Made by a program: the position numbers and the translations under genes. Positions 1 to 64,000 of a DNA stretch of 64,000 nucleotides are shown piece after piece. This DNA is from an uncultured Eubacteriales bacterium (GTDB lineage Bacteria; Bacillota; Clostridia; Oscillospirales; CAG-272), in NCBI GenBank assembly GCA_934433485.1, contig CAKRZR010000004.1, forward strand, positions 68,913 through 132,912, in the 5' to 3' direction. Each line of letters opens with the position of its first letter. Within the stretch, counting starts at the first letter, position 1. The notes beneath the pieces were generated by a model. The model was not told where the DNA came from. It saw nothing but the letters and a program-made list of their open reading frames with translations, and ran no database searches.

Positions 1-53
1 TATCCCGCTGACGCTGGAAGAAGTTTTCATTACGGAAATGGAGGAGCGAAATT

Positions 54-2381
54 ATGACTTTGCAGCAAACTGTCTCGGCTGAGAACCAGTCGCAAAAGCC
101 GCACAATACCGTAGCCTATTTCCGCTTTTTGCTGAAAAACAACTGGCAGCAGCTTGCCTTATGCGGCGTACTGTGCTTCCTCATTGTGTTCCTGCCGATT
201 TTACTGAGCACCACAGAGCTTGAAACAAGAGCGGACTATTACGATACGCAGCTCTCCTATGCAGAAACGGTCGCGAAACGGGCGGAAACACAGGTGGAAA
301 CGCTCGGCGTGCTCTTTGTCCTCACCGCCGGCGTGGTCGGTGTGATCTTTGGCATGACGGCAAACGGCTACACGAACACCAAGCCGTCGATCCACACCTA
401 CTACAGCTACCCTCTGCGCCGTGATACGCTGTTTGTTGCGGAGTGGCTGACACGGGATCTCTATTTTCTGCTCACCGGGACGGTGTTCTACCTTCTCTCC
501 GCCCTGTATATCGCGTGCCGGCTGACCTTTTCCGTGTCTCTTTTTGCCTGTGCTGCGACATACTTTCTCATCGGTGTGGTCGGCTATCTGATGGTGTTCC
601 ATCTCTTCCAGCTTGCCGCGTCGTTGACTGGGACCGCGTCGTTCCGTTTCTGCATGGCGGGGATCCTCGCGTTTCTGCCGGTAGCGCTGTACCTGCTGCT
701 TGTCGCGTGTGCGGCGAACGGAATGCCCAATATATATACTACCTATTACCTGAGCGAAGATGTGGTACGCTTTCTCTGCCCGGCGTATCTGATGTGGCAT
801 ACCGCTCTCCAGTTCGCGGATTTCGGCACATGGGGCGGCACGGGATTCATGGCGTTGTACGCACTGGTTTTTGCGGCGATCTCGCTTTTTTTGCAGATCA
901 AGCGCAAAAGCGAGTTGTCCGGTTCCTCCGTTGTGTGGAAGCCGTTTCAGAATATTGTGAAGTACCTCGTAATCCTTACAAGCGGACTGTTCGGCGGCTG
1001 GCTGATCTCGGCGTTCTTCTCGGCGCGTACGGTTGGCTGGAGCCTGTTCGGTATGCTGTGCGGTCTCGTGCTGTCGTTCCTCTTTATGAACGTCCTCATT
1101 GAGCGTTCCGTCAAAGGTATGTTCCGCGGACTGCCCGGATTTGGTGCAACCTCTCTTGTGACAGTGCTCCTGTACGCGGTGCTGTTCTTCGATATTTTCG
1201 GGTTGAACGGCTTTATGTACGCGGACAACATGGTCTCGCGCGTGGAGATCCTACTCAACACAAACGGCGGCAGAGAATCCGTGACGATATCCGATCCGGA
1301 ATCCCTGCACGCGCTCCTTTCCGATATTCGCGCGCTGAAATCCTGGTCGTACGGCACGGAATACGAAAGAGCCGCTTTCTACATCGATCGGGACAAGAGT
1401 GTGAATGGAGAGATCCCATCCATGCTCACGGCGCTTGCCGATTATGACGTGACGGTGTATAACAACTACGACGATAAGACAGCTTCTTCGATGGCGGAGG
1501 GAAGGCTCTATGTTCTGCGCAACGGCGTGCCGCCTGTCGAGGAATTTGGTAGTACCGCGGAATGCCTGTCTACAATGACGGTGTGCTATGTTGTGTATCC
1601 GAAATTTGGGATTCCGCTTGCCAAACGGGGACAGATCGATATGCTCACCGCGTCCGACGGCTTTGGCGAGGATGTTCAAAACAGTCCGGAATACCGGACG
1701 TATCTCCTGGAGCGTATAGCGTCGATCGAGCCGACGTATTTGCGGACGTGCTACGTTTCCCTTTGCGGGCATATCTATGAAGCAGTGGAGCCGGAGAACG
1801 CGGCGAATCCGCATATCACCGCCCTGTTTGACGCGTATCGTACGGCTGTCGAGAACAATACCATGCACGGCGCCGTCGTTGGGAGAATCGTGTTCTGGCA
1901 GCAGGAGAACGGAGAAAACCACGCCGTGGAGATGCCGGTGTATTCCGACATGACGGAAGTATGGCAGGCGTTCATCGGCGCCGTAGACGCGAACCTGTTC
2001 TACATCGAGGATGTGGAGATAAGCGATGGCTATACGGATATAACGGCAAGCTATGAGGAGCTGACGGCAAATTGGCGTAAAAAACGCGGGCTGACGGACG
2101 AGAGTGCGGATTTCGCGGATTATCTCTATCGCTATTTTGATGAAATGCTCGTCGTGGAGGCGGATACCGGCAGATACTGGCGCGTGGATGCGGAGGCGGA
2201 TCGAAAGACAGTGTTGTCCTGTGCGTCGATGATCGGGGATAACGGTCCGGCGGCAATCGGCTTCGGAAGATGCGACAGAGAATACCTTCTCGTTGCGTAT
2301 TCCACGGAAAGCGGCGTATATTTCACCGGGCTGCGCGATGGCGAGGTGCCGGACTGTGTGACAGCCGCATTTGGAAAATAA
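54..2381 (+). CDS. Large polytopic membrane protein (ABC-2 permease-like N-terminal half, ~300-aa extracytoplasmic C-terminal domain); function unknown
   Basis: 775-aa ORF with many hydrophobic segments. The sequence immediately upstream (..LTLEEVFITEMEERNY) looks like the C-terminus of an ABC ATPase with a coupled start. I recognise no catalytic motifs. Confidence 0.5.
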   Translation: MTLQQTVSAENQSQKPHNTVAYFRFLLKNNWQQLALCGVLCFLIVFLPILLSTTELETRADYYDTQLSYAETVAKRAETQVETLGVLFVLTAGVVGVIFGMTANGYTNTKPSIHTYYSYPLRRDTLFVAEWLTRDLYFLLTGTVFYLLSALYIACRLTFSVSLFACAATYFLIGVVGYLMVFHLFQLAASLTGTASFRFCMAGILAFLPVALYLLLVACAANGMPNIYTTYYLSEDVVRFLCPAYLMWHTALQFADFGTWGGTGFMALYALVFAAISLFLQIKRKSELSGSSVVWKPFQNIVKYLVILTSGLFGGWLISAFFSARTVGWSLFGMLCGLVLSFLFMNVLIERSVKGMFRGLPGFGATSLVTVLLYAVLFFDIFGLNGFMYADNMVSRVEILLNTNGGRESVTISDPESLHALLSDIRALKSWSYGTEYERAAFYIDRDKSVNGEIPSMLTALADYDVTVYNNYDDKTASSMAEGRLYVLRNGVPPVEEFGSTAECLSTMTVCYVVYPKFGIPLAKRGQIDMLTASDGFGEDVQNSPEYRTYLLERIASIEPTYLRTCYVSLCGHIYEAVEPENAANPHITALFDAYRTAVENNTMHGAVVGRIVFWQQENGENHAVEMPVYSDMTEVWQAFIGAVDANLFYIEDVEISDGYTDITASYEELTANWRKKRGLTDESADFADYLYRYFDEMLVVEADTGRYWRVDAEADRKTVLSCASMIGDNGPAAIGFGRCDREYLLVAYSTESGVYFTGLRDGEVPDCVTAAFGK

Positions 2382-2410
2382 GCCACCGCGGAAGAAAAAG
2401 CAAAAAATAA

Positions 2411-2457
2411 AAAAGCCATCCTGTGCCTATGGAAAAAGCGGCGCGGGATGGCTTTTT
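2411..2457. terminator. Bidirectional rho-independent terminator between convergent genes
   Basis: Hairpin aaaagccatcc..ggatggctttt flanked by A-run and T-run. Confidence 0.55.
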
Positions 2458-2465
2458 GAACGGCG

Positions 2466-2678
2466 TCAATCCATGTCGGTCTGCCGCTCTCTTGCGCGGA
2501 ACAACAGGGAAATGCACCAGATTCCGGCAAGGGCGACCACGGTGTAAATGAGACGTGCCCAAAGGGAATCCTGACCGCCGCAGATCCAGGAGACCAGGTC
2601 AAACTGAAACAATCCGATGGAACCCCAGTTCAGCGCGCCGATGATCACAAGAATCAGAGAAATGCGATCCATTACCAT
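2466..2678 (-). CDS. DUF378-family small membrane protein
   Basis: Motif LNWGSIGLFQFDLVSW is typical of DUF378/YuzA. The start is likely ATG at 2678 (MVMDRISL), preceded by a GGAAG RBS; the longer ORF back to 2774 has no RBS. Confidence 0.65.
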   Translation of the reverse strand: MVMDRISLILVIIGALNWGSIGLFQFDLVSWICGGQDSLWARLIYTVVALAGIWCISLLFRARERQTDMD

Positions 2679-2824
2679 ATACGCGTACTTCCTTTCTGTA
2701 AATCTACCTGTAGTATGCCCGTGCCGCGCAAAATTATACGTAAAAAACGCCGTTCGCCGCATAAGGGCACGCAAGACAGCATAGGGATGAAATACAAAGC
2801 TTTATTTCCATAGGAGGAGGGCAT

Positions 2825-3505
2825 ATGCTGTCGTTCCTGCTGTCGCTTCTTGCCGGGCTGTCGTTTACGATTCTGTCCGCCGCGCCGCAGAAGCAGTTTC
2901 CGGAGCCGCTTGGAAAGGACGAAGAGGAGGCTATGTTCCGAAAATATAAAGAGTATGGCGACATGGCGGCAAGGGAGAAGCTTATCTGCCACAATCTGCG
3001 GCTGGTTGCGCACGTCGTCCGGAAATACTACGCCGCAAGTTCATGTCAGGAGGATCTTTTGTCCATCGGTTCCATAGGACTGATCAAGGCGATCGATACG
3101 TTTAATCCCGAAAACGGCGCGCGATTTGCTACCTACAGCGCAAAGTGTATCCAGAATGAAATCCTCATGTATTTTCGTTCACAAAACAAATTTCAGCGTG
3201 AGGTGTCCATCCACGAAACGATTGATACCGACCGAGACGGCAATCCGCTGACCTATATGGATATCATTCAGTGCGATGACACCATCGCGGACGATATTGA
3301 CACACGCATGAAATTGTCCAAGGCGGGCGAATATATCATGCGACAGCTGGACGAGAGGGAGAGGGAGATCATCATCCTGCGCTACGGACTCGGCAGAGAG
3401 CGCGCGAAAACGCAAAGAGAGGTGGCGGACAGACTCGGGATTTCGCGTTCCTACGTCAGTAGAATCGAAAAAGCCGCGCTTGAGAAAATCCGTCGTGCCC
3501 TGTAG
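2825..3505 (+). CDS. sigK: Sporulation sigma factor, pro-sigma-K type (SigK/SigE family) with hydrophobic N-terminal pro-sequence
   Basis: Region 2 (HNLRLVAHVVRKY), 2.4/3 (SIGSIGLIKAIDTFNPE; ATYSAKCIQNEILMYFR) and 4.2 (TQREVADRLGISRSYVSRIEKAALEKIRRAL) match sigK/sigE. The pro-sequence is followed by FPEPL, as in FPQPL of B. subtilis SigK. There is no spoIIGA upstream, which argues against sigE. Confidence 0.75.
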   Translation: MLSFLLSLLAGLSFTILSAAPQKQFPEPLGKDEEEAMFRKYKEYGDMAAREKLICHNLRLVAHVVRKYYAASSCQEDLLSIGSIGLIKAIDTFNPENGARFATYSAKCIQNEILMYFRSQNKFQREVSIHETIDTDRDGNPLTYMDIIQCDDTIADDIDTRMKLSKAGEYIMRQLDEREREIIILRYGLGRERAKTQREVADRLGISRSYVSRIEKAALEKIRRAL

Positions 3506-3538
3506 CAAGAATTTTTCATCTTTTTTACGGGAAACCTA

Positions 3539-3567
3539 TTGACAAAACGACTTCGGTGTAGTATAAT
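3539..3567 (+). promoter_or_regulatory. Sigma-A promoter of infC operon (TTGACA-17-TATAAT)
   Basis: ttgaca(3539-3544), 17-nt spacer, tataat(3562-3567). Confidence 0.55.
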
Positions 3568-3715
3568 AACCGAGGATAAAAAAGCAGAACATACTCCGTT
3601 CTCACCGTCCGACGCAAGTTGTCCGGTTCATAGAAGCGACCGCTTTGTCGGTTTGTTTTCGTGCGGGGATATGTTTCCGGCACGTTTTTTGTTATTTAAA
3701 CGGGGGTGCATAGTT
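3568..3715 (+). promoter_or_regulatory. infC 5' leader (~150 nt); candidate L20-responsive leader
   Basis: Long untranslated leader between the promoter and the ATT start of infC. Firmicutes regulate infC-rpmI-rplT by L20 binding to such a leader (established knowledge); I did not fold the structure. Confidence 0.35.
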
Positions 3716-4249
3716 ATTAGCGCAAAAGAACTGTATATCAACGACGACATCAGAGCGAGAGAAGTGCGCATGCTGGACGAAAACAACGGTCAGCTGGGCA
3801 TTATGAGTCTGAATGACGCCAAAACCTACGCCTACGACCGTGGTCTTGATCTGGTACTGATCGCTCCGACTGCCACGCCGCCGGTATGCCGTGCAATGGA
3901 TTATGGCAAATACCGGTATGAGCAGGACAAAAAGGAAAAGGAAGCGAAGAAAAAGCAGCAGATCGTGGAGATCAAGGAGGTGCAGCTCTCCTGCCGCATC
4001 GACGACCATGACTTTGAGACAAAGGTCGGTCACGCTACGCGGTTCCTGAAGGAAGGCAACAAGGTGCGCGTCAAGCTGAGATTCAAGGGCAGAGAGATCG
4101 TTCACCAGGAGCTTGGCCTGGAAGTGCTGAATCGGTTTGCAGCTGCCTGCTCCGAATACGGCGCCGTGGATAAGAAGCCCGTATTGGAAGGCAAACAGCT
4201 TACCATGTTCATTGCTCCGTCAGGTTCCGATAAGCAATCTGCCAAATAA
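3716..4249 (+). CDS. infC: Translation initiation factor IF-3, ATT (AUU) start codon
   Basis: ISAKELYINDDIRAREVRMLDENNGQLGIMSLNDAKTYAYDRGLDLVLI.. is IF-3. The in-frame ATT at 3716 is preceded by a GGGGGTG RBS; the ORF-track start at 3539 lies inside the promoter and is not real. Confidence 0.85.
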   Translation: MSAKELYINDDIRAREVRMLDENNGQLGIMSLNDAKTYAYDRGLDLVLIAPTATPPVCRAMDYGKYRYEQDKKEKEAKKKQQIVEIKEVQLSCRIDDHDFETKVGHATRFLKEGNKVRVKLRFKGREIVHQELGLEVLNRFAAACSEYGAVDKKPVLEGKQLTMFIAPSGSDKQSAK

Positions 4250-4431
4250 TTGGGCGTACAGTCGCCGCAAGTGCCGCCGGACGCAAAATGCGCACCGGAA
4301 ATCCGCAGTTGAAGTTCATACTCTAAGAAAGCACTGGTCACACAAAGTGCCTGTGCGCGATCCGCGGATACGGATTTTCGCACAGGACGATAGGGAATCA
4401 GCAGCTTTCTAAATCGAAAGGATACGAAAAA

Positions 4432-4629
4432 ATGGGAAAGATCAAGACACACAGAGCTTCTTGCAAAAGATATGCTGTAACCGGTACCGGTAAAGTAAAG
4501 GTTTTCCATTCCGATCATCGTCATAACCTCGGTCAGAAGACCCAGAAGAGAAAGAGACATCTCCGCTCCAGCCAGATCCTCAGTCCGGCCATGACCGCTA
4601 CCGTGAAGAGACTCATCGGTAAGGACTGA
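4432..4629 (+). CDS. rpmI: 50S ribosomal protein L35
   Basis: MGKIKTHRASCKRYAVTGTGKVK...KRKRHLR. Confidence 0.9.
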   Translation: MGKIKTHRASCKRYAVTGTGKVKVFHSDHRHNLGQKTQKRKRHLRSSQILSPAMTATVKRLIGKD

Positions 4630-4676
4630 GAAACAAGAACGACAGAGATACGAGACGATAGAAAGGATCGAAGAAA

Positions 4677-5030
4677 ATGGCAAGAATTAAGGGCGCGCTG
4701 ATGACGCGTAAAAGAAGAAATAAGGTTCTGAAGGCTGCTAAGGGTTACTGGGGTTCTAAGAGCAAGCACTTTAAGATGGCGAAGCAGGCCGTCATGAAGA
4801 GCGGCAACTACGCATATATCGGCAGAAAGCAGAAGAAGAGAGAATTTCGTCAGCTCTGGATTGCCCGTATTTCCGCGCAGGCAAAGGTGAACGGCATGAA
4901 CTATTCTCAGCTGATGCACGGTCTGAAGAAGGCGGGCATCAACCTGAACAGAAAAATGCTGGCTGAAATCGCCGTTGCCGATAAGGAAGCATTTGCTGCA
5001 ATCGTTGCTAAGGCAAAGGCTGCTCTCTAA
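4677..5030 (+). CDS. rplT: 50S ribosomal protein L20
   Basis: [29 protein letters not shown].. Confidence 0.92.
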
Positions 5031-5047
5031 TCGAACATAAGCAAATT

Positions 5048-5086
5048 GGGCGTTGCGGCTTTCTTGTAACGCCCATTTCTTATTTT
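5048..5086 (+). terminator. Rho-independent terminator after rplT
   Basis: gggcgttgcggctttcttgtaacgccc followed by atttcttatttt. Confidence 0.55.
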
Positions 5087-5131
5087 GCACACAGCAAATG
5101 CTGAAAATGCGCTGAACAGCTTGCGTATGCG

Positions 5132-6013
5132 ATGAAAATTGTATATCGCATAGATCGATCGGACAATGGACAATTACACATGACAAAAGAACTGTTTATC
5201 GACCGCTATCAGGCGGAATACTGGAAATCCAGAACCGGCGCAACGGTTATGAAGCTGTCGAAGCTTGGTGACGCAAAATATCGCAGAGAAACGGGGCTGT
5301 ATCTGGCGGAAGGAATCAAACTGACGGAGGAAGCGCTCCGGCATAGCCATGTACAGACCGTTGTGGTCTCTGAGGAGGCGCTGACCGGTGCGAATACCGG
5401 CGCGATTCTAACACTCACCGACGGCGCGAAAAACGCGGGATGCGCCATTGCGCTTGCGTCCGCAGAGGCTTTTTCAAAGATTTCCACCGAAAACGCGCCG
5501 CAGGGAATTCTTGCCGTGCTGCCGGTACCGGAGCGTTGCGTACCGATATTCGCGGAAAACGGGCGGTATTTATTGCTGGATACGATTCAGGATCCCGGCA
5601 ATCTCGGCACCATTCTCCGTTCTGCGTCCGCGTTTGGCGTCACCGGGGTTGTCACCTGCGGCTGCGCGGATCTCACCTCTCCGAAAACGGTACGCGCCTC
5701 GATGGGTGCTGTGTTCCGTGTGCCGGTTTGGAGCGTGGAGTCATTGGCGGATGCTGTGCAAACCCTGCGCGGAAAGCATCGTGTACTGGCTGCGGCGCTT
5801 TCGGAAAATTGTCTCTGTGTCGGTCAGACTCCGCTTATGCCAAACGACTGCGTAGTCATCGGTAATGAGGGGCACGGCATCGCACCGGAGATCATCGCGG
5901 CTTGCTCGGATGTGATCCGCATTCCCATGACCGGCGAAACAGAGAGCCTGAACGCCTCCATCGCAGCGTCGATTTTGCTGTGGGAATACATGCGTACGTT
6001 CCCACAAACGTAA
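5132..6013 (+). CDS. TrmH/SpoU-family RNA 2'-O-methyltransferase (RlmB-like)
   Basis: SpoU methylase motifs LLLDTIQDPGNLGTILRSASAFG, IGNEGHGI and ESLNASIAASILLWE. The start is uncertain (5132, 5180 or later); none has a strong RBS. Confidence 0.8.
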   Translation: MKIVYRIDRSDNGQLHMTKELFIDRYQAEYWKSRTGATVMKLSKLGDAKYRRETGLYLAEGIKLTEEALRHSHVQTVVVSEEALTGANTGAILTLTDGAKNAGCAIALASAEAFSKISTENAPQGILAVLPVPERCVPIFAENGRYLLLDTIQDPGNLGTILRSASAFGVTGVVTCGCADLTSPKTVRASMGAVFRVPVWSVESLADAVQTLRGKHRVLAAALSENCLCVGQTPLMPNDCVVIGNEGHGIAPEIIAACSDVIRIPMTGETESLNASIAASILLWEYMRTFPQT

Positions 6014-6106
6014 TGTGTAATATTATATAGAAATAACGCAAGGTTCCTGCATCACCCTATCGGAAACACGCAAAAACGGAAACGAAGCAATGGGAGGCAG
6101 ACGGAT

Positions 6107-7642
6107 ATGCAAACGACAGACATCACAAAGCTCTATTGGATATGGCTGGCGGAAGGACTCGGACAAGGCAGCAGATTGGCGGCAAAGCTCTTGGAGGAGT
6201 ATGAAGATGCCAAGGCGATTTACGAAGCGAAGGACGCGGATCTCCGCCTGTTCCGTTCGTGGCGCGACAACGATCTTCTGCAGTTTACGCAGCTTCTCAA
6301 AAACAGAGAGCTGCAGCGCGCCACGGAGATTTTGAACCAGTGCCGGAAAAACGCGATCGAGGTGCTCACCTACGACGATCCCGCGTTTCCACCCAGTCTG
6401 CGCGCGCTGTCGAACCCACCGCTTGTCCTGTACTATCGCGGTATGCTGCCCGATACCGTTTCAAACTGTACCATCGGCGTTGTCGGCACACGCACCATGA
6501 CCGATTACGGCAGAGATATGGCGTATTCGATCGGCGCAGGTCTGGCGTCCGGCGGTGCGATTGTGGTCAGCGGTCTGGCACTCGGTGCGGACAGCATGGC
6601 AATGGCAGGCGCCATGGACGCTTGCGGCGTGACTGTCGGTGTGCTCGGCTGCGGTGTGGATGTTGTGTATCCGCCATCGCACAGACCGCTATACGAACAG
6701 GTTCTCGCGCGCGGCGGCTGTATTCTCAGCGAATACCCGCCGCTGGCACGTCCAATCGGCTTCCATTTTCCCATTCGCAATCGGATCATCAGCGGCTTAT
6801 CGGACGGTGTTGTCGTCGTGGAGGCGGACAGCAAGAGCGGCGCGCTCATCACCGCCAGACATGCCGTGTATCAGGGAAAGACGCTGTTTGCCGTGCCCGG
6901 TCAGGTCGGGGTGAAAACGGCGGAGGGACCGAACGCCCTGCTGCGCGACGGTGCGCTGCCTGTGCTGTCTGCTGCCGATATTTTAGAAGAGTTCGCGTTT
7001 CCGTATGCAAAAACCGTGCATCCCGAAAAGGCGGCGCAGTTTGCCGCAAAATGGAACGGCTCCGATCGTGCCAGGGAGGCGATGGAACGGGATCAAATCG
7101 GCGTGCGCGGCAAGGACACCTATTACGGCAAGCAGACCTACGGCGGCAGAAATCCCGCGAAGGAGCCGACAGTTCCGCCACAGACCGTGCCGGTCGAACC
7201 GCCGGACAATACGGAAGAGCCGGTGGAGGCACATGTACAGCCAGCGACTGGGTCGCGTGGAATTGCCGGATGGTTCCGTCGCGGCGATGAAACAAAAAAC
7301 ACGTCGAAAAACGCGTCAAAGGGCGTATCCGGTAGACAAAAGGGAGCCACCGTCGAGTCGGAAAAGAAAAAATCGGAGAAAAAATCGGCTTCCGCAAAAA
7401 AAATTGACTTAAAATCTCTTGATGAAGCGGAACGTAAGGTATATAATACTATGAAGCCGAACGTCCCGATGGCAGCGGATGAGCTGGTACGTGACGATCT
7501 GCCGATCAGCCATGTTCTCGCGGCATTGACGATGCTTGAGATGATCGGCGCGGTAGAAGCGGGAAAAGGCGGCTATTACATGCGCACCGATCCGGACGAC
7601 GCGCCGGGCAGACTGGTAGAGGACGGGGAGCTGGAATCGTAG
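6107..7642 (+). CDS. dprA: DNA processing protein DprA (Smf) with ~130-aa low-complexity K/E/G-rich linker inserted before C-terminal winged-helix domain
   Basis: Rossmann core IGVVGTRTMTDYGRDMAYSIGAGLASGGAIVVSGLALGADSMAMAGA..NRIISGLSDGVVVVEA, and a C-terminal DML1-like domain (LPISHVLAALTMLEMIGAVE). A GGGAGG RBS is present. Confidence 0.88.
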   Translation: MQTTDITKLYWIWLAEGLGQGSRLAAKLLEEYEDAKAIYEAKDADLRLFRSWRDNDLLQFTQLLKNRELQRATEILNQCRKNAIEVLTYDDPAFPPSLRALSNPPLVLYYRGMLPDTVSNCTIGVVGTRTMTDYGRDMAYSIGAGLASGGAIVVSGLALGADSMAMAGAMDACGVTVGVLGCGVDVVYPPSHRPLYEQVLARGGCILSEYPPLARPIGFHFPIRNRIISGLSDGVVVVEADSKSGALITARHAVYQGKTLFAVPGQVGVKTAEGPNALLRDGALPVLSAADILEEFAFPYAKTVHPEKAAQFAAKWNGSDRAREAMERDQIGVRGKDTYYGKQTYGGRNPAKEPTVPPQTVPVEPPDNTEEPVEAHVQPATGSRGIAGWFRRGDETKNTSKNASKGVSGRQKGATVESEKKKSEKKSASAKKIDLKSLDEAERKVYNTMKPNVPMAADELVRDDLPISHVLAALTMLEMIGAVEAGKGGYYMRTDPDDAPGRLVEDGELES

Positions 7643-7705
7643 CCTGTGTCCGCACGGTGCCGTAAATCGATTCTACGGAGTACTTTAAGAATAGGAAAGC
7701 AGAGT

Positions 7706-9994
7706 ATGGTGAATTTACTCATTCTGGAATCGCCTACCAAGGCAAGCACGATAAAAGGATATTTGGGCTCCAGCTATAAGGTGGTGGCGTGCAAAGGGCA
7801 TGTGCGCGATCTGCCGAAATCGACGCTGGGGATTGACATAGACAACCATTTTGAGGCGCACTATATCAACATTCGCGGCAAGGGCGAGCTGATCCGCGAA
7901 CTGAAAAAGGAAGTCAAAAAAGCGGACCGCGTCTTTCTCGCAACGGACCCTGACCGCGAGGGCGAAGCGATTTCGTGGCACCTTGTCACCGCGCTTGACA
8001 TCCCGGAAAATAAAGCGCAGCGGATCACCTTCAACGAGGTCACGAAAACTGCTGTCAAGGAAGCAATTAAAAAGCCGCGCGCCATCGACATGGATCTCGT
8101 AAACGCGCAGCAGACGCGCCGGATCCTCGACCGCATCGTCGGCTATAAGGTCAGCCCGTTTTTATGGAAAACGGTCAAGAGCGGTCTGTCCGCCGGACGC
8201 GTGCAGTCTGTAGCGACCCGGATCATCGTGGAACGGGAAAATGAGATCCGCGCGTTCGTGCCGACGGAATATTGGACGATTGAAGCGGATCTGGAAACGC
8301 CGGAAAAAAAGCTGCTCGGCACAAAATTCTTCGGCATGGCGGAAACCGGTACAAAGCTGGAGCTGCCGGATGAAGCGCACACCATGGAGGTCGTAAACGC
8401 AGTTACGGGAAAGCCATTCACGGTGCGTGAAATCAAAAAAGGAAAGAAAACAAAGAATCCCGCGCCGCCGTTCACCACCTCGACCTTGCAGCAGGAGGCG
8501 TCCCGTAAGCTCAATTTCCAGTCGCAGCGCACGATGAAGGTCGCGCAGGAGCTGTACGAAGGCATCAATCTCGGCAGTGAGTTTGGCGGCGTACAGGGTT
8601 TGATCACCTATATGCGTACCGACTCGCTCCGGATCGCCGATGAAGCCAGAGACGCCGCGCGCGATTATATCCGCGAAAAGTACGGCGAGGACTATTGTGC
8701 CTCCAAGCCGCGCGTATACAAAGCGAAGGCAAACGCGCAGGACGCACACGAAGCCATCCGCCCGTCCGGCACCAAGCTGGAACCCACGCTCATCAAGAAG
8801 GCACTGACATCCGACCAGTATCGGCTCTACAAGCTCATCTGGGATCGTTTTATCGCAAGCCAAATGGAGTCCGCGGAGCTTGCTACCATGCAGATTGATC
8901 TTGTGAACGGACCGTATCTCTTCCGCACAAATGGTCATACCGTAACCTTCCCCGGCTATATGGCAGTGTATGAAGAAGCGACCGACGATAAATCGGACGA
9001 TGACGAGGCAAAGGCGCTGCCGGTGCTGCACGAGGGCGACATTCTGGAAGCCAGGGAAATCCACCCGGATCAGCATTTCACCGAGCCGCCGGCAAGATAT
9101 ACCGAAGCAACGCTCATCAAATTCCTGGAGGATAAGGGCATCGGCAGACCGAGTACGTATACGCCGATTATCACGATCATCCTGCAGCGCGGTTACGTCA
9201 AACGCGAGGGGAAATCGCTTGTGCCGACACAGCTTGGCGAGGTGATTACAAAGATTATGTGCGAACAGTTCCCGGATATCGTGGACTACGCGTTCACGGC
9301 GTCGATGGAAACCCAGCTGGACGAGGTGGAAAACGGTGAATGCACCATGCTCTCCGTGCTGGATCATTTTTACAGCATTTTCAAAAAAGAGCTGGACGCC
9401 GCGATGGAGAACGTATCCAAGGAGAACGTCGAGGTGCCGGAGGAGGAAACGGATATCATCTGCGAGCATTGCGGCGCACGGATGATTGTAAAAAACGGCA
9501 GATTCGGTAAATTCGCCGCGTGCCCGAACTATCCGGCGTGCAAAAACACAAAGCCTCTGACAAGACAGGGTGATGGTCTCATTGAGAAAAAGCCGGAGAT
9601 CGCGCCTATGAAATGCGAGCTGTGCGGCGCGGACATGATCCTGCGCAACGGACGCTATGGCAGCTTCTATGCATGCTCGCGGTATCCGGAATGCAAATTC
9701 ACCAAACAAAAGGTGCGCGAGCTGGGCGTAAAATGCCCGGAATGCGGTGCGGAGCTCGTCACAAAATACGGCAAGAACCGTACAGTGTTCTACAGCTGCT
9801 CCCGGTATCCCGATTGCAAATTCTCGTCGTGGGACATTCCGACCAACGAAAAATGTCCGAAATGCGGCGGAATGCTCATGAAGAAAAAAGGCAAGAATCT
9901 GCTCGTCTGCCGCAACCCGGAATGCGATTATCGCACGGAGGCGCCGCAGGAGGATGAGCAAAGCATCACGCCAAACGACGGTGGCGCGGAATGA
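7706..9994 (+). CDS. topA: DNA topoisomerase I with C-terminal CxxC zinc-ribbon repeats
   Basis: MVNLLILESPTKASTIKGYLG.., a Toprim and catalytic core, and four C4 zinc ribbons at the C-terminus. The start at 7706 has an AGGAAAG RBS; the ORF-track start at 7646 is an upstream in-frame ATG with no RBS. Confidence 0.92.
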   Translation: MVNLLILESPTKASTIKGYLGSSYKVVACKGHVRDLPKSTLGIDIDNHFEAHYINIRGKGELIRELKKEVKKADRVFLATDPDREGEAISWHLVTALDIPENKAQRITFNEVTKTAVKEAIKKPRAIDMDLVNAQQTRRILDRIVGYKVSPFLWKTVKSGLSAGRVQSVATRIIVERENEIRAFVPTEYWTIEADLETPEKKLLGTKFFGMAETGTKLELPDEAHTMEVVNAVTGKPFTVREIKKGKKTKNPAPPFTTSTLQQEASRKLNFQSQRTMKVAQELYEGINLGSEFGGVQGLITYMRTDSLRIADEARDAARDYIREKYGEDYCASKPRVYKAKANAQDAHEAIRPSGTKLEPTLIKKALTSDQYRLYKLIWDRFIASQMESAELATMQIDLVNGPYLFRTNGHTVTFPGYMAVYEEATDDKSDDDEAKALPVLHEGDILEAREIHPDQHFTEPPARYTEATLIKFLEDKGIGRPSTYTPIITIILQRGYVKREGKSLVPTQLGEVITKIMCEQFPDIVDYAFTASMETQLDEVENGECTMLSVLDHFYSIFKKELDAAMENVSKENVEVPEEETDIICEHCGARMIVKNGRFGKFAACPNYPACKNTKPLTRQGDGLIEKKPEIAPMKCELCGADMILRNGRYGSFYACSRYPECKFTKQKVRELGVKCPECGAELVTKYGKNRTVFYSCSRYPDCKFSSWDIPTNEKCPKCGGMLMKKKGKNLLVCRNPECDYRTEAPQEDEQSITPNDGGAE

Positions 9995-10036
9995 TCCATG
10001 AAAATTGATCCCGAACGTGGGAAAAGTTGAGGTTAT

Positions 10037-11398
10037 ATGAGAGCGATCCAGATCTATGGCGCAGGACTCGCCGGCTGTGAAGCCGCATGGCAGGCAGCGC
10101 AGCGCGGTGTTCCCGTGTGGTTATACGAGATGAAGCCAAAGAAAAAAACGCCGGCGCACCATGCCGATACCTTCGCGGAGCTCGTCTGCTCCAATTCTCT
10201 CCGTTCCGCGGAATTTACAAACGCCGCAGGACTTCTGAAGGAAGAAATGCGCAGACTCGGCTCTCTGATCATGGAAGCGTGCGGGGAAACAGGCGTGTCG
10301 GCAGGGGGTGCTGTCGCGGTGGACAGAGAGCTTTTCTCCGGATACATCACCGATAAGATCCGTTCTCATCCGAATATCACTGTGTTCGAGGAAGAGAGGA
10401 CGGAGATACCGGAGGACGAGATCACCGTCGTCGCAACCGGACCGTTGACCTCTAACGCGCTGGCGGAGACGATCCGCATACGTACCGGCGGCAAACGACT
10501 TTCGTTCTATGACGCGGCGGCGCCGATTGTGGACTATGATTCCATCGATATGGATAAGGCATTTTTTGCGACGCGGTACGACAAAGGTGAGCCTGATTAC
10601 ATCAACTGCCCGATGACGGAAGCGGAGTATAAATCGTTCTATGAGGCACTGCGGACAGCGGAAGTGGCACAGTTGCATGATTTTGACAGTCCAGACGCGC
10701 CGTCAAACGATAAGCTGACCGTGTTCGAGGGCTGCATGCCTGTCGAGGTCATGGCGGCGCGTGGAGAAGATACGCTGCGTTATGGTCCGATGAAGCCGGT
10801 TGGGATCCGCAATCCGAAAACCGGCGAGGAGTATTACGCCATCGTGCAGCTCCGAAGAGAAAACGCCCGCGGCAGTATGTTCAATATGGTGGGATTCCAG
10901 ACACACCTTACCTTCCCGGAGCAACGGCGCGTCTTTCATATGATTCCCGGTCTGGAAAACGCGGCGTTTCTGCGCTACGGCGTGATGCATCGAAACACGT
11001 TTTTGTCCTCTCCGGATCTTCTCGACGCAGATTATTCGCTCAGAGACAACCACAATATCTATTTCGCCGGTCAGATGACCGGTGTGGAGGGATATATCGA
11101 ATCCGCCGCATCCGGCTTTGTCGCGGGACTCAACGCAGCCTACCGCGCGATGGGCAGGGAGAGCTACCTCTTCCCGGAGGAAACCATGATCGGCGCGATG
11201 GCGTGGTACATAGCGCATGGCGATCAGACGCAGTTCCAGCCGATGAACGCCAATTTCGGTATCATCGCGCCGCTTGCAGCGAAGGTCCGCGGCGGGAAAC
11301 GGGCAATCAAGGAAGCGTATGCTGCGCGCGCACTTGCAAGGACAGACGAAATCGCGGCGGAATTCAGAAAGGAGCGGGAGCATGAAGATCATCATTGA
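10037..11398 (+). CDS. trmFO: Methylenetetrahydrofolate--tRNA-(uracil-5-)-methyltransferase TrmFO
   Basis: [34 protein letters not shown].. and the conserved dprA-topA-trmFO synteny. Confidence 0.92.
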
Positions 11399-12461
11399 CG
11401 CAATGGGTGGAGACAATGCACCGGAAGCGGTGGTGCAAGGCTGTGTGGACAGCGCGCGTCGGTCGGATGTGACGCTCGTGCTGGTGGGAAACAAGCCGCG
11501 CATCGAGAGCTGTCTCCGTGCCGCCAACGCACCGCTGCGTCTTTGCGAGATCGTGCATACAGACGACGTGATCTCCATGGAGGACGATCCTATGTCCATC
11601 CTGCGCGCACACCGCGACTGTTCCATGGCGCAGGGACTGCGACTGCTTAAGGAGGATGGCGACGCGTTCATTACGGCAGGCAGTACCGGCGCGCTTCATG
11701 TCGGCTCCTCGCTCATCATTCGTCCGTGTCGCGGCGTCATGCGTTCCGGTATCGCCACGATCCTGCCGTTTGCCAAGCCGATGATGCTTTTGGATTCCGG
11801 CGCGAACGTCACGGTGACCGCGGACTATCTCGAACAGTGGGCGATCATGGGCGGCATCTACATGAAAAGCGTGCTGCATGTGGCAGAGCCGACGGTTGGA
11901 CTGCTGAACAATGGCACAGAACCGTGTAAGGGAACGCAGATGCATGTGGACGCATACGAGCGGCTGTCGAAAAATCCGGCGATCCGCTTCGTTGGCAATG
12001 TGGAAGCACGCGAACTGCCGAACGCACCATGCGATGTGCTCGTGACCGATGGATTCACCGGCAACATTGTCCTGAAGCTGACCGAGGGCATGGCGAAATT
12101 CTTTTTCGGCGCGCTCAAGGACGTATACACTAAGAATACAGTGACAAAAATGTCGTTTCTTATGATCAAGGACTCCCTGCGCGGCATGAAGTCAAGCTTT
12201 GACGCGTCGGCGTATGGCGGAGCACCGCTGCTCGGACTGCGCAAGCCGGTTATAAAAGCACACGGCAGCTCCGATGCGCGCGCGATTGCCAGTGCGATCC
12301 GACAGGCGGAAGCGTTCGTCCAGACCGGCGTGATCGCGGAAATGGAAGCGCAGATGGAGAAGTATATCGGAACCAGAAAACCGCGTACCGAGAGGGATAG
12401 CGGAGATACGACAAATCCGCAGCGTGAGACTGTCCCGGAGTCAAAAACAACCGTGGAATAA
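11382..12461 (+). CDS. plsX: Phosphate acyltransferase PlsX
   Basis: [20 protein letters not shown].. The start at 11382 overlaps the trmFO 3' end by 17 nt, and the GGAGCGGGAG RBS lies inside trmFO. The ORF-track start at 11274 is the read-through frame. Confidence 0.88.
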
Positions 12462-12496
12462 CAGCGGGGAGAACGAGTACAGGAAAGAGACAAAAT

Positions 12497-13216
12497 ATGG
12501 AAATCAAAGAACAGCCCCAGAGCGGACTGGAAAAAAATATCGGTTATACCTTCAAGAATCCGGCACTACTGAAAGAGGCGCTGACGCATTCTTCCTATTC
12601 CAATGAAAAAAAGTCGCGCGGGATCACGATCCCCTGCAATGAGCGGCTGGAGTTTCTCGGCGACTCTGTGTTGTCTATCGTGGTGTCGAGCTTTCTGTTC
12701 GATGAATATAAGGACATCCAGGAGGGCGCGCTCACAAAGATCCGTGCCGCCGTCGTGTGCGAAAAAGCGCTGAGCAAATTCGCGAAGAAGATCCACCTTG
12801 GCGACTTCATCTTTCTCGGTCACGGCGAAGCGTTGAACGACGGCAGAAACCGTCCATCCATCCTTGCTGATACCTTTGAAGCCGTCCTTGCCGCTATGTA
12901 TTTGGATTCTGGCGAGCATTTCAACGTCGTCACACCGTATCTTCTTCCGTTTGTGAAGGAGGAGCTTGCCTATATCGAGGAAAACAGCGTTTTTGTCGAC
13001 TACAAGACCACATTACAGCAAATCGTCCAGCAGGTAGAGGGGGAACGGCTCGAATACGTGCTGGTTTCGGAGTCCGGACCGGATCACAACAAGCTCTTTG
13101 AGGTCGAGGCACGCTTAAACAGCAATGTGATCGGCAGGGGAAAAGCGCACGCGAAACGGGAGGCGGAACAGCTTGCCGCCAAGGAAGCTCTGGTGCTCTT
13201 CGGCGAAAAGGCATAA
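12497..13216 (+). CDS. rnc: Ribonuclease III
   Basis: Signature ERLEFLGDSVL and a C-terminal dsRBD. Confidence 0.92.
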   Translation: MEIKEQPQSGLEKNIGYTFKNPALLKEALTHSSYSNEKKSRGITIPCNERLEFLGDSVLSIVVSSFLFDEYKDIQEGALTKIRAAVVCEKALSKFAKKIHLGDFIFLGHGEALNDGRNRPSILADTFEAVLAAMYLDSGEHFNVVTPYLLPFVKEELAYIEENSVFVDYKTTLQQIVQQVEGERLEYVLVSESGPDHNKLFEVEARLNSNVIGRGKAHAKREAEQLAAKEALVLFGEKA

Positions 13217-13231
13217 TCTGCCTGAAGGTGT

Positions 13232-14245
13232 ATGAAAAAGCACGCGAATATCCCCTTATTTATACCACACCTTGGCTGCCCGAATCGGTGTGTGTTCTGC
13301 AATCAGCACACGATCTCGGGCACCGTTTGTTTTCGGAAGGAGTCCGTATGTACACAGATTGAGACGGCGCTTGCGACCATTCCGCGGGACATGCCGTGTG
13401 AGATCGCGTTTTTCGGCGGCTCATTCACCGGCATTGACCGGGATTTGATGGTGTACCTGCTCAATCTCGCCACTTCCTACGTGTACGCAGGCAGAGTGCG
13501 GGCTATTCGTTTTTCCACCAGACCCGATTACATCACGCCGGAGATCGTCCGGATTCTCGCGCGTTACCCGATTGGCATGGCAGAGCTTGGCATTCAGAGT
13601 ATGTCCGACAGGGTGCTTGCCGCCTGCGACCGTGGTCATACCGCCGCGGACACCGTGACCGCCTGCGGCCTGCTGCGCGATGCCGGGATTCCTTATGGCG
13701 GACAGATGATGCTCGGATTGCCGGAATCCACCGCAGAGGATGAGAGAGAATGCGCCGCTGCCATCGCCGCGCTTGGCTGTACGGAGTCCAGGATCTATCC
13801 GACGATTGTGTTCCGCGATACGCCGCTTGCCGCGCTGTGGGAGGGTGGCATGTATCGTCCGCTGTCCCTCGAGGAAGCTGTGGAACGCGCTGCCGATGCG
13901 GAAGAAATATTCCACACAAATGGGGTACGTACCCTGCGAATCGGTCTGTGCGACAGCGAAAACCTGCATGGCGTCGATTGCCTCGCGGGACCCGTGCATC
14001 CGGCAATGGGGGAATTGGTCGCCAGCCGCATCTACCTGCACAGGATCGAGGACGCGTTGGAGCGTCTGCCGCATGGCATTCCGGAAAAAGTGACCGTTGT
14101 GGTGCCAAAAGGCGATATTTCCATGGTGGTCGGACAGAAAAAAGCGAATACACTGCGAATAAAAAATAAATATAATGTAAAATCCTTGCATTTCCTTGAA
14201 AATCCGGCTCTGATCCGGTATAATATACTATTAGGAAGCCTCTGA
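13232..14245 (+). CDS. Radical SAM protein (Elp3/TIGR01212-like) conserved between rnc and smc
   Basis: IPLFIPHLGCPNRCVFCNQ carries the CxxxCxxC cluster motif. Confidence 0.8.
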   Translation: MKKHANIPLFIPHLGCPNRCVFCNQHTISGTVCFRKESVCTQIETALATIPRDMPCEIAFFGGSFTGIDRDLMVYLLNLATSYVYAGRVRAIRFSTRPDYITPEIVRILARYPIGMAELGIQSMSDRVLAACDRGHTAADTVTACGLLRDAGIPYGGQMMLGLPESTAEDERECAAAIAALGCTESRIYPTIVFRDTPLAALWEGGMYRPLSLEEAVERAADAEEIFHTNGVRTLRIGLCDSENLHGVDCLAGPVHPAMGELVASRIYLHRIEDALERLPHGIPEKVTVVVPKGDISMVVGQKKANTLRIKNKYNVKSLHFLENPALIRYNILLGSL

Positions 14246-14355
14246 TCTAAGGTTATTTTTGCGATAAACGTCCCTATGTCTTAGCCTTTTGTCGCAAAAA
14301 TCCGATTCATTCAGAGTTTCCTTAGAAAATTTTGCGTAAACGGGAGGATACCGCC

Positions 14356-17300
14356 TTGTACTTAAAATCCCTCGCGCTGCACGGGTTCAAGTCCTTCCCG
14401 GATAAGACCGTTCTGCAATTCCACGACGGCGCGACCGTCATTGTAGGACCGAACGGCAGCGGCAAATCGAATATCACGGACGCCATGCGCTGGGTTCTCG
14501 GCGAGTTGTCCACCAAAAATATCCGCGGCAGCAAGATGGAGGACGTCGTGTTTGCCGGCGCGGACGGAAAAAAGCCGATGAGCTTCGCCGAGGTTTCCGT
14601 GACCTTTGACGACAGCGCGGAGCCGCATGTTCTGAACGCCGGCTACGATGAGGTAACGGTAACCAGACGCTACTACCGTTCCGGCGACAGCGAATACGCG
14701 ATCAACAATAAAAAAGCCCGTCTGCGCGACATATACGAGCTGTTTATGAATACCGGTATCGGCAGAGAGGGCTACTCCATCATCGGACAGGGAAAGATCG
14801 CCGAGATCATTTCCAAGAAGAGCGAGGAGCGGCGAAGTGCCTTTGAGGAAAGCGCGGGAATCAGCAAATATCGGTACAAAAAGAGCGAATCCGAGAAAAA
14901 GCTCGCCGAAACGATAGCAAATATGGAGCGTATCGGCGACATTGAGAGAGAACTCGAGGCAAGAGTCGGACCGCTGGAAAAGGACGCCGCGCGCGCAAGA
15001 CGGTATCTTGAACTGTACGAATCGAAAAAGAAAACGGACATTTCGCTCTGGCTCTACGACGGACAGATTGCCGCCGCGCAGATAGAAAAAACCGAGGGAG
15101 ATGTACGGCTGTCCGCGCATGAATTGGAAATGGCGGAGGATTCCCGCGCACAGACGGAGGAAAAGATCACCCGACTGTACGACCAATCGCACGACAACAA
15201 AGCGCTCTCTCAGAAGAACTACGAGACGCTGACCGAAAAGAGTACGAAAAAAAGCGCCTTAGAGGGCGAATTGCAGGTCGCGGATACCGAAATCCGCCAC
15301 AGAGAGGACAAGATCCGCGGGGAAGAGGTCGCGCTGCAAAACGCCGAAGCAGAGATTGCACAGCTCTCTCGTGAAAAGGACAAGCTGTCCGATGCCGTAC
15401 AGGTGTTGGAGCGTACTGTGCAGGATGGAGAACGCGAGATCGCGGATACGGAAAGAGAACTGCTGCGTGCGAAGAATAACCGTCAGTCCTGTCACGACGA
15501 GAGCGAAACGCTGTTCCAGAGACAAAAGGAGCTGGACGCGGAGAATACCGACCTGCGTGTGCGGCTCAACGTGCTCCGACAGGCAGTGGCTTCACAAGCC
15601 GAGCGGCGGGAGACCATCAGTGCGGAGATTGCAAAGTATCGTGCGCAAACTGCGGAGGCACAGACCGTCGTGGACGCATGCGACAAAACGATCGCGCAGT
15701 ATCGGGAGAGACTCGACAGGCAGAGCGCCGAAAAAGCCGCGCAGACCGAGGTCATCCGCCAATTGGACGCGGATATGGAGACCTTGAACGGGGAGATCCG
15801 CCATCTGCTGGGAGAACAGGAAGCACTCGAAAGCCGGATTCAGGCACTCCGCCGTATGCAGGAGCATTTTGACGGCTACAACACCTCTATCCGGCACGTC
15901 ATGCAGGAAGCAAACGCAGGCAGACTGCGCGGTATCCACGGTCCGGTGTCTGCGCTGATCAAAGTGGATCCGCGCTATGTCATCGCCATTGAAACCGCAC
16001 TCGGCGGCGCGCTGCAGAACATCATCACCTCCGATGAAAACGACGCGAAGACCGCCATCGCCGCGCTGAAAAGAGCGAACGCCGGGCGCGCCACGTTTTA
16101 TCCGATCACCACGATCCGACCAATGGAACGCGGCAGGGAATACGACGGCATGGAGCGTTTCGGCGGATTTGTCGGGTACGCCGACGCGCTGGTGGACACC
16201 GATCCACGCTACCGCAACATCATTCGTTCCCTCCTCGCACGCTGTGCCGTGTTCACCGATCTCGACCACGCGACGGTCATGGCACGGGAAAAGGGCTGGA
16301 AGGTGCGCGCCGTCACGCTGGACGGTCAGGTTATCAACGCCGGCGGTTCCATGACAGGCGGTCAGGCAAAGCGAGAAAGCGGCATCCTGACCCGTTCGGC
16401 ACAGATCGACACTTGGGAGAACGAAAAATCCCGGATCGAGGCGTCCCTACAGGCGAAAAACAACGCGCTCGCGGATAAGACTGCCGAACGGGAGAAACAG
16501 CTTGCGGCGGACAAATCCAATGCTGGCGAAGAGGAAATGCTGAAAACGCTTCTGCATGCTGAGGAAAACCACCGCAGCGAAGCGCTCACCAAGCGGGATT
16601 TCGCAAAAAATCTGCTGGACGGCTTCCTCACGGACAACGAGACGTTGGAAAAAACGAACGAAAGAAGCGCCGGAGACATCGCGTCATTGGAGGAAAAAGC
16701 GCAAAAGCTCACAAAATCCATTGCCGAGATACAGCGACAGCGTACAGAATTGTCTGCGGAAGAGGATGAATGGGAAGAAAAGCAGTCCGCACTGCAGGAG
16801 ACTGTGCAGGAAAAGCGAATCCACGTCGCGGAATCGGCGCGCGATCTTGAGAACAATCGGTCGCGTCTTGCGGAATGGAAGGAACGCATCGAACGGCATG
16901 CTGCACAGATGCAGGAGAGCCAAAGCGGCAAAGAGACTGCACAGACAGAGATCACCGCGCTGACGGAGAAGAAAACACAAACCAAAGCGTTGATTGCCGC
17001 ATTGGAGACGGAGATTACGGCATTGCAGCAGACGGCGGCGCAGCTGCACGATCGCGGAGAAGCATTGGACAGCGAGCTATCCACGCTGCAAACGCGTCTC
17101 AAGGAGCAGACGGCGAAAAAGGATCTTCTCACTACGGCGCACAACAAAAACGAGAATCGCCTTTCTGCGCTGCGCACAGAATATGACAAGCTCATCTCCA
17201 AATTGTGGGACGAATATGAGCTGTCCTACGCGGCTGCTGGCGAATATCTCACGGAATCCGGCACAAAGGTTGTGGAATCCGGAGAGAGAAGCGCGGCAAT

Positions 17301-17973
17301 CGCGCGGCAGACCACGCTGCGCAACGAGATCCGTTCGCTCGGGCATGTGAACGTCGCTGCCATCGATGAATATGCCGAGGTGCGTAGCCGTTACGATTAC
17401 ATCAAGGGACAAATGGACGATCTGACCGCGGCGAAGACGGAGCTGGACTCTATACTGGCGAAGATGGAAAAGGAGATGAAAGCGATTTTCGTCGACGCGT
17501 TTTCCAGAATCAACCAGTATTTCGGCGAGGTGTTTACGGAGCTGTTCGGCGGCGGTCACGCGGAAGTCGTGCTATCCGATCCGGAGGATCCGCTGAACTG
17601 TGGGATTGAAATCAACGCGGCGCCGCCCGGCAAAACGATCAAAAATCTGAATCTGCTCTCCGGTGGGGAACAGGCATTCATCGCCATCGCTCTCTTATTC
17701 GCGCTCATTCGCGTGAATCCGTCGCCGTTCTGCATCTTTGACGAGATTGAAGCGGCGCTGGACGAAGCAAACGTGGCGCGCGTGGGCAGATACGTGAAGA
17801 AGTACACAAAGGAAATGCAGATCATCATGATTTCGCACCGGCGCGGTACCATGGACATCGCGGACACCCTGTACGGCGTGACCATGCCGCAAAGCGGAGT
17901 TTCACGCGTGTTCACCCTGGATTCCAGCGACCGCAGAGCACCGGATGAGCTGACTGCGGAGAAAAAAGCATAA
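14356..17973 (+). CDS. smc: Chromosome partition protein Smc, TTG start
   Basis: LYLKSLALHGFKSF..GPNGSGKSN with Walker A, long coiled coils, a hinge and a C-terminal LSGGE signature. TTG at 14356 sits 7 nt after a GGGAGGA RBS; the upstream ATG at 14332 has no RBS. Confidence 0.9.
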   Translation: MYLKSLALHGFKSFPDKTVLQFHDGATVIVGPNGSGKSNITDAMRWVLGELSTKNIRGSKMEDVVFAGADGKKPMSFAEVSVTFDDSAEPHVLNAGYDEVTVTRRYYRSGDSEYAINNKKARLRDIYELFMNTGIGREGYSIIGQGKIAEIISKKSEERRSAFEESAGISKYRYKKSESEKKLAETIANMERIGDIERELEARVGPLEKDAARARRYLELYESKKKTDISLWLYDGQIAAAQIEKTEGDVRLSAHELEMAEDSRAQTEEKITRLYDQSHDNKALSQKNYETLTEKSTKKSALEGELQVADTEIRHREDKIRGEEVALQNAEAEIAQLSREKDKLSDAVQVLERTVQDGEREIADTERELLRAKNNRQSCHDESETLFQRQKELDAENTDLRVRLNVLRQAVASQAERRETISAEIAKYRAQTAEAQTVVDACDKTIAQYRERLDRQSAEKAAQTEVIRQLDADMETLNGEIRHLLGEQEALESRIQALRRMQEHFDGYNTSIRHVMQEANAGRLRGIHGPVSALIKVDPRYVIAIETALGGALQNIITSDENDAKTAIAALKRANAGRATFYPITTIRPMERGREYDGMERFGGFVGYADALVDTDPRYRNIIRSLLARCAVFTDLDHATVMAREKGWKVRAVTLDGQVINAGGSMTGGQAKRESGILTRSAQIDTWENEKSRIEASLQAKNNALADKTAEREKQLAADKSNAGEEEMLKTLLHAEENHRSEALTKRDFAKNLLDGFLTDNETLEKTNERSAGDIASLEEKAQKLTKSIAEIQRQRTELSAEEDEWEEKQSALQETVQEKRIHVAESARDLENNRSRLAEWKERIERHAAQMQESQSGKETAQTEITALTEKKTQTKALIAALETEITALQQTAAQLHDRGEALDSELSTLQTRLKEQTAKKDLLTTAHNKNENRLSALRTEYDKLISKLWDEYELSYAAAGEYLTESGTKVVESGERSAAIARQTTLRNEIRSLGHVNVAAIDEYAEVRSRYDYIKGQMDDLTAAKTELDSILAKMEKEMKAIFVDAFSRINQYFGEVFTELFGGGHAEVVLSDPEDPLNCGIEINAAPPGKTIKNLNLLSGGEQAFIAIALLFALIRVNPSPFCIFDEIEAALDEANVARVGRYVKKYTKEMQIIMISHRRGTMDIADTLYGVTMPQSGVSRVFTLDSSDRRAPDELTAEKKA

Positions 17974-18000
17974 TACATAAGGATAGAAAGGAATCGGACG

Positions 18001-18984
18001 ATGGGATTCTTTGATAAACTGAAAGAGGGACTTATCAAAACAAAAAACGCCGTGTTCGGTCAGGTCAACGAGGTGGTGAAGTCGTTCCGCAAGGTGGACG
18101 AGGAGCTGCTGGAGGAGCTGGAGGAGATCATGATCTGCGGCGATATGGGAGCTGCCACAACGGAGCGGATCATGGACGAGCTGCGCGATCGGGTGAAATC
18201 CGAGCGGATCAAGGACGCGGACGATGTGAAGTCCGCGCTTGCCGAGATCCTGCGCGGGATGGTCGGTGAGGGAGAACCGCTTCATCTCAACACCCAGCCG
18301 TCCGTGATCCTCGTGATTGGCGTAAACGGGGTTGGCAAAACGACTTCCATCGGCAAAATCGCACACTTTCTCAAAAATGATGGTAAAAAGGTCGTCGTGG
18401 CGGCGGCGGATACGTTCCGGGCGGCGGCGATTGAACAGCTTGCCGTGTGGTGCGACCGCGCCGGTGTGGAATTGGTACGACAGAACGAGGGCGCGGATCC
18501 GGCGTCCGTTGTCTTTGATGCGATCGCTGTGACGAACAAGCGAAAGGCAGACGTGCTCATCATCGATACTGCCGGACGACTGCACAACAAGGTAGGTCTG
18601 ATGGATGAGCTTGCCAAAATCAACCGGATCATCAGCCGCGAATTGCCGAACGCCGACCGGGAAACGCTCCTTGTGTTGGACGCGACCACCGGTCAGAACG
18701 CCGTGATGCAGGCGAAAAAATTCAAAGAAGCCGCGGATATTACGGGACTTGTCCTCACCAAGCTCGACGGTACGGCAAAGGGCGGCGCGATCTTCTCCAT
18801 CAAGGACGAGGTCGATCTGCCGGTCAAATTCATCGGCGTAGGCGAACAAATCGACGATATGCAGCCGTTTGACGCGAAAATGTTCACAGACGCGCTGCTG
18901 ACGGAGGATGAGCGCGTACATACCGTGCTGCAAGGCGACAAGAATAACGAGGAAGACAGCAAGAATGACGGGGAGGACGCATGA
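18001..18984 (+). CDS. ftsY: Signal recognition particle receptor FtsY
   Basis: SRP GTPase motifs (GVNGVGKTT, DTAGR, TKLDG); smc-ftsY synteny. Confidence 0.92.
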   Translation: MGFFDKLKEGLIKTKNAVFGQVNEVVKSFRKVDEELLEELEEIMICGDMGAATTERIMDELRDRVKSERIKDADDVKSALAEILRGMVGEGEPLHLNTQPSVILVIGVNGVGKTTSIGKIAHFLKNDGKKVVVAAADTFRAAAIEQLAVWCDRAGVELVRQNEGADPASVVFDAIAVTNKRKADVLIIDTAGRLHNKVGLMDELAKINRIISRELPNADRETLLVLDATTGQNAVMQAKKFKEAADITGLVLTKLDGTAKGGAIFSIKDEVDLPVKFIGVGEQIDDMQPFDAKMFTDALLTEDERVHTVLQGDKNNEEDSKNDGEDA

Positions 18985-19649
18985 AAAATATCGTGCTCGC
19001 GTCGAATAATCGCGGAAAAATTGCAGAATTTGGAACCATTCTCGCCTCTCTGTCGTCTGAATATACGGTACGCTCCCTCACAGACATCGGTTATACCGAC
19101 GAGATTGAGGAAAACGGCGCATCATTCGCGGAGAATTCCCTCATTAAGGCGCTGGCAGTCGCAAAATGCGGCTATATCGGCTTAGCGGACGATTCCGGAC
19201 TTACCGTGGACGCATTGGACGGCGCGCCGGGAATCTATTCCGCGCGTTATGCCGGCAGACATGGGGACGATGCAGCCAACCGCGCACTGCTTCTCAAAAA
19301 TATGGCAGACGTACCCGACGAAAAACGCGGCGCCGCGTTTGTGTGCGTAATTACGATGGTTTTCCAGGCATCCGAGCCAATATGCGTGCCCGAACCGTAT
19401 CGCGCGCCGACTGCATTGTGTGAAAAATACGGCGTGCGGGCGGATCACGTGATTTCGGTACACGGCGAATGTCGCGGGAAAATCGGCTATTCGGAGACGG
19501 GAAATGGCGGTTTCGGCTATGATTCTCTGTTTTTGTACGATACCCGTACATTTGCGGAGATGATGCAGGCGGAGAAAAACGCAGTCAGCCATCGGGGACG
19601 TGCTCTGCGGCTGTTGACAGAGGCGCTGCGGGAGATCCACAATCCATAA
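18981..19649 (+). CDS. rdgB: dITP/XTP pyrophosphatase (RdgB/Ham1 family)
   Basis: VLASNNRGKIAEF..ADDSGLTVDALDGAPGIYSARY; the start overlaps the ftsY stop. Confidence 0.85.
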   Translation: MKNIVLASNNRGKIAEFGTILASLSSEYTVRSLTDIGYTDEIEENGASFAENSLIKALAVAKCGYIGLADDSGLTVDALDGAPGIYSARYAGRHGDDAANRALLLKNMADVPDEKRGAAFVCVITMVFQASEPICVPEPYRAPTALCEKYGVRADHVISVHGECRGKIGYSETGNGGFGYDSLFLYDTRTFAEMMQAEKNAVSHRGRALRLLTEALREIHNP

Positions 19650-19670
19650 CAGAATCAGGAGAAAAACAGA

Positions 19671-19970
19671 ATGCTATCCAGCAAACAAAGAGCCATTTTG
19701 CGCAGCGAAGCTTCCCATCTGGCCGCGATTTTTCAGGTGGGTAAGGGAGGAGTCGGCGGTCCGATGTGCGCATCCATCCGGGACGCCCTGGAGGCAAGGG
19801 AGCTTATCAAGGTAAGCGTACTCGAAACCGCGGACGGCAGCGCAAGGGAGATTGCCGAGGAGCTGGCACGTTCCGTGGACGCGGAGGTGGTCGGTGTGAT
19901 TGGCAGAAAGCTCGTACTATATAAAAAAGCCGAGAAAGAAGCGAACCGAAAATATTCCGCGCTTCTCTGA
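19671..19970 (+). CDS. yhbY: Ribosome assembly RNA-binding protein YhbY (CRM domain)
   Basis: IFQVGKGGVGGPMCASIRDALEARELIKV. Confidence 0.85.
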   Translation: MLSSKQRAILRSEASHLAAIFQVGKGGVGGPMCASIRDALEARELIKVSVLETADGSAREIAEELARSVDAEVVGVIGRKLVLYKKAEKEANRKYSALL

Positions 19971-20009
19971 AAAACGATAGTCCTACAATCGCGGGAAAGG
20001 AGCGCGTAT

Positions 20010-20630
20010 ATGGAGCGTATTGGACTGTATGGCGGAACATTTGCGCCGCCGCATCTTGGGCATGTACACGCGGCAAAGGTATTTCTTGCCTCTGTACCGC
20101 TCGACCGGCTTCTCATTATGCCGGCCGGGATCCCGCCGCACAAGACAAAGGCCGCCGGAGACACACCGGAGGAGCGCCTGGCGATGTGCCGCGCCGCGTT
20201 CGGAGACCTGCCTAAAACGGATGTTTCCGACTACGAGATCCGCAAGCCCGGCAAAAGCTACACGGTGGAAACACTGGAAGCGCTGACCAGACCGGGCCGT
20301 GAAATCACCATGCTCTGTGGCACCGATATGTTCTTAACGCTCGACAAATGGCATCGCGCGCCCGATATCTTCCGTTTGTGTACGATCGCCTGTATGGCAA
20401 GGGACACCGAGGCGGATGCGCAGATCCACGAGATGGCAGAACGGTACCGCTGCGATTACGCCGCCGGGATCGTTCTGCTGCCCGGAGAACCGCTTGTCCT
20501 CTCCTCTTCGGAGATCCGTGAGGGACTGCGATCCGGAGCGGATATGCGTGCGTATCTGCCGTCGGGCGTGTGGGAGATCTGTCGGCGAGAGGGACTGTAC
20601 CTAAGCGAAAACTGCGGAAGCGCTGATTAA
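20010..20630 (+). CDS. nadD: Nicotinate-nucleotide adenylyltransferase
   Basis: IGLYGGTFAPPHLGHV (the HxGH motif). Confidence 0.9.
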   Translation: MERIGLYGGTFAPPHLGHVHAAKVFLASVPLDRLLIMPAGIPPHKTKAAGDTPEERLAMCRAAFGDLPKTDVSDYEIRKPGKSYTVETLEALTRPGREITMLCGTDMFLTLDKWHRAPDIFRLCTIACMARDTEADAQIHEMAERYRCDYAAGIVLLPGEPLVLSSSEIREGLRSGADMRAYLPSGVWEICRREGLYLSENCGSAD

Positions 20631-20674
20631 AGGTTGATTTATGCAGCGCATCCCTGCAAAGAATAAGGAATCAA

Positions 20675-21313
20675 ATGGAAAACGAACGTATCACTACACT
20701 GCGTACCGCGGTAAGACCGTATTTAACGGAAAAACGGTACGCGCATACTCTGGCGGTAGAGAAGGAAGCGGCAGCTCTCGCCAGACTGTATCTGCCGGAA
20801 AAAGAAGAAGCACTTCGCATTGCCGCCTTGCTGCACGATATTACAAAAAAAGAGAGCACGGAAAAACAGTTGCAAATGTGTGCGGAATTTGGTATAATGG
20901 TGTCGGAGGACGACGTGCTCGCACCGAAAACCTTTCACGCCAAAACCGCCGCCGCGCTTGCAGAGAGAGATTTCCCGTCCTACGCAAACGAGGAGATCTG
21001 CCGCGGGATCCGGTACCACACCACCGGCCACGCGGATATGACGGTGTTTGAAGCCATCGTCTATCTTGCCGATTATATCGAGGAAACCCGTACGTTTGCC
21101 GACTGTGTGACCCTGCGGCGCTATTTTTACCACCGGATCGAGACGGAGAAACCCGAAAAACGCGACAGCATTCTGCGAGACACCATGATCCTGTCTTTTG
21201 ATATGACCATCCGCAACCTGATGGAGGAAGGCGGACTGATCGATCACGATACCATCGAAGCGCGCAATGGCTATGTTCGTATGCGGCTGACAGAGAAGGA
21301 GCAGGCAGTCTGA
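20675..21313 (+). CDS. yqeK: HD-domain bis(5'-nucleosyl)-tetraphosphatase YqeK
   Basis: HD motif (LLHDITK) and its conserved position after nadD. Confidence 0.85.
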   Translation: MENERITTLRTAVRPYLTEKRYAHTLAVEKEAAALARLYLPEKEEALRIAALLHDITKKESTEKQLQMCAEFGIMVSEDDVLAPKTFHAKTAAALAERDFPSYANEEICRGIRYHTTGHADMTVFEAIVYLADYIEETRTFADCVTLRRYFYHRIETEKPEKRDSILRDTMILSFDMTIRNLMEEGGLIDHDTIEARNGYVRMRLTEKEQAV

Positions 21314-21315
21314 TC

Positions 21316-22791
21316 ATGCAAAAGAAAAAGAACAACGAAACAAACGATACCGCCCGCGACGACGAACTGTCCATGTACGCGCCGCAGGAGGATAAAATCG
21401 AGGATGCATACGCCGCGGAAACCAAAATCTACAGGATCCGGAGACACGGGCACGCTGAGGAGAGCGACGACGGCGCGGATGAGGACATCTATACGCCGGA
21501 GGACGAGGATATGCGCGACGATGGAGAGGACGAGGATTCTCTCGGCGAGGACGCATTTACTGAAAACGAAGCGTACTTCGATGAGGCGTATTACGATGAG
21601 CTGAAGCGAAAACAGAAGGTGCGCCGGAAAAAAGGGCGGTTGAGCCGTTCCCAGCGCGGTCTGCTCATCGCCATCAGCATTGTCTATCTGCTCGTACTGC
21701 TGGTTGCCGCGTGGCTCATTTTCTATCGACCCGCACAGCCGGGCAGCCATGAGGTGCCGTTTGACACAAATCCCGTGCAGCCGAATACGCCGGAGACCGC
21801 GGAAACCGATCCGGACGGCAAGCCGAAGGACAACGACGCCGTTGTCAATGGGGATTATAAGGTCGAAAAAGGGATATACAACATCCTGCTCGTCGGGCAT
21901 GACCGTGCGGCGACGCTTGCGGACGTGACCATGCTCATCAACGTCAACGAAGGAAGCGGATCGATCACAGTCATGCAGATCCCGCGTGATACCTATGTGG
22001 ATGATTTTGCCACCAATAAGATCAACGCGGCGTATTCCACCTACTATGGCATGGCGTTAAAAGACGGCGCGAAGGATCCGTATCTCACAGCGGTGCAATC
22101 CTATGCGGAGCTGCTGGAGCAGAATTTGTGCATCAATATCCATCATACAGCGGTGCTCAATCTCGATGGACTGATCAATATTGTGGATATTCTCGGCGGT
22201 GTGGAGCTCTATGTGCCGCAGCGAATGTATTATTCCGACCCGGAGCAGGGACTGTATATCGACCTGCAGGAGGGGTGGCAGACACTCGACGGTAAAAACG
22301 CGGAGAATTTCGTCCGTTTCCGCTCCGGCTACGTGCAGCAGGACCTCGGCAGAATCAACGCACAGAAAATCTTTCTGACCGCGCTGTTTGAAAAGGTCAA
22401 AGCAAGCATCAGCATTTCCAATACCGCAAAGCTGACACAGGTGGCTGGCGAGATCTTCAACAATCTGCATACCGATATGATTGCGTCCGACATCATGTAC
22501 TACGGCAAATTTGTCCTCAGTGTGGATCTCACGAACCTCAATATGACCACGATTCCCGGAAATGTGCCGCAGAGCCACTATGTGATCAACCGCAAGGCGA
22601 CGCTTTCCATCATCAACGAATACTTCAATATTTACAACACGGAGATCGGCGACGCCATCTTTGACCGCAACGGCGTGTTCTGTCCGGCATCCACCGCAGG
22701 CACCAACGCCTATTACGCCGACGAGGATACTACGCTCGACGAGATGCACAACGGCAAAGATATCAGCGACGACTCTATCTATATACCATAA
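21316..22791 (+). CDS. LytR-CpsA-Psr (LCP) family cell-wall glycopolymer transferase with ~115-aa acidic cytoplasmic N-terminus
   Basis: The LCP core (YNILLVGHDRAATLADVTMLINV..ITVMQIPRDTYVD), a single TM helix, and a D/E-rich N-terminal tail. Confidence 0.82.
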   Translation: MQKKKNNETNDTARDDELSMYAPQEDKIEDAYAAETKIYRIRRHGHAEESDDGADEDIYTPEDEDMRDDGEDEDSLGEDAFTENEAYFDEAYYDELKRKQKVRRKKGRLSRSQRGLLIAISIVYLLVLLVAAWLIFYRPAQPGSHEVPFDTNPVQPNTPETAETDPDGKPKDNDAVVNGDYKVEKGIYNILLVGHDRAATLADVTMLINVNEGSGSITVMQIPRDTYVDDFATNKINAAYSTYYGMALKDGAKDPYLTAVQSYAELLEQNLCINIHHTAVLNLDGLINIVDILGGVELYVPQRMYYSDPEQGLYIDLQEGWQTLDGKNAENFVRFRSGYVQQDLGRINAQKIFLTALFEKVKASISISNTAKLTQVAGEIFNNLHTDMIASDIMYYGKFVLSVDLTNLNMTTIPGNVPQSHYVINRKATLSIINEYFNIYNTEIGDAIFDRNGVFCPASTAGTNAYYADEDTTLDEMHNGKDISDDSIYIP

Positions 22792-22826
22792 AATAGAAGA
22801 ATATGAAAAACAACAAGGAGGAAGTT

Positions 22827-23237
22827 ATGGATTCCACGATGCACCCGACAGAGGAACTCTGCCTTGCCGAAAAGCCGGAAACCCCACGCGCACTGGCAGA
22901 GGCGGTCGTCACCATACTGGACCGGAAGAAGGCGAGAGAAATCAAGCTCCTGTACGTCGAGAAAAAGACCGTGATCGCCGATTATTTCGTGCTGGCGACC
23001 GGCACATCCCGCACCCAGATCCGCGCACTGGCAGACGAGGTGGAGTATCAGCTATCGCTTGTGGGACTGCATCCGTCTCATAAGGAAGGCGCGGAAAGCG
23101 GCGTATGGGTGCTGCTCGACTACGATTCCGTGATCGTCCACCTGTTCAACAGAGAGGCACGCGATTTCTATAAACTCGATAAGCTCTATGAGGACGCGTC
23201 TGAGGAGGACATCCACGCGCTGCTCAGCGAAGAATGA
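22827..23237 (+). CDS. rsfS: Ribosomal silencing factor RsfS (Iojap)
   Basis: REIKLLYVEKKTVIADYFVLATGTSRTQIRALADEV; the start at 22827 follows an AAGGAGGAAG RBS. Confidence 0.85.
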   Translation: MDSTMHPTEELCLAEKPETPRALAEAVVTILDRKKAREIKLLYVEKKTVIADYFVLATGTSRTQIRALADEVEYQLSLVGLHPSHKEGAESGVWVLLDYDSVIVHLFNREARDFYKLDKLYEDASEEDIHALLSEE

Positions 23238-23283
23238 AAGCGACTCTGAAATATTACGATAAAGGAAGCCAAAGAGAAAAGTC

Positions 23284-25686
23284 ATGAAATACGAGTTTGA
23301 CAAAATTGAGAAAAAATGGCAGGACAAATGGGCAGAAGCAAAGATCTTTGAGGCAAGCGAGGATCACACCAAGCCGAAATTCTACGGACTGGTCGAGTTC
23401 CCGTATCCGAGCGGCGCCGGTATGCACGTCGGTCATATCAAGGCGTATTCCGGTTTGGAGGTCATCAGCCGCAAAAGACGGATGCAGGGCTACAACGTCC
23501 TGTTTCCGATCGGCTTTGACGCGTTCGGGCTGCCGACGGAGAACTATGCCATCAAGACCGGTCTCCATCCGCGTGTGGTCACCGACCGGAACATCGCGAA
23601 ATTCACGTCCCAGCTCAAGCGCGTCGGCTTCTCCTTCGATTGGAGCCGCGTAATCGATACCACGGAGGAGGATTATTATCACTGGACCCAGTGGATCTTC
23701 CGCAAAATGTTCGACAACGGACTCGTATTCCGCGCCAAAACGCTCGTGAACTACTGCCCGCACTGCAAGGTCGTGCTGTCCAACGAGGATTCCCAGGGCG
23801 GCAAGTGCGACATCTGCCACAGCGACATTGTCCAGAAATCGAAGGACGTGTGGTATCTGCGGATCACACAGTACGCCGACAAGCTTCTCGAGGGATTAAA
23901 CCACGTCGATTATCTCCCGAATATTCGCCTGCAGCAGGAAAACTGGATCGGCCGTTCCGAGGGCGCGTTTGTCAATTTCCCGCTCGCCGACTGTGACGAC
24001 ACACTGCGCATCTACACCACCCGTCCGGACACCATGTTCGGCGTAACGTTCATGGTCATCGCGCCGGAGCATCCGATTCTCGATAAATACAGAGACAGAA
24101 TCGCCAATACAGACGCCCTCGACGCCTATCGCGAGGAATGCGCAAAGAAGACGGAGTTTGAACGTACCCAGCTTGTCAAGGACAAGACCGGCGTACGCAT
24201 CGAGGGACTGGCGGCGATCAACCCGGCAAACGGTAAGGAGATCCCGATCTACATCTCCGACTACGTGATGATGGGCTACGGTACCGGCGCGATCATGGCG
24301 GTTCCGGCGCACGACGAGCGCGATTACGATTTCGCAACAAAGTTCGGTATCGACATCATCGAGGTCATCAAGGGCGGCGACATTGAAAAGGAAGCATACA
24401 CCGGCGACGGTGAGATGGTCAATTCCGATTTCTTAAACGGCATCGCGACCAAGAAGGAAGCCATCGCGAAGATGACGGCGTTCCTCAAAGAAAAAGGCAT
24501 CGGCGAGGCTGGCGTGCAGTACAAGATGAAGGACTGGGCGTTCAACCGGCAGCGCTACTGGGGCGAGCCGATCCCGATCGTCCATTGCCCGCACTGCGGT
24601 ATGGTCGGCGTGCCGTATGACGAGCTTCCGCTGAAGCTGCCGGAAATGCAGAATTTCGCACCCGGCGAAGGCGGAGAAAGCCCGCTTGCCAAAATCGATT
24701 CCTTTGTAAACTGCATCTGCCCGAAATGCGGCGCACCGGCAAAGCGTGAAACGGACACCATGCCGCAGTGGGCTGGTTCGTCGTGGTACTTCCTCCGCTA
24801 TACCGATCCGCACAATCACGAATGCCTGGCAGATCCCGAAAAAATGAAGTACTGGCTGCCCGTCGACTGGTACAACGGCGGTATGGAGCATGTCACACGT
24901 CATATGATCTATTCCCGCTTCTGGCACCGCTTCCTCTACGACATCGGTGTGGTGCCGACAGAGGAGCCGTACGCGAAACGGACTGCACAGGGACTGATCC
25001 TTGGTCCGGATGGTGAAAAGATGAGCAAATCGAAGGGCAATGTGGTCGACCCAAACGATGTTGTGGATGTATACGGCGCGGATGTGCTGCGCGTGTACAC
25101 ACTGTTCATGGGCGATTACGCGTCCGCGGCACCGTGGAGCGAAAGCAGCGTCAAGGGCTGCAAGCGGTTCCTCGACCGTGTGGCGGGACTGACCGAGCTT
25201 GTCAAGGATACCGGCGCGACACCGTTTCTTGAGAGCGCGTTCCATAAGACCGTCAAAAAGGTCACGGACGACATCGAGGATATGAAGTTCAACACCGCCA
25301 TCGCCGCTATGATGGGACTGCTCAACGATATCTACGAAAACGGTAGCCTGACCCGCGATGAGCTCGTGACCTTTATTTCGCTTCTGTGCCCATTTGCACC
25401 GCATCTCTGTGAGGAAATGTGGGAGAAACTGGGCGGTAAGGGATTCCTGTCCCTCGCGCCGTGGCCGGAATATGATGAAAGCAAGACCGTGGATGATGAG
25501 ATCGAGATCGCGGTGCAGATCTGCGGTAAGCTGCGCGCAACGATAAAGATTCCGCGTACGCTGCCGAAGGAAGAAGCGATCGCCGCTGCCAAAGCGGATG
25601 AAAAAATCGCGGCACTCCTCGCCGGCAAGCAGATCGTTAAGGAAATCTACGTTCCCGGCAAGATCGTCAATATTGTCGTGAAGTGA
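23284..25686 (+). CDS. leuS: Leucine--tRNA ligase
   Basis: HIGH (PYPSGAGMHVGH) and KMSKS motifs and the editing domain; no T-box leader (only a 46-nt spacer). Confidence 0.95.
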   Translation: MKYEFDKIEKKWQDKWAEAKIFEASEDHTKPKFYGLVEFPYPSGAGMHVGHIKAYSGLEVISRKRRMQGYNVLFPIGFDAFGLPTENYAIKTGLHPRVVTDRNIAKFTSQLKRVGFSFDWSRVIDTTEEDYYHWTQWIFRKMFDNGLVFRAKTLVNYCPHCKVVLSNEDSQGGKCDICHSDIVQKSKDVWYLRITQYADKLLEGLNHVDYLPNIRLQQENWIGRSEGAFVNFPLADCDDTLRIYTTRPDTMFGVTFMVIAPEHPILDKYRDRIANTDALDAYREECAKKTEFERTQLVKDKTGVRIEGLAAINPANGKEIPIYISDYVMMGYGTGAIMAVPAHDERDYDFATKFGIDIIEVIKGGDIEKEAYTGDGEMVNSDFLNGIATKKEAIAKMTAFLKEKGIGEAGVQYKMKDWAFNRQRYWGEPIPIVHCPHCGMVGVPYDELPLKLPEMQNFAPGEGGESPLAKIDSFVNCICPKCGAPAKRETDTMPQWAGSSWYFLRYTDPHNHECLADPEKMKYWLPVDWYNGGMEHVTRHMIYSRFWHRFLYDIGVVPTEEPYAKRTAQGLILGPDGEKMSKSKGNVVDPNDVVDVYGADVLRVYTLFMGDYASAAPWSESSVKGCKRFLDRVAGLTELVKDTGATPFLESAFHKTVKKVTDDIEDMKFNTAIAAMMGLLNDIYENGSLTRDELVTFISLLCPFAPHLCEEMWEKLGGKGFLSLAPWPEYDESKTVDDEIEIAVQICGKLRATIKIPRTLPKEEAIAAAKADEKIAALLAGKQIVKEIYVPGKIVNIVVK

Positions 25687-25754
25687 TTCCAAAGGCGAAA
25701 AACGGAGCCGGAGGCGATTCCGGAAAGTTTTCGACAGGAATTTGCGAATAAGAC

Positions 25755-25783
25755 TTGACAAATCCGGGAAAATGCTGTATACT
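25755..25783 (+). promoter_or_regulatory. Sigma-A promoter with extended -10 (TTGACA-17-TGtTATACT) for rpsU
   Basis: ttgaca 25755-25760, 17-nt spacer, tatact 25778-25783. Confidence 0.5.
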
Positions 25784-25844
25784 ATATAAGAGGTAAGTTC
25801 CGGTAGGAATATCTCGGTCGCCGAAGCGAAGGGAGGGAATATGG

Positions 25845-26021
25845 ATGGCAGAAGTCAGAGTAAAAGAAAATGAATCGCTTGACAGCGCACTCCGTCGTTT
25901 CAAAAGACAGTGCCAGAGATCGGGCATTCAGGCCGAGCTTCGCAAGAGAGAATGCTATGAGAAGCCCAGCGTAAAGAGAAAAAAGAAGTCCGAAGCAGCC
26001 AGAAAGCGTAAGTACAAGTAA
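25845..26021 (+). CDS. rpsU: 30S ribosomal protein S21 (58 aa; absent from ORF track because below 60 aa)
   Basis: Hand translation gives [58 protein letters not shown], with a GGGAGGGA RBS 6 nt upstream. Confidence 0.88.
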
Positions 26022-26034
26022 TTCTGATTGCTCA

Positions 26035-26078
26035 CTGAGGGAATCAAGCCTGTTTTCGGGTTTGGTTCCCTTTTTGAT
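26035..26078 (+). terminator. Rho-independent terminator after rpsU
   Basis: Imperfect hairpin gagggaatcaagcc..ggtttggttccct followed by ttttg. Confidence 0.4.
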
Positions 26079-26094
26079 TTTATAGGAGAATACA

Positions 26095-26622
26095 ATGACT
26101 ATCGAAACCGAAAGACTGACCATTTCTCCGGCAAAAGAAAGCGATATCCCGACCCTCCACCGCCTATTCAACCTGCCGGAGATCCAAAAATACAACTGTA
26201 TGGTCGATATGACTGTCGAAAAGGTCGCAAAACGTTTTGCGGAAGGAGAATTTCGCTTCTGCCTGTATACGAAGGACACCGGCACACTGATCGGAACCAT
26301 CGGGGAAGAGGCGGACGATCTGCGCCATGGGATAGACAGCGTATGCCTTTCCTATGAGCTCGACCCGGCGTACCAGAGAAAAGGGTATATGACGGAGGCA
26401 CTGAACGCCTATCTTGCCTACGCATTTCGGGAGAAAAAGGTCGCAAATGTCACCATCCGCATATTCGGCGGGAATGAACCGTCGCTTCATCTCGTGAACC
26501 GGTTTGGCTTTGTCCACGAGGGAACCCTGCGGCAGGCGATCTTGGCACCGTCCGGGATCGTGTACGACGACTGTGTATTCGCCATGCAGCGTGCGGAATA
26601 CGAAACAAAATACGGGAAATAA
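26095..26622 (+). CDS. GNAT family N-acetyltransferase (RimJ/RimL-like)
   Basis: ERLTISPAKESDIPTLHRLFN.. fits the GNAT fold. Confidence 0.75.
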   Translation: MTIETERLTISPAKESDIPTLHRLFNLPEIQKYNCMVDMTVEKVAKRFAEGEFRFCLYTKDTGTLIGTIGEEADDLRHGIDSVCLSYELDPAYQRKGYMTEALNAYLAYAFREKKVANVTIRIFGGNEPSLHLVNRFGFVHEGTLRQAILAPSGIVYDDCVFAMQRAEYETKYGK

Positions 26623-26666
26623 CGGCATTTTGCCAGATATAACAGGAATCGAAAGGATACGAACAC

Positions 26667-28589
26667 ATGAAAGAGCTGATGCAGTCCGTTCCCTTTGTTG
26701 TACGTGCGTGGACGGAGGAGATTCCGTTTCACAAGACCGGGGCGGATACCTACGAAAATGACGCATATCGCCTGAAGGTCACGGTACACACCACCACCTA
26801 TCCGACCACAGGTGCCATCCGTCAGACCAATACCATTGAGAACTGCGGCAAAGACCCTGTGGTGCTGTCCGGCTTCTCGTCCGTCTTTATCCACACCTGC
26901 CGCGGGAAGATCGGCGTGGATCGCAACCGTTGGCAGGCGGAGGGACAGTGGAATTTCTTCTCCCCGGAGCAGTGCGGACTTGTTCCAGCAACGATCCATC
27001 CGTGGGAACGCGAGACCTACACGATCTCCTCTGTCGGCAGCTGGTCCACAGGTGTCTTCTATCCGCTGACCATCGTACTTGGCGAGGACGGATACGCGTA
27101 TTATATGGAAATCGAAGGTGCGCACAACTGGCAGCTTACCCACATGGTGACAGGCTCCATGACCGCTCCCGCATTCGCGCTGGAAGGCACGGCGGCGCAT
27201 GAGGAAAACGGCGGATGGCACTATACGCTTCTGCCCGGTGAGTCATATACAACGGAGCCTGCGGTGTTCGGTCGTGTGCAGGGCGGATATGAGCAGGTCT
27301 GCGCGGAGCTTGTCGCCTACAAACGCGCCGTATCTCTGACCCATTATCCGAACGGCACGATCCCGGTCGTGTTCAACGATTATATGAACTGTCTCTGGGG
27401 TTCTCCGTCCGATAAAAAGCTGCTTCCCCTCATCGACGCGGCGGCGGACGTCGGATGTGAGATCTTCTGCATCGACGCGGGCTGGCACAAAAACGCGACG
27501 CCTGGTACCTATGGTGCGGCAGGCGACTGGATTGTGGCAAACGAGCGGTTTGGTGACGCGGGTCTTGACGGGATTTTCGCCCATATGCGGGAAAAGGGAC
27601 TGACACCCGGCGTATGGTTCGAGTGGGATACCGTCAACGCCACCGCTGCCGCCCACGATCTCGACGACGACTGTCTGCTCAAACGGTACGGTAAACCGTT
27701 CCCGCGCGCGTTTTTCAACTTTCGGAATGAAAAGGTACGTGCGCATCTGACGGCACGAGTGGACGAGCTGTACGGCATGGGTGTGCGTTACATCAAAAAC
27801 GACTACAACCAGACGACGGGCATTGGCTGCGACTGCGATGACCTTGCTCCGTCAGAAGGACTCGTGCGCAATTATCACGCGTTCTGCGATTTTGTGGACA
27901 GTCTGCGCGCGAAATACCCGGATCTCGTGATCGAAAACTGCGGCAGTGGCGCGTGCCGTGCGGACAACGGGACCCTCGCGCATTTCCATCTCCAATCCAC
28001 AAGCGATCAGGAATTTTACTACTGGTATCCCTCCGTTATCATCGGTTCCATGGCACATTTCGCACCGGAAAAAGCGGGAATCTGGTCGTATCCGATGGCG
28101 GTCCCGTTCGACAGACGTGAGGAGTTCACCCCGGACAAGGCATGGTATGACGAGATGGCAAGCGGGGAAGCGACCATTTTCAATCTGGTAAACGGCATGT
28201 GCGGTACACTCTACCAATCCGGGCGCATCGATCTGGCGGATGAAAAGAACCTCGCTCTCGTGAAAGAAGGCATTGCGGCATATAAGAAAATGCGCACCGA
28301 TATCCTCTCCGCACATCCAATCGTACCGATTTCTCCGGAAAAAGTGCAAATCGGTACCTACGGCAACGCGGCGGCGGGACTGGAGACGGCGGACAAAGCA
28401 AAAGCGTATCTCGCGGTATGGCGAATCGGCACGGACACGGACACCGTACATGTTGATCTGACAAAATACGGCTACACAAGGGCACAGCCGTGGTATCCGG
28501 CGGCGTGCGACTGCACGTTTGCGGACGGCATTCTTACCGTTCATCTGCCGGAAAAGTTCTCCGCGCGGATGATTCTCCTGACAAAATAA
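26667..28589 (+). CDS. Glycoside hydrolase family 36-like alpha-galactosidase
   Basis: FCIDAGWH (DDGW-like) and RYIKNDYN (KxD nucleophile motif) are characteristic of GH36/GH27. Confidence 0.65.
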   Translation: MKELMQSVPFVVRAWTEEIPFHKTGADTYENDAYRLKVTVHTTTYPTTGAIRQTNTIENCGKDPVVLSGFSSVFIHTCRGKIGVDRNRWQAEGQWNFFSPEQCGLVPATIHPWERETYTISSVGSWSTGVFYPLTIVLGEDGYAYYMEIEGAHNWQLTHMVTGSMTAPAFALEGTAAHEENGGWHYTLLPGESYTTEPAVFGRVQGGYEQVCAELVAYKRAVSLTHYPNGTIPVVFNDYMNCLWGSPSDKKLLPLIDAAADVGCEIFCIDAGWHKNATPGTYGAAGDWIVANERFGDAGLDGIFAHMREKGLTPGVWFEWDTVNATAAAHDLDDDCLLKRYGKPFPRAFFNFRNEKVRAHLTARVDELYGMGVRYIKNDYNQTTGIGCDCDDLAPSEGLVRNYHAFCDFVDSLRAKYPDLVIENCGSGACRADNGTLAHFHLQSTSDQEFYYWYPSVIIGSMAHFAPEKAGIWSYPMAVPFDRREEFTPDKAWYDEMASGEATIFNLVNGMCGTLYQSGRIDLADEKNLALVKEGIAAYKKMRTDILSAHPIVPISPEKVQIGTYGNAAAGLETADKAKAYLAVWRIGTDTDTVHVDLTKYGYTRAQPWYPAACDCTFADGILTVHLPEKFSARMILLTK

Positions 28590-28651
28590 CGTGCTCGCGG
28601 AAAAATACATAGAAAATCCGCATGTTTCGGACAGAAATATGGAGAAAACGC

Positions 28652-28680
28652 TTGACTTACTGCGATGAAATTGCTATAAT
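28652..28680 (+). promoter_or_regulatory. Sigma-A promoter TTGACT-17-TATAAT
   Basis: ttgact 28652-28657; tataat 28675-28680. Confidence 0.5.
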
Positions 28681-28764
28681 AAGGGCAGCCGGACGCTCGT
28701 TATGACGTTCGAGAGAAACGAAATACACCGAAACGCAGGGAATTCCCTGTACAAGGAGGAAAGT

Positions 28765-29766
28765 ATGGCAAAGATTCAGGCTGCATTTATTGGCTGCGGC
28801 GGCAGAAACAGCGTGCACCTGCAGAAGTGCATGGACATGGGAGACGTGGAATTTGTCGGCTTCTGCGATGTCGTAGAGGAAAAGGCATACGCGTACGCGG
28901 AGAGAACCAAAACCGATCCGGCTGGTAAGATTTTCACCTGCCACCGCGAAATGCTCGCGCATGTGACCCCGGAAGTGATCTTCATCGCGGTTCCGCCGCA
29001 TCAGCATGGTGACATCGAATATGCCGTGATCGAAAAGGGCATTCCGTTTATGGTTGAAAAGCCGATCGCGCTGGATATGGCGATGGCGGAGGACATCCAG
29101 AAGAAAATCCACGAAAAGGGTCTGATCACCGCCACCGGTTTCCAGGACAGATACCAGAACCTGACCCAGATCATGAAGGACTACATCAAGGACAAGGAAG
29201 TCGGTCTGGTGTCAGCCGCATGGTTCGGTGGTATTCCGGGCGTGTCGTGGTGGAGAAGAATGGAAACCTCCGGCGGTCAGGTCGTAGAGCAGAACATTCA
29301 CCTGTTTGACCAGGCGCGTTTCCTGTTCGGCGAACCGCTGTACGTCAACTGCGCCGGCGCGCGCGGCATCGTGGACGGCGACGAATACGGCGTACCGGGT
29401 TACAACGTACACGACTATTCTTCCGCGGTCATCAAGTTCCAGAGCGGCGTGGTCGCCAACATCTTCACGGGCTGCTATGTGCGCGAAGGCGGCGGTATGC
29501 AGAGCGGCATGAACATCTACTGCAAGGACGCGACCCTCGAATACGCACTGCGCTCCTGGCTGAAGATCCGCGACAAGAACGGCGAACAGTACTTTGAAAG
29601 AGGCGAAGAGCAGACCGGCATCATGGATAAGATCTTCCTCGACGCGGTCCGCACAGGAGACACCTCCAAGATCCTCGCCGACTACGACAACGCGGTGAAG
29701 AGTCTCCGTCTCTGCCTTGCCTGCAACGAGTCCATCGAAACCGGCAAGACCATCTTCCTCGCGTAA
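28765..29766 (+). CDS. Gfo/Idh/MocA family NAD(P)-dependent oxidoreductase
   Basis: MAKIQAAFIGCGGRNSVHL.. carries the Rossmann GxGxxG, with an AAGGAGGAAAG RBS upstream. The ORF-track start at 28702 is upstream of the RBS. Confidence 0.82.
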   Translation: MAKIQAAFIGCGGRNSVHLQKCMDMGDVEFVGFCDVVEEKAYAYAERTKTDPAGKIFTCHREMLAHVTPEVIFIAVPPHQHGDIEYAVIEKGIPFMVEKPIALDMAMAEDIQKKIHEKGLITATGFQDRYQNLTQIMKDYIKDKEVGLVSAAWFGGIPGVSWWRRMETSGGQVVEQNIHLFDQARFLFGEPLYVNCAGARGIVDGDEYGVPGYNVHDYSSAVIKFQSGVVANIFTGCYVREGGGMQSGMNIYCKDATLEYALRSWLKIRDKNGEQYFERGEEQTGIMDKIFLDAVRTGDTSKILADYDNAVKSLRLCLACNESIETGKTIFLA

Positions 29767-29880
29767 AACAGGCATACATAGGAAAAAAGCTGTCGGATCC
29801 GCTCCGGCGGCTTTTTCGCATTTTCTGATTTGTTTCCGCTGGATTTTGTTGGGTTGGTTCAAAAAATCTACGGAAACCTG

Positions 29881-29909
29881 TTGACAGTCACATGAACGTG
29901 TGATATAAT
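29881..29909 (+). promoter_or_regulatory. Sigma-A promoter TTGACA-17-TATAAT (extended -10 TG)
   Basis: ttgaca 29881-29886; tgatataat 29901-29909. Confidence 0.5.
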
Positions 29910-29944
29910 AATAGCAGAGTAAGGCGTGCGGAAAACCGGACGTT

Positions 29945-30565
29945 TTGGCAAAGGAGGATCACGCGATGCAAACCATCGAAAGCCGCACGATACCGGGGAC
30001 GATTCTGGAGCGTTCCAAGATGGACGGCGCTGACGGAATGGAGTTTCTCGATAAAGTATTTTTTATAACAAACGGTATTATGCTCACCCAGATCCGAGAG
30101 ATCACCGGGATCGACGGCACAACACTGCAAAACTGGCTCAAACGCGGATGGGTCGCCTCTCCGGAGCATAAAATGTACTCTAAGGAGCACCTCGCGCGGA
30201 TTCTGCTCATCAATATCATGCGCGATACCCTACAGTTGTCCCAGATCTCCGGTGTATTGCGCTATATCAACGGGGAAGTAGACACAACGGAGGACGACAT
30301 TATCACGGAAAGTCAGCTTTACGACTACGTCTGTCGGGTGATCGCCATTCTCGCGGATCAAAGCTCTGCCGGACTCAACGGTATGGAGCGCGCGATTCGT
30401 GCGGTAACGGCGGACTACACCGAACGCTTCACCGGCGCGCGTGCCCGTCTGGAAACGGGATTGAACATCATCGTGTCCGCGTATTACGGCTCGCTCGTCA
30501 AGCAGCATACGGACGCACTGGTGGAAGCCTGCTGCGGAAAAACGCTCCGTCGAAAGCGTCCATAA
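29945..30565 (+). CDS. MerR-like HTH domain protein (DUF1836-like), putative regulator upstream of nfeD-floT
   Basis: IMLTQIREITGIDGTTLQNWLKRGWV resembles a MerR-type HTH; the start could be 29966. Confidence 0.5.
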   Translation: MAKEDHAMQTIESRTIPGTILERSKMDGADGMEFLDKVFFITNGIMLTQIREITGIDGTTLQNWLKRGWVASPEHKMYSKEHLARILLINIMRDTLQLSQISGVLRYINGEVDTTEDDIITESQLYDYVCRVIAILADQSSAGLNGMERAIRAVTADYTERFTGARARLETGLNIIVSAYYGSLVKQHTDALVEACCGKTLRRKRP

Positions 30566-30614
30566 TGGCAAACGGACAATCGGCACAGAAAAATAGTCGC
30601 ATGTTGGCGGCAGA

Positions 30615-31244
30615 ATGGAGAACAATATGATTACATGGTGGAACGGTATGGATACGGTAGGGCAGATCATGGCACTCATCGCGATCCCTGCCACACTGGT
30701 TCTCGTCGTACAGACGTTGCTCTTGCTGTTTGGCATCGGAGACAACGACATGGACGACGGCATCGATCTGAACGACAACGGCATGATCGATACGCCAGGT
30801 GACGGAGGCGGCGACGGGCTGATGCTCTTTTCCCTACGCGGGATCATGGCAATGGCGGCGATCGGCGGCTGGAGCGGACTGGTCATGCACGAAGCGGGGA
30901 TCAACCTGGTCGTCACCATCTTCTTAGCCTGCGCGTTCGGTTTTATGGCACTGGTCGCCATCGCGTATCTCATGAAGCTGTCCATGCGCTTGCAGTCAAA
31001 CGGGAACATCAACCTCGGATATGCCATCGGCAAAGTGGGCAGCGTGTATATCCCGATCCCGGCGGCAATGCAGGGCGTGGGTAAGATCAACATCACGATC
31101 CAGGAGCGCTTTGTCGAGGTTTGCGCTATGACCAGAGCCAAAAGACGGCTGAAAACCGGCGAAAGTGTGCGCGTCGTGGCGACAGACGAAACTGGCAATG
31201 TCGTCGTGGAACCTTTGCAGAATCCGGAAACGGATGAAACATAA
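30615..31244 (+). CDS. NfeD-like membrane protein with C-terminal OB-fold (YuaF-like)
   Basis: N-terminal TM helices plus C-terminal GKVGSVYIPI..GESVRVVATDETGNVVVEP; it is paired with a flotillin. Confidence 0.75.
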   Translation: MENNMITWWNGMDTVGQIMALIAIPATLVLVVQTLLLLFGIGDNDMDDGIDLNDNGMIDTPGDGGGDGLMLFSLRGIMAMAAIGGWSGLVMHEAGINLVVTIFLACAFGFMALVAIAYLMKLSMRLQSNGNINLGYAIGKVGSVYIPIPAAMQGVGKINITIQERFVEVCAMTRAKRRLKTGESVRVVATDETGNVVVEPLQNPETDET

Positions 31245-31273
31245 TAAAAACAACCACAAAGGGAGGTTCACCA

Positions 31274-32728
31274 ATGAATTACGAAGAATACACGACGTAT
31301 TCCTCCGGCGCAGGCATCAACGTATCCACACTCTTTCTTGTGTGCGTGATCGTGCTGCTTGTCCTGACGACTGTCATCGTCATCCTGTCCCGCTATCGCA
31401 AATGCCCGTCCGACAAGATCCTCGTCATCTACGGTAAGGTCGGCTCCGGTCAGGACGGATCGTCCCGCTCGTCCAAATGTATCCACGGCGGCGCATCCTT
31501 CATCTGGCCCGTGGTGCAGGCGTACGAATACCTCGACCTGACCCCTATGTCCATCTCTGTGGACCTGCGCAACGCTCTGTCGAAGCAGAATATCCGTGTG
31601 GACGTGCCGTCCCGCTTCACAGTCGGTATTTCCACGGAAACCGGCGTCATGCAGAACGCGGCGGAACGGCTCCTCGGCATGAAAACGGACGAGATCAAGC
31701 AGGTCGCGGAGGATATTATCTTCGGTCAGATGCGTCTGATTATCGCGACAATGGAAATCGAGGAGATCAACGCGGACCGCGATAAGTTCCTTGAGGCAGT
31801 GTCTAACAACGTCGAAACCGAACTGAAGAAAATCGGTCTCCGGCTCATCAACGTGAATGTCACCGACATCACCGACGAGAGCGGCTACATCGAAGCGCTC
31901 GGTAAGGAAGCGGCGGCACAGGCTATCAATACAGCAAAGGTATCTGTGGCGGAAGCGGAACGCGGCGGTGCCATCGGTTCGGCGGAAGCGGAGCGTGAAA
32001 AGAGAGTCCGCGTGTCCAAGTCCAATTCCGAAGCGGTCGCCGGTGAAAACGAAGCCAAGGTGCAGATCGCGGAATCCGAGGCGATCCGTCGTGAAAAAGA
32101 AGCGGAAGCTTTAAAACGGGCAACGGCAGCGGAAAACATCCAGTCCGCGCGCGCTATGGAGGAATCCTACGCCGCACAGAAGGATGCGGAAATTGCCAGA
32201 GCCCATCTGGAGCAGGCAAAACTCGAAGCGGACGTCCTCGTCAAGGCGGAGATCCGCAAGAAAGAATTGGAGCTCCAGGCAGAAGCGGAAGCCGAGCAGA
32301 TTCGACGCAGAGCACGTGGTGAAGCGGACGCGACGCTTCTCAAAATGCAGGCGGAAGCCGATGGTATGCGCCAGATTCTCATGAAACAGGCGGAAGGCTT
32401 CGCGGATATCGTAAAGTCCGCGGGTGGAGACGCCTCCGACGCGATCCGGCTCATGCTTGCCGATAAGATGGAAGAGCTCACAAAGATCCAGGTGGAAGCG
32501 ATTAAGAACCTCAAGATCGACAAGATCACGGTCTGGGACAACGGCGTGACATCTCCCGACGGAAAGAACACCACCGCAAATTTCGTGTCCGGACTGATGA
32601 AGAGCATTCCTCCGATGAACGAAATGTTCGACATGGCGGGCATGCAGCTGCCGAAGTATCTCGGCGAAACCAAGCCGGAAACAGGCGCCGCAGAGCAGAC
32701 GCCGAACGATACAAGCGCGGACGCGTAA
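31274..32728 (+). CDS. floT: Flotillin-like SPFH-domain protein (FloT/YuaG-like)
   Basis: An N-terminal TM helix, an SPFH domain and a long EA-rich coiled coil (AEAEREKRVRVSKS..). Confidence 0.85.
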   Translation: MNYEEYTTYSSGAGINVSTLFLVCVIVLLVLTTVIVILSRYRKCPSDKILVIYGKVGSGQDGSSRSSKCIHGGASFIWPVVQAYEYLDLTPMSISVDLRNALSKQNIRVDVPSRFTVGISTETGVMQNAAERLLGMKTDEIKQVAEDIIFGQMRLIIATMEIEEINADRDKFLEAVSNNVETELKKIGLRLINVNVTDITDESGYIEALGKEAAAQAINTAKVSVAEAERGGAIGSAEAEREKRVRVSKSNSEAVAGENEAKVQIAESEAIRREKEAEALKRATAAENIQSARAMEESYAAQKDAEIARAHLEQAKLEADVLVKAEIRKKELELQAEAEAEQIRRRARGEADATLLKMQAEADGMRQILMKQAEGFADIVKSAGGDASDAIRLMLADKMEELTKIQVEAIKNLKIDKITVWDNGVTSPDGKNTTANFVSGLMKSIPPMNEMFDMAGMQLPKYLGETKPETGAAEQTPNDTSADA

Positions 32729-32818
32729 TCGGGTTTCCTGCAAAACGATTTCCGGATCCCATAAAAAGCGGCATTCGTCATAGAGTGCCGTTTTTTGTTA
32801 TCAAATTTGCCAATCCTC

Positions 32819-32847
32819 TTGCAATCTGTGTAAAAACATGCTATACT
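32819..32847 (+). promoter_or_regulatory. Sigma-A promoter TTGCAA-17-TATACT (TG extended)
   Basis: ttgcaa 32819-32824; tatact 32842-32847. Confidence 0.45.
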
Positions 32848-32895
32848 ATAGCATGGAAAAAGCTGTCAAAGGCTTTTGGCAAAGGAGAAAAAAGG

Positions 32896-34338
32896 ATGAT
32901 TACACTGAATCGCGCCGAGCTGCGGGATAAGATCTACGCCTGCTGGATCGGCAAGAACATTGGCGGCACGATGGGCACTCCCTACGAAGGACGCCGCGAA
33001 ATCAACGATATACAAGGCTTTGTGACCAAGCCGGGCGAGGTACTGCCGAACGATGACCTTGATCTGCAGATGATCTGGCTGCGCGTGATCGAGGAGGACG
33101 GTCCGTACAAGGCAAACGCCGATCTGCTCGGCGAGTATTGGATCGACAGCATTCCGCCGCATTGGAACGAATACGGTATCTGCAAGGGCAATATGCGCGG
33201 TGGTCTCGTGCCGCCTCTGTCCGGTCAGTACCACAACGATTGGAAGGACTCCAACGGCGCGTGGATTCGTACCGAAATCTGGGCTTCCATGGCGCCGGCA
33301 AGCCCGGATACCGCTATCCGTTATGCCCGTGAGGACGCGTGCGTGGATCATGGCAGCGGCGAGGGCACCTACGCGGCGATCTTTGTAGCAGCAATGGAAT
33401 CTGCGGCATTTGTTGTAAACGATATTCGTACGCTCATCGACATTGGTCTGTCCAAGATCCCGGAAAAATGCCGCATGGCACAGTCGATCCGTCTGCTGCT
33501 CGATTGCTATGACAACGGCGTAGACTGGAAGACCTGCCGCAATCGCCTTGTGGAGGATTCCGCTGACCTCGGTTGGTTTGAAGCGCCGTGCAATGTGGCG
33601 TTCGCGATGCTTGGTATGCTGTACGGCGAGGGAGATTTTAAGCGCTCCATGATCCTTGCTATCAACTGTGGGGACGATACGGATTGTACTGCCGCTACAC
33701 TGGGTTCGCTGTGGGGCATCATGTACGGCACCGCGGGCATCCCGGAGGATTGGGCTTCCTATATCGGCGATTCCATCACGACCGTGGCGATCAACAGACC
33801 GTCCGTATATAAAATTCCCGCGACCTGCAATGAGCTGACCGATCGCGTGATGGCACAGCAGGTGGCGATGCTTCACGCAAACCATGTCACGAACGTGAAA
33901 ATTTCAGACGCGCCGACACATGTGGACGAAGGAGACATCAAGGGCTTCTACGGCGGCAATCTCGCAAAGCAGCTTTGTGAAAAGAAGGGCAACGCGTATA
34001 CCGTCGACTTCTACTGGGCAAGCGCGGAGGTCATTTTCGACGGCGAACCCGAAATCGCACCGAATGGCGAGGTGGGCGTGACCATCCATTTCCGCAACAA
34101 GTTCCGCCAGCCGCAGCACATGCATTTCCGCTGGTTACTGCCGGAAGGCTTTATCGTAAAGGAAGGTCGCAGCGCGCTCTATTTGAGCCACGAAACGCCG
34201 CATAACAAGGGCGAGGCGGTTATGCACGTCACCATTGTTGCCGGCGACACCGTGGAAGCGATGAACCGTCCTGTGCTGGAGGTTACCGCGATGGGACGTC
34301 CGCATGTCGGCTATGTGCCGATCACACTGCTTGGCTGA
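32896..34338 (+). CDS. ADP-ribosylglycohydrolase family protein with additional ~150-aa C-terminal beta-rich domain
   Basis: DKIYACWIGKNIGGTMGTPYEG matches the ARH/DraG signature. The start at 32896 follows an AAAGGAGAAAAAAGG RBS. Confidence 0.75.
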   Translation: MITLNRAELRDKIYACWIGKNIGGTMGTPYEGRREINDIQGFVTKPGEVLPNDDLDLQMIWLRVIEEDGPYKANADLLGEYWIDSIPPHWNEYGICKGNMRGGLVPPLSGQYHNDWKDSNGAWIRTEIWASMAPASPDTAIRYAREDACVDHGSGEGTYAAIFVAAMESAAFVVNDIRTLIDIGLSKIPEKCRMAQSIRLLLDCYDNGVDWKTCRNRLVEDSADLGWFEAPCNVAFAMLGMLYGEGDFKRSMILAINCGDDTDCTAATLGSLWGIMYGTAGIPEDWASYIGDSITTVAINRPSVYKIPATCNELTDRVMAQQVAMLHANHVTNVKISDAPTHVDEGDIKGFYGGNLAKQLCEKKGNAYTVDFYWASAEVIFDGEPEIAPNGEVGVTIHFRNKFRQPQHMHFRWLLPEGFIVKEGRSALYLSHETPHNKGEAVMHVTIVAGDTVEAMNRPVLEVTAMGRPHVGYVPITLLG

Positions 34339-34373
34339 TGACGCAGGAATAAAACGCATTGTTCTGAAATAGA

Positions 34374-34420
34374 AAAACCGGATCCGATTCAGGAAAAAAC
34401 ACTGGACAGATCCGGTTTTC
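34374..34420. terminator. Bidirectional terminator between convergent genes
   Basis: aaaaaccggatc..gatccggtttt. Confidence 0.55.
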
Positions 34421-34435
34421 TATATTCTTAGCTTT

Positions 34436-36595
34436 TTAATCGCACACGATCGCGTGCTGCAACATGTCGACAAGGGTCTCCACGGACAGATTCGTGCGGA
34501 TGTAGCGGCGATTGTCGAGCGGCAGGACAAAGCGTTCGTCTGCAATCGATAGAGCAACAGGCGGCTTATACAGCTCGTCGCGCACCTCAAAGAGCGCATC
34601 CGTGTAGGGAATGGTCAGTGTTCCCTCTCCATCCTCGTGCCAGCAGACCGCCCAGCTCTCACCATGACGCGTGAATACAAACGCGCGCAGAGGCGAGACG
34701 GTTTCGATTTGCCGATAGGGAACAAGCTCGTATTCCTTATCCTCATTTACAAGCAGCGTGTGCTCGGTGGCAAGCTCGCGGAGCATTTCCCGGTGCGCAT
34801 CAGTCAGCCAGCCTTTTGCGCGGACATCCTCCCAACGGCGCATGACCTCTAAAATATCGCCGGTACGCGGATGGGAACGGAACGCCGGAATGTTCGTCTG
34901 GATCGTCACCGGGCAGTCCCAGGCGGCAGCGCGGCTGGTACCGTACTCGTACATATCCGCCTGCGTCCGCTTGTCCCAGAACGCCCACCAGCCGAAATTC
35001 AGACGGGTGAAGTCCTCGCGCATCCGCGGTGCTTCTTCCGCCGGAAATTCCGCGATTTTTTCCTTGAAGATCTCTGGCGCAAATACGTCAAAGGCATTGC
35101 CGCCGGATAGAAAATGCCAGCTGAAATGAGCCTTCGCGGCGCCTTCACAGAAAATCGGCGGATTTTTGAGCTGCTTATACACCCGATACTGCGCGTTCGG
35201 CACATGGTATCCAAACGGTGCGTTGGTGCCCTCGGAACCGTCGAAATAGACAAACCGGAACCCTGTGTCAAACGCACGTGCGATCTTTGCGGCGACCTCA
35301 TCCTGCAAGTCGGAGTGCTGATCGAGGTATACGCTCGTTGCGCCAAATTCACTGACATCGAGCACACCGCCGATCTCCCCTGCCGGATGCGCCTTGACCG
35401 TCGTACCGTGATCGCCGCGTCTGCACCCGGTGAAGCGGTACGGAAGCTCCGTCGTGTAGCCCTCGTAGGAGATCAGCTCCGTACCGAACTTCAAAATCCG
35501 CGCTCCATTCGCCATCTCTGCGCCTTCCGGATTTTCCATGACGCAAATTTCGTCCGTGTTCTCCGCGCTAAGCGGTTTTGCCAACGTGAAGTGTTCTTTC
35601 AGATGGAGCCTGAAATCCGCTTCCGGCGTGACATAGCGGCTCTGCATCCCAATGTGGGTCTGCAAAAAGTGGAGTCCCGGCTTGATCCCGTTTTCCCGTA
35701 TGTGGCACAGGAGCTTTTCCACGTCTGCAGCACCATTCGGGTATTCGTCCCGATAGTCGTAATTGCCGCAGAGCCCATAGCCGCCCTGTTCCTTGAAAAA
35801 GCAGGTGTAATACAGGAGCATCAGCCGGAATCCGCCTTTTTTCGCGTAGGCAATGTGCTCGTCTACAGTGTCCGGCGTGACGTTGGAAGCCCAGTAAATC
35901 GACGCGTTGATGAACGGACTTCTCCGACTCTCCACGCCATGCGGCAGACCAAAATCCTTTTCGAGCAGATCCACACAGTCGAGATACTGTTCCGTCGGCG
36001 AGACGATGAGTGCGACGCCTGTGCCGCGCAATTTGACCTCCCGCAGTGCGTCCGCGTATAAAATTCGATAATCGACACGCCGTTCGGAATCGATGGATGC
36101 GTACGGCGAGGTCGAGAGCACGTTGACGGCACAGTGCGCATCCCAGCTCACGTTCAGCCATTCGCCGAAATGCGCGCGGTTTTTCACCGGAAGCTGCAGA
36201 ATGCGAAATTCCTCCACTGGCGGCAGCGTCATGTTGAGTCCGCCGTATTTCTCGTATGGTACGATGAAATCGTCGAGCGTGAATGCAATATAAGCGTCAG
36301 TGACGGCAAAACGAATGACTGCCTCATAGGGGATGATCTCAAAGCTCACGATGAGTTTGTCGCCTTCCGCGCGGAGCCGATTTGCCTGATAGGTCGTGCG
36401 TTTGTTGGGATGCGCCAATTTGACTTCGTTGTGGAACGGGCGATTTTGGGTGACAGAGCAGAGCGCGATGTTCTGTCCGGGTGCCGCCAGCTCCTCACCG
36501 GTTTCCTTACAGATGAGACTTTCCACAATCGCGTCGCCGCCGACCGTGAGTCGAAAACGGCTGTTTTCCAAAATGACAGAAGGGTATGCTTTCAT
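34436..36595 (-). CDS. Hypothetical 719-aa protein, possibly glycoside-hydrolase-like TIM barrel
   Basis: Long ORF with an AAAGGAT RBS and no firm family assignment; neighbours are carbohydrate-active genes. Confidence 0.55.
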   Translation of the reverse strand: MKAYPSVILENSRFRLTVGGDAIVESLICKETGEELAAPGQNIALCSVTQNRPFHNEVKLAHPNKRTTYQANRLRAEGDKLIVSFEIIPYEAVIRFAVTDAYIAFTLDDFIVPYEKYGGLNMTLPPVEEFRILQLPVKNRAHFGEWLNVSWDAHCAVNVLSTSPYASIDSERRVDYRILYADALREVKLRGTGVALIVSPTEQYLDCVDLLEKDFGLPHGVESRRSPFINASIYWASNVTPDTVDEHIAYAKKGGFRLMLLYYTCFFKEQGGYGLCGNYDYRDEYPNGAADVEKLLCHIRENGIKPGLHFLQTHIGMQSRYVTPEADFRLHLKEHFTLAKPLSAENTDEICVMENPEGAEMANGARILKFGTELISYEGYTTELPYRFTGCRRGDHGTTVKAHPAGEIGGVLDVSEFGATSVYLDQHSDLQDEVAAKIARAFDTGFRFVYFDGSEGTNAPFGYHVPNAQYRVYKQLKNPPIFCEGAAKAHFSWHFLSGGNAFDVFAPEIFKEKIAEFPAEEAPRMREDFTRLNFGWWAFWDKRTQADMYEYGTSRAAAWDCPVTIQTNIPAFRSHPRTGDILEVMRRWEDVRAKGWLTDAHREMLRELATEHTLLVNEDKEYELVPYRQIETVSPLRAFVFTRHGESWAVCWHEDGEGTLTIPYTDALFEVRDELYKPPVALSIADERFVLPLDNRRYIRTNLSVETLVDMLQHAIVCD

Positions 36596-36672
36596 GATGC
36601 GCGTATCCTTTCTTTGATAAAGCTTCCCGCATGGAGGTCAACGTGGATTCATACGGGAAGAACGAATTCCCT

Positions 36673-37992
36673 TTATTGCGCGGAGATTTCCATCCCGTAG
36701 CATGCGAGCAGCGGCTGGTCGTAGAAATCCCGTACCGCGAAAACAGGCGGATGGGTGCGCCATGCGTAATGGAACTGTGCGGGCAGGCGATAGGGACGCA
36801 CGGTCGAAACCAGCAGTCCGTCAGAAACCGGCGCGGCTTCGATGCATTCGATCATTCCGTCCCTGTCCTCCACGTTCATGCCCAGTGCGCGGCCGTCCAT
36901 GGCGAGAACTCTGTGTCCGGGGGTGAGATGGAGCAGTACATGCGTGTCGTCCGCGGCTTCGACGGAGAGGATGCACACGGATTCCTGTCCCGGTTTGCCG
37001 TAGAGGCAGGCAAGCGCGGCGTTGGCAAGCCGTTCGCCGATGGTCACATTTGCGCTGGAGCTGTTGTGGATGCCGTCCGTGACCGACAGATCAAGCGAGG
37101 AGACCACATATACGCCGGGAATCTCCAATGCGGCACGGCGCTGCGCTTCCCGGATCATGCCCCAGTAACGGTCGTTTTCCGGATCGTCGTTGCCCATCCA
37201 TCGATTGAGCTGCACCGTCAGGATCGGATGCGCACCGAACTTTTCATTCCAAAGCGATACCATGCGGGAGAAGCGTTCAAGATAGTCTTCGGCACAGTCC
37301 GCGTTGCAGTCCGAGCAGCCCTGCAGCCATAGGAATCCCTTGAAATCACCAATCACGGAAAGTCGCTTTTCCATTTCGCGATAGCAGCCGCCCTTCTCCG
37401 CCGGATTCCACTCCGAAAGCGGCGTTCCACCCACAGCGGTCGGCACAATGCCGATCGGTATGTGGAGCCTGTCATGGAGTCGACGCGCAAACGACAGCGC
37501 CGGGGAGGTCCCGGTGCCGTTTTCCGGATACCCGTACCGTCCATTGAGGGCGTCGGCAAGCGGATGCGCTGCAATCGACCAGTCTCCACGGTTGCGGTAC
37601 ATGTGCACGCCCAGACACGGCGGATCGTACGCAGCGTCTCTGCCATAGCCGGTCATGTTGCTCTGTCCCGCGGTCACATAAATATCACCCACACCGATGT
37701 GGTATACACAGGCGATTTTATCGATCCACAGGCTGTCCCCGGGCTGCACGGATGCTTCCAAACGATAGAGCCCGCCCTCCGGCAGCGTCAGGGCAACCGA
37801 CCAGTGCGTACCGTCCGCCTCCATATCGCAGCGTGTCCACGGGATCACACAGAGGTTGTCATCCTCCTGCACCACGCGTACCACCACATGGGTGTCTGCG
37901 TCCGAGAGAGGCGCGTCCAGCGTGCCATCCCAGATAAAGCGCGCACAACCGTCTTTCCCACGCTGTAAAATTTGAAAATCTGTCAGTTTCAT
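36673..37992 (-). CDS. Sialate O-acetylesterase-like (SASA/DUF303) carbohydrate esterase
   Basis: GDIYVTAGQSNMTG carries the catalytic Ser motif of SASA/SGNH esterases. Confidence 0.72.
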   Translation of the reverse strand: MKLTDFQILQRGKDGCARFIWDGTLDAPLSDADTHVVVRVVQEDDNLCVIPWTRCDMEADGTHWSVALTLPEGGLYRLEASVQPGDSLWIDKIACVYHIGVGDIYVTAGQSNMTGYGRDAAYDPPCLGVHMYRNRGDWSIAAHPLADALNGRYGYPENGTGTSPALSFARRLHDRLHIPIGIVPTAVGGTPLSEWNPAEKGGCYREMEKRLSVIGDFKGFLWLQGCSDCNADCAEDYLERFSRMVSLWNEKFGAHPILTVQLNRWMGNDDPENDRYWGMIREAQRRAALEIPGVYVVSSLDLSVTDGIHNSSSANVTIGERLANAALACLYGKPGQESVCILSVEAADDTHVLLHLTPGHRVLAMDGRALGMNVEDRDGMIECIEAAPVSDGLLVSTVRPYRLPAQFHYAWRTHPPVFAVRDFYDQPLLACYGMEISAQ

Positions 37993-38003
37993 GAACCGTC
38001 TCC

Positions 38004-38726
38004 TTATTCGAGTATATTGGAGGTGATGTAGTCAACACCCCAGGAGATCAGCCGTTTCGCGTCCTCCGGGTTGTCCACCGTCCAGCAGTTGACCTCAACG
38101 CCGCAATCGTGTAGCGCGCGTACCGCATCCTCGGTCAGCGCGGGATAAGCGATGTCAAGTCCCATCTTCCGGGCGGCAAGCATCTCCGGATATTCCGGTT
38201 TGTATTCGCCGGAGAGGAACTGGCACTCCTGCTCCGCACGAAGCTGTTTCACGAGGTCGAGATTGGCGATGTTGAACGCGATGAAGCAGGTGGCGTCGAG
38301 ATAGCCGTCAAAGATCGCGAGAATCTCCCGGATCTCGTCAAGCGTGAAGTTGCTCTTCAATTCCGGTACGCAGACCTTGCCGTAGTGCTCGCAGATTTTG
38401 CGGTACTCGCTGGGCAGGCAGAGCTTCAGCTCTGCGCGATCCGATCTGCCGTCGATATCCTTCAGGGTCAGCGCGCGCAGATCGGCAAGATTTGACTGCT
38501 CCATCACGAGATCCGTTTCGCAGATCCGTCCGCTTCTGCCGTCGTGATTGCAGATATACCGGTGATCAAGGGTGCGCCAGATGTCGGTTTCCACGCCGTA
38601 ATGGCTCCGGTTGCCTGCCGCGATGAATGCCGCAGCTGTATTTTCGGTTTCCAGTCCGCTGACGCCGCGGTGCGCCACGATTTTTGTGTTGCCGTGATCC
38701 GCGATTTTGATCGTATCCTTTTTCAT
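38004..38726 (-). CDS. Glycerophosphodiester phosphodiesterase (GDPD family)
   Basis: KIVAHRGVSGLETENTAAAF; the start at 38726 follows an AAAGGAAAG RBS. Confidence 0.8.
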   Translation of the reverse strand: MKKDTIKIADHGNTKIVAHRGVSGLETENTAAAFIAAGNRSHYGVETDIWRTLDHRYICNHDGRSGRICETDLVMEQSNLADLRALTLKDIDGRSDRAELKLCLPSEYRKICEHYGKVCVPELKSNFTLDEIREILAIFDGYLDATCFIAFNIANLDLVKQLRAEQECQFLSGEYKPEYPEMLAARKMGLDIAYPALTEDAVRALHDCGVEVNCWTVDNPEDAKRLISWGVDYITSNILE

Positions 38727-38784
38727 GCTGCTTTCCTTTCTGTTCGTCTTTTTTCGTGGCGTACTCCTGTTTGAAGGAGTGCGT

Positions 38785-39834
38785 TTATTCCTTTGTATCC
38801 TGTAAATATGCGCAAAGGAGGGCAAATGTGTTCTTCACACCCTCGAGATGGGAGCGTTCATAGCCGTGCGATGCGTACACACCTGCACCGATCAGCGCCT
38901 GCCGCACATCAAAGCAGTGCACCGCCACCGTGCAGTCGGAGCTGTAATGCGGGTATACATCTACGGCATAGGACAGCGCGTTTTCTTTTGCCAGTGCAAT
39001 GAGGCGGCAGTTGATGTCGTAGTCGTACGGACCCGCGGAGTCGGCGGCGCAGATGGACACATCCTTTTCCGTGCATTCGAGTCCGTCGCCGACACAGCCC
39101 ATATCCACGCCGAGAATCTCGTTCACACCCTCCGGCATGATTCCGGCAGCCCCGTGCCCGATTTCCTCGTATACCGTGAAGTGCATGTACACCTTGCGCG
39201 GCAGCTCGATCTTTTCCTCCTTGATCCACTTGGCGACACCGAGTAAGATCGCGGCACTGAGCTTATCGTCGAGGAAGCGGCTCTTGATGTATCCAGATTC
39301 CGTGATGACCGTCTGGGGATCCACGCAGACATAGCAGCCGACCTCAATGCCGAGTGCCTTTGTTTCCTCTGCGGTTTTGACATCCTCATCCAGCACGACT
39401 TCCACATTGTCGAAATTGCGTGAGACCGTTTCCGAGGATGCATTTACATGCGCGGAGGCGTTTGCAAGCTGGATGTTGCCGGTGTATACTCTGCCGTCAC
39501 GCGTGTAGATGCGGACAACCTCCGTTTCCGCGTTGTTGGCGTTCAAACCACCGATGGCCTTGAGCAGCAGTCTGCCGTTGCTTTTGATCTGCCGTACCAT
39601 GGCACCGAGCGTGTCGATGTGCGCTGACAGCAGCAGACCTCCCTTTTCGCTGTTTTCCGCGCCGCCGATCTCACAGAATACGCCGCCCTTGTTCGTCAAC
39701 TTCGGCGCATAACCGAGCGCACGGAACTGTTCCATAGCGTAATCCGCCGCCTGACGGGTGAATCCGCTCGGGCTGTCCTTGGCAAGGATCCCGCGCAGTA
39801 CCTCGGTGACATAGGGCATATATGCTTCATACAT
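38785..39834 (-). CDS. M42-family metallo-aminopeptidase (FrvX/YpdE-like)
   Basis: LSAHIDTLGAMV.., EEIGHGAAG and a DxD metal site; the start at 39834 follows an AAGGAGA RBS. Confidence 0.78.
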   Translation of the reverse strand: MYEAYMPYVTEVLRGILAKDSPSGFTRQAADYAMEQFRALGYAPKLTNKGGVFCEIGGAENSEKGGLLLSAHIDTLGAMVRQIKSNGRLLLKAIGGLNANNAETEVVRIYTRDGRVYTGNIQLANASAHVNASSETVSRNFDNVEVVLDEDVKTAEETKALGIEVGCYVCVDPQTVITESGYIKSRFLDDKLSAAILLGVAKWIKEEKIELPRKVYMHFTVYEEIGHGAAGIMPEGVNEILGVDMGCVGDGLECTEKDVSICAADSAGPYDYDINCRLIALAKENALSYAVDVYPHYSSDCTVAVHCFDVRQALIGAGVYASHGYERSHLEGVKNTFALLCAYLQDTKE

Positions 39835-40029
39835 AAGAAAATCTCCTTTGCGATCTGAAATCTGATAAAAACACATGGGAAAGGTTCCCATATTCGTATT
39901 ATAGCACATTTCGTGCCGAATTTCCATGGTTTGCACTATATTTTTCCTGCTTGCTGCGTTTTTTCTGTGTGCCGGACATGTTTTTTTCTGTGGGATTTCG
40001 AAAAAAGCCTTTTCGTATTCTGAAAGGAC

Positions 40030-40058
40030 TTGATTCCACCGCGCACGCATGCTATAAT
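40030..40058 (+). promoter_or_regulatory. Sigma-A promoter TTGATT-17-TATAAT (TG extended)
   Basis: ttgatt 40030-40035; tgctataat 40050-40058. Confidence 0.45.
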
Positions 40059-40091
40059 GAAGAAAACTTCGTATCGCAAGGAGATGAAATC

Positions 40092-42203
40092 ATGGAATTT
40101 GCATGTGGCACAGGATATCACAGACCGGTACGGCTGTCAGAGGAGACGCGCGCGTTTGCCGATCGTTCCATGCACGGTATGTACGGTGACGACGCAATGA
40201 CGCACAGAACGCTTCCCATGGACGATGTGCCGGGATTTGCGGAAATGGACGGTATGGAACGGTATGCACATGCCGTCGATGCCATTGCACGCAACGCGCC
40301 GCTGCGTCTGGTTCCGGGTGAGAAGATCTGCGGCGCGGCGACCCTCGGTGGAGCGATTTCTCATATCGTACCGGTCACGTTCGGCGGCGAAAATGTGCTG
40401 TGGTCGGTGAGCCACGTGACGGTCGGGTTCGATCGCGTGCTGGAGATTGGCATGAACGGCATTCTGCATGACGTCGACGAAAACTGCCCCGGCACGATGA
40501 AGCGGTATCTGCGCCGGATGGTTTACGCCATGCGGATCTGGCACGCACGGTATCTGGCGGCGGAGCGGGACAACGATCCGGAAATCGCCGCGATGCTCCG
40601 TCGTGTCCCGTTTGATACACCGCGAACCTTCCGGGAAGCCGTGCAAAGTCTGTGGTTCACGTTCGCGTTCACAAGGCTGTGCGGCAACTGGTCGGGGATC
40701 GGCAGGATTGACAAAATGCTCGGACCGTATCTTGAAAAGGATTTGAAAAGCGGCGTAATCACGCTGGATGAAGCGCGTGAAGTCCTCGCCCACTTCTTCA
40801 TCAAAGGCTGCGAATGGATCCAGTCCGACACGCCGACCGGCACCGGGGATGCGCAGCATTACCAGAATATCGTTCTCTCCGGTACCGACCGTGACGGCCG
40901 CGATGTCACAAACGAGGTGACCTATCTCGTACTCGACATCGTGGAAGAACTGGCGATCAGCGATTATCCGATCACGGTGCGCCTGACGGACGAAACCGAC
41001 GAGCGGTTGTACCGGCGTATCGCGGAGGTCATGCGCTACGGCGGCGGGATTCTTGCCGTATACAACGAACCGCTCATCCTCCGTTCCCTCACCGCATTCG
41101 GCTACGATGCGACAGAGGCACGCGATTTTGCGAACGACGGCTGCTGGGAGGTGCAGATCCCCGGCAGGACGAATTTCACCTATATGCCGTTTGATGCGTA
41201 TACAATGCTCATGCGCGATACCCTCGGAATAGGCGGCGAACATAAGCGGTACGATACCTACGACGCGCTGTTTGCTGCGTATATGGACAGGCTCCGGAAG
41301 CACGTGGACGACACCTACGCCGGACTTGTCGATGGCATGTGCGAACCGGACGGGCAGGGCGGCTATCGGCTGAGGTGCTTCGGAATTCCGGCGACGCTCA
41401 TCTCCCTGTTTGAACGGGACTGTATTGCCGCGGGCCTTGATTATAACGCGGGCGGCTGTCGGTATACGGTCCGCTCTCCCCACATCGGCGGCGCACCGGA
41501 CGCTGGCAACAGCCTCTACGCGATCCGAAAAGCGGTATTTGAGGATCATCTCACGACCCTTGACCATCTTCTCGACGCGATCGAAAACGACTGGGACGGC
41601 GAAGAAGTCCTGCGCCAGCGGATTCTCACCGGCTATACCTATTACGGCAACGACAACGCGGAAGCGGACGCGGTGACGGCGGAAATCCTCGACCGGTTTG
41701 CCGATATGGTGCTCGCGCACAGGGGGGAATCGCCCATCCTCTATATCCCCGGCGTATCCACGTTCGGACGGCAGATCGATTGGCTCGGACAGCGTACCGC
41801 CTCTCCGTTCGGAATGAAAAAGGGCGCGATCCTCGCCGGAAACGCGTCTCCCACACCGGGTACCGATAAGGAAGGCGCGACCTCCATCATCGAATCCTAT
41901 TGCCATGCCGATCTCGGAAAGCAGGTATGCGGCGCGGCACTGGACGTAAAGCTCCATCCGAGCGCGACGCGAGGGGAAAACGGTCTCGCCGGCATCGTGG
42001 CGCTGCTCAAAGGCTTTGTCACCTTAGACGGTTATTTCCTCCAGCTTGATGTCATCGACGGTGAAGTGTTGCGGAAAGCGCAGGAGGATCCGGAAGCGTA
42101 CAAGACCTTATCCGTCCGCGTCTCCGGCTGGAACGCGCGTTTTGTCACTCTCAACCGCCAGTGGCAGGAGATGATCATCGAACGCACGGCGACGGGACTA
42201 TGA
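40092..42203 (+). CDS. Glycyl radical enzyme, PFL-like superfamily, unusually short (703 aa), substrate unknown
   Basis: The C-terminal glycine-radical motif LSVRVSGWNARFVTL has its Gly codon at 42127-42129. The mid-protein thiyl loop NDGCWEVQIPG (Cys codon 41142-41144) is analogous to GCVE in CutC, HypD and glycerol dehydratase. An AGGAGA RBS precedes the start. Confidence 0.75.
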   Translation: MEFACGTGYHRPVRLSEETRAFADRSMHGMYGDDAMTHRTLPMDDVPGFAEMDGMERYAHAVDAIARNAPLRLVPGEKICGAATLGGAISHIVPVTFGGENVLWSVSHVTVGFDRVLEIGMNGILHDVDENCPGTMKRYLRRMVYAMRIWHARYLAAERDNDPEIAAMLRRVPFDTPRTFREAVQSLWFTFAFTRLCGNWSGIGRIDKMLGPYLEKDLKSGVITLDEAREVLAHFFIKGCEWIQSDTPTGTGDAQHYQNIVLSGTDRDGRDVTNEVTYLVLDIVEELAISDYPITVRLTDETDERLYRRIAEVMRYGGGILAVYNEPLILRSLTAFGYDATEARDFANDGCWEVQIPGRTNFTYMPFDAYTMLMRDTLGIGGEHKRYDTYDALFAAYMDRLRKHVDDTYAGLVDGMCEPDGQGGYRLRCFGIPATLISLFERDCIAAGLDYNAGGCRYTVRSPHIGGAPDAGNSLYAIRKAVFEDHLTTLDHLLDAIENDWDGEEVLRQRILTGYTYYGNDNAEADAVTAEILDRFADMVLAHRGESPILYIPGVSTFGRQIDWLGQRTASPFGMKKGAILAGNASPTPGTDKEGATSIIESYCHADLGKQVCGAALDVKLHPSATRGENGLAGIVALLKGFVTLDGYFLQLDVIDGEVLRKAQEDPEAYKTLSVRVSGWNARFVTLNRQWQEMIIERTATGL

Positions 42204-42207
42204 CGGA

Positions 42208-42924
42208 GTGCCGGATATGACAGATATGTATGCGGAGCAGACAAAATCACTGCTGGAAACCACGTTGAACACACGGGATCTCGGTGTGTACCGGAGCGCG
42301 ATGACCGGGAAACGAATGCGGATATGGAGGATATTGCGCAGCGATGTGCAGAACTATCCCTCGGAAAACGATATCCGTTTGCTGACAGAGCGGAAAATCC
42401 GTACCATTATTGATATGCGCGGAGAAAAGGAAGTGCAGCGAAGGCCCAGTGGATTTGCGGACAGAGAAGGCTTTGTGTACTGCAATATTCCCATTGAGGA
42501 AGGCAGCGGGATACCGGGGTGTATCGATGCCGTCAGCGACAGCTACATAAAGATCGCGGAAAGCAGACGTATGGCGGATGTGTTCCGCGCCATTACCATG
42601 GCACCGGACGGTGTGATGTTCAACTGTACAGCGGGAAAGGATCGCACCGGCGTTGTCAGTGCCGTTCTCTTGGGTATATGCGGTGTATCGGATGCAGACA
42701 TTCTTGCCGATTATATGCTTACAAAGACATATAGTGCGGAACGGTTTGCACTGATCCACGAGAACTTTCCGGAGATCGATATGCGAATTGTGATTCCAAG
42801 CGAACGGTACATGGCAGAATTTATGGCGCGTCTTCGTGGAAAATACGGCGGCTTCCCGGAATACCTGACGGCGATCGGTGTGACGGCGGCGGAAAGATGC
42901 GCTATTATGGCTAAGCTGTTGTAA
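42208..42924 (+). CDS. Protein tyrosine/dual-specificity phosphatase-like (CX5R)
   Basis: FNCTAGKDRTGVVSAV matches the CX5R P-loop. Confidence 0.72.
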   Translation: MPDMTDMYAEQTKSLLETTLNTRDLGVYRSAMTGKRMRIWRILRSDVQNYPSENDIRLLTERKIRTIIDMRGEKEVQRRPSGFADREGFVYCNIPIEEGSGIPGCIDAVSDSYIKIAESRRMADVFRAITMAPDGVMFNCTAGKDRTGVVSAVLLGICGVSDADILADYMLTKTYSAERFALIHENFPEIDMRIVIPSERYMAEFMARLRGKYGGFPEYLTAIGVTAAERCAIMAKLL

Positions 42925-42994
42925 ATACGTTTGTACGCCGCAAATCCGTGCGAGCGGAAAATACAGTGGAATCGAAACCTGCACACAATAAAGG

Positions 42995-43025
42995 CAGCGG
43001 AGAAAATTTCCGCTGTTTTTTCTTG
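42995..43025 (+). terminator. Rho-independent terminator
   Basis: cagcggagaaaatttccgctg followed by ttttttc. Confidence 0.6.
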
Positions 43026-43083
43026 AAAATGTCCGATTCTCGTCCCCCGTGGTGTAATATAGGTAAGAAAGGCAGGTGACCTT

Positions 43084-43593
43084 ATGCGAACAGAAGCGGA
43101 AATGGAGGACGTAATGGCGCGTTACGGCGATTTTCTCTATCGGCTCGCGCTGACAATGGTTCATTCCGACGCGGATGCCTGTGACATGACAGCGGAAACC
43201 ATGGCGCAGTATCTCTTTTCCGACAAGGAGTTCGAGAGCGAGGCACACAGACGGGCGTGGCTTATCACAGTGCTGCGCAACCGGAGCCGGAATCTTCTAC
43301 GCTACCACAGACGGCACCAGACGGTCGAACTGTCGGACAATATTCCGCAGAGGCAGAGCGGCTACGGCAGGGAAGAGGCGGCAATCCTCGCCCGTATCCG
43401 ACCGCTGCCGGAGAAATACCGCACGATCCTCTATCTTTACTACGCGGAGGAGTACAGCATCCGGGAGATCGCGGAGATGCTGTCGGTCACACAATCCTGC
43501 GCGGAAAAACGACTCCAGCGGGCAAGAGAGAAATGCGCCGCGATCTGGAAAAATGAGGAGGGGAGCGAGAGGGTATGTATACACGAGAGTTGA
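43084..43593 (+). CDS. ECF-type RNA polymerase sigma factor
   Basis: Region 2 (RAWLITVLRNRSRNLLR) and region 4 (ILYLYYAEEYSIREIAEMLSVTQSCAEKRLQRAREK). Confidence 0.8.
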   Translation: MRTEAEMEDVMARYGDFLYRLALTMVHSDADACDMTAETMAQYLFSDKEFESEAHRRAWLITVLRNRSRNLLRYHRRHQTVELSDNIPQRQSGYGREEAAILARIRPLPEKYRTILYLYYAEEYSIREIAEMLSVTQSCAEKRLQRAREKCAAIWKNEEGSERVCIHES

Positions 43594-44858
43594 AAAAACT
43601 GCAAAATATCCGTATGCCGGAAGCGGACAAAGCGCGGATAGTGGAAATGCTTGTCCAAAAGCGCGGTACAAAGCATAGATACAATCGCAGACCTATGGCG
43701 ATCCTCGCGGCGGCATTGGCGTTCTGCGTCCTCTGTACCGCGTGCGGTGTGGCGGCGCAGTATTTCATCGAACGACGGAACCTGGCAGCGTTCTGGCTGT
43801 GGGAGAACGTGCGGGTACTGGACGCGCCGGTGGAGACGGGTTTCGGCAGCATCTACTACGCTTCCATCACCGATCACCGACTATTTGTCATGTGCCGGCT
43901 CGCGGATTTAACCGGTAACGGCGTCACCGCGGAGGAGAGCTTTACCGCCATCTTCCCTGACGGAACAGAGTATCCGCTCGTGGTCCAGAATCAGGCGTGG
44001 TCGGACGCCTACAGCTTCGACACCGCGACCGTGGACTGGTACGTACAGTATGGCGCCGCGGATGTTCCGACCGTGGATACGCTGACATTGCGCTACGACA
44101 AAACCGGAGAGGAAACAGTATTGTCCTTAGGAAAGCCGGATTCGGAGATCGCGGCATATCGTACAGATGGCGTACAGATCCGTGCCGCGCAGCTTGGTTC
44201 CGGTTGTCCCGCGGTAGCGGTCAGCATCCGTGTGGAGAAAAGCTTTGGCAAAGGCTGGTTGACGGAACCGGAAAAAATGTACTTTACGGTGGGGATCGGC
44301 GCGATAAACGCGGACGGCACAGTGTACCATACGGCTTGCGCCCTACGGCCAATCGGCGATGCGAAAAGTGAGACGTGCGTTATTGGACTGTTTGCAAGCG
44401 TATATTCCGTACCGGATACGCAGCTCAGCCATGCGGTGATGCAAATAGAAGAAATGTACATGAACTGTTATCTGCGGCCGGAGTATACCATGCGAAAGGC
44501 GACGCGGCTGGACGATCTCATCGGAGAGAAGATCCGACTGCCATTTGACAAATCCATAGAGATCACAGACTGTTGGCAGACGGAGGAGGGCGATGCGATC
44601 TGTCTCGAAAGCATAACCGATCCCTCGGAGGATTTTGAAAAGATACTTTGTATGCCGGATGGAACGGTCTGGTACAATTCCCGCGGAAAGCGCATAGAAG
44701 AAACCGGTGTATGGCGCGATTGCTTTACAAAGGGGAGTGGGAAAACAACAGAGCAGTATCAGACATATGCCGAACAGGCGAAAAAGAGCGGGAAAGTGCT
44801 GTTCTTTGTCTCGCGCGCAGGATTTCAGCTTGAAAATCTTGAAAAAATCGAGAAATAA
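43575..44858 (+). CDS. Putative anti-sigma factor: single-pass membrane protein with ~360-aa extracytoplasmic domain of unknown fold
   Basis: Overlaps the sigma gene by 19 nt (translational coupling), has a TM helix at about aa 42-62, and sits in the usual anti-sigma position. Confidence 0.6.
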   Translation: MYTRELKKLQNIRMPEADKARIVEMLVQKRGTKHRYNRRPMAILAAALAFCVLCTACGVAAQYFIERRNLAAFWLWENVRVLDAPVETGFGSIYYASITDHRLFVMCRLADLTGNGVTAEESFTAIFPDGTEYPLVVQNQAWSDAYSFDTATVDWYVQYGAADVPTVDTLTLRYDKTGEETVLSLGKPDSEIAAYRTDGVQIRAAQLGSGCPAVAVSIRVEKSFGKGWLTEPEKMYFTVGIGAINADGTVYHTACALRPIGDAKSETCVIGLFASVYSVPDTQLSHAVMQIEEMYMNCYLRPEYTMRKATRLDDLIGEKIRLPFDKSIEITDCWQTEEGDAICLESITDPSEDFEKILCMPDGTVWYNSRGKRIEETGVWRDCFTKGSGKTTEQYQTYAEQAKKSGKVLFFVSRAGFQLENLEKIEK

Positions 44859-44891
44859 CGAAAAAACTGCGAAAAAATGTTCAATACCCTC

Positions 44892-44920
44892 TTGCATTTT
44901 CCGAAGAAATCGTGTATACT
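44892..44920 (+). promoter_or_regulatory. Sigma-A promoter TTGCAT-17-TATACT (TG extended)
   Basis: ttgcat 44892-44897; tgtatact 44913-44920. Confidence 0.45.
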
Positions 44921-44960
44921 ATATAGGTACAGAGATCGCGGAGTGCAGGAGGGGGAACAA

Positions 44961-45446
44961 ATGCCGCAGGACAAAAAGGCACGCAAGATCATCGCCGTCA
45001 ACCGGAAGGCGCGTCACGATTATTTTGTGGATGAAACGTACGAGGCAGGCATTTCTCTGTACGGCACCGAGGTCAAAAGCGTGCGTGCCGGACAGGTCAA
45101 TCTCAAGGATTCCTACTGTCAGGTAGAAAACGGAGAATTGTACGCCGTCGGATTCCGGATCAGTCCCTACGAAAAGGGAAACATCTTCAACCGCGATCCT
45201 CTGCGCCGTAAAAAGCTTCTGATGCACAAAAAGGAGATCCTGAAGCTCCAGCAGTACACACAGCGCGACAGCTATACGCTGGTGCCGCTTTCCCTCTATT
45301 TTTCCGGCGCGAACGTGAAAATGGAAGTCGGGCTGTGCAAAGGGAAAAAGCTGTGGGACAAGCGCGAATCGGATGCCAAAGCGGAAGCCGGACGCGAGAT
45401 CGAGCGGTACGCCAAGAGCAAAAATCGTTCGGATCGCGATGATTGA
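44961..45446 (+). CDS. smpB: SsrA-binding protein SmpB
   Basis: IAVNRKARHDYFVDETYEAGISLYGTEVKSVRAGQVNLKDSY; the start at 44961 follows an AGGAGGGGG RBS. Confidence 0.92.
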   Translation: MPQDKKARKIIAVNRKARHDYFVDETYEAGISLYGTEVKSVRAGQVNLKDSYCQVENGELYAVGFRISPYEKGNIFNRDPLRRKKLLMHKKEILKLQQYTQRDSYTLVPLSLYFSGANVKMEVGLCKGKKLWDKRESDAKAEAGREIERYAKSKNRSDRDD

Positions 45447-45466
45447 TCGTGGATAGGAGAGTGCAA

Positions 45467-45976
45467 ATGGATTTTGCCGCACTTTGTCAAAGACGCAAAA
45501 GCTGCCGTTCGTATGCTGCCACGCCGGTGACGGATGACGAATTGCAAGCCATCCTTCGTGCCGCCGTAGCCGCGCCGAGTGCCTGCAACATGCAGTCGTG
45601 GTATTTTTATGTGCTGCGCAGTCCGGAATCGCGGGAAAAGCTTACGGGACTCTGTGCCGATTGGGTGAAAAACGCGCCTGTTGTGATTGTGATCTGCACC
45701 AATGGCAGCGAGATCGTAGGCAGATTCGGCGATCGCGCAAGGGATCTGTTCATCTTACAGGATACGGCGCTTGCCGGTGAGAACATTATGCTACAGGCGG
45801 CGGATCTTGGACTTGGCAGCTGCTTCATCGGCGCGTTCAACGAGGACGGCGTGCGTGCGGCACTATCGATCCCGATGGACAAGCGACCTGTCGGATTGAT
45901 CCCAATCGGACATTCCACAGACAACACACCCAAGCGCGATAGAGCACCGATTGCGGAGAAATACGCGATTCTGTAA
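45467..45976 (+). CDS. Nitroreductase family protein
   Basis: The nitroreductase fold (..PSACNMQSW..). Confidence 0.75.
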   Translation: MDFAALCQRRKSCRSYAATPVTDDELQAILRAAVAAPSACNMQSWYFYVLRSPESREKLTGLCADWVKNAPVVIVICTNGSEIVGRFGDRARDLFILQDTALAGENIMLQAADLGLGSCFIGAFNEDGVRAALSIPMDKRPVGLIPIGHSTDNTPKRDRAPIAEKYAIL

Positions 45977-46049
45977 ACAAAACGCCGTGATATATCGGTT
46001 CGCGGCACAATATGTATTGTAAATAACCGAGCTTCGTCATCGGTTTTAC

Positions 46050-46424
46050 GGGGACGTAAAGGTTTCGACGGGGATTTTGCAGTACGATAAGCGGGTAGAG
46101 CCGGGGAATCTCTTAAAAAGCTCCAACCTTAAACTAAACGCTAACGACGATTTAGCACTGGCCGCCTAAGTGCGGTCTGTCCGCCGGGGGAATGCTGCGA
46201 CCCTCGGATGTCCCGTTTCGGGAAGTACCCCCTTTGGTACTGGCATCATGCAGCAGCGTCCGTGAACGGTGAGTTCGCATTTGTAACCGTCATGCACTAA
46301 ATTGCTACTGACCGCGGAAGCCTGACGACCGGCGTCTGCGGCAGGAAACACAAAAGACCGTCTGCACCCGGAGAAAGTCGTATGAATAGGTTTTCGGACA
46401 GGGGTTCGACTCCCCTCGTCTCCA
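46050..46424 (+). ncRNA. ssrA: tmRNA (transfer-messenger RNA), CCA not encoded
   Basis: The 5' end GGGGACGTAAAGGTTTCGACGGGGAT and the 3' end GGACAGGGGTTCGACTCCCCTCGTCTCCA form the acceptor stem GGGGACG/CGTCTCC with a T-arm. The tag ORF gct aac gac gat tta gca ctg gcc gcc taa (46140-46169) encodes ANDDLALAA. It lies immediately downstream of smpB. Confidence 0.92.
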
Positions 46425-46443
46425 TCTAAGCAATCCGAATACA

Positions 46444-46478
46444 AACCCACCTGTCGGTATCATATTCGCGGGTGGGTT
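46444..46478 (+). terminator. Hairpin after ssrA (weak U-tract)
   Basis: aacccacc..ggtgggtt. Confidence 0.4.
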
Positions 46479-46530
46479 GTTCGGAATTATCGCATACCGC
46501 ACGGAAGACCAAAAGTAAGGGTAAGAATGT

Positions 46531-46570
46531 CCCCTCAGAGGTGAATGCCTCCGAGGGGATTTTGCCTTTT
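46531..46570 (+). terminator. Second rho-independent terminator downstream of ssrA
   Basis: cccctcagagg..cctccgagggg followed by attttgcctttt. Confidence 0.5.
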
Positions 46571-46925
46571 ATTATAAATTTGGTGTATACTAAACGTATA
46601 ACATCTCTTTGGCGCGGAGTTGAATCCCATCACTGTGGACACGGCTTTTTTTGAAAACGCTCCCACCAATAAGCGGTATCCCAAGGAGATGTACTACCGT
46701 CTGTTCTCTCCGCTGACTCTGCCACAGGAGATGGAGCGGGTACGGTATCTCGGATCCGGATGTACTCATCATCAACCTGCTACGCCCCCTGGGAGAGCAA
46801 AATGTGTACGGAAAAGCCTTTTCTCATGCGGGACGGACCGAAATGGCGATCGAGATCAATTAGGGTGTGCTTGGACATCGAGCGCGAGTATTTCAACTCC
46901 GGCGTCTTGTTCATTCTGAAAAGTA

Positions 46926-47564
46926 TCATTTTTCTCCGGTTAGTATTTGTATAGGAGGCTCAGAAACATACTGCAAGATGCTATCTGCTGTTTCCGCGAT
47001 GCCGACAGATGAATCCACCGTCAGATGATACTGTCGAGCGTCGCCCCAACGTTTACCGGATATGTGCTTATAGTACGATGCTCTTGCTTTGTCGGAACGT
47101 CGGATATTGCGCTTCGCTTCACGAGGCGTATCTCCGTAAGCCGTCATTACTCTGGCAATACGGTACTCTTTGGGTGCGTGAATAAACACACGAATGACAT
47201 TTTTATAATCTTTCAGGACATAATCGGCAGCTCTGCCCATGATTACGCAGGAGCCATTATCGGCAATTTTGCGGATAATGTGCGCCTGCGCCCGGATCGC
47301 TTGCTGCACCGCATGAGAAGAAAGATATAGATCGCGAAGCGCATCTGGGGCGTTTTTATGAATGTCCGAGATGAACTGCTGATCCAATCCGCTTTCATGA
47401 GCGGCGAGAGCAACCATTTCCTTGTAGTAGAATGGGATTCCCAGCCTTTGCGCTACCAGTTTTCCTACCTGCTTGCCGGAAGAACCATGTTCCCGCGCGA
47501 TGGTGATGATAACGCCTGGTTTCGATGGCCTCAGCGCGGGACTTGCGTCATCGTCCGGTTTCAA
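46926..47564 (-). CDS. Cytidylate-kinase-like family protein (AAA/NMP-kinase-like)
   Basis: VIITIAREHGSSGKQVGKLVAQRLGIPFY (a P-loop-like segment), as in cytidylate kinase-like family proteins. Confidence 0.6.
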   Translation of the reverse strand: MKPDDDASPALRPSKPGVIITIAREHGSSGKQVGKLVAQRLGIPFYYKEMVALAAHESGLDQQFISDIHKNAPDALRDLYLSSHAVQQAIRAQAHIIRKIADNGSCVIMGRAADYVLKDYKNVIRVFIHAPKEYRIARVMTAYGDTPREAKRNIRRSDKARASYYKHISGKRWGDARQYHLTVDSSVGIAETADSILQYVSEPPIQILTGEK

Positions 47565-48477
47565 AGGCTGGGCTTGCCGCGTAGTTGTAGCTGATTATCG
47601 GTACAATACAGGTCTGCATGGCGCCAAGGGGAATAAAGAAGAATGTCTGCCACTTATAGTAAAGCCCTAACGCGGTCACAGCCTGATCGCAGAAACCGGC
47701 AAGAATGAGATTGAGCCCCAATATGTAAAAGGTGTATGCCGACTGCATCAGAATATTCGGCGTACCAAGACGGAAAATTTCCGCGATATGGTGCGGGTAC
47801 AGCTCTTACACGGGAGACTTTTTATATCCCCTTTTCATCACAACCAACGCGGCGACAATTTGCCATGCGACCGTCGCAACGGCAGCTCCCGCAATGCCGA
47901 ATTCCGGCAAGCCGAACATGCCGAAGATCAGCAGTGGGTCAATAATAATATTCGTAACTGCACCGAGGATTTGCGCGACCATCGGTGTTTTCATATCTCC
48001 GTTTGATTGCAGCACTTTCGTCCAGATGCTCTCTGCGAACAGACCTATGCTGCATACGCAGACAATTCTTCCGTATACGATAACATCATGAATAACCGTT
48101 TCCGAATCTGTTGACATTTTCGCATAGAATGGCATGATTGCAAAACAGATGATGGCAAACACAAACCATAATGCAATGGCAAGCGGTGTACCGACCCCGG
48201 CATATTCATCTGCTTCTTTTCGATTGCCTACACCGAGCTTGGACGCTATGACTGTATTGATGCCAACACCGGTTCCCACGGCGAGGGCGATCATGAAAAG
48301 TTGTATCGGATAGATAATAGAAAGGGCAGTCAGGCCGGAATCCGAGTACCTGCCCACAAAAAAGCTGTCTACAATATTATAGAGCGCTTGAATGAGCTGT
48401 GCCAACATCACTGGCGGCGCAAGCCGGAAAAGTATTTTGCCAATTTTCTCTGTTCCAAACAGATCTGTCTGCTCCAT
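47548..48477 (-). pseudogene. MATE-family efflux transporter, frameshifted and C-terminally truncated
   Basis: The N-terminal half (47806-48477) is a good MATE sequence (LAPPVMLAQLIQALYNIVDSFFVGR..). The frame breaks near 47800 and continues for 66 aa in another frame (47548-47748). The total is about 300 aa versus roughly 450 expected, and the end runs into the next gene. Confidence 0.6.
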
Positions 48478-48483
48478 TGCGGT

Positions 48484-48927
48484 TTACCTCGATTCTTCCA
48501 ATGCTGTGCTAAGGGCAAGATCGTATTTCAATAAAAGATCGGTAAGCATTTGCAGCTTTTCTTTCCCCATAAGCTCTAATGCCCGTCTTTCCACCACATC
48601 CAATGACTGCAGAAAGGGAGCGGCGTATTCCCTCCCTTTTTCGGAAAGAACAAATACCTTTTCACGCCCTTTACCTCTTCCCGCGTCGTATTCCAAAATG
48701 CCGCTTTGCCGCATGGCGGTGATTGTATTATGGATGGTCTGCTTTGGTAAAATATAGCTGTCACAGATCTGTTTTTGCGTACAGAAACCGTATTCTCGGA
48801 TGGTGTAAAACACCAGCATCTCATGATAGCTGATAGAGTGCTCCGCTGACCACAAGGAGTAAATCCCTCTGCATTTGATAATTGCACAGTTGACGCTGTT
48901 GAGCAATTGTAGCGTTTCTTTTTCCAT
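48484..48927 (-). CDS. MarR family transcriptional regulator
   Basis: A winged HTH (QKQICDSYILPKQTIHNTITAMRQSGILEY); the start at 48927 follows a GGAGGGA RBS. Confidence 0.78.
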   Translation of the reverse strand: MEKETLQLLNSVNCAIIKCRGIYSLWSAEHSISYHEMLVFYTIREYGFCTQKQICDSYILPKQTIHNTITAMRQSGILEYDAGRGKGREKVFVLSEKGREYAAPFLQSLDVVERRALELMGKEKLQMLTDLLLKYDLALSTALEESR

Positions 48928-49033
48928 ACATCCCTCCAGGTCCCAAATGGGATTATAATAATATACGCATCCCATCGCATTGTGTCAATAGGTTTTCCGA
49001 AAAAAGATTTGAAACGGGTGTTGGCTCCTGTAA

Positions 49034-49447
49034 ATGGAGGAAATTTTAACGATACTGCAATATTTTAACGGTTCTATGCCCAAAACGGCTTGTATCAAAA
49101 TGGGTTTCCTTATCATTCTGGACGAAGCGACCGCCAACGTTGACCCGGAGAACGAAAAGGAACTGATGGAAGCCGTTGCCGAGCTTACGCACAATAAGAC
49201 GGTTATCATGATCGCTCACCGGCTCAAAACGGTACGAAATGCTGGCATGATCTTTGTTGTTGATCTCGGCAAGATCGTTCAGCAGGGCACGCATGACGAA
49301 CTGGTTGCTTTTGACGGACTCTGCCGCCGGTTTGTTGTCGATCGCAGGCAGCAGCGAAGAAAGTATAAAGCTCCACAATCTAAAAAGCTCGTATCATGTG
49401 TTGACGATACGAGCTTCTCCGTTTATTCTCTGTTTCCGGTAATGTAA
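49034..49447 (+). pseudogene. 3' remnant of an ABC exporter ATPase (only Walker B/D-loop/H-loop region)
   Basis: LIILDEATANVDPENEKELMEAVAELTHNKTVIMIAHRLKTV has no Walker A or signature motif upstream, so the 5' end is truncated. Confidence 0.6.
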
Positions 49448-50190
49448 TAGTCGCAATAAGCTCCGCCGTTTGCCAGCGTCTGCTTTCTGTGCAGCACACC
49501 ATGCTGGAGGGTAATCATTACTCCATCCAATTCACAAAACAGCGGCATCAGCTCGGAAACCCCCAGCTTTTCCGCATAGGCACAGATCGGGCAACGGGTG
49601 ATGCGGTAGTAGCAGGCTCCCTCATGAGGCTGCCCCACAAAGTCCACCTTAAATGAGGTTGGATACTGCTTTTCCTTTTCCGGCGTGTACCACTTGTAAT
49701 ATTTCACGACGCTCCTTTTGTTTTCCGCCTTGCCCTTATCTGTGTTCAGGTCGGTTTTTGCAAAATACCACTTGATATGATAAAGTGCTTGGCGCATCAT
49801 TTCCTGCACGAGCGTTGGGGGGATTTTCTTCTTGTTTGCAATGGCAGCCGCCGCCTGTATATCGCCGTATTTCTCAAAGGTGAATTTAAAAATCAACGCC
49901 ACAATCATGAACATGGCATGGACATATCCACAGCAAACCGTGCCGGTGAGATAGGCGACCCGAAACACTTTGACACATTTCTGTTGTTTAGGCTCGGTAC
50001 AGTGCTGCCTCAAGAGCTTCCACATCTGATAAAAGCCGATGTAGTAGAGCGCTGTTCCCAGCACGCCACAGATAATGCTGACCACCATACGCCATGTTGC
50101 CATATCAAGATACGCGACCTTGACCATTAAACCGATAGAATCCGCGCTTTGGCTTTTTCCAATTGCCGCAAACAAAAAGTCGCCGATCAC
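49423..50190 (-). CDS. Hypothetical protein: N-terminal membrane segments, C-terminal Cys-motif domain (ATC-hydrolase-like)
   Basis: YYRITRCPICAYAEKLGVSELMPLFCELDGV..GGAYCDYYI. The start is a non-ATG (GTG) with a weak RBS, so confidence is low. Confidence 0.4.
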   Translation of the reverse strand: MIGDFLFAAIGKSQSADSIGLMVKVAYLDMATWRMVVSIICGVLGTALYYIGFYQMWKLLRQHCTEPKQQKCVKVFRVAYLTGTVCCGYVHAMFMIVALIFKFTFEKYGDIQAAAAIANKKKIPPTLVQEMMRQALYHIKWYFAKTDLNTDKGKAENKRSVVKYYKWYTPEKEKQYPTSFKVDFVGQPHEGACYYRITRCPICAYAEKLGVSELMPLFCELDGVMITLQHGVLHRKQTLANGGAYCDYYITGNRE

Positions 50191-50384
50191 TTAGAGGAAA
50201 CACCCGATCATGCCCGCGATGAGTGCCCTTCTTTCCTTGCTCGTTTTCATCTTTTGCCTCCAAATCCGATTTTTACAATCTGTGTTGTCATCATTTTATT
50301 TTCTACTCTGCCGAGTAAGTGAAAAAAACGCCGGAAAGGTCAATTCCTGTAAACCATTCTGTATTCTGATTTTCCAACCAATCT

Positions 50385-51161
50385 TTATCCCAATGCCACA
50401 TCCAGCACCATCATCACACTGAATCCTACCGCAAAGAAAACCGTGCCGAGGTTTGAGTGTCGCCCCTGTGCCATTTCCGGGATCAGTTCTTCTACGACCA
50501 CATAGAGCATAGCACCGGCGGCGAAGCTCAAAAGGTATGGCAGTGCAGGAATAATGAGCTGTGCTGCAATCATCGTCAGTACTGCTCCGATAGGCTCTAC
50601 CACACCGGAAAGGACACCGCCGAAAAACGCCATGCTTTTCTTTTCTCCTTCAGCGCGGAGCGGCATTGAAATGATCGCTCCCTCCGGAAAATTCTGAATT
50701 GCGATTCCGAGCGACAGCGCAAACGCACCTGCCGCGGTGATCTGTGTGTTACCCGAAAGAAAGCCCGCATACATCACGCCGACTGCCATTCCTTCCGGAA
50801 TATTGTGCAGTGTGACCGCCAGCACCATCATGGTTGTGCGCCCCAGCTTGCTTTTCGGTCCTTCGGTCTGATCGCTGCCAATATGAAGATGCGGAATCAG
50901 ATGGTCAAGCGCCAGCAGAAACAATACGCCGATCCAAAAACCGAGAAAGGCAGGGAGAAATGAGAGCTTTCCCATATTCTCAGATTGCTCTATCGCAGGA
51001 ATCAGCAGGCTCCAGATAGAAGCCGCCACCATCACTCCGGCAGCAAAGCCGGTAAGTGAACGCTGTATCAAATCACCAGGCGACTTTTTCATAAAGAATA
51101 CGCATGCTGCGCCGAGTGTTGTGCCCAGAAAAGGGATCAGTATTCCCCAGAAAACAGATGT
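50385..51161 (-). CDS. zupT: ZIP-family divalent metal (zinc) transporter
   Basis: HNIPEGMAVG and QNFPEG are ZIP signature motifs; the start at 51161 follows a GAAAGG RBS. Confidence 0.8.
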   Translation of the reverse strand, partial: TSVFWGILIPFLGTTLGAACVFFMKKSPGDLIQRSLTGFAAGVMVAASIWSLLIPAIEQSENMGKLSFLPAFLGFWIGVLFLLALDHLIPHLHIGSDQTEGPKSKLGRTTMMVLAVTLHNIPEGMAVGVMYAGFLSGNTQITAAGAFALSLGIAIQNFPEGAIISMPLRAEGEKKSMAFFGGVLSGVVEPIGAVLTMIAAQLIIPALPYLLSFAAGAMLYVVVEELIPEMAQGRHSNLGTVFFAVGFSVMMVLDVALG

Positions 51162-51415
51162 CATTGTCTTATGCCTTTCAGATAGCTGCACTTTGCCTTT
51201 TTGAACAGTCCCGGACTGTCGGCTCCCACCGCACCGACATGGACAGTATCCTGGTGCATGATAAAAATATGGCGAATGGACTTCGGGGCAATTCCAAGCT
51301 ACCCCATTCTTTCGGCAAGGCGGTCGTAGTTATAACCCGCATCGATCATAATGGTCGTATCCCCCTTTCGGTAGAAAAAGATATTCCCAGCCATTCGCGC
51401 GCACAGGCGACACTT

Positions 51416-52196
51416 TCATCGATCCAGCCGGTATTCAGCGGCTTGGATATCTCCGTGCCGTGGTACAGCCGGCTCATTGCTTTTTTCTGAAACTCGGTTG
51501 CTTTCTTTGACATCTCTGTTCCTCCTTCGGTTTTTTCGTTCGGTGCTGCCGATGTGTGTCAGGCACGCGCCTCTGCGTGAACACCCGTAATCCGTGTCGA
51601 GACGGGTGATCCCGTACCAGAGGAACATATCGGTTCTTCCAAACAAAGAACGGTCGGTCTTTTTGCCGATCAGATCGTAGTCCTGGTTCTTCCAGCTGCG
51701 CCATGTTGCCTTGCCGTAAAGAATACGGTCGGCTACTTCAAGCGTCCGCCCGGTGACATTTGTGAAGAACTTCTTCCTCTTTGGTCCCGGATGCCCCATG
51801 ATCGCATAAAACAGACCTGTATAGAAGAAGCAATAAATATCCTTGCCCCCACTTGCTCTTGATGTTGGGATAATCCCGCAGCGCCATACCGTCGGCGATT
51901 GTTGTCGTGATCGTCAGACGCTCGTCCGAGAGAACCTGTATCAACACGCGGCATCCGTAGGAAATATCGTAAAGAATGTCGATCTTACCGGCGTAATGCG
52001 TCGCGATATAATCGGCGAGTCGTTTTGCTTCGTCCATCGGTGATACGAACTCCGTTTCCGGCTCGTCGGGGTTGAAGCCGTCGTAAGCAACAAGCACCAC
52101 ATGATAGACCATCGCCATTTCCTTCGCTGTCGGCAGCATACCGAGATAGCTCGTGCCGCCGCCGTGGAGCATGACCATAAGTTCAGGGTTCTCCAT
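51416..52196 (-). pseudogene. Alpha/beta hydrolase, frameshifted
   Basis: The N-terminal part MVMLHGGGTSYLGML..YDISYGCRV (51738-52196) continues in a second frame (51416-51799: ..FFTNVTGRTLEVADRILYG..). Small broken ORFs lie further downstream at 51200-51520. Confidence 0.5.
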
Positions 52197-52233
52197 GCCG
52201 AATTCACAAAAAATTCATAGCCTTGCTCCAATC

Positions 52234-53184
52234 TCATTTCTTCAGAATATCCGTTATCTTGGCAAAATCTTCGCGCGCCTCCTTGAAGTACGGTAGCATA
52301 CAGTAGCAATGCACCATTTTCGGTCTGGCAAAGGCTGTGTACGGAACGCCCGCGCGTTTACAGGCAGCTTCAAAGTCCGGCAGAGCACCGTAAAGCACCT
52401 CATCCGCCGAACAGAAGAAATGAATGTCACTAACACCAGAGAAATTTCCGCGCGAGCCGGAGATCATATAGTCCGGCACATCCTCCTGACCGTGACGCAT
52501 GAACTTTTCGACCGTTACCATAAATGCGTAGTCGATGGCAACATCCCTTGCATTCAGCGTCTGCATACGCGCTTTTTCTGCATCGTTCCACGGCACCTCA
52601 CCCGGAGAAACAGCAACAATATGCCTCGGTGGCGGCAAAGGCTGATCCTGCGCGTTGTTGTGTGCGGCAATGCCGAGTGCCAGTGCGCCGCCGGAGGAGA
52701 AGCCGCAGGTGCTGACATTCCCACCGCCGTACAGCCCGATCATTCTGCGGTAGCATTCATAGACCATGTCGTAGGTTTCGGTGATGCAATGCTCCATGCA
52801 GAGCGGATAAAACGGAAACCACACGTCGCACCCTGTCTCGTGGCAGAGCTTGCGCATCACGGGCAAGTCGCCCTTATCGGGTCCGATGACCATACCGCCG
52901 CCGAAAAAGTAAAGAATAGCGCGCTCCGATGGTTTTTCATTTTCACGGACGATCAGGCAAGGAAAACCGTTCACATGGATTGTCTCGTAGTGCGCCTTGC
53001 GGTCGGTAGGCGTAAATACGCCGCGATTGCGGTTCTGTTTTTCAATGACTTCCGCGATTTCATCATCCGGCAGTCCAAACGCCTTTTTCGCCCCGGAAAT
53101 CCTATATATTCCGCGCAATAAATGCGCAAAAGCGCTGATGCTCGTGTTCTCCGCGACAACACTGTTTTCCTTTGTTTCATCCAT
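52234..53184 (-). CDS. Alpha/beta hydrolase fold-3 esterase/lipase
   Basis: GGGMVIG is the oxyanion region and GFSSGG is the GxSxG nucleophile elbow. Confidence 0.78.
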   Translation of the reverse strand: MDETKENSVVAENTSISAFAHLLRGIYRISGAKKAFGLPDDEIAEVIEKQNRNRGVFTPTDRKAHYETIHVNGFPCLIVRENEKPSERAILYFFGGGMVIGPDKGDLPVMRKLCHETGCDVWFPFYPLCMEHCITETYDMVYECYRRMIGLYGGGNVSTCGFSSGGALALGIAAHNNAQDQPLPPPRHIVAVSPGEVPWNDAEKARMQTLNARDVAIDYAFMVTVEKFMRHGQEDVPDYMISGSRGNFSGVSDIHFFCSADEVLYGALPDFEAACKRAGVPYTAFARPKMVHCYCMLPYFKEAREDFAKITDILKK

Positions 53185-53818
53185 GTCACTTCTCCTTTTT
53201 CTATCTCTTTCTTGTTTATATTAATAGCGTTTGTAAGCCGCATCTCGGTTAGTTTTAACTAACCGCTGTGCTTTCAAAAAGCCGCTGATGCGGCTTTTCG
53301 TACGGATTGATCGAGTACTTTTTGGCTCTGCTGCGTAAAATATTATAGCACAGGAATGCCTGATTGTCAATTCGTCAGGGTATGTTTCTAAACCAAAATC
53401 CATGCAGGTTTTCTGCGCTCCTCTTGCAAAATGCGCGCAAATCTGACATAATATAGCTATGGATACTTTGAATGAATCGGTTTTTGCGATAAAAGGCCGA
53501 AATATAGAGGCTTTTGTCGCCAAACATAACGCAGAGTATTGTATTCCCCCGAAATCCAATACTGTCAAACCGTGACACTGCGACACAGGGATTTCACTCT
53601 CTGCCGCCCAATGCACTTCAGAACAGTTGAACAGAAGAGCTGTCGGTTCTTCAGGGTTTTCACTGTACTGTCCCTGCTTCTGTGCAGGTTGGTTAAACAA
53701 ACTTCTGAGGCAGCCAAGCGTGCCAAGAACTTTTTTCTGAAATCTGAACCTTTTATTGTTTGATTCCGACTATATATATGAAATTGATTTCAAAACCGTA
53801 TGCAAAGGAGGTGCTCAT

Positions 53819-54644
53819 GTGGATGCATTGGAAAAGCTGTTACAGGAAAATCTGATCCCGCTGCAGCGCTATGTACATTTTAAAATTCAAAACAGGCAGG
53901 ACGCGGAAGATATCATACAGGATGTATGCCTTACCGCCGCGCTGAAATTTGACACACTGCATCGTCCAGAAGCTTTCAAGGCGTGGCTGATCGGCATTGC
54001 CAGACACAAATGCCTGGATTATTACAGACGGAAAGCGGCGGAGCCGAATATCTCCCTGGACACACTGCCGGAATCCGCTTTGCGCGTATGGCTCGGAGTT
54101 GGATCGCCTGGTATTACGGAACGCAGCATGGTGCGTGACACGATGGATTCTCTCGGCGACAAGGAAAAGCAGATTTTATATCTGTTTTTCTTTTCGGAAT
54201 CTGTCGCAGAAAGACATTTCGCGCAAGCTTGGTATCCCCATTGGAGCCGCAAAAAGCTGCCTGCATTCCGCAAGAAATCAATTCCGCTCCATGTGTTCCC
54301 CCGAAAACATTCTGCTGCTTGAGAAAGGAAGAAAATCCATGCCAAGAAAAGACCATACGCACGGCTTCTCGTCTGTAATGCCTGCCGTATCCATCGAAAA
54401 ATCAACCGCGCCGTTTTTTGAGGTGCGATGCGAGGAGCAGTGGTTTAGTATCCCGCGCGTCGGCAATCAATGCGCGGAAGCGACATACCGCTATCCGGAT
54501 AAGAAGCTTGTTATCGTGCCCAATTGTTATGTGCCGAAATCCTGTCTGGTTCATGATGTGCCCGGTGTGAAAATCTGTTGCGACCATACATTGTCCGGCG
54601 TAAAAAGCTATATAAAAACGAAAAAATATGGTTTGTCCAGCTGA
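53819..54644 (+). pseudogene. ECF sigma factor interrupted by a frameshift in a T5CT4 run, with a Cys-rich C-terminal extension
   Basis: Region 2 (DAEDIIQDVCLTAALKFDTLHRPEAFKAWLIGIARHKCLDYYRRKA) is in frame 2. Region 4 (FRNLSQKDISRKLGIPIGAAKSCLHSARNQFRS) is in the +1 frame. The junction is at tttttcttttcgg (54185-54197). A GTG start at 53819 follows an AAAGGAGGTG RBS. Confidence 0.6.
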
Positions 54645-55120
54645 CAAACGAGTATATCCGTAATCTCGGAACGATCTTCGACGATGAAGGTTGTGACGAG
54701 CCGACACAGGTATCCATATTTCTGGAGGAAAGCTATGACGTGCTTGTCAACGGCAACGACCGCGTTTTCGGAATCCCCGTCCTTATAAAGGGAAACGCAG
54801 CGGAAGCATCCGGAAACGGCTATACAATCGCCGCAGAAAATGTCCGGTATACGCTCGGCGTATGGAATGTCACGATAGGAAGCCGCACGTTTGAAACGAT
54901 AAAATGTATCCTTACGCAGAACGATTCCTGTGAAGAAACCTATATCGACAGAAACGGCCGGGTGGTTCTGCTGCGTCAATACGAGTGGAGCGAGAATCTC
55001 GCCGCAAACGATTATTACTCCGACAGCGATCGAGATGCCATGCAGGAAAACGCCGTTATTTTCGTAAACGGGGATCCGTATATCCATACGGAAGACAGAA
55101 TCAGCGAATATGTGCTCTGA
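54578..55120 (+). CDS. Hypothetical protein
   Basis: A 180-aa ORF with no recognisable motifs. Confidence 0.4.
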   Translation: MRPYIVRRKKLYKNEKIWFVQLTNEYIRNLGTIFDDEGCDEPTQVSIFLEESYDVLVNGNDRVFGIPVLIKGNAAEASGNGYTIAAENVRYTLGVWNVTIGSRTFETIKCILTQNDSCEETYIDRNGRVVLLRQYEWSENLAANDYYSDSDRDAMQENAVIFVNGDPYIHTEDRISEYVL

Positions 55121-55149
55121 TCCCTGCGTATGCTGCGGAAAAAGCAAAA

Positions 55150-55190
55150 GCGACCGGGTTATCCGAAAAAGGATAGCCCGGTCGCTTCTT
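55150..55190 (+). terminator. Rho-independent terminator hairpin (15-bp stem)
   Basis: gcgaccgggttatcc gaaaaa ggatagcccggtcgc followed by ttctt. Confidence 0.55.
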
Positions 55191-55191
55191 A

Positions 55192-55830
55192 GTGCGCCTG
55201 GTGAGCGCACGTTCTCTAGGGTGAAAGACCCGAAGTCGCCCGGTAGCGGGAAGACATAGCCAAAGGCAAGGGTGTCCGTCGTGAGGCGGAATCTGAAGAA
55301 AGCCGGATTTCAGGGGTTAAAAGGTCTCCTGAAGGGCAAAACTCTGGCCTGACGAACAGAAATCGCATACAAGGCCGTAAATGAGGGTGAGTTTGCCAGA
55401 CAAAACAAAGCCCAGTAGCTACACGGAATCATCTACGGTAAATGCGGCAGGTAAAGAGGGAAAGAACGTGTGAGTACCCGGGGAGGTGTTGCCGACGCAA
55501 AAAAAATGCGCAGTAACAACGAACGGCAAGAAGTCAGCAGAGGCCATAGTACCGGAGTTTTTTTACCGGAAAGGGCCGAACAATCGTTAGCCCCAAATAG
55601 ATTACAGAAGGAGGTCAACATGAAGAACGCAGAAAATCAGGGCAACCTGAGCTGCCCGCAAAGAGCGAGTGCGGAACACGAAGGGTATGCGGGAGCGCAG
55701 AGTTACGAGTCTCTGCACTTATGCGATTGAACCGCCGTGTACCGAACGGTACGCACGGTGGTGTGAGAGGTCGGGGCTATTTTTGGTTCCTCCTACTCGA
55801 TCGCTGTTTTTGCGATCCCTCTATGAAACC
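55192..55830 (+). ncRNA. Candidate large structured RNA (~640 nt, ORF-free): group II intron-like (class C-like, ORF-less) ribozyme candidate
   Basis: It starts with GUGCGCC immediately 3' of a terminator hairpin. Near the 3' end, a domain-V-like hairpin (55732-55761) reads CCGCCGU-GUACC-GAAC-GGUAC-(GC bulge)-ACGGUGG, with a CGC triad, a 2-nt bulge on the 3' strand and a 4-nt loop (GAAC, not a canonical GNRA). There is no credible ORF on either strand, and it lies between convergent genes. Confidence 0.3.
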
Positions 55831-55840
55831 ACAATATGGG

Positions 55841-56635
55841 TTACCGCAGACCGTGTCTTGCCAAAACCTCCATAACGGCGGCAGGATGGTTGGTTGTGAT
55901 CAGCTCACCGCCGTTTTCATATCCATGGTGAATCTGTTCCTCTGTGACCGCGTTTGCACCGACCCAGGGATGGATGCCCTTTGCGCGTACCTCATCGTAT
56001 TGCGCCTTGCTGCAAATCGGATCCTCATGCCAGGTGGAACGACCGTTTTCGTCATAGGATGCATTGAACATGCAGATGCAGTAGAGCACATCCCGCGCGG
56101 CAGTGTTGCCCATGATCTGGTAGGGATAATAGCCATGCAGGCGGTATTTGTGCCCATAGGTTTTGTCGATCCAAAGCAGCAGCTCGCCTTCAAAGCTGTT
56201 GATGAACAGACGGTCCGCAAGACCGTATTCTTCAAAAAGCGCAATGGTTTTGGACGCGCTCTCCAGGGCAAATGCTTCGCCTTTGTCGTGGATGTAATCC
56301 TTAAACTCAAAATTGAACTGCATTTTGTCGTCGCGCCGGGTCAGCTCCAGAAACTCGCGGAAGGTTGGAATACGTGTTCCTTGAAACTTGGCATCTGTCC
56401 GGATACCGAAATCGAGCCGTTTCAGCTCTGATAACGTCATATCCGATACAAGACCATGTCCGTCAGAGGTGCGATCCACGGTGGGATCGTGGATGACAAC
56501 GATTTCTCCGTCCTTGGTCATATGTAGATCCAGTTCGATCATGTCCACGCCGAGCGCATAGGCGCTTTCAAAGGCGGGCATGGTGTTTTCCGGGAATCCT
56601 TCCACATTCCCGCGGTGCGCAGCTACTTCCATCAT
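55841..56635 (-). CDS. Glycerophosphodiester phosphodiesterase (GDPD family)
   Basis: MMEVAAHRGNVEGFPENTMPAF..IELDLHMTKDGEIVVIHD; the start at 56635 follows an AAAGGTG RBS. Confidence 0.82.
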   Translation of the reverse strand: MMEVAAHRGNVEGFPENTMPAFESAYALGVDMIELDLHMTKDGEIVVIHDPTVDRTSDGHGLVSDMTLSELKRLDFGIRTDAKFQGTRIPTFREFLELTRRDDKMQFNFEFKDYIHDKGEAFALESASKTIALFEEYGLADRLFINSFEGELLLWIDKTYGHKYRLHGYYPYQIMGNTAARDVLYCICMFNASYDENGRSTWHEDPICSKAQYDEVRAKGIHPWVGANAVTEEQIHHGYENGGELITTNHPAAVMEVLARHGLR

Positions 56636-56841
56636 GGTTTTCACCTTTTCGTATATATATGCCCGTTCTGTTTGACGGGTTTCTTGGAAACCTATTATGG
56701 GATATTGCAAGTAGAAAAGATCGTGTGGAGTGCAGATTATGCTTTTTTCCGGCGAATCCTCTTGCATTCCGGTGGGATTTGTGGTATACTTTTGTCCGAT
56801 GAGCGCAAATACAATATATGCAGAATGAAATACGGTCCCGC

Positions 56842-58089
56842 TTACGCCTGTGCTTTTGTATTGTGCGCAGTGAACCGGGTGATCGTGTATTCTCCGCGGG
56901 CGTCCGTTACCTTGACCGTGAAGCCCTTTGCGTAGACGGCGGGGAACATGCAGATCGCCTTGTGACCGATCACATAGCCCTCGTAAACGAGCACCTCGCC
57001 GTAGCTGTACGGAATATCGTTTGCGTATACGGCGTATTTCTTCACACCCTCGCCCTCTGTCAGATCCTCCGAGAGAATCACGGCGTCCACGAGCGCGTAC
57101 TGTTCAAACGTGATAGAATGCGCGTCCCCGTCGTGGTGGATTTCGGAGGAGGGAAGCGGATGGCCAAACCGTTTGCGGATCTCCTCGCCGAATTCCGTCA
57201 GTCTGGCGGCGTCTTTTTCCGGCAGCAGACCCTCGCGCGTCGGACCGATGTTCAGAAGGAAGTTTACGCCGTGACCGACGGACATGCAGTACAGTCCCAT
57301 CAGCTCCTCAAGCGAACGGATCTGGTCCTCGTTGTCCTCGCAGTCGAACCACGTGCCGCGGCGCATCATGGTATCGCACTCCGCCGGCAGGAACATTTCT
57401 TCCTCGTATTCCGTGTGCTCGTCGCTTTCCACGGAGATCCGCTGGCTCTGCACGATATATGTGTACGGCAGTGGCGCGATTCCCGCCTCGTTGCCGACCC
57501 AGCGCGTGTTCGGATCCCACATGCCGAAAATCAGAATGTCCGGCTGGAGAGAACGGATGGTGCGGATGATGCGCGGGCGATCCCACTCGTGATTGCCGGA
57601 GCCGCAGCCATCGAACCAGAGATAGTCGATCTTGCCGTAGCCGGTGAGCAGCTCCGTGATCTGACCGATGAAATAGTCGTCGTAATCCATTTTGTCAAAC
57701 GCGCTTTGATCCCGCTGTGCCGGGGAATAATATAAACCGACCTTCATACCGACCTCGCGGCAGGCATCGGTAAATTCGCGTACTACGTCGCCTTTTCCAT
57801 TCTTCCACGGCGTGTTCTTTACACTGTAATCGCCGTACGCGGTCGGCCAGTTCGCGAATCCGTCGTGATGCTTACAGGTCATGATTGCATAAGTCATGCC
57901 GGCAGCCTTGCATGTGCGCAGCCAGGACGCGCAATCGAGCTTTTCCGGATTGAACACGGACGCGTCCATATCCCGTGTGTCCCAGTCCCGATAGCCTTTG
58001 TAGAAAGCGCGCAGACCGAAATGGAAGAACGCGCCAAATTCCCAATCGAGGAATGCAAGCTGTTGTTTGGTAGGTTTGCAGTTTGTCAT
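56842..58089 (-). CDS. Alpha-L-fucosidase (GH29)
   Basis: YAIMTCKHHDGFANWPT.. and the FDGC motif are GH29 hallmarks. Confidence 0.8.
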   Translation of the reverse strand: MTNCKPTKQQLAFLDWEFGAFFHFGLRAFYKGYRDWDTRDMDASVFNPEKLDCASWLRTCKAAGMTYAIMTCKHHDGFANWPTAYGDYSVKNTPWKNGKGDVVREFTDACREVGMKVGLYYSPAQRDQSAFDKMDYDDYFIGQITELLTGYGKIDYLWFDGCGSGNHEWDRPRIIRTIRSLQPDILIFGMWDPNTRWVGNEAGIAPLPYTYIVQSQRISVESDEHTEYEEEMFLPAECDTMMRRGTWFDCEDNEDQIRSLEELMGLYCMSVGHGVNFLLNIGPTREGLLPEKDAARLTEFGEEIRKRFGHPLPSSEIHHDGDAHSITFEQYALVDAVILSEDLTEGEGVKKYAVYANDIPYSYGEVLVYEGYVIGHKAICMFPAVYAKGFTVKVTDARGEYTITRFTAHNTKAQA

Positions 58090-58120
58090 AGAGTACTCCT
58101 AATTTGTAATGACATGAGAG

Positions 58121-59083
58121 ATGGCGGAGATACCCGCTGTCTCCTCCAAGCACATTGTACCACATTTCACCCATAAAGGAAATACATTTTTGAAAAAAAG
58201 TCTGTCTATCCAAAAAACGTTTCGAAAATACGCGCTCATCACGGTCGCCTGCATCGCTTACGCTGTGGCAATCGCGGTTTTCCTGGATCCGCACGCGTTG
58301 GCGCCCGGCGGCGTCAGCGGTCTTGCCATCGTACTGTCGAGCTTTCTGTCGATTGACACCGGTATGATCATCCTGCTATTCAATATCCCGCTGCTCATCG
58401 TCGGTACCATCCGGCTTGGCAGATCCTTTGCGGCGGGCACCATCTATGCCACTGTCGTCTCCTCGCTCATGGTCACCGGTATAAGCGCCGCTATGTCCGC
58501 GTGGAGTATCCCCGTTCCGAGCGACGATTATCTGCTCAACGCCGTGGTTGGCGGCGCATTGCAGGCGGTCGGGATCGGCGTGATCTTCCGCTGCGGCGCG
58601 ACAACGGGTGGAACCGACATCGTCATCCGTCTGCTGCTCCTGCGTCACCGCCATCTGCATACCGGGATGCTGTTTATGTGTATCGACTCCACGATCATCG
58701 CTCTGTCCGTTATCGTAACCGGCAGCATTGAGATTGCCCTGTACGCCGCGATTTCCCTCATCGTTTGTTCCTATCTCATCGATCGCATTCTGTACGGCCC
58801 CGATACCGCGAAATTTCTCATTATCATCACCGATCGCGCCGCAGAGGTCATATCCGCCGTGTTTGAAAAATATGATATTGGCATAACCCGCATGAACGGC
58901 AAAGGTGCGTACACCGGCGACGGTAAGGAGGTCCTCCTATGCGCGGTAAAAAAGCCTCTTGCCCCGTATGTGTGCGATGTGGTGCACAGCGTGGACAAAA
59001 AGGCTTTTGTAATCATCACCGATGCCGCGGAGGTGCATGGCGAGGGCTTCCAGGAAACGGATCAGAACAACGAAACGATATAG
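58121..59083 (+). CDS. YitT-family membrane protein (DUF161/DUF2179)
   Basis: A polytopic N-terminus plus a C-terminal DUF2179-like domain. An alternative TTG start at 58190 follows an AAGGAAAT RBS. Confidence 0.7.
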   Translation: MAEIPAVSSKHIVPHFTHKGNTFLKKSLSIQKTFRKYALITVACIAYAVAIAVFLDPHALAPGGVSGLAIVLSSFLSIDTGMIILLFNIPLLIVGTIRLGRSFAAGTIYATVVSSLMVTGISAAMSAWSIPVPSDDYLLNAVVGGALQAVGIGVIFRCGATTGGTDIVIRLLLLRHRHLHTGMLFMCIDSTIIALSVIVTGSIEIALYAAISLIVCSYLIDRILYGPDTAKFLIIITDRAAEVISAVFEKYDIGITRMNGKGAYTGDGKEVLLCAVKKPLAPYVCDVVHSVDKKAFVIITDAAEVHGEGFQETDQNNETI

Positions 59084-59511
59084 TAAATCACTCCATAGAC
59101 AACGCTCGCGGACACACCGTACAGGATCACCGGTCCTGCAATCTGGAAAATTTCCGAGCCGACGCCAAGGATAAACCCCTCGCTTTTCGCGTCAATGGCA
59201 CTGGACGCCACAGCGTTCGCAAAGCCAGTGATCGGCACAAGCGTACCGGCGCCGCAATGACGGGCAATGTCGTCAAAATGACCGCACGCAGTGAGAACGA
59301 CGGCAATGGCGATAAGCAGCATGGAAACAAACATGCCAACGGTTTCTTTGGCAAGCTGGGGCATATAATAGAGCAGCATGTTCCGCACGCCTTCCGCGAA
59401 CAGACAGACTGCGCCGCCGGAGAAGAACGCGATGGTCATATCCCGCCCAAACGGCGATTTTGGGGCACGGCTTTTGGCATATCGCCGGTACGTTTTCAGG
59501 TCTGTATTCAT
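59062..59511 (-). CDS. spoVAC: Stage V sporulation protein AC/AEb family (SpoVAC-like)
   Basis: GAGTLVPITGFANAVASSAIDAKSEGFILGVGSEIFQIAGPVI closely resembles the SpoVAC core. Confidence 0.72.
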   Translation of the reverse strand: MNTDLKTYRRYAKSRAPKSPFGRDMTIAFFSGGAVCLFAEGVRNMLLYYMPQLAKETVGMFVSMLLIAIAVVLTACGHFDDIARHCGAGTLVPITGFANAVASSAIDAKSEGFILGVGSEIFQIAGPVILYGVSASVVYGVIYYIVSLF

Positions 59512-59612
59512 AGATTTCCTCCCGCAATGGTTTTTCCATAGTATGGTCGGATTCTTACGATATTATTTATAGGTTATCAACAAAATCTTAACCATTCACA
59601 GGGTTTTCTAAT

Positions 59613-59641
59613 TTGACTTTTCGCAGGAAATCGTGTATAAT
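59613..59641 (+). promoter_or_regulatory. Sigma-A promoter TTGACT-17-TATAAT (TG extended)
   Basis: ttgact 59613-59618; tgtataat 59634-59641. Confidence 0.5.
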
Positions 59642-59731
59642 AGATACAGCGGAACGGAAAGCGTTCCGTATGGGAACATTCGCATGACCCACCATTTTAC
59701 ATAGAGACGCTTTTGAAAGGAGCAATTTGTT

Positions 59732-60427
59732 ATGGCATTACAGGATTTTTTGGAAGAACTCAAGAGAAACGCAAAGGAAGCCGCGGATATCACTGTGAAG
59801 AAAACCTCTGAGATGACTGCGATCGCGAAAGCCACTGTCGCCATCAAGAACGAGGAGAGCAAGCTGTCCGTCTGCTACAAGGAGATCGGCAGACTGTTCT
59901 ATACCGCGGAACGGGACGGCGTGGATCATACCGACGATATCGCAACGTTTATCATGCAGGCAGACAAGATTAAGGCAGCCATCGCGGGCTATCAGAAAGA
60001 AATCGCGGCACTGAAAAAGGTTGCGATCTGCGATTCCTGCGGCGGTGAGGTCCCCGTGGACGCGCAATTCTGTCCCGCTTGCGGCGCGAAAATCGTAAAA
60101 CCGGCAAAGGAAGAGGAAACCACCTGCCATTGCTGCTGCGATTCGGAAGCTGCGGAAAAGACGGAAGAGGACACATGCACCTGTGAGGAAACTTGTACCT
60201 GCGAGGATGCATGCACCTGCGACCAGGCAGAGGAAACGGAAAAAGCGGAGGAGTCCGCGTGCCCGTGCTGCCAGAACGCAGAGCCTGTGTGCGAAGACGC
60301 ACCAAAGACGGACGCGGATGCCTGCGAAGCCGACCATGCGCACCACTGCCCTTGCTGTGACGACGCGGCGGAAACCTACGAAACGCCGGAGGTCACAGAG
60401 TCCGACGCGGAGAAGCCTGAGGAATAA
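59732..60427 (+). CDS. Zinc-ribbon domain protein with highly acidic, cysteine-rich C-terminal tail (metallothionein-like CTC/CC/CCC clusters)
   Basis: An N-terminal helical region, a zinc ribbon (CDSCGGEVPVDAQFCPACG), and a tail (aa ~125-231, nt 60104-60427) reading TCHCCCDSE..TCTCEETCTCEDACTCDQ..CPCCQN..HHCPCCDD. Confidence 0.7.
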   Translation: MALQDFLEELKRNAKEAADITVKKTSEMTAIAKATVAIKNEESKLSVCYKEIGRLFYTAERDGVDHTDDIATFIMQADKIKAAIAGYQKEIAALKKVAICDSCGGEVPVDAQFCPACGAKIVKPAKEEETTCHCCCDSEAAEKTEEDTCTCEETCTCEDACTCDQAEETEKAEESACPCCQNAEPVCEDAPKTDADACEADHAHHCPCCDDAAETYETPEVTESDAEKPEE

Positions 60428-60520
60428 AACCGTGGACAGACGCCGGTAAAGCGTATGCTGCGAGAAGTTAAAAACGAGGAGCGACGGAATTGTCCGTTTG
60501 TCCCTCGTTTTTTCTCTGTT

Positions 60521-61537
60521 TCAGTGGAACGAGATTCCGTTTTTCTCACGGATGCGGTCGAGAATCGCCATCTCAATCTCCGAGACCCTCTCGTGTGGGT
60601 TTTCTCCGGTCGCGATACAGCGTGCGAAGGCAGACAGCTCGTAAACCATATTGTTCGCAAGCGGCGCCATACACAGCTCCTTGTCCGTGCCATCGCGCAG
60701 CTTCAGCCGGACAGAGTTGGGATTCGAGAGCTTGTCAATAAGGATCCCGCCTTTTTCGCCTGAGATCACACTCGGTGTCAGGGAATTGTAGATTTTCGCA
60801 TATGTGATCTGTACAGGCGCTGTGTCTCCATACGGCAGGAGCATCTCACCCATCAGTTCCATACCATTGTCCGCAAATACGGAACGGCTATAGAACGGTT
60901 TGTCAAACGACGGCATGCCGAATAACAGCGCGCAGACATGCACGGCATAGACACCGATATCCATGATAGCCGCATTTCCGAGCGACGGCGTGAACGCGTT
61001 CAGGATTTCACCGGCTTTGAACCGATCGTACCGTGAGGAATACTGGCAAAATTCAAGCTGTACCCGGCGAATCGTTCCAAGTGCTGGCAGATTCTCCCGG
61101 ATCGTGAGAATCGCCGGATCGTGTGCTGGACGCATTGCCTCCAACAGGATTTTACCATACTCACGCGCCGCTTGCCGCATTTCCCGGTATTCCGCGGACG
61201 ATGTGGCGATTGGTTTCTCGCACAAAACATGCTTGCCGTGCCGGAGTACGTCGATGGTCTGCGCGGCATGACAGGCATTCGGACTGGAAATATACACGGC
61301 GTCCAGGGTCGGGTCAGATAAAAATGCATCCATATCCGTGTATACGACCGGGATTGCATGCTTTGCAGCATACGTTTCTCCGGTTTCCATCTTTCGGGAA
61401 TAGACAGCGCATACCTCGTATAACCCGGATTTTTGCGCTTCCTCCGTGAGCCAGTCGCTGACAAAATTCGTACCAATGATCCCCAGCCGGATCTTATTTT
61501 CACTGGTGCAGGTATTCAAAGAGATAAAGCCTCCCAT
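60521..61537 (-). CDS. Gfo/Idh/MocA family oxidoreductase
   Basis: IRLGIIGTNFVSDW..EKPIA. The start is uncertain: an in-frame TTG at 61519 sits 9 nt after GGGAGG, while the 61591 start would overlap the next gene. Confidence 0.75.
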   Translation of the reverse strand: MGGFISLNTCTSENKIRLGIIGTNFVSDWLTEEAQKSGLYEVCAVYSRKMETGETYAAKHAIPVVYTDMDAFLSDPTLDAVYISSPNACHAAQTIDVLRHGKHVLCEKPIATSSAEYREMRQAAREYGKILLEAMRPAHDPAILTIRENLPALGTIRRVQLEFCQYSSRYDRFKAGEILNAFTPSLGNAAIMDIGVYAVHVCALLFGMPSFDKPFYSRSVFADNGMELMGEMLLPYGDTAPVQITYAKIYNSLTPSVISGEKGGILIDKLSNPNSVRLKLRDGTDKELCMAPLANNMVYELSAFARCIATGENPHERVSEIEMAILDRIREKNGISFH

Positions 61538-61574
61538 ACGTTTTTCTATAGGATACCATATCCGTGCGCGTCTG

Positions 61575-62354
61575 TCAATCCACTTTCGCACTTTCTTTTG
61601 CGCCGCTCTCCCTTTCGCAATCCTTTTTGACTGCCCGGATCTGCTGCCGCAGCGCGTCTATGGCGTCGGACAATCCGCCCGTGTGATCGATGAGACCGCA
61701 GTCTACCGCCTCATAGCCGTCGATCACGGAGCCGACATCCGTGGCGATTTGGTCGGTGCAGAGAAGCATTTCCCGGAATTTCTGTTCCGTTACCGCGGAG
61801 TGCGCCGTGATAAACCGAATGATCCGATCCTGCATTCGCTCAAAGTAATAATACGTCTGCGGTACGCCGAGCACAGTGCCACTGATCCGCACGGGGTGGA
61901 TCGTCATGGTAGCGGACGGCACGATAAAGGACGTTTTCGCGGAGACGGCAAGCGGTACGCCGATGGAATGACCGCCGCCCAATACCAGCGATACCGTAGG
62001 CTTTTTCATGCTCGCGATCATCTCTGCCAGTGCCAGTCCCGCCTCCACGTCTCCGCCCATCGTGTTCAATACGAGAAGAAGTCCGTCGATCTCGTCGCTT
62101 TCCTCAATGGATACAAGCAGCGGGATCAGATGCTCGTATTTGGTCGCTTTCTGTCCGTCTCCAAGCAGATAATGCCCCTCGATCTGTCCGATGATCGTCA
62201 GACAGTGGATCGTTTCTCCGGCAGACTGCGAAATCACGCCGCCGGTTTTCATAAGATACGATAAATTGTCCTCGTCGCGCGTGTCGTTTTCCCGCTTGTT
62301 TTCTGCTTCGTTTTCCATATCGCATACGCTCCGTTTTTCATTTGCATTACCCAT
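61575..62354 (-). CDS. tepA: ClpP-like serine protease family protein (TepA-like)
   Basis: The ClpP/crotonase fold (LTIIGQIEGH..LNTMGGDVEAGLALAEMI). Confidence 0.65.
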   Translation of the reverse strand: MGNANEKRSVCDMENEAENKRENDTRDEDNLSYLMKTGGVISQSAGETIHCLTIIGQIEGHYLLGDGQKATKYEHLIPLLVSIEESDEIDGLLLVLNTMGGDVEAGLALAEMIASMKKPTVSLVLGGGHSIGVPLAVSAKTSFIVPSATMTIHPVRISGTVLGVPQTYYYFERMQDRIIRFITAHSAVTEQKFREMLLCTDQIATDVGSVIDGYEAVDCGLIDHTGGLSDAIDALRQQIRAVKKDCERESGAKESAKVD

Positions 62355-62440
62355 AGTATGGCGGAAAATGGGGGAGAATATGCGTAAAAAAACAGGAGAA
62401 CCGTCCCGAAGAACGATTCTCCCATTGGGTGTGCCGTCTA

Positions 62441-63952
62441 TCAGTTGCCGGAGAGATCCAGCTCCTTATATTTTTCAATGATGCCAGACAGTTTTGTTTC
62501 CAGATTCTTGCCGTTCTTTTCCCAGTACGAAGCGAAAGTACCTTCGGATTTGGAACCGTATACGGCGTTTGTGAAGATGGAGCCTGTCCCGATTGCCTTG
62601 TCCGCCATCATGATGAACGGGGACTTGATGTTGTCATAGATCAGATCGATCATTTCCGCGTCAATGGCGGCGTCTGCGTATTTTACCTTCAACGCGGTGT
62701 CATACCATGCCGGCGTGACCTTGCGATAGGATTCTGCGCAGAGAGCTTCAATGGAGGCATATACTGCGTCGAGCTTTTCAGCAGGTGCAGATACCGGAAC
62801 GCCTACACCGCAGCCATTTGCCGGAGCCGCGCCGGAATAGTAGGAGAAGGATTCCTCCAGCTTCGGATAGGGAAGAATGCCGTAATCGAAATTCGCCTGA
62901 CGCAGGTCGTTTGCTGTGGAGAACATACCCGGATAGAAGAGGGATTTTTCATCCAGGAAGGTTTGACCGGTGGCACCCTCCGCAGACATATTTTCGGTAT
63001 ACAGCAGTCTGTAGAGCGTATCTGCCCACTTGATCGATTCCTCGTTGTAAATATCCAGTACCGGGAATCCGTCGGCATCGCGGGTGATATAGTCAAGACC
63101 AATGGACATGGACAGATAATTCGGAATGCCCCACTGTGAGTAGCGGAAGCCGAGCAAATCGCTGTCGTCATACACGCCGTCGCCGTTCACATCCGTTGCA
63201 ATATCGCGGCAATACTGCATGAATACATCGTACGTCCATTTTCCCTCCAGGACCGTATCATAAAGAGCCTGCGTATCGCCAAAATGATCGATGAAGAGGG
63301 GCTTGTTGAAGTACATGGCAGACGCACCCAGCAGCGTGGTCAGACAAATATCTCCGGCGAGGAAATACCGCTTATTGTTGTCGAGACTGCTCTGCTCCAT
63401 CAGATCGTTGTACCACCATGGCTGGCTCAGATCGATATACGGCTTGGTGGCAAGATCATAGTAAAAGCCCTGTACCGACTGCTCAAACAGACGGGAGTTC
63501 TCCTCTACGACGAAATCATAATCGGACGCGCCGGCAAGCAGAGCCGTTTTGACTGCGTTCGGGAAACCATTCCAGTCGTCCGGTCCGATGATCCAGTTGA
63601 ATTTCACGCCCAGCCGTTCCTCAACTGCGATATTCCGGTTGACCATGGCGTCGAGTACTACATCGCCGGTCAACTCTCCGCCGCCTGTTGTGTCATACCA
63701 GACAGAGCTTTCCCAGCCAAAGCCGAATACGTTGATGGTCGTGCCGTCAAAACGCAGATCGTCCGGCAGGGAATCCTTCGTATTTGCGCGTGTGGTTTCC
63801 GTTTCCTGCGGTGTGGTTTCCTGCGGTGTGGTTTCCGTATTGCCAGATTCGGTTTCCGTATTGCCGCCGCTTCCACAGCCGTTCAAAGCAGGCAGGGTGA
63901 TAAGCATACAGAGCAAGAGACAAACGATTTGTTTTTTAAGGTCAGATCTCAT
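62441..63952 (-). CDS. ABC transporter extracellular solute-binding lipoprotein (family 1, carbohydrate)
   Basis: A signal peptide with lipobox LPALNGC, a T/E/Q-rich linker, and an SBP_bac_1-like body. Confidence 0.78.
   Translation of the reverse strand: MRSDLKKQIVCLLLCMLITLPALNGCGSGGNTETESGNTETTPQETTPQETETTRANTKDSLPDDLRFDGTTINVFGFGWESSVWYDTTGGGELTGDVVLDAMVNRNIAVEERLGVKFNWIIGPDDWNGFPNAVKTALLAGASDYDFVVEENSRLFEQSVQGFYYDLATKPYIDLSQPWWYNDLMEQSSLDNNKRYFLAGDICLTTLLGASAMYFNKPLFIDHFGDTQALYDTVLEGKWTYDVFMQYCRDIATDVNGDGVYDDSDLLGFRYSQWGIPNYLSMSIGLDYITRDADGFPVLDIYNEESIKWADTLYRLLYTENMSAEGATGQTFLDEKSLFYPGMFSTANDLRQANFDYGILPYPKLEESFSYYSGAAPANGCGVGVPVSAPAEKLDAVYASIEALCAESYRKVTPAWYDTALKVKYADAAIDAEMIDLIYDNIKSPFIMMADKAIGTGSIFTNAVYGSKSEGTFASYWEKNGKNLETKLSGIIEKYKELDLSGN
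63791..63866 (-). repeat. Short tandem nucleotide repeats encoding the ETTPQ/GNTET linker of the lipoprotein
   Basis: ggtttcctgcggtgt occurs twice and ggtttccgtattgcc occurs twice. Confidence 0.5.
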
Positions 63953-64000
63953 GAGAAAAATGCGCTCCTTTCAAGAATACAGAAGAATAAATGGATCCCA

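Follow-up and report, generated by a model that had tools for sequence, protein, structure and literature searches.

A compact family of glycyl radical enzymes in gut, rumen and digester Clostridia, and a lineage whose member lacks a neighbouring activase gene

Introduction

In gut microbes, glycyl radical enzymes (GREs) catalyse demanding anaerobic reactions, and the assignment of new GRE functions, such as those concerned with choline, hydroxyproline, isethionate and anhydro-sugars, has repeatedly exposed host-relevant pathways. Among the pyruvate formate-lyase (PFL)-like GREs, those closest to the enzyme described here are the glycerol dehydratase (GDH) of Clostridium butyricum (1r8w) and 1,2-propanediol dehydratase (PD; 5i2a/5i2g and 9rco), the HypD-type dehydratases HypD (6vxc), HpyG (8id1) and HpzG (8iof), and the isomerases PflD/YbiW (8id0, 8yjo and 8id7), which act on sugar-derived substrates. 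A further relative is PFL2 of the archaeal hyperthermophile Archaeoglobus fulgidus (2f3o), the function of which is debated. In GDH, Cys433 and Glu435 lie in a GCVE Cys loop, His164 on strand beta-1 is proposed to act as general acid towards the leaving hydroxyl, and the glycerol-binding set consists of His281, Ser282, Asp447 and Tyr640. The CxE motif recurs in the HypD-type dehydratases and in PflD/YbiW, but is also present in GRE decarboxylases.

Activases of GREs are regarded as largely partner-specific. Escherichia coli PFL-AE sets a precedent for activation in trans: it activates TdcE, beside which it is not encoded, and the two GREs, PFL and TdcE, have the same Gly-loop sequence (PMC13450708). 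The present study concerns a 703-aa GRE encoded without a neighbouring activase gene in the window, the whole 64,000-nucleotide stretch of DNA that was analysed.

Gene structure and catalytic motifs

The GRE gene (40092..42203, + strand) begins with an ATG at 40092, preceded by an AGGAGA ribosome-binding site, and its stop codon ends at 42203. Position 40030, which an earlier note had taken as the start of the gene, proved instead to be where a promoter-like site begins (TTGATT-17-TATAAT, extended -10 TG; 40030..40058, +), situated 33 nt 5' of the start codon; in the consensus scan it gave 10 of 12 hexamer matches, and it is a candidate by consensus match only. The product is a genuine GRE, as the same note had recognised, matching the Pfam PFL-like family at 2.2e-80 and Gly_radical at 8.3e-19, values far beyond chance, and carrying motifs in register with those of solved GREs. 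The glycyl radical domain spans residues 582-685 (41835..42146, +) and covers profile positions 2-106 of 106 (PF01228). An AlphaFold2 model (pLDDT 91.9) predicts the ten-stranded alpha/beta barrel common to PFL and RNR.

The RVSGW C-terminus and GCWE thiyl loop, earlier proposed as GRE catalytic motifs, both aligned at positions equivalent to those of HpyG (8id1), CutC and GDH. The Gly loop, LSVRVSGWNARFVTL (residues 673-687; 42108..42152, +), corresponded to RVAGY and RVAGW of solved GREs, and its RVSGW (residues 676-680) conforms to the RVxG[FWY] fingerprint of the PFL-like GRE superfamily (IPR004184), which is found at the C-terminus within the glycyl radical domain (PMC11528403). The radical site is Gly679, encoded at nt 42126-42128, one base from the codon reported previously (42127-42129), and R676, G679 and W680 were invariant in 117 homologues. 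An aminoacyl radical enzyme, by definition one with Ala, Ser or Thr at the position of the radical glycine (PMC11528403), was rejected, as none of the 117 homologues carried such a replacement.

The Cys loop, FANDGCWEVQIPG (residues 346-358; 41127..41165, +), aligned with GCVE of GDH, HpyG, CutC and PflD. Its GCWE comprises residues 350-353, with Cys351 at nt 41142-41144, exactly where it had been placed before, and Glu353 at nt 41148-41150. Cys351 was in register with Cys433 of GDH and with its counterpart in HpyG, CutC and PflD, and Glu353 with GDH E435; the entire F-A-N-D-G-C-W-E was invariant across the 117 homologues, and in the alignments C351-W352-E353 falls in register with the C-V-E of GRE 1,2-eliminases and isomerases. 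Membership of the pyruvate formate-lyase class was rejected because this loop has a single Cys, not the PFL Cys-Cys pair. In both pairwise and profile alignments, the region SVSHVTVGFDRVLEIGMNGI was matched to GVGHVSVDYGKVLRVGFNGI of glycerol dehydratase, which places His108 (codon 40413..40415, +), invariant in 65 and in 117 homologues, opposite GDH His164, so that His108 would be the general acid on strand beta-1. Tyr257 (codon 40860..40862, +), in the invariant GDAQHYQN, aligned with GDH Tyr339.

Family membership and comparison with known enzymes

A homologue search with the 703-aa protein returned more than 2,400 matches. Nearly all of the best 120 were 700-725 aa long and shared at least 52% identity, the exceptions in length being three partial sequences, which are shorter, and a single protein of 742 aa. 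An exhaustive search gave scores of 492-761 bits for full-length family representatives, after which came a drop to about 310 bits. Members are encoded in 370 GTDB species genomes of Clostridia living in guts, rumens and digesters; the source microbiomes are those of humans, ruminants, birds and digesters. Their shared hallmarks are FANDGCWE in the Cys loop and RVSGW[NS]ARF in the Gly loop. Among the matches listed, NCBI names for family members were 'hypothetical protein' or 'pyruvate formate lyase family protein', and a full-text literature search found no description of a compact GRE family of about 700-725 aa. In P0246, a family representative, a ConA-like lectin/glucanase domain sits at the N-terminus.

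The earlier suggestion of an uncharacterised GRE subfamily is borne out by the score gap, which delimits a discrete family, and by scores below every curated NCBIfam cut-off: the enzyme is a member of the known PFL-like superfamily (IPR004184) whose own family is uncharacterised. The top NCBIfam models were, in order, the PFL2-3 subfamily, HypD, PflD, HpsG and CutC. The score against TIGR01774 (PFL2-3 / glycerol dehydratase subfamily) was 287 bits vs a cut-off of 678, and for this reason the enzyme is said to 'work like' the eliminase class and is not filed as a member of the curated subfamily. Equivalog scores fell further short, at 260 of 1100 bits for HypD, 232 of 1109 for the PflD type, 231 and 197 of 1000 for HpsG/HpfG, 219 of 1050 for CutC, 179 of 1100 for IAD, 161 of 1150 for HPAD and 76 of 994 for PFL.

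Judged by profile scores, the family is closer to the eliminases and isomerases (GDH 329 bits, HpyG 325, HypD 321, PD 318) than to other GRE classes (arylacetate decarboxylase 235 bits, MASS 187, HPAD 164, BSS 144). GDH was the best profile match of the family (4.7e-97), HpyG 8id1 the top phmmer match of the enzyme (1.8e-63), and PD the best Foldseek match of its model, with GDH also among the best; the ten-stranded barrel is shared with the two dehydratases, and the Cys and Gly loops are in register with theirs. GDH residues C433, E435, H164 and Y339 find their counterparts in C351, E353, H108 and Y257, and the activases of related loci are of the GDH type, with two ferredoxin-like Cys clusters.

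These likenesses might suggest that the enzyme is simply an orthologue of a characterised GRE (glycerol or propanediol dehydratase, HypD, CutC, PflD/YbiW or PFL), but this is exceedingly unlikely given the equivalog scores, the identity of 20-27% to every solved GRE, and the single Cys. GDH and PD share 22-27% identity with it, and the Cys loop reads GCWE where GDH has GCVE. By alignment the glycerol-binding set of GDH is not conserved, with H281, S282 and Y640 replaced by S201, G202 and S556 and Asp447 lacking a clear counterpart, and His108 occupies the position that we take to be that of CutC Asp216. In a further difference from GDH and PD, no microcompartment or downstream pathway genes occurred within 10 kb of the GRE gene, and BMC-domain families were absent from the Pfam matches within 10 kb and from the top families of 130 neighbours at related loci. 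HypD-type dehydratases have the same CxE motif, but proline-utilisation genes are absent nearby. PflD/YbiW also share the motif, and their sugar-derived substrates are compatible with the weak carbohydrate context at some family loci, but identity to them is 21-25%. A. fulgidus PFL2 resembles the enzyme in its Gly loop, RVAGW, with Trp after the radical glycine; in contrast, it is archaeal, hyperthermophilic and 776 aa long, and its Cys loop is DGCVE.

Length and internal deletion

The earlier description of the enzyme as shorter than characterised GREs holds against PFL-like GREs with solved structures (759-1150 aa) but not against class III RNRs, and a length of 690-750 aa is common among uncharacterised GRE relatives. 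Truncation at the N-terminus, raised as a possibility, was ruled out by alignment, since the shortness is family-wide and comes from internal deletions. The enzyme is about 84 aa shorter than GDH and PD, with nearly all of the difference N-terminal: the offset against GDH reaches about 80 aa by residue 161 and is 84 aa from there through to the C-terminus. The shortness is accounted for by an internal deletion of about 60 aa together with about 20 aa in the N-terminal helical region. In the profile-to-PDB alignment, family profile positions 54-88 correspond to GDH 47-81 and position 96 to GDH 152, which puts the larger deletion at residues ~88-96 (40353..40379, +), a placement that is approximate because profile positions differ from residue numbers. 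The site is flanked by the N-terminal 'EKICGAATLG' strand on one side and, on the other, by the beta-strand bearing His108.

Activase linkage

An activase gene lies directly downstream of the GRE gene in 49-51 loci, by the higher count 51 of the 60 sampled outside the clade of the window, and the two downstream activases tested scored 295-304 bits against a TIGR02494 cut-off of 174. An AraC regulator is encoded upstream of the GRE in 22 loci, and a cultured host, Fumia xinanensis NSJ-33 (L052), has the intact AraC / GRE / activase module. The picture differed in the window's own clade: no GRE activase was found within 10 kb of the gene in 21 related species genomes, and an HMM built from 44 family activases had no six-frame match in 84 kb of the 137.6-kb scaffold (the window plus 10-kb flanks on each side). 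This agrees with the earlier statement that operon and window contain no GRE activase, and places none just beyond either end of the window. Near 13.2 kb, a single ORF of at least 150 aa with CxxxCxxC is ELP3/MnmL-like radical SAM, as had been supposed, and did not match the GRE-activase model. A distance tree recovers the clade as monophyletic, within the activase-linked family. 'Orphan' is an apt term for the GRE of one derived clade but not for the family.

The usual order in the family is AraC regulator, GRE and then activase; in the window's lineage the GRE has lost both neighbours and has come to lie between a glycerophosphodiester phosphodiesterase (GDPD) gene, joined in some genomes by an M42 peptidase gene, and smpB. 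Loss of the neighbouring activase would make activation in trans a requirement. Alternatively, the GRE could be an evolutionary relic, non-functional or with a radical-independent role, a view to which the missing activase and the partner specificity reported for GRE activases (PMC13450708) lend themselves, but which is very unlikely in the face of the selection on the gene. The dN/dS of the GRE was 0.05-0.08 in comparisons with L002-L004; the full length and the two radical loops have been kept without change in a clade whose members have diverged to 58-68% identity; the activase-less clade differs from all other family members by just 3 fixed residues, none of them in the glycyl radical domain; and the promoter-like and ribosome-binding sites are intact. 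Low dN/dS and invariant catalytic loops make it likely that, in this lineage, an activase whose gene lies elsewhere in the genome activates the GRE in trans. TdcE offers a parallel, with the difference that its genome also encodes PflB, of which it is a formate-lyase paralogue.

Since one clade has long kept its GRE under strong selection after losing the linked activase, it constitutes a natural experiment on activase specificity. The family, well delimited, distributed over 370 species genomes and with a cultured host that retains the intact module, is a tractable target for function discovery.

Proposed mechanism

The reading judged reasonably probable is that of a functional, compact PFL-like GRE, activated in trans, with 1,2-eliminase/dehydratase or isomerase chemistry of the GDH/HypD type; within this, a 1,2-eliminase or dehydratase-type function is the most likely. 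The assignment to a reaction class draws on alignments at 20-27% identity and an unrelaxed predicted model. A radical-SAM activase would take a hydrogen atom from Gly679, and the resulting radical would generate a thiyl radical on Cys351, which would in turn abstract a hydrogen atom from the carbinol carbon of a small hydroxylated substrate. Glu353 would then deprotonate the carbinol hydroxyl while His108 protonates the vicinal oxygen leaving group, and the product radical would regain a hydrogen from Cys351.

Gene neighbourhood

The gene context of the family loci shows no downstream pathway enzyme or transporter that would fix the substrate, in keeping with the earlier remark that the neighbourhood offers no substrate clue. 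Some loci do have a carbohydrate flavour, and the substrate might derive from a carbohydrate: deoxy and anhydro sugars, sugar alcohols and sugar phosphates are examples, with the PflD/YbiW isomerases, or propanediol dehydratase in fucose/rhamnose use, as models. Such a proposal competes over the substrate only and fits the eliminase/isomerase mechanism. The family member at L086/L087, 52% identical and with unchanged catalytic loops, is encoded with its activase in a co-directional cluster, in the order GH101-like/DUF5696, URO-D-like, GRE, activase, unknown protein, six-hairpin-glycosidase-similar and GH36/GH31. SIS, PfkB and NAGLU genes lie near the GRE in L091-L094, SASA esterases in L001, L002, L038 and L063, CE4 deacetylases in L032, L036 and L063, and a GDSL-like esterase in L088; the invariant polar GDAQHYQN stands at the position of a substrate-contacting strand, and the extra domain of P0246 is a further carbohydrate hint. 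However, such genes may be background in these hosts, glycan degraders with carbohydrate-active enzyme genes genome-wide, and among 130 immediate neighbours at activase-linked loci AraC alone recurs (17 proteins), SASA and CE4 appearing twice each. The P0246 fusion, moreover, may be a gene-calling artefact. On balance a carbohydrate-derived substrate is possible but unlikely.

Within the activase-less clade, the sole conserved neighbour is a cytoplasmic GDPD gene (38004..38726, -; PF03009, 1.1e-21), which tblastn located upstream of the GRE in 16 of 22 clade loci, including L001. Sn-glycerol 3-phosphate is a phosphate analogue of dihydroxypropanesulfonate, the substrate of HpfG/HpsG, and a coupling in which the GRE acts on sn-glycerol 3-phosphate or on the alcohol released by the divergent GDPD can be imagined. 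The GDPD gene has been kept while the genes flanking the GDPD-GRE pair vary, an orthologue (331 bits to the clade HMM) adjoins the GRE-activase pair in the distant L020 (Caldicoprobacterales), and R560 and R683 are invariant in the compact family where GDH has other residues. Against this, L020 is the only activase-linked locus with the gene, where by a rough estimate one chance co-occurrence is expected among about 57 loci; conservation inside one clade may be inherited synteny; and an M42 aminopeptidase gene divergent from the GRE (38785..39837, -; PF05343, 1.1e-65) separates the two in six loci (L001-L004, L007 and L008, the only loci where it occurs). His108 also falls where, presumably, IslA and HpsG have their sulfonate-binding Arg/Gln pair. 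Coupling to GDPD is accordingly quite improbable. A broader proposal, an undescribed GRE reaction combined with a shared remote activase, is also improbable; it would involve dehydration or C-O-P cleavage of a glycerophosphodiester-derived compound, e.g. sn-glycerol 3-phosphate, or ring-opening or dehydration of a glycan-derived sugar. If true, a shared activase serving the compact GRE would imply broader activase promiscuity than is now assumed.

The gene downstream of the GRE (42217..42924, +) encodes a Y_phosphatase3 protein of 235 aa (238 aa if read from the GTG at 42208), its PF13350 match (2.9e-44; 152 bits vs a gathering score of 22.2) and P-loop CTAGKDR confirming the CX5R phosphatase named in the earlier note. 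Its best PDB match was 8dhi (6e-15), and that to M. tuberculosis PtpB was weak (2.7e-5). Lying on the same strand as the GRE gene, 4-13 nt from it and with no terminator-like site between them in the scan, it is probably co-transcribed. The chance that the two form a functional pair, for instance through a phosphorylated substrate or phospho-regulation of the GRE, is nevertheless close to negligible: the phosphatase occurs only in L001, L002 and L004; L003, with a GRE 92% identical, lacks it, as does every other family locus. The co-location noted earlier is real as physical adjacency, confined to the three closest loci, but the phosphatase is no conserved partner. By blastn, L003 lacks the whole of a lineage-specific 2.3-kb cassette between GRE and smpB (42204..44507, +) that carries the phosphatase gene, a gene of the sigma-70 family and the greater part of a gene for a 427-aa protein without Pfam matches. 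The phosphatase is a recent, later insertion, probably unrelated to the GRE. Beyond the cassette, smpB (44961-45446), a nitroreductase-family gene and the tmRNA gene (46050-46424), together at 44961..46424 (+) and identified by Pfam SmpB, ARAGORN and synteny, are the ancestral downstream flank of the GRE in the window's clade, and in L005 and L008 smpB follows almost directly after the GRE gene.

Results and Discussion

The 703-aa pyruvate formate-lyase (PFL)-like glycyl radical enzyme (GRE) of the window belongs to a new, well-delimited family within a known kind of enzyme, and does not represent a new kind of system. When 1.84 billion representatives were scanned exhaustively with phmmer, about 18 of full length scored 492-761 bits; scores then dropped to about 310 bits, followed by a continuum of other GREs. 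Among the GTDB species genomes, 370 species encode a relative. The best NCBIfam model, the PFL2-3 subfamily, gave 287 bits (cut-off, 678), and the protein fell far below threshold for all of the equivalogs (HypD, PflD, HpsG, HpfG, CutC, IAD, HPAD, and PFL). The discrete gap in bit scores and the position below every NCBIfam cut-off support, with some refinements, the proposal of the earlier note that this is an uncharacterised GRE subfamily. The family members listed are named 'hypothetical protein' or 'pyruvate formate lyase family protein' at NCBI, and a 2026 review of the superfamily, in which whole clades are still described as uncharacterised, gives no such enzyme. A literature search recovered no paper with both 'GCWE' and 'glycyl radical', and nothing relevant on orphan GREs, glycerophosphodiester, or Oscillospiraceae.

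The open reading frame around the gene specifies 750 aa (39951-42203, + strand), within which the ATG at 40092, preceded at 7 nt by an AGGAGA ribosome-binding site, is the biologically sensible start in preference to the longer frame, giving the 703-aa product. Position 40030, previously taken as the start, is instead the first base of a predicted promoter-like element (TTGATT, 17 nt, and TATAAT with an upstream TG). The protein matched the Pfam families PFL-like (2.2e-80) and Gly_radical (8.3e-19). Its GCWE motif occupies residues 350-353, with Cys351 at nt 41142-41144 as first placed, and RVSGW occupies residues 676-680, with Gly679 at nt 42126-42128, one base away from the codon first given (42127-42129). 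When compared by phmmer with all PDB chains, the counterpart of GCWE was GCVE, and that of RVSGW was RVAGY or RVAGW, in HpyG (8id1), CutC, the B12-independent glycerol dehydratase (GDH, 1r8w), A. fulgidus PFL2, and PflD. Since the motifs are in register with those of solved GREs, the Cys and Gly loops are equivalent to the catalytic positions, and the objection that they might not be can be set aside.

FANDGCWE and RVSGW were invariant across 117 family sequences, and the invariant radical glycine rules out a link to the aminoacyl radical enzymes. The NDGCWE Cys loop is also present in more distant GREs of 740-790 aa that have the Gly loops RMGGW or RVGGW, so the family is part of a larger uncharacterised group, among whose wider members lengths of 690-750 aa are common. 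GCWE was found in 62 of the best 150 among the 50%-identity representatives, and the distribution of the loop suggests that NDGCWE-bearing GREs form a large unexplored group. Among proteins P0271-P0339, the Gly loop of the distant NDGCWE-bearing GREs reads RMGGW, RVGGW, or RMGGL, followed by AYF, and other neighbours of the family in sequence space have RVWGF. Two family representatives, P0246 (964 aa) and P0244 (875 aa), have long N-terminal extensions; that of P0246 includes a Laminin_G_3 (ConA-like lectin/glucanase) domain preceding the GRE part, an arrangement that could be either a real fusion or a gene-calling artefact. A partial GRE-like ORF (321 aa) lies one gene after the family GRE in locus L039 (contig JAFQQU010000228.1), which has no activase, and may reflect a duplication or an assembly artefact.

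The enzyme had been described as unusually short, which is correct in comparison with GDH, but the difference is not a truncation and is shared by the family. A search covering 5.8 billion protein clusters gave more than 2,400 matches, and the best 120 of these were 52-94% identical, nearly all 700-725 aa long (three partial sequences are shorter, and a single one reaches 742 aa), and nearly all aligned from residue 1. This alignment from residue 1, with conserved R11, R14, L15, and R20, rules out an N-terminal truncation or a wrong start codon, and the reduced length is common to the whole family rather than peculiar to the window GRE. Positions 54-88 of the family profile fall on GDH 47-81, while position 96 falls on GDH 152. 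Because the offset to GDH in pairwise alignment grows along the N-terminal region (His108, 56 aa; residue 161, 80 aa; C-terminus, 84 aa), the shortness is best described as the loss of roughly 60 internal residues past the first N-terminal strand, together with about 20 aa fewer in the next helices.

By profile score, the family is nearer to the eliminases and isomerases (GDH, 329 bits; HpyG, 325; HypD, 321; propanediol dehydratase, 318) than to other GRE classes (arylacetate decarboxylase, 235; MASS, 187; HPAD, 164; BSS, 144). PFL-type chemistry is excluded because the Cys loop has a single Cys. Four residues that are invariant in the family, His108, Tyr257, Cys351, and Glu353, align with His164, Tyr339, Cys433, and Glu435 of GDH. 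[quoted passage not shown] On the basis of these reviewed roles, we infer that a hydroxylated small molecule would be dehydrated by radical 1,2-elimination, or would undergo a related isomerisation, in a reaction of the 1,2-eliminase/dehydratase or isomerase type. The substrate is predicted to be other than glycerol, because the GDH residues that bind the third hydroxyl of glycerol are not conserved (S201/G202 take the place of H281/S282, and S556 that of Y640), and the family has its own set of invariant polar and basic residues (D253, Q255, H256, R560, and R683).

The earlier note had called the enzyme an orphan, and this holds for the window and 10 kb beyond either end, but not for the family. 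In 80 related loci sampled from GTDB species genomes, tblastn searches using E. coli PflA, together with an HMM made from 44 activases of the family, placed a radical-SAM GRE activase directly downstream of the GRE in 51, and 22 of these 51 also had a divergent AraC-family regulator upstream. The linked activases are about 300 aa long, with CxxxCxxC and two ferredoxin-type Cys clusters, and the two that were tested scored 295-304 bits to TIGR02494 (cut-off 174). The activase of L029 retrieved 2,160 homologues, and both of the two looked up were adjacent to a GRE. No activase was found within 10 kb in any locus whose GRE shares at least 58% identity with that of the window (L001-L018 and L021-L023); these comprise L001, which is the window's own scaffold, and otherwise loci from 21 related species genomes. 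In a neighbour-joining tree, the activase-less loci formed one clade inside the activase-linked family, with L029 and L034 as sisters, and since the clade nests in this way, the orphan state is a derived trait of the clade and not of the family. Nine other, scattered loci also had no activase, and some of their contigs end shortly after the GRE.

On the 137.6-kb scaffold of the window, no radical SAM gene was found in the 10 kb past either window end, and no activase in the 84 kb searched. Near 13.2 kb, one ORF of at least 150 aa carried CxxxCxxC, in agreement with the earlier reading that the sole radical SAM gene in the window is the Elp3-like one at 13232. This gene (13232-14245, + strand) lies between an RNase III gene and a 1,213-aa ORF taken to be smc, and its product matched the tRNA-modification models of ELP3 and MnmL/YtqA type, with scores far under the cut-offs. 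As it resembles ELP3/MnmL, has no match to the GRE-activase model TIGR02494, and sits among RNase III/smc-like neighbours, it was rejected as the activase, and is probably a housekeeping radical SAM protein.

Loss of linkage does not appear to have been followed by decay. Compared with its three closest relatives, the GRE gene gave dN/dS values of 0.05-0.08, and with more distant ones about 0.14; across the activase-less clade its length and both radical loops are unchanged, and clade-specific fixed differences occur at three positions only (5, 139, and 370), none of them in the glycyl radical domain. Because it has been retained in this way while diverging to 58-68% identity, the enzyme is judged to be in use. 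No clade-specific change was found in the Gly-loop region, and the idea that this region had adapted to another activase was rejected; the unchanged Gly loop suggests that an activase of the same kind still recognises the window GRE. Most simply, the GRE would be activated in trans by an activase encoded elsewhere in the genome, for which the activation of E. coli TdcE by PFL-AE provides a precedent (review PMC13450708). The clade thus offers a natural case of a GRE persisting long after being unlinked from its activase.

The surroundings of the GRE are a housekeeping neighbourhood and not a catabolic island, with smpB, a gene of the nitroreductase family, and the tmRNA gene (46050-46424; its tag peptide reads ANDDLALAA) at 44961-46424, just downstream, beyond a 2.3-kb cassette (42204-44507). 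The cassette contains the CX5R phosphatase gene, a gene of the sigma-70 family, and the greater part of one for a 427-aa protein that has no Pfam match. The co-location of GRE and phosphatase pointed out earlier is real, in that the gene at 42217-42924 specifies a genuine CX5R enzyme (Y_phosphatase3 family) and starts 4-13 nt past the GRE stop codon, but the phosphatase is limited to L001, L002, and L004. It belongs to a stretch recently inserted between the GRE and smpB/tmRNA, because the stretch is missing from L003, where the GRE is 92% identical, and in L005 and L008 smpB follows the GRE almost directly. The cassette, present in the window and L002 and partly in L004, is an indel polymorphism among close relatives.

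The sole neighbour conserved across the activase-less clade is a glycerophosphodiester phosphodiesterase (GDPD) gene (38004-38726), divergent from the GRE, which lies upstream in 16 of 22 clade loci, L001 included, sometimes with an M42 peptidase gene in between. In L020, a distant locus, one orthologue stands beside a linked GRE and activase. The association is suggestive, but inherited synteny together with one chance event would be compatible with it. A second GDPD gene (55841-56635, - strand) has only about 28% identity to the first over a 100-residue local match, and the genome therefore has at least two distinct glycerophosphodiesterases. A 719-aa protein (34436-36595, - strand) with no significant Pfam match adjoins the SASA esterase, and is 88% conserved in L002.

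When a substrate was sought in gene context, by clustering 991 neighbouring ORFs from the 80 loci, no neighbours other than the activase and the AraC regulator recurred, and Pfam searches of 130 immediate neighbours likewise found only AraC recurring at activase-linked loci. Hints of a possible carbohydrate link come from a few individual loci. SIS, PfkB, and NAGLU genes lie near the GRE in L091-L094, and SASA, CE4, or GDSL-like esterases in several loci; the ConA-like N-terminal domain of one representative was counted with these. Of the gene contexts seen in the family, the one most like an operon is a co-directional cluster at 251-12897 of L086 (identical in L087), in which a 52% identical GRE and its activase stand in the order GH101-like/DUF5696, URO-D-like, GRE, activase, unknown protein, six-hairpin-glycosidase-like, and GH36/GH31, two large proteins (one of them the six-hairpin-glycosidase-like) having no clear domains. 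A full AraC/GRE/activase module is present in the cultured Fumia xinanensis NSJ-33 (L052), which makes the family a tractable target for function discovery.

Follow-up and report, generated by a model that had tools for sequence, protein, structure and literature searches.

Regions rich in pseudogenes arise in bacteria by deletional bias under relaxed selection. In Dehalococcoides, tandem genomic islands lie downstream of the tmRNA gene ssrA and end in a "fixed" region without signatures (PMC3146451). [quoted passage not shown] In this study, we examined a window of 64,000 nucleotides (the whole stretch analyzed) from an uncultured gut Clostridia bacterium. The tmRNA gene is followed there by a 9.4-kb zone that does contain horizontally acquired genes in a broken state, at least eight in number. 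Window positions 46,564 to 55,800 are a compositionally foreign patch crowded with gene remnants. We consider it highly probable that this patch is acquired accessory DNA, non-functional or barely functional, that is eroding in place outside an empty attB site. It is an ordinary eroded island rather than a live mobile element, a product of the erosion that is common in bacterial genomes. A sequence-only reading had also seen an old, eroded island rather than an active one, which agrees with the foreign composition, the truncations relative to intact homologues, the relaxed selection, and the lack of an integrase or att repeat described below. The features of the locus are as follows.

46050..46424, + strand: intact ssrA (tmRNA) gene, found by ARAGORN and Rfam RF00023 (150.3 bits, full model)
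46420..46424, no strand: unoccupied attB crossover core CTCCA, from the alignment of att sites
46425..46563, no strand: ancestral ssrA-downstream sequence with two terminator-like hairpins; collinearity with L001, a sister-species contig, reaches to 46563
46620..46925, + strand: debris in three frames, tentatively derived from the middle of a GT8 glycosyltransferase gene (hand-spliced translation against Pfam)
46926..47564, − strand: Cytidylate_kin2 (cytidylate-kinase-like) ORF, Pfam positions 1-175 of 176
47548..48477, − strand: remnant of a MATE efflux pump gene that keeps codons 1-309 of about 450 (Pfam MatE)
48484..48975, − strand: uninterrupted MarR-like regulator ORF with weak family matches
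49088..49447, + strand: C-terminal stub of an ABC exporter (PDB alignment)
49423..50250, − strand: DUF6796::ATC_hydrolase in-frame deletion chimera (Pfam)
50385..51191, − strand: uninterrupted ORF for a ZIP/ZupT-type metal transporter (Pfam Zip)
51224..51513, − strand: N-terminal fragment of a metallo-beta-lactamase fold with in-frame stops (Lactamase_B)
51608..52211, − strand: Abhydrolase_6 pseudogene with three lesions (tblastn of the 260-aa homologues P0005, P0006, and P0011)
52234..53184, − strand: uninterrupted Abhydrolase_3 (hormone-sensitive-lipase-like) ORF, Pfam positions 1-209 of 210
53185..53818, no strand: AT-rich spacer (about 44% GC) without a supported gene (gene calls and profiles)
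53819..54322, + strand: ECF sigma factor gene, frameshifted (+1) in a T-run, with Sigma70_r2 and r4 matched in successive frames
54339..54644 (101 aa) and 54578..55120 (180 aa), + strand: two overlapping ORFs without a family match
55192..55797, + strand: ORF-less group II intron with class C features (Rfam RF02001 and RF01998)

The zone stands out from the rest of the window by composition and by coding integrity. At 46.5-57 kb, tetranucleotide usage correlates with that of the whole window at 0.62-0.82, compared with 0.87-0.94 everywhere else, and the GC content of the zone is 49.2%, compared with 55.0% in the left flank and 53.0% in the right. The median tiling ORF is 155 aa long in the zone and 333 aa and 314 aa in the left and right flanks, and ORFs of at least 200 aa hold 54% of the bases in the zone, against 89% and 93% in the flanks. 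Every 9.4-kb window outside the zone has at least 79% of its bases in such ORFs; no other window of this size matches the zone values, and the clustering of remnants is thus not due to chance. The right boundary is set by composition and the group II intron only, and among the relatives compared none was an "empty" one joining 46563 to the GDPD gene. Pieces of the zone share 76-84% DNA identity with accessory clusters that are intact in other gut bacteria.

The four remnants that the sequence-only reading had named in its gene-decay zone are all in place, as judged by Pfam, PDB alignment, and homologue mapping. The firm remnants are the MATE pump with its orphaned kinase-like ORF, the ABC stub, the chimera, the metallo-beta-lactamase, Abhydrolase_6, the ECF sigma factor, and the group II intron. 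In alignment with the DinF-BH structure (446-464 aa), the MATE remnant covers residues 3-310; the last third of the gene is lacking. The pump had been described as split across frames, whereas both pieces lie in the same frame and are parted by an in-frame stop at 47806-47808, where the conspecific contig L016 has a sense codon. A 413-nt deletion has its junction at 47573/47576, and the 413 nt are retained in another conspecific, L171. Since one open frame in L171 runs from MatE positions 98-161 into the cytidylate-kinase-like domain, the kinase-like ORF of the window has been orphaned from its MATE partner; its domain is complete, yet TTG is its only start. MATE and Cytidylate_kin2 also adjoin in Roseburia and Lachnospira records. 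The MarR-like gene, previously called intact, is indeed uninterrupted, though HTH_27 (E = 0.0023) falls below its gathering score and HpaR reaches E = 7e-4. On the other side of the kinase-like ORF, multi-frame debris had been noted at 46590-46925. Debris is present at 46620-46925, and its identity is weakly GT8-like: after splicing by hand, the translation matches Glyco_transf_8 over positions 74-165 of 253 (E = 1.4e-3; 18.6 bits, under the gathering score), the unspliced frames have no match, and we count this fragment as a remnant only tentatively.

The ABC ATPase stub, estimated earlier at about 90 aa, comprises about 83 aa of an exporter of ~577 aa, from Walker B to the C-terminus. In PDB alignments it pairs with the C-terminal ~83 residues of ABCB-type nucleotide-binding domains, and its left breakpoint is near 49112. 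From there to 49851 the window aligns with positions 8199-8959 of L163 at 82% DNA identity across the ABC 3' end, the intergenic spacer, and the 3' part of ATC_hydrolase. The intact order in L163-L167 is DUF6796 (251), methyltransferase (272), and ATC_hydrolase (208), convergent with ABC (577). Judged by its domain matches, the 255-aa ORF at 49423-50190 is a chimera of two truncated genes, in which the 5' part of DUF6796 (profile positions 1-133 of 225) is joined near 49851 to the 3' part of ATC_hydrolase (10-143 of 145); the window strain also carries an in-frame stop at 50191-50193. No homologue spanning the chimera occurred in the best 150 of 310 matches (E <= 0.001; 1.84 billion representatives), and among the matches listed only the conspecific allele P0391 carried both domains. 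The neighboring ZIP ORF covers ZupT profile positions 17-260 of 266. ZIP gene fragments were also seen as debris in L039 and L164.

Tiny ORFs had been reported as debris at 51200-51520; the debris is there, and it can be given an identity as the start of a Lactamase_B domain (positions 5-61 of 196; 27.3 bits versus a gathering score of 22.7), with 83% DNA identity between window positions 51359-51513 and L164 positions 1740-1895. The alpha/beta hydrolase is broken across frames as described: by tblastn, Abhydrolase_6 codons 3-124 read in frame −3 but 125-203 in frame −1, and homology does not extend beyond them. Its lesions are the loss of the start codon, a frameshift near 51845 (codon 124), and deletion of the last 57 of 260 codons. 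The same split is found in L016 and in the cluster P0001. The DNA of this segment together with Abhydrolase_3 (51607-53196) shares 83.8% identity with L039; the Abhydrolase_3 gene is itself split there (208 + 107 aa), and the hydrolase module in L039-L042 is bracketed by large serine recombinases. The spacer that follows has no gene calls in L016 or L017 and no Pfam or NCBIfam matches, and indels of 1 nt and 153 nt distinguish the strains here. Base-level comparison with L016 confirmed that the ECF sigma gene is interrupted at a homopolymer, as T4 at 54191-54194 in the window corresponds to T3 in L016 and parts region 2 from region 4. The L016 gene is itself cut short by a stop in region 4.2, and its 146 aa match TIGR02937 positions 1-151 of 165. 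The two overlapping ORFs beyond it had no match in Pfam, NCBIfam, or plasmid tblastn and may or may not be one broken gene; the second is followed by a strong terminator hairpin at 55148-55187.

The group II intron begins with GTGCG at 55192, directly after this hairpin. The sequence-only reading did not mention an intron. Rfam scores are 131.5 bits for RF02001 (55275-55472) and 50.2 bits for RF01998 (55509-55576). Domains 1-3, the start of the intron-encoded protein (IEP), and domains 5-6 are kept, and the predicted D5 hairpin shows a CGC triad together with a bulge of 2 nt. Loss of about 1.3 kb has reduced the reverse-transcriptase/maturase ORF to a 36-codon stub at 55620-55730; alignment with a Peptoclostridium intron that carries ltrA (68% DNA identity) exposes this internal deletion. 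There is no full-length sister copy within the 64-kb window. Four other assemblies have contig breaks inside the element, from which we infer that a full-length copy exists elsewhere in the genome.

Conspecific strains carry the same zone. L016 is 98.05% identical to the window over 20.5 kb and has the same stubs, L171 is 98.4% identical, and the zone is present in every conspecific contig that reaches the region, so it is not the strain-specific insertion that had been suggested for checking. All sequences compared are metagenome assemblies, judged at the assembly level, and the window too comes from a metagenome scaffold; one lesion lies within a short T-run, and breaks at the ssrA end and within the intron affect many other assemblies. 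Frameshifts, stops, and stubs produced by sequencing or assembly errors or by chimeric joins are nonetheless scarcely credible. Every truncation and the Abhydrolase_6 frameshift are seen again in assemblies made independently from other samples, the clusters with the lesion alleles have tens of members (35 in P0001 and 44 in P0391), the window's MATE nonsense allele occurs in five contigs, including Logan assemblies of two runs, and such lesions are absent from the flanking 54 kb of the same scaffold. Because L016 and L171 share the truncations and carry lesions of their own, the zone is not an assembly artifact, and close relatives do not hold the genes intact and in synteny. Among the three strains compared, the MATE stop, the DUF6796 stop, and the sigma +1 frameshift are confined to the window, the sigma nonsense mutation to L016, and a frameshift in MATE along with a nonsense mutation of the kinase-like ORF to L171; the 413-nt MATE deletion is common to the window and L016. 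Decay of the zone is still going on, independently in different strains, which we attribute to relaxed selection on the region. Substitutions between strains fit such relaxation: the ratio of synonymous to non-synonymous changes is 12:27 in the zone, compared with 145:86 in the left flank (Fisher P = 3e-4) and 29:16 in the right flank (P = 2.5e-3).

The zone might instead be a still-useful accessory region in which the ZIP, lipase-like, MarR-like, and kinase-like ORFs, the chimera, and the two unassigned ORFs function while some of their neighbors are dead. The first four are open in three strains with full-length domain matches and, on that evidence, could be functional, and the chimera is in frame in 44 member sequences. 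As an account of the zone, we regard this as doubtful. The four domain-bearing ORFs show a synonymous-to-non-synonymous ratio of 4:10 (P = 0.02; a small count of 14 changes) and the chimera one of 1:7, the neighboring GDPD gene also being at 1:4. The chimera and the kinase-like ORF each have a nonsense codon in one strain, and the latter lacks its upstream partner and has only the TTG start.

The zone is less closely tied to ssrA than the sequence-only reading had suggested. The gene encodes the tag peptide ANDDLALAA, and its 3' CCA is unencoded. In conspecific strains, at least two phage-like serine-integrase elements are integrated exactly at its 3' end. The attB of the window reads ...CTCGT CTCCA TCTAAGC, attL in L020 reads ...CTCGT CTCCA CCAAAAC, attR in L171 joins the integrase 3' end ...CACCGTG to CTCCA TCTAAGC, and attP in viral contig L188 joins the integrase 3' end ...CAAG to TCCA CCAAAAC. 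The ssrA 3' end in the window is thus an intact, empty attB for the large-serine-integrase elements of conspecific strains. The sequence-only reading took the zone to be a mobile element that had integrated site-specifically at this end and later lost its integrase and attR. The zone does adjoin ssrA, a proven integration site in the species; one of its cargo modules is elsewhere bracketed by serine recombinases, L002 and L020 depart from the window sequence precisely where ssrA ends, and the Dehalococcoides islands offer a precedent for a signature-less end. We nevertheless find this origin improbable. Integration at the core would put element DNA directly against ssrA, whereas the sister species L001, which has no zone, shares with the window an intact attB core and the 140 nt that come after it; by this collinearity, 46425-46563 is not part of the foreign patch. 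The zone is present with the site occupied (L171) and with it empty (window and L016), and the L171 prophage sits between ssrA and the zone, which therefore behaves as chromosome and not as an inserted unit. As that reading had itself remarked, no integrase or attR-like repeat is visible: a six-frame search of 46425-55840 found no integrase domain or recombinase remnant, and the search for att repeats was also empty. In the sister-species contigs L001 and L002, ssrA is followed by intact genes that are unrelated, so the locus may have undergone a larger rearrangement.

Erosion of acquired DNA in place could have proceeded as follows. Cargo modules that are intact in other gut Clostridia would have been acquired, namely, MarR-MATE-cytidylate-kinase-like; DUF6796-methyltransferase-ATC hydrolase, convergent with ABC exporters; Abhydrolase_3-Abhydrolase_6-...-ZIP; and an ECF sigma module. 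Serial internal deletions would then have collapsed them into gene stubs and one in-frame chimera, and frameshifts and nonsense mutations would have followed, strain by strain, under relaxed selection. At the right edge, a class C-type intron may have entered behind the terminator and subsequently lost its reverse-transcriptase ORF. The patch sits 140 nt downstream of the ssrA 3' end, away from the attB, and is not the DNA that the serine integrases of the species insert. We infer this order of events from the sequences compared; the vehicle was possibly an L039-like serine-recombinase element, and the ORFs that are still open have probably lost their function.

The zone resembles the Dehalococcoides ssrA islands (PMC3146451) in its position just downstream of ssrA, its atypical composition, break in synteny, and accessory cargo, as well as in the serine recombinases found at ssrA in the same species and an old part without integration signatures. 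It differs in being parted from attB by 140 nt of ancestral sequence and in its mostly fragmentary cargo. Like pseudogene regions shaped by deletional bias, it contains truncations, in-frame fusions made by deletion, frameshifts, and nonsense codons, and it is near neutral in its substitutions, with independent lesions in each strain; unlike in genome-wide reduction, decay is confined to one 9.4-kb foreign patch, and the surrounding 54 kb are intact. The intron shares with class C introns its location right after an intrinsic-terminator hairpin, the GUGCG 5' end, and the D5 CGC triad with a 2-nt bulge. Rfam D1-D4 models score well over thresholds, and, as in ORF-less introns, IEP remnants flank a clean internal deletion, although this intron differs from class C introns in lacking an IEP and is known here from sequence alone. 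Unlike ssrA prophages and satellites with large serine integrases, the window holds the empty attB only, and the elements are found in L020, L171, and the viral contigs L183 and L188. As in those systems, attB, attL, attR, and attP align on a common (C)TCCA core, with the integrase stop codon at the junction and the element supplying the CCA end on integration.

The DNA to the right of the tmRNA gene ssrA (about 46,564-55,800, scanned as 46425-55840 and called the zone here) is a genuine but ordinary eroded island, of a known kind and with little surprise in it. The organism is an uncultured member of the gut Clostridia. The window sequence recurs without differences in a 137.6-kb metagenome scaffold (ENA ERZ28614312, scaffold_404), and the nearest GTDB species-level representatives are two MAG contigs of sister species, L001 (82-87% DNA identity) and L002 (84%). 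The ssrA gene itself (46050-46424, forward strand) looks intact and has smpB and a nitroreductase gene directly upstream. In a mechanical ORF tiling, the median ORF length is 155 aa in 46425-55840, 333 aa in the left flank and 314 aa in the right flank. ORFs of 200 aa or more hold 54% of the bases of the zone versus 89% and 93% in the flanks, and every 9.4-kb window outside the zone has at least 79% of its bases in such ORFs. The GC content is 49.2%, versus 55.0% (left) and 53.0% (right), and the tetranucleotide correlation with the whole window is 0.62-0.82 at 46.5-57 kb and 0.87-0.94 elsewhere. Truncated genes, atypical composition and near-neutral substitutions bear out the sequence-only reading of an old, eroded island.

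Foreign DNA begins about 140 nt past ssrA and thus lies next to the tmRNA gene. The right boundary is drawn from composition and from a group II intron; homologues of the flanking fucosidase did not help to place it, as the only close relatives (84-88% identity) are on contigs shorter than 3 kb. Downstream of ssrA, the sister-species contigs hold nothing that matches 46.6-64 kb of the window. A strain-specific insertion is not supported: the zone is missing from L001 and L002, but it is found in all three conspecific assemblies that reach the locus. The six-frame Pfam scan of 46425-55840 gave no recombinase family at E <= 0.1, in agreement with the earlier impression that the zone carries no integrase. 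The gene remnants noticed from the sequence exist, each being confirmed by Pfam, PDB and homologue mapping.

Features of the zone and its left edge (window coordinates; L001, sister-species contig; L016, conspecific contig from another sample)
46425-46563, ancestral sequence with two terminator-like hairpins, common to L001
46620-46925, multi-frame debris, tentatively the middle of a GT8 glycosyltransferase (weak likeness after hand splicing)
46926-47564, cytidylate-kinase-like ORF, orphan
47548-48477 (-), MATE pump remnant, residues 3-310 of 446-464-aa structural homologues
48484-48975, MarR-like ORF, uninterrupted, family matches weak
49088-49447 (+), ABC exporter stub, last ~83 residues, Walker B onward
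49423-50250 (-), DUF6796::ATC_hydrolase chimera (Pfam)
50385-51191, ZIP transporter, open and full length
51224-51513 (-), metallo-beta-lactamase N-terminal fragment with in-frame stops
51608-52211 (-), Abhydrolase_6 pseudogene; intact 260-aa homologues at ~75% identity
52234-53184, Abhydrolase_3, open ORF
53819-54322, ECF sigma factor, +1 insertion in a T-run (T4 here, T3 in L016)
54339-55120, two ORFs of 101 and 180 aa, family without match
55192-55797 (+), ORF-less group II intron with class C features, ~606 nt

The segment 46425-46563 is shared with L001, and we therefore regard it as ancestral chromosome outside the foreign patch. A 28-nt direct repeat (46538-46565 versus 46053-46080; 71% identity, 11-nt exact core) links the second hairpin after ssrA with the 5' end of the tmRNA gene; we treated this match as probably due to chance. 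The multi-frame debris that had been placed at 46590-46925 is present, and after hand splicing it weakly resembles GT8 at E = 1.4e-3, below the gathering score. The MATE pump had been described as split across frames; what interrupts it in this strain is instead an in-frame stop at 47806-47808, where L016 has a sense codon. Another conspecific contig, L171, from a Hadza sample, keeps 413 nt at 47573/47576 that are lost in the window and in L016. The missing pump sequence (MatE positions 98-161) is encoded there, in one open frame that continues into the cytidylate-kinase-like domain, and MATE and this kinase-like gene are also adjacent in Roseburia and Lachnospira records. The kinase-like ORF is orphaned because the 413-nt deletion removed the adjoining pump sequence. 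L171 has lesions of its own: its pump sequence is frameshifted, and a nonsense codon interrupts the kinase-like part. The MarR gene beside the MATE remnant was rightly seen as uninterrupted.

The central part of the zone records the collapse of a gene cluster. The C-terminal stub of an ABC ATPase seen from the sequence is the end of an ABC exporter, and it overlaps a chimera in which the first ~133 profile positions of DUF6796 are joined to positions 10-143 of ATC_hydrolase. Both halves occurred together in 0 of the 150 best listed matches of a full HMMER search of 1.84 billion representatives, and in a collection of 5.8 billion proteins the two domains share one protein only in the conspecific allele P0391. 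On contigs of other gut bacteria (L163-L167), the intact order is DUF6796 (251 aa), methyltransferase (272 aa) and ATC_hydrolase (208 aa), and two ABC exporter genes (577 and 586 aa) lie convergent to them. The segment 49112-49851 has 82% DNA identity to exactly the stretch of this cluster that runs from the 3' part of the ATC gene across the spacer into the final 260 nt of the ABC gene, so two deletions collapsed the cluster. One deletion created the in-frame chimera, and the other left the ABC stub. The window strain has an extra stop in the chimera at 50191-50193; L016 has a 275-aa call.

Decay continues to the right of the ZIP gene. The alpha/beta hydrolase was correctly read as broken across frames: in Abhydrolase_6 the frame changes between codons 3-124 and codons 125-203, the final 57 codons are deleted, and the start codon is lost. 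Together with Abhydrolase_3 it is 83.8% identical in DNA to a segment on contigs L039-L042 of other gut bacteria, which lies between large serine recombinases, beside a methylase and then a ZIP fragment. There, Abhydrolase_3 is split and Abhydrolase_6 is intact, and since a different gene is broken, the hydrolase module decays differently by host. Other hosts, too, carry decaying copies of the cargo modules of the zone. In L039, the split Abhydrolase_3 (9032-9985; 208 + 107 aa) sits within a serine-recombinase element. ZIP and metallo-beta-lactamase fragments occur as debris in L039 and L164 (742-871, 1740-1895), in an order unlike that of the window.

The ECF sigma factor is interrupted at a homopolymer, as first noticed, and the insertion in the T-run shifts region 4 into another frame; the L016 copy keeps its frame and has a premature stop in region 4.2. 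The 101- and 180-aa ORFs that follow, which may or may not represent one broken gene, had no homologue in Pfam, NCBIfam or a plasmid tblastn search. To the right of the intron lies a GDPD gene (55841-56767, reverse strand) whose family-profile matches are confined to the N-terminal half (Pfam 1-159 of 244; NCBIfam 11-122 of 251). It has 1 synonymous and 4 nonsynonymous changes between strains and a GC content of ~51%; it may be a further piece of foreign DNA, or selection on it may likewise be relaxed.

Sequencing or assembly errors in genes that are intact in relatives could produce a similar picture. Conspecific assemblies, however, carry the same stubs: L016 is 98.05% identical over 20.5 kb and has the same Abhydrolase_6 frameshift, and L171-L174 come from further samples. 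Lesion alleles fall in clusters of 35 and 44 member sequences, and the window-specific MATE stop recurs in five contigs, some of them from Logan assemblies of two runs. The lesions appear to be real rather than assembly artefacts, because assemblies made independently from other samples have them too.

Codon changes between the window and the L016/L028 strain fit this picture of decay. The zone has 12 synonymous and 27 nonsynonymous changes versus 145:86 in the left flank (Fisher p = 3e-4), 22:5 in the low-divergence left-flank genes alone (p = 6e-5) and 29:16 in the right flank (p = 2.5e-3); these counts are small and come from one strain pair. The four open ORFs with recognisable domains stand at 4:10 (p = 0.02). 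The 101-aa ORF was counted in the wrong frame; its share is 1:1, so the totals hardly change. In this strain pair, the substitution pattern of the zone is as expected from neutral change.

Divergence from L016 is very patchy in the window (4-105 differences per kb; we noted 36000-37000 and 40000-44900). Genes of the SASA-domain, PFL-like and anti-sigma-like kinds differ much more than those around them, and this patchiness looks like the result of recombination imports. Left of ssrA (noted for 42203-44508), an ECF sigma gene (43084-43593) and a gene for a 427-aa protein (43575-44858) form a pair that is entirely missing from L001. The 427-aa gene is unusually divergent between conspecific strains (35 synonymous, 35 nonsynonymous changes), and the sigma factor is called at 130 aa in conspecific contig L018 versus 159.

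The intron at the right end of the zone begins with GTGCG at 55192, directly after a strong 17-bp terminator hairpin (55148-55187) that follows the two ORFs of 54339-55120. Covariance models recognise ribozyme domains 1-4, with Rfam hits at 55275-55472 (RF02001, 131.5 bits; gathering score 32) and 55509-55576 (RF01998, 50.2 bits; gathering score 35). A Peptoclostridium intron with ltrA aligns at 68% identity and has the same terminator-intron layout. Within 55192-55797, the intron-encoded reverse transcriptase/maturase is found only as a 36-codon stub, the first ~31 and last ~5 codons joined by a clean internal deletion. The stub is followed by a D5-like hairpin with a 2-nt bulge and a CGC triad and then by a D6-like hairpin, according to the predicted fold and the Peptoclostridium alignment; D5/D6 covariance models had no match listed at E <= 1 in the Rfam scan. 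Class C introns insert after terminators, the CGC triad is a class C trait, and ORF-less group II introns have been reported to be rare in bacteria (PMC4424553, PMC4748821). Contigs from four other samples, coming from the GDPD side, break inside the intron. We considered these breaks as variability of the island; their position within a group II intron is better explained by a repeat, and they suggest that the intron is present in multiple copies. It is conceivable, though we think it unlikely, that this is an active non-autonomous "miniature" class C intron, with a complete ribozyme and several copies per genome, for which full-length relatives would provide the protein that splices or mobilises it in trans.

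The position of the zone had suggested integration at the 3' end of ssrA, and other elements do use this site. In the conspecific contig L020, the sequence after ...CTCGTCTCCA switches to CCAAAACAATATAATCC..., and its 560-nt tail (7690-8247) is 92% identical to the viral contig L188 (IMG/VR UViG_3300045988_149025, a fragment of ~15 kb). In L188, the match directly follows the end of the gene for a large serine recombinase of 513 aa (...CAAGTCCA, then CCAAAAC...), and the corresponding attP is on this contig. With further genes for a portal, a prohead protease, a capsid protein, an HNH endonuclease and a large terminase, L188 looks like a small phage or a satellite that forms capsids. We had considered L020 as a strain without the zone; it is uninformative on this point because its divergent tail is the left end of the integrated phage-like element. 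In L171, the zone is intact, and at 46420 ssrA gives way to the 3' end of a 517-aa serine integrase gene (...CACCGTG, then CTCCATCTAAGC...), followed by repressor-like, excisionase-like and other phage genes (prophage, 7337-13923). The viral contig L183 carries a 94%-identical copy, and L020/L188 and L171/L183 represent two different elements.

The att sites align on a (C)TCCA core with element-specific arms: attB in the window, L016 and the further contig L180, attL in L020 and L018, attR in L171 and attP in L188. The tmRNA gene of the empty site ends ...CTCCATCT, with CCA not encoded (46421-46427); an integrated element supplies ...CTCCACCA, the CCA that is absent from the empty site. Several short contigs stop exactly at the integration point. 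By these alignments, ssrA is a live integration site in the species, with an empty attB at 46420-46424 in the window. The attP 18-mer predicted from attL and attR had a single match in viral contigs, a chance one in the unrelated high-GC contig L182. Among the matches listed in a metagenome scan with the conserved 30-mer of the ssrA 3' end, only distant Clostridia appeared (66-75% identity), which did not help in the search for a relative with an empty site.

The zone itself does not have the junction expected of insertion at the ssrA core. L001 is collinear with the window to 46563, diverging 140 nt past ssrA, and the attB core is intact and used by other elements; L002 diverges ~5 nt past ssrA. 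Beyond these points, both sister contigs carry intact ordinary genes and, after divergence from the window, no mobility genes. [quoted passage not shown] Ancestral sequence of 140 nt separates the zone from ssrA, and the zone is there with the site occupied or empty, which argues against the sequence-only reading that it is the product of integration at the ssrA core.

Since this is a real but commonplace eroded island, pseudogene or stub is the proper annotation for its ORFs, in place of pump, ATPase, hydrolase or sigma factor. The main value of this result is one of clean-up, with modest wider value and some didactic use. The three conspecific assemblies show gene decay underway, with old deletions in common and new lesions that differ, and the zone offers a natural case of an in-frame gene chimera formed by deletion and a case of a bacterial group II intron without its protein gene. 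Nearness to ssrA alone does not imply integration targeted to ssrA; in this case the true attB is unoccupied, and the eroded DNA is found past it. The closest described system is that of Dehalococcoides, in which tandem ssrA islands are marked by 20-bp repeats and mobilised by serine recombinases (PMC3146451); the window has no such repeat.

Follow-up and report, generated by a model that had tools for sequence, protein, structure and literature searches.

An ORF-less class IIC group II intron behind a terminator-like hairpin, most likely a decaying relic, in an uncultured Eubacteriales bacterium

What occupies the 720-nt intergenic gap at 55121–55840 in the 64,000-nucleotide (64-kb) stretch of Eubacteriales DNA that was analysed here, which we refer to as the window? 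The gap lies between a plus-strand ORF ending at 55120 and, on its downstream side, a convergent GDPD gene on the minus strand whose stop codon is at 55841–43. The original prediction held that this gap contains an ORF-less element related to class C group II introns, situated directly after a terminator, or alternatively a large RNA of the ROOL, GOLLD or OLE type. It proposed a covariance-model scan and a check of folding and covariation to distinguish the two. Our analyses indicate that nucleotides 55192–55801 are almost certainly an ORF-less class IIC group II intron, and the first of these two readings was borne out by covariance models, by full-length relatives, by the IIC proteins of those relatives and by the hairpin context of 25 of 25 relatives.

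The window was scanned against Rfam in two ways, over its whole length at gathering thresholds with fast filters and, for positions 55000–56000, permissively at E≤10. The group-II-D1D4-3 model (RF02001) matched 55275–55472 with 131.5 bits (cut-off 32) and the group-II-D1D4-1 model (RF01998) matched 55509–55576 with 50.2 bits (cut-off 35). The Intron_gpII model for domains V and VI (D5-D6; RF00029) matched 55730–55801 with 43.5 bits (cut-off 40) in the permissive scan and was absent from the whole-window gathering scan with fast filters. The E-values over 1 kb were 1e-28, 7e-08 and 5e-07, respectively. All three matches were on the plus strand and in the correct order, so that the proposed covariance-model scan returned a group II intron.

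The folding and covariation analyses gave the same result. The predicted fold of the 610-nt RNA was better than those of all 20 shuffled sequences (z = -3.0), and the structure of 55192–55801 is thus beyond chance. In an alignment of domains V and VI from 11 copies, 99.6% of cells were paired and compensatory changes were present in 8 of 25 pairs, a level of covariation that none of 500 shuffles reached; when the pairing register was slid, only 37–50% of cells were paired in any register. All 13 pairs of domain V formed in the 11 relatives, two of them with compensatory changes, while the 12 pairs of domain VI included six with compensatory changes and had 99.2% of cells paired.

Table 1. Features of the intron and of its 5' exon, in window coordinates
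Feature	Position	Strand	Basis or detail
Terminator-like hairpin of the 5' exon	55148-55187	+	17 bp including one G-U pair
GC-rich hairpin core	55150-55164 paired with 55171-55185	+	15 bp; sequence
Hairpin loop	55165-55170	+	6 nt; sequence
Exon tail CUUA, between hairpin and intron	55188-55191	+	sequence
Complete ORF-less class IIC group II intron, 610 nt	55192-55801	+	GUGCG to CUCGAU; Rfam RF02001, RF01998 and RF00029 in order
Domain I (3' limit approximate)	55192-55484	+	RF02001 match; alignment with 17 relatives
Lineage-specific extra stem-loop in domain I	about 55307-55333	+	alignment
EBS1 (CAGACA), in terminal loop of ID3 hairpin	55397-55402	+	homology to O.i.I1 and covariation
Domain II	55488-55530	+	UUGCCG 55489-94 pairs with CGGCAA 55524-29; RF01998, alignment
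Domain III	55543-55576	+	RF01998 match
Domain IV remnant, 147 nt	55582-55728	+	basal helix AAUCG 55582-86 / CGAUU 55724-28
GGAGG ribosome-binding site, in domain IV	55610-14	+	sequence
36-codon remnant ORF	55620-55730	+	MKNAENQGNLSCPQRASAEHEGYAGAQS followed by YESLHLCD; first 28 and last 8 codons of the intron RT/maturase
Deletion junction	between T55703 and T55704	+	1284 nt = 428 codons missing, in frame
Domain V	55731-55762	+	RF00029; CGC triad 55733-35, G55734-U55759 wobble
Domain V details		+	2-nt bulge 55752-53 (3' strand), 4-bp upper helix, GAAC loop 55744-47
Domain VI	55765-55798	+	bulged A 55795; 3' splice site after U55801; RF00029 alignment

All six ribozyme domains are present and in order (Table 1), and domain V and the core of domain VI are intact. 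The hairpin that had been likened to domain V (55732–55761, with a CGC triad, a 2-nt bulge and a GAAC loop) is present and lies within the RF00029 match. Its loop is indeed GAAC, but what had been taken as an oddity, a non-canonical tetraloop, is normal for this lineage and was found in 8 of the 11 aligned D5-D6 sequences. The domain V sequence is identical in the window copy and in two relatives that carry a protein gene (L008 and L034, described below). Departures from the relatives were also observed: two G-C pairs of their domain VI are G-U pairs in the window copy, and G55488 stands in place of a C that is invariant in the relatives, which breaks the basal pair of domain II.

The 3' end of the intron reads ...CCUA(55795)CUCGAU(55801), which places the bulged A 7 nt from the 3' end. 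An ending of the CUCGAU type was found in 13 of the 14 copies whose 3' end could be read, the exception being L032 (...CUCAAU). This RF00029 boundary, together with the alignment of the relatives, shortens the element from the end at about 55830 that had been proposed for it. At the 5' end, all relatives have GUGYG at the corresponding alignment position, in one case as GUGUG. Both ends of the intron are covered by 94% identity to the full-length introns L033–L035, and in two further copies, L031 and L032, homology to the window begins at 55186, that is, at the intron 5' boundary if a shared T-rich tail is allowed for.

As had been predicted, GUGCG (55192–55196) begins 6 nt past a 15-bp stem, or 4 nt past the stem when this is counted as 17 bp. 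The stem-loop is present, with a predicted energy of -34 kcal/mol (RNAfold), but the description of it as a terminator was not supported in full: a strict terminator scan did not call the hairpin at 55148–55187 because there are only four T between it and the intron start. We therefore consider "terminator-like" to be the safer wording.

The region just upstream of the hairpin contains two overlapping candidate ORFs, 54578–55120 on the plus strand and 54608–55210 on the minus strand, neither of which matched a Pfam family. The minus-strand ORF (159 aa) is the one chosen by public gene calls, while the product of the plus-strand ORF looks more protein-like. Because the coding strand at 54578–55120 is uncertain, it is not certain which gene the hairpin would terminate. 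Further upstream, an ECF-type sigma factor gene at 53756–54644 (plus strand) appears frameshifted, with sigma factor region 2 (Pfam Sigma70_r2) in the frame 53756–54322 and region 4 in the frame 53997–54644. The corresponding region of L029, which is 99.4% identical, encodes a single 146-aa sigma factor product with both regions. Either the gene of the window strain is a pseudogene or its assembly contains an error, and the plus-strand ORF that precedes 54578–55120 may join the latter via another frameshift near 54600.

The intron was assigned to class IIC based on the hairpin context of 25 relatives, the affinity of the relatives' proteins, the CGC triad of domain V and its likeness to the intron O.i.I1. 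BLAST searches of plasmids and phages produced hundreds of partial relatives, some of which overlap genes annotated as ltrA, and a domain I pattern search added three viral and 21 genome loci. In all 25 relatives a strong hairpin forms within the 55 nt before GUGYG (-13 to -40 kcal/mol), and between its end and the intron there are 0–7 nt. A position behind intrinsic terminators is what the literature gives as the hallmark of class C (IIC) introns (PMC4424553, PMC4748821). The window intron is also compact, being about 463 nt long when domain IV is left out.

The window copy itself has no protein, and we used P0001, the 464-aa protein of its nearest full-length relatives (L033–L035), as a reference. 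Only Pfam RVT_1 (PF00078) and GIIM (PF08388) matched P0001, and TIGR04416 matched with 425 bits. P0001 aligned far better with the solved GsI-IIC RT (2e-117) and with the solved group II intron RT/maturase 7UIM (1e-112) than with the IIA protein LtrA (only 3e-43) or the solved maturase RT 6ME0 (2e-41), and the protein of a plasmid relative had the same IIC-favouring pattern of matches. Proteins of the P0001 type are very abundant, with 8000 matches in public genomes and metagenomes; the best 120 of these were all at least 74% identical, and 119 of the 120 at least 80%.

Comparison with the model IIC introns O.i.I1 (Oceanobacillus iheyensis) and B.h.I1 (Bacillus halodurans) showed that, like the window copy, both are compact GUGYG ribozymes with a CGC triad and are inserted just past a hairpin of the Rho-independent-terminator type. 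EBS1 is in the same terminal loop in O.i.I1 and the window. The GAAC loop and the order of the conserved domain I blocks presumably match O.i.I1 as well. The D4-D5 segment of the window (TTGAACCGCCGTGTACCGA) is nearly identical to that of O.i.I1 (CTTGAACCGCCGTATACCGA, as printed in PMC4748821). Unlike these two introns, the window copy has no protein gene, keeps a 147-nt domain IV, has the extra domain I stem-loop, and has an EBS1 that is unpaired with its present exon. ORF-less versions of O.i.I1 have been made by hand as laboratory constructs (486 nt, PMC4748821), whereas the deletion in the window is natural.

The loss of the protein gene could be followed against close relatives. L008, from an Oscillospiraceae MAG (CAVHFE010000170.1), is 91% identical over intron positions 1–512 and 94% identical over positions 513–610, and carries an extra 1284 nt between the two aligned halves (L008 positions 1284–2567). 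L033–L035 are 94–95% identical and again differ by 1284 nt, the missing segment being positions 1110–2393 of L034. These introns share identical domain V and a like hairpin context with the window copy, and carry the 464-aa RT/maturase from which it lacks 428 codons. A 19-nt deletion in domain II that was suggested by the alignment with L008 proved to be a peculiarity of L008 itself, as over positions 1–512 L034, which is 94% identical, shows just one gap and a length difference of 3 nt with respect to the window.

A tblastn search of the whole window with P0001 found residues 1–28 only, at 55620–55703, so no reverse transcriptase is encoded in the 64 kb, in agreement with the original prediction; nor did blastn find a second copy of the intron in the window. 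The prediction that the element has no plausible ORF was correct for long ORFs. It is not strictly ORF-free, since a 36-codon stub remains, which is preceded by a GGAGG ribosome-binding site 6 nt upstream and is annotated as a gene in public assemblies. Other members of this intron lineage have lost protein sequence independently. L021 (about 685–1851) lacks the N-terminal 211 residues, and L006 (7443–8824, reverse strand) is a 1382-nt copy without residues 168–354. The third, L003 (1479–2118), is a 640-nt ORF-less copy on plasmid pDSM4216 of Bacillus smithii. L003 matches the same three Rfam models, also follows a hairpin with a T-run, and is only 68–83% identical to the window copy over three aligning stretches; its loss is independent and left no detectable protein remnant.

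EBS1 was identified as CAGACA through its homology to AUAACA of O.i.I1, for which the complementary 5' exon is UGUUAU (PMC4748821); it comprises the six bases that follow UGC in the ID3 loop. A blind search for EBS1 by complementarity had failed because the exons are U-rich. Among 14 relatives, 86% of the pairings of EBS1 with the intron's own exon had at least three contiguous pairs counted from position -1, versus 4% of cross-pairings. The EBS1 of L033–L035 and L008 is AGCACA and pairs with their own exons, and that of L003 pairs at four of four positions. By contrast, CAGACA of the window copy forms no contiguous pairs from -1 with its own exon (...CUUCUUA), and two of four overall. This mismatch bears on the activity and history of the window copy and not on its identity. 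No informative alignment column was found for EBS3-IBS3, as the 3' exons begin with C or U and any conserved G would pair with both.

Signs of sequence decay were seen in the window copy and in its sister copies. Among 157 columns of domains I to III that are invariant in 13 relatives, the window copy has three substitutions, versus none in L008 and L034. The sister copy L031 has seven changes at invariant columns, including one in the invariant GACGAACAG block, and its divergence from the window is 1.1% within the intron versus about 0.4% in the flank. In the other sister copy, L032, 12 nt of the EBS1 hairpin (AGTTTGCCAGAC) are tandemly duplicated, the insertion following the base equivalent to window 55389.

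Copies of the deleted intron were found only at the GDPD locus. Exact look-up of the 36-aa stub in public assemblies gave six contigs that we read, all at this locus, and a search of metagenome contigs with the junction pattern gave one match, L036, again at the GDPD locus; the pattern was not found in viral contigs. L036 breaks inside the intron, its position 1 corresponding to window 55571 at the border of domains III and IV, and most contigs with full-length relatives are only 1.5–3.5 kb long. Both features are what is typically seen where assemblies break at multi-copy repeats. Look-ups with the GDPD protein or with fucosidase yielded no empty (intron-less) site, L038 ending short of it; the predicted empty-site sequences are ...GGTCGCTTCTTA joined to CGCTGTTTTTGCG, and ...GTTCTCTTTTTTA joined to CGCTGTTTTTGCG.

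The deleted intron occurs with two 5' flanks. In the window, L029 and L030, it follows the sigma-factor/unknown-gene cluster and the hairpin at 55148–55187. In L031 (MAG GCA_964310665.1) and L032 the deleted intron instead follows a MocA-family oxidoreductase gene and a different, canonical terminator (AAAAAAGAGAACGGCACAGTCTGTGTCGTTCTCTTTTTT; L031 1636–1676, L032 1780–1820). The 3' flank of these two copies is that of the window (98.1–99.5% identical), the 5' flanks are unrelated, and the upstream DNA of L031 is absent from the 64-kb window. It is possible that two intron copies at different terminators recombined, that there was a second insertion in trans beside the same gene, or that contigs were mis-joined across a repeat in two independent assemblies. 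Either recombination or a mis-join would require that the intron, or its 5' part, is present at least once more somewhere, and a second insertion would imply past mobility in trans. The unrelated 5' flanks thus hint at more copies or at past mobility.

Taking these data together, we favour, with a probability of roughly 0.85, a history in which a class IIC intron inserted after a terminator-like hairpin, later lost its RT via one deletion, and is now most likely an immobile, decaying relic. The intron would have arrived by retrotransposition a few nucleotides after the hairpin, and a single in-frame deletion of 1284 nt in domain IV would later have removed almost the whole RT/maturase gene. 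The relic would now be decaying slowly and be inherited vertically at a single locus. Transcription would reach it only by reading through the upstream hairpin and, as a non-autonomous element, it would not be reverse transcribed on its own. Excision by hydrolysis, or by branching with a helper, would probably occur only if another source in the cell supplied a related intron protein. Since the two genes that flank the intron are convergent, its splicing would be unneeded by, and irrelevant to, the expression of host genes. That the window copy is now an immobile relic seems probable to us, but the state of the ribozyme counts against it: the core is essentially intact, domain V is unchanged, and the changes in domain VI stay paired as G-U. 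As judged from the sequence, an intact core of this kind is compatible with possible ribozyme activity.

The principal rival explanation, which we regard as unlikely, is that the deleted intron is an active non-autonomous retroelement, with a related IIC RT/maturase in the same cell binding to domain IVa, splicing the intron and moving it to new terminators. Its catalytic parts are all intact, and the 5' part of domain IV has been kept, including the ribosome-binding site and the start codon; by analogy with the IIA protein LtrA, this 5' part of domain IV would be the main binding site of the protein. Proteins close to P0001 are very common in public genomes and metagenomes, and the deleted copy lies behind two different terminators in different assemblies. 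However, those two 5' flanks have a common 3' flank, which a true second insertion would not normally give, and the deleted copy was found at no other locus in the stub look-up or in the scans of viral and metagenome contigs. EBS1 matches neither 5' exon at -1, the sister copies L031 and L032 bear damaging changes, and no helper protein is encoded in the 64-kb window. Genome coverage was limited to these 64 kb, and a helper protein may be encoded elsewhere. ORF-less bacterial group II introns are about 600 nt long, are derived from protein-coding relatives, are presumed to use proteins in trans, and are almost always accompanied by related introns, the proteins of which may act on them (PMC4424553, citing Simon et al. 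2008; PMC12350094 for phage cases). The genomes of those literature cases also hold related full-length introns, whereas the window organism is known here from 64 kb only. We would speculate, as a rather improbable variant, that the deleted intron is a natural non-autonomous IIC element that is mobilised in trans by a related protein or recombines with other copies. Either process would explain how one deleted copy came to lie at two unrelated terminators, joined exactly at the 5' boundary, and would represent natural helper-dependent spread of a group II intron, or intron-driven genome rearrangement, in a gut Clostridia-type bacterium.

The other explanations that we considered are far less probable than the relic described above. 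It is very improbable that the host has taken the intron over, either to give the convergent GDPD gene a structured spacer or an antisense 3' UTR, or as a recombination hotspot. The intron does separate the GDPD stop (55841) from the hairpin, so that GDPD transcripts must cross it in antisense to reach the hairpin; it has been kept in those assemblies of the locus that extend as far as the intron, with flanks that are 98.1–100% identical, and the 5' flank changes exactly at the intron boundary. Against these points, the intron is no more conserved than its flanks, as the comparison with L031 showed, and antisense terminator-like sites in it are at chance level (two found versus 1.5 expected). 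One such hairpin, with a T-run, is at 55640–55657 on the minus strand, inside domain IV and on the path of GDPD read-through. We consider it still less probable that the 36-aa ORF encodes a functional small protein and that the surrounding RNA is only its leader and trailer. The GGAGG site is suitably placed in that it lies 6 nt upstream, the ORF is in frame and gene callers do call it, but it is merely what is left of the intron protein, its first 28 codons joined to its last 8, it has no reverse-transcriptase or maturase domain and no NCBIfam family match, and a deletion would be in frame by chance in one case in three. Finally, a different large structured RNA was suggested only by size and by the absence of a long ORF; the three group II models match strongly instead, and ROOL, GOLLD, OLE, RNase P and raiA were rejected, with no Rfam match in 55000–56000 even at E≤10. 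We give this alternative, which had been part of the original prediction, almost no weight.

Group II introns of about 600 nt without an ORF are already known from bacteria and have been described as rare (PMC4424553, PMC12350094); the window copy adds one, and it leaves the current understanding of group II introns unchanged. Only two things set this copy apart: a natural deletion that is cleanly documented, and the switch of flank at the intron boundary. The exact in-frame deletion, which can be read against 94%-identical relatives, makes this intron a clean natural example of the loss of a protein gene, and the flank switch is a possible case of intron-mediated recombination. The main consequence concerns annotation: "ORF-less group II intron" is the label that the element should carry, and the 36-aa "gene" of public assemblies is no more than a remnant of the intron protein.

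Two minor observations were made during these searches. The plasmid of Peptoclostridium acidaminophilum (L001, about 4818–4962) contains a second group II intron, with the start GTGTGCC, that takes the expected place of domain VI of the first intron, beginning about 2 nt past its domain V. This second intron matches the Rfam D1D4-2 model at 4846–4962 and has its own ltrA gene, which starts at 5339; L027 (about 5764 onward) has the same arrangement. In these cases, domain V of one intron seems to have served another intron as the target hairpin. The second observation concerns the window itself, which contains a tmRNA gene at 46050–46427 on the plus strand (Rfam RF00023, 150.3 bits, full length).
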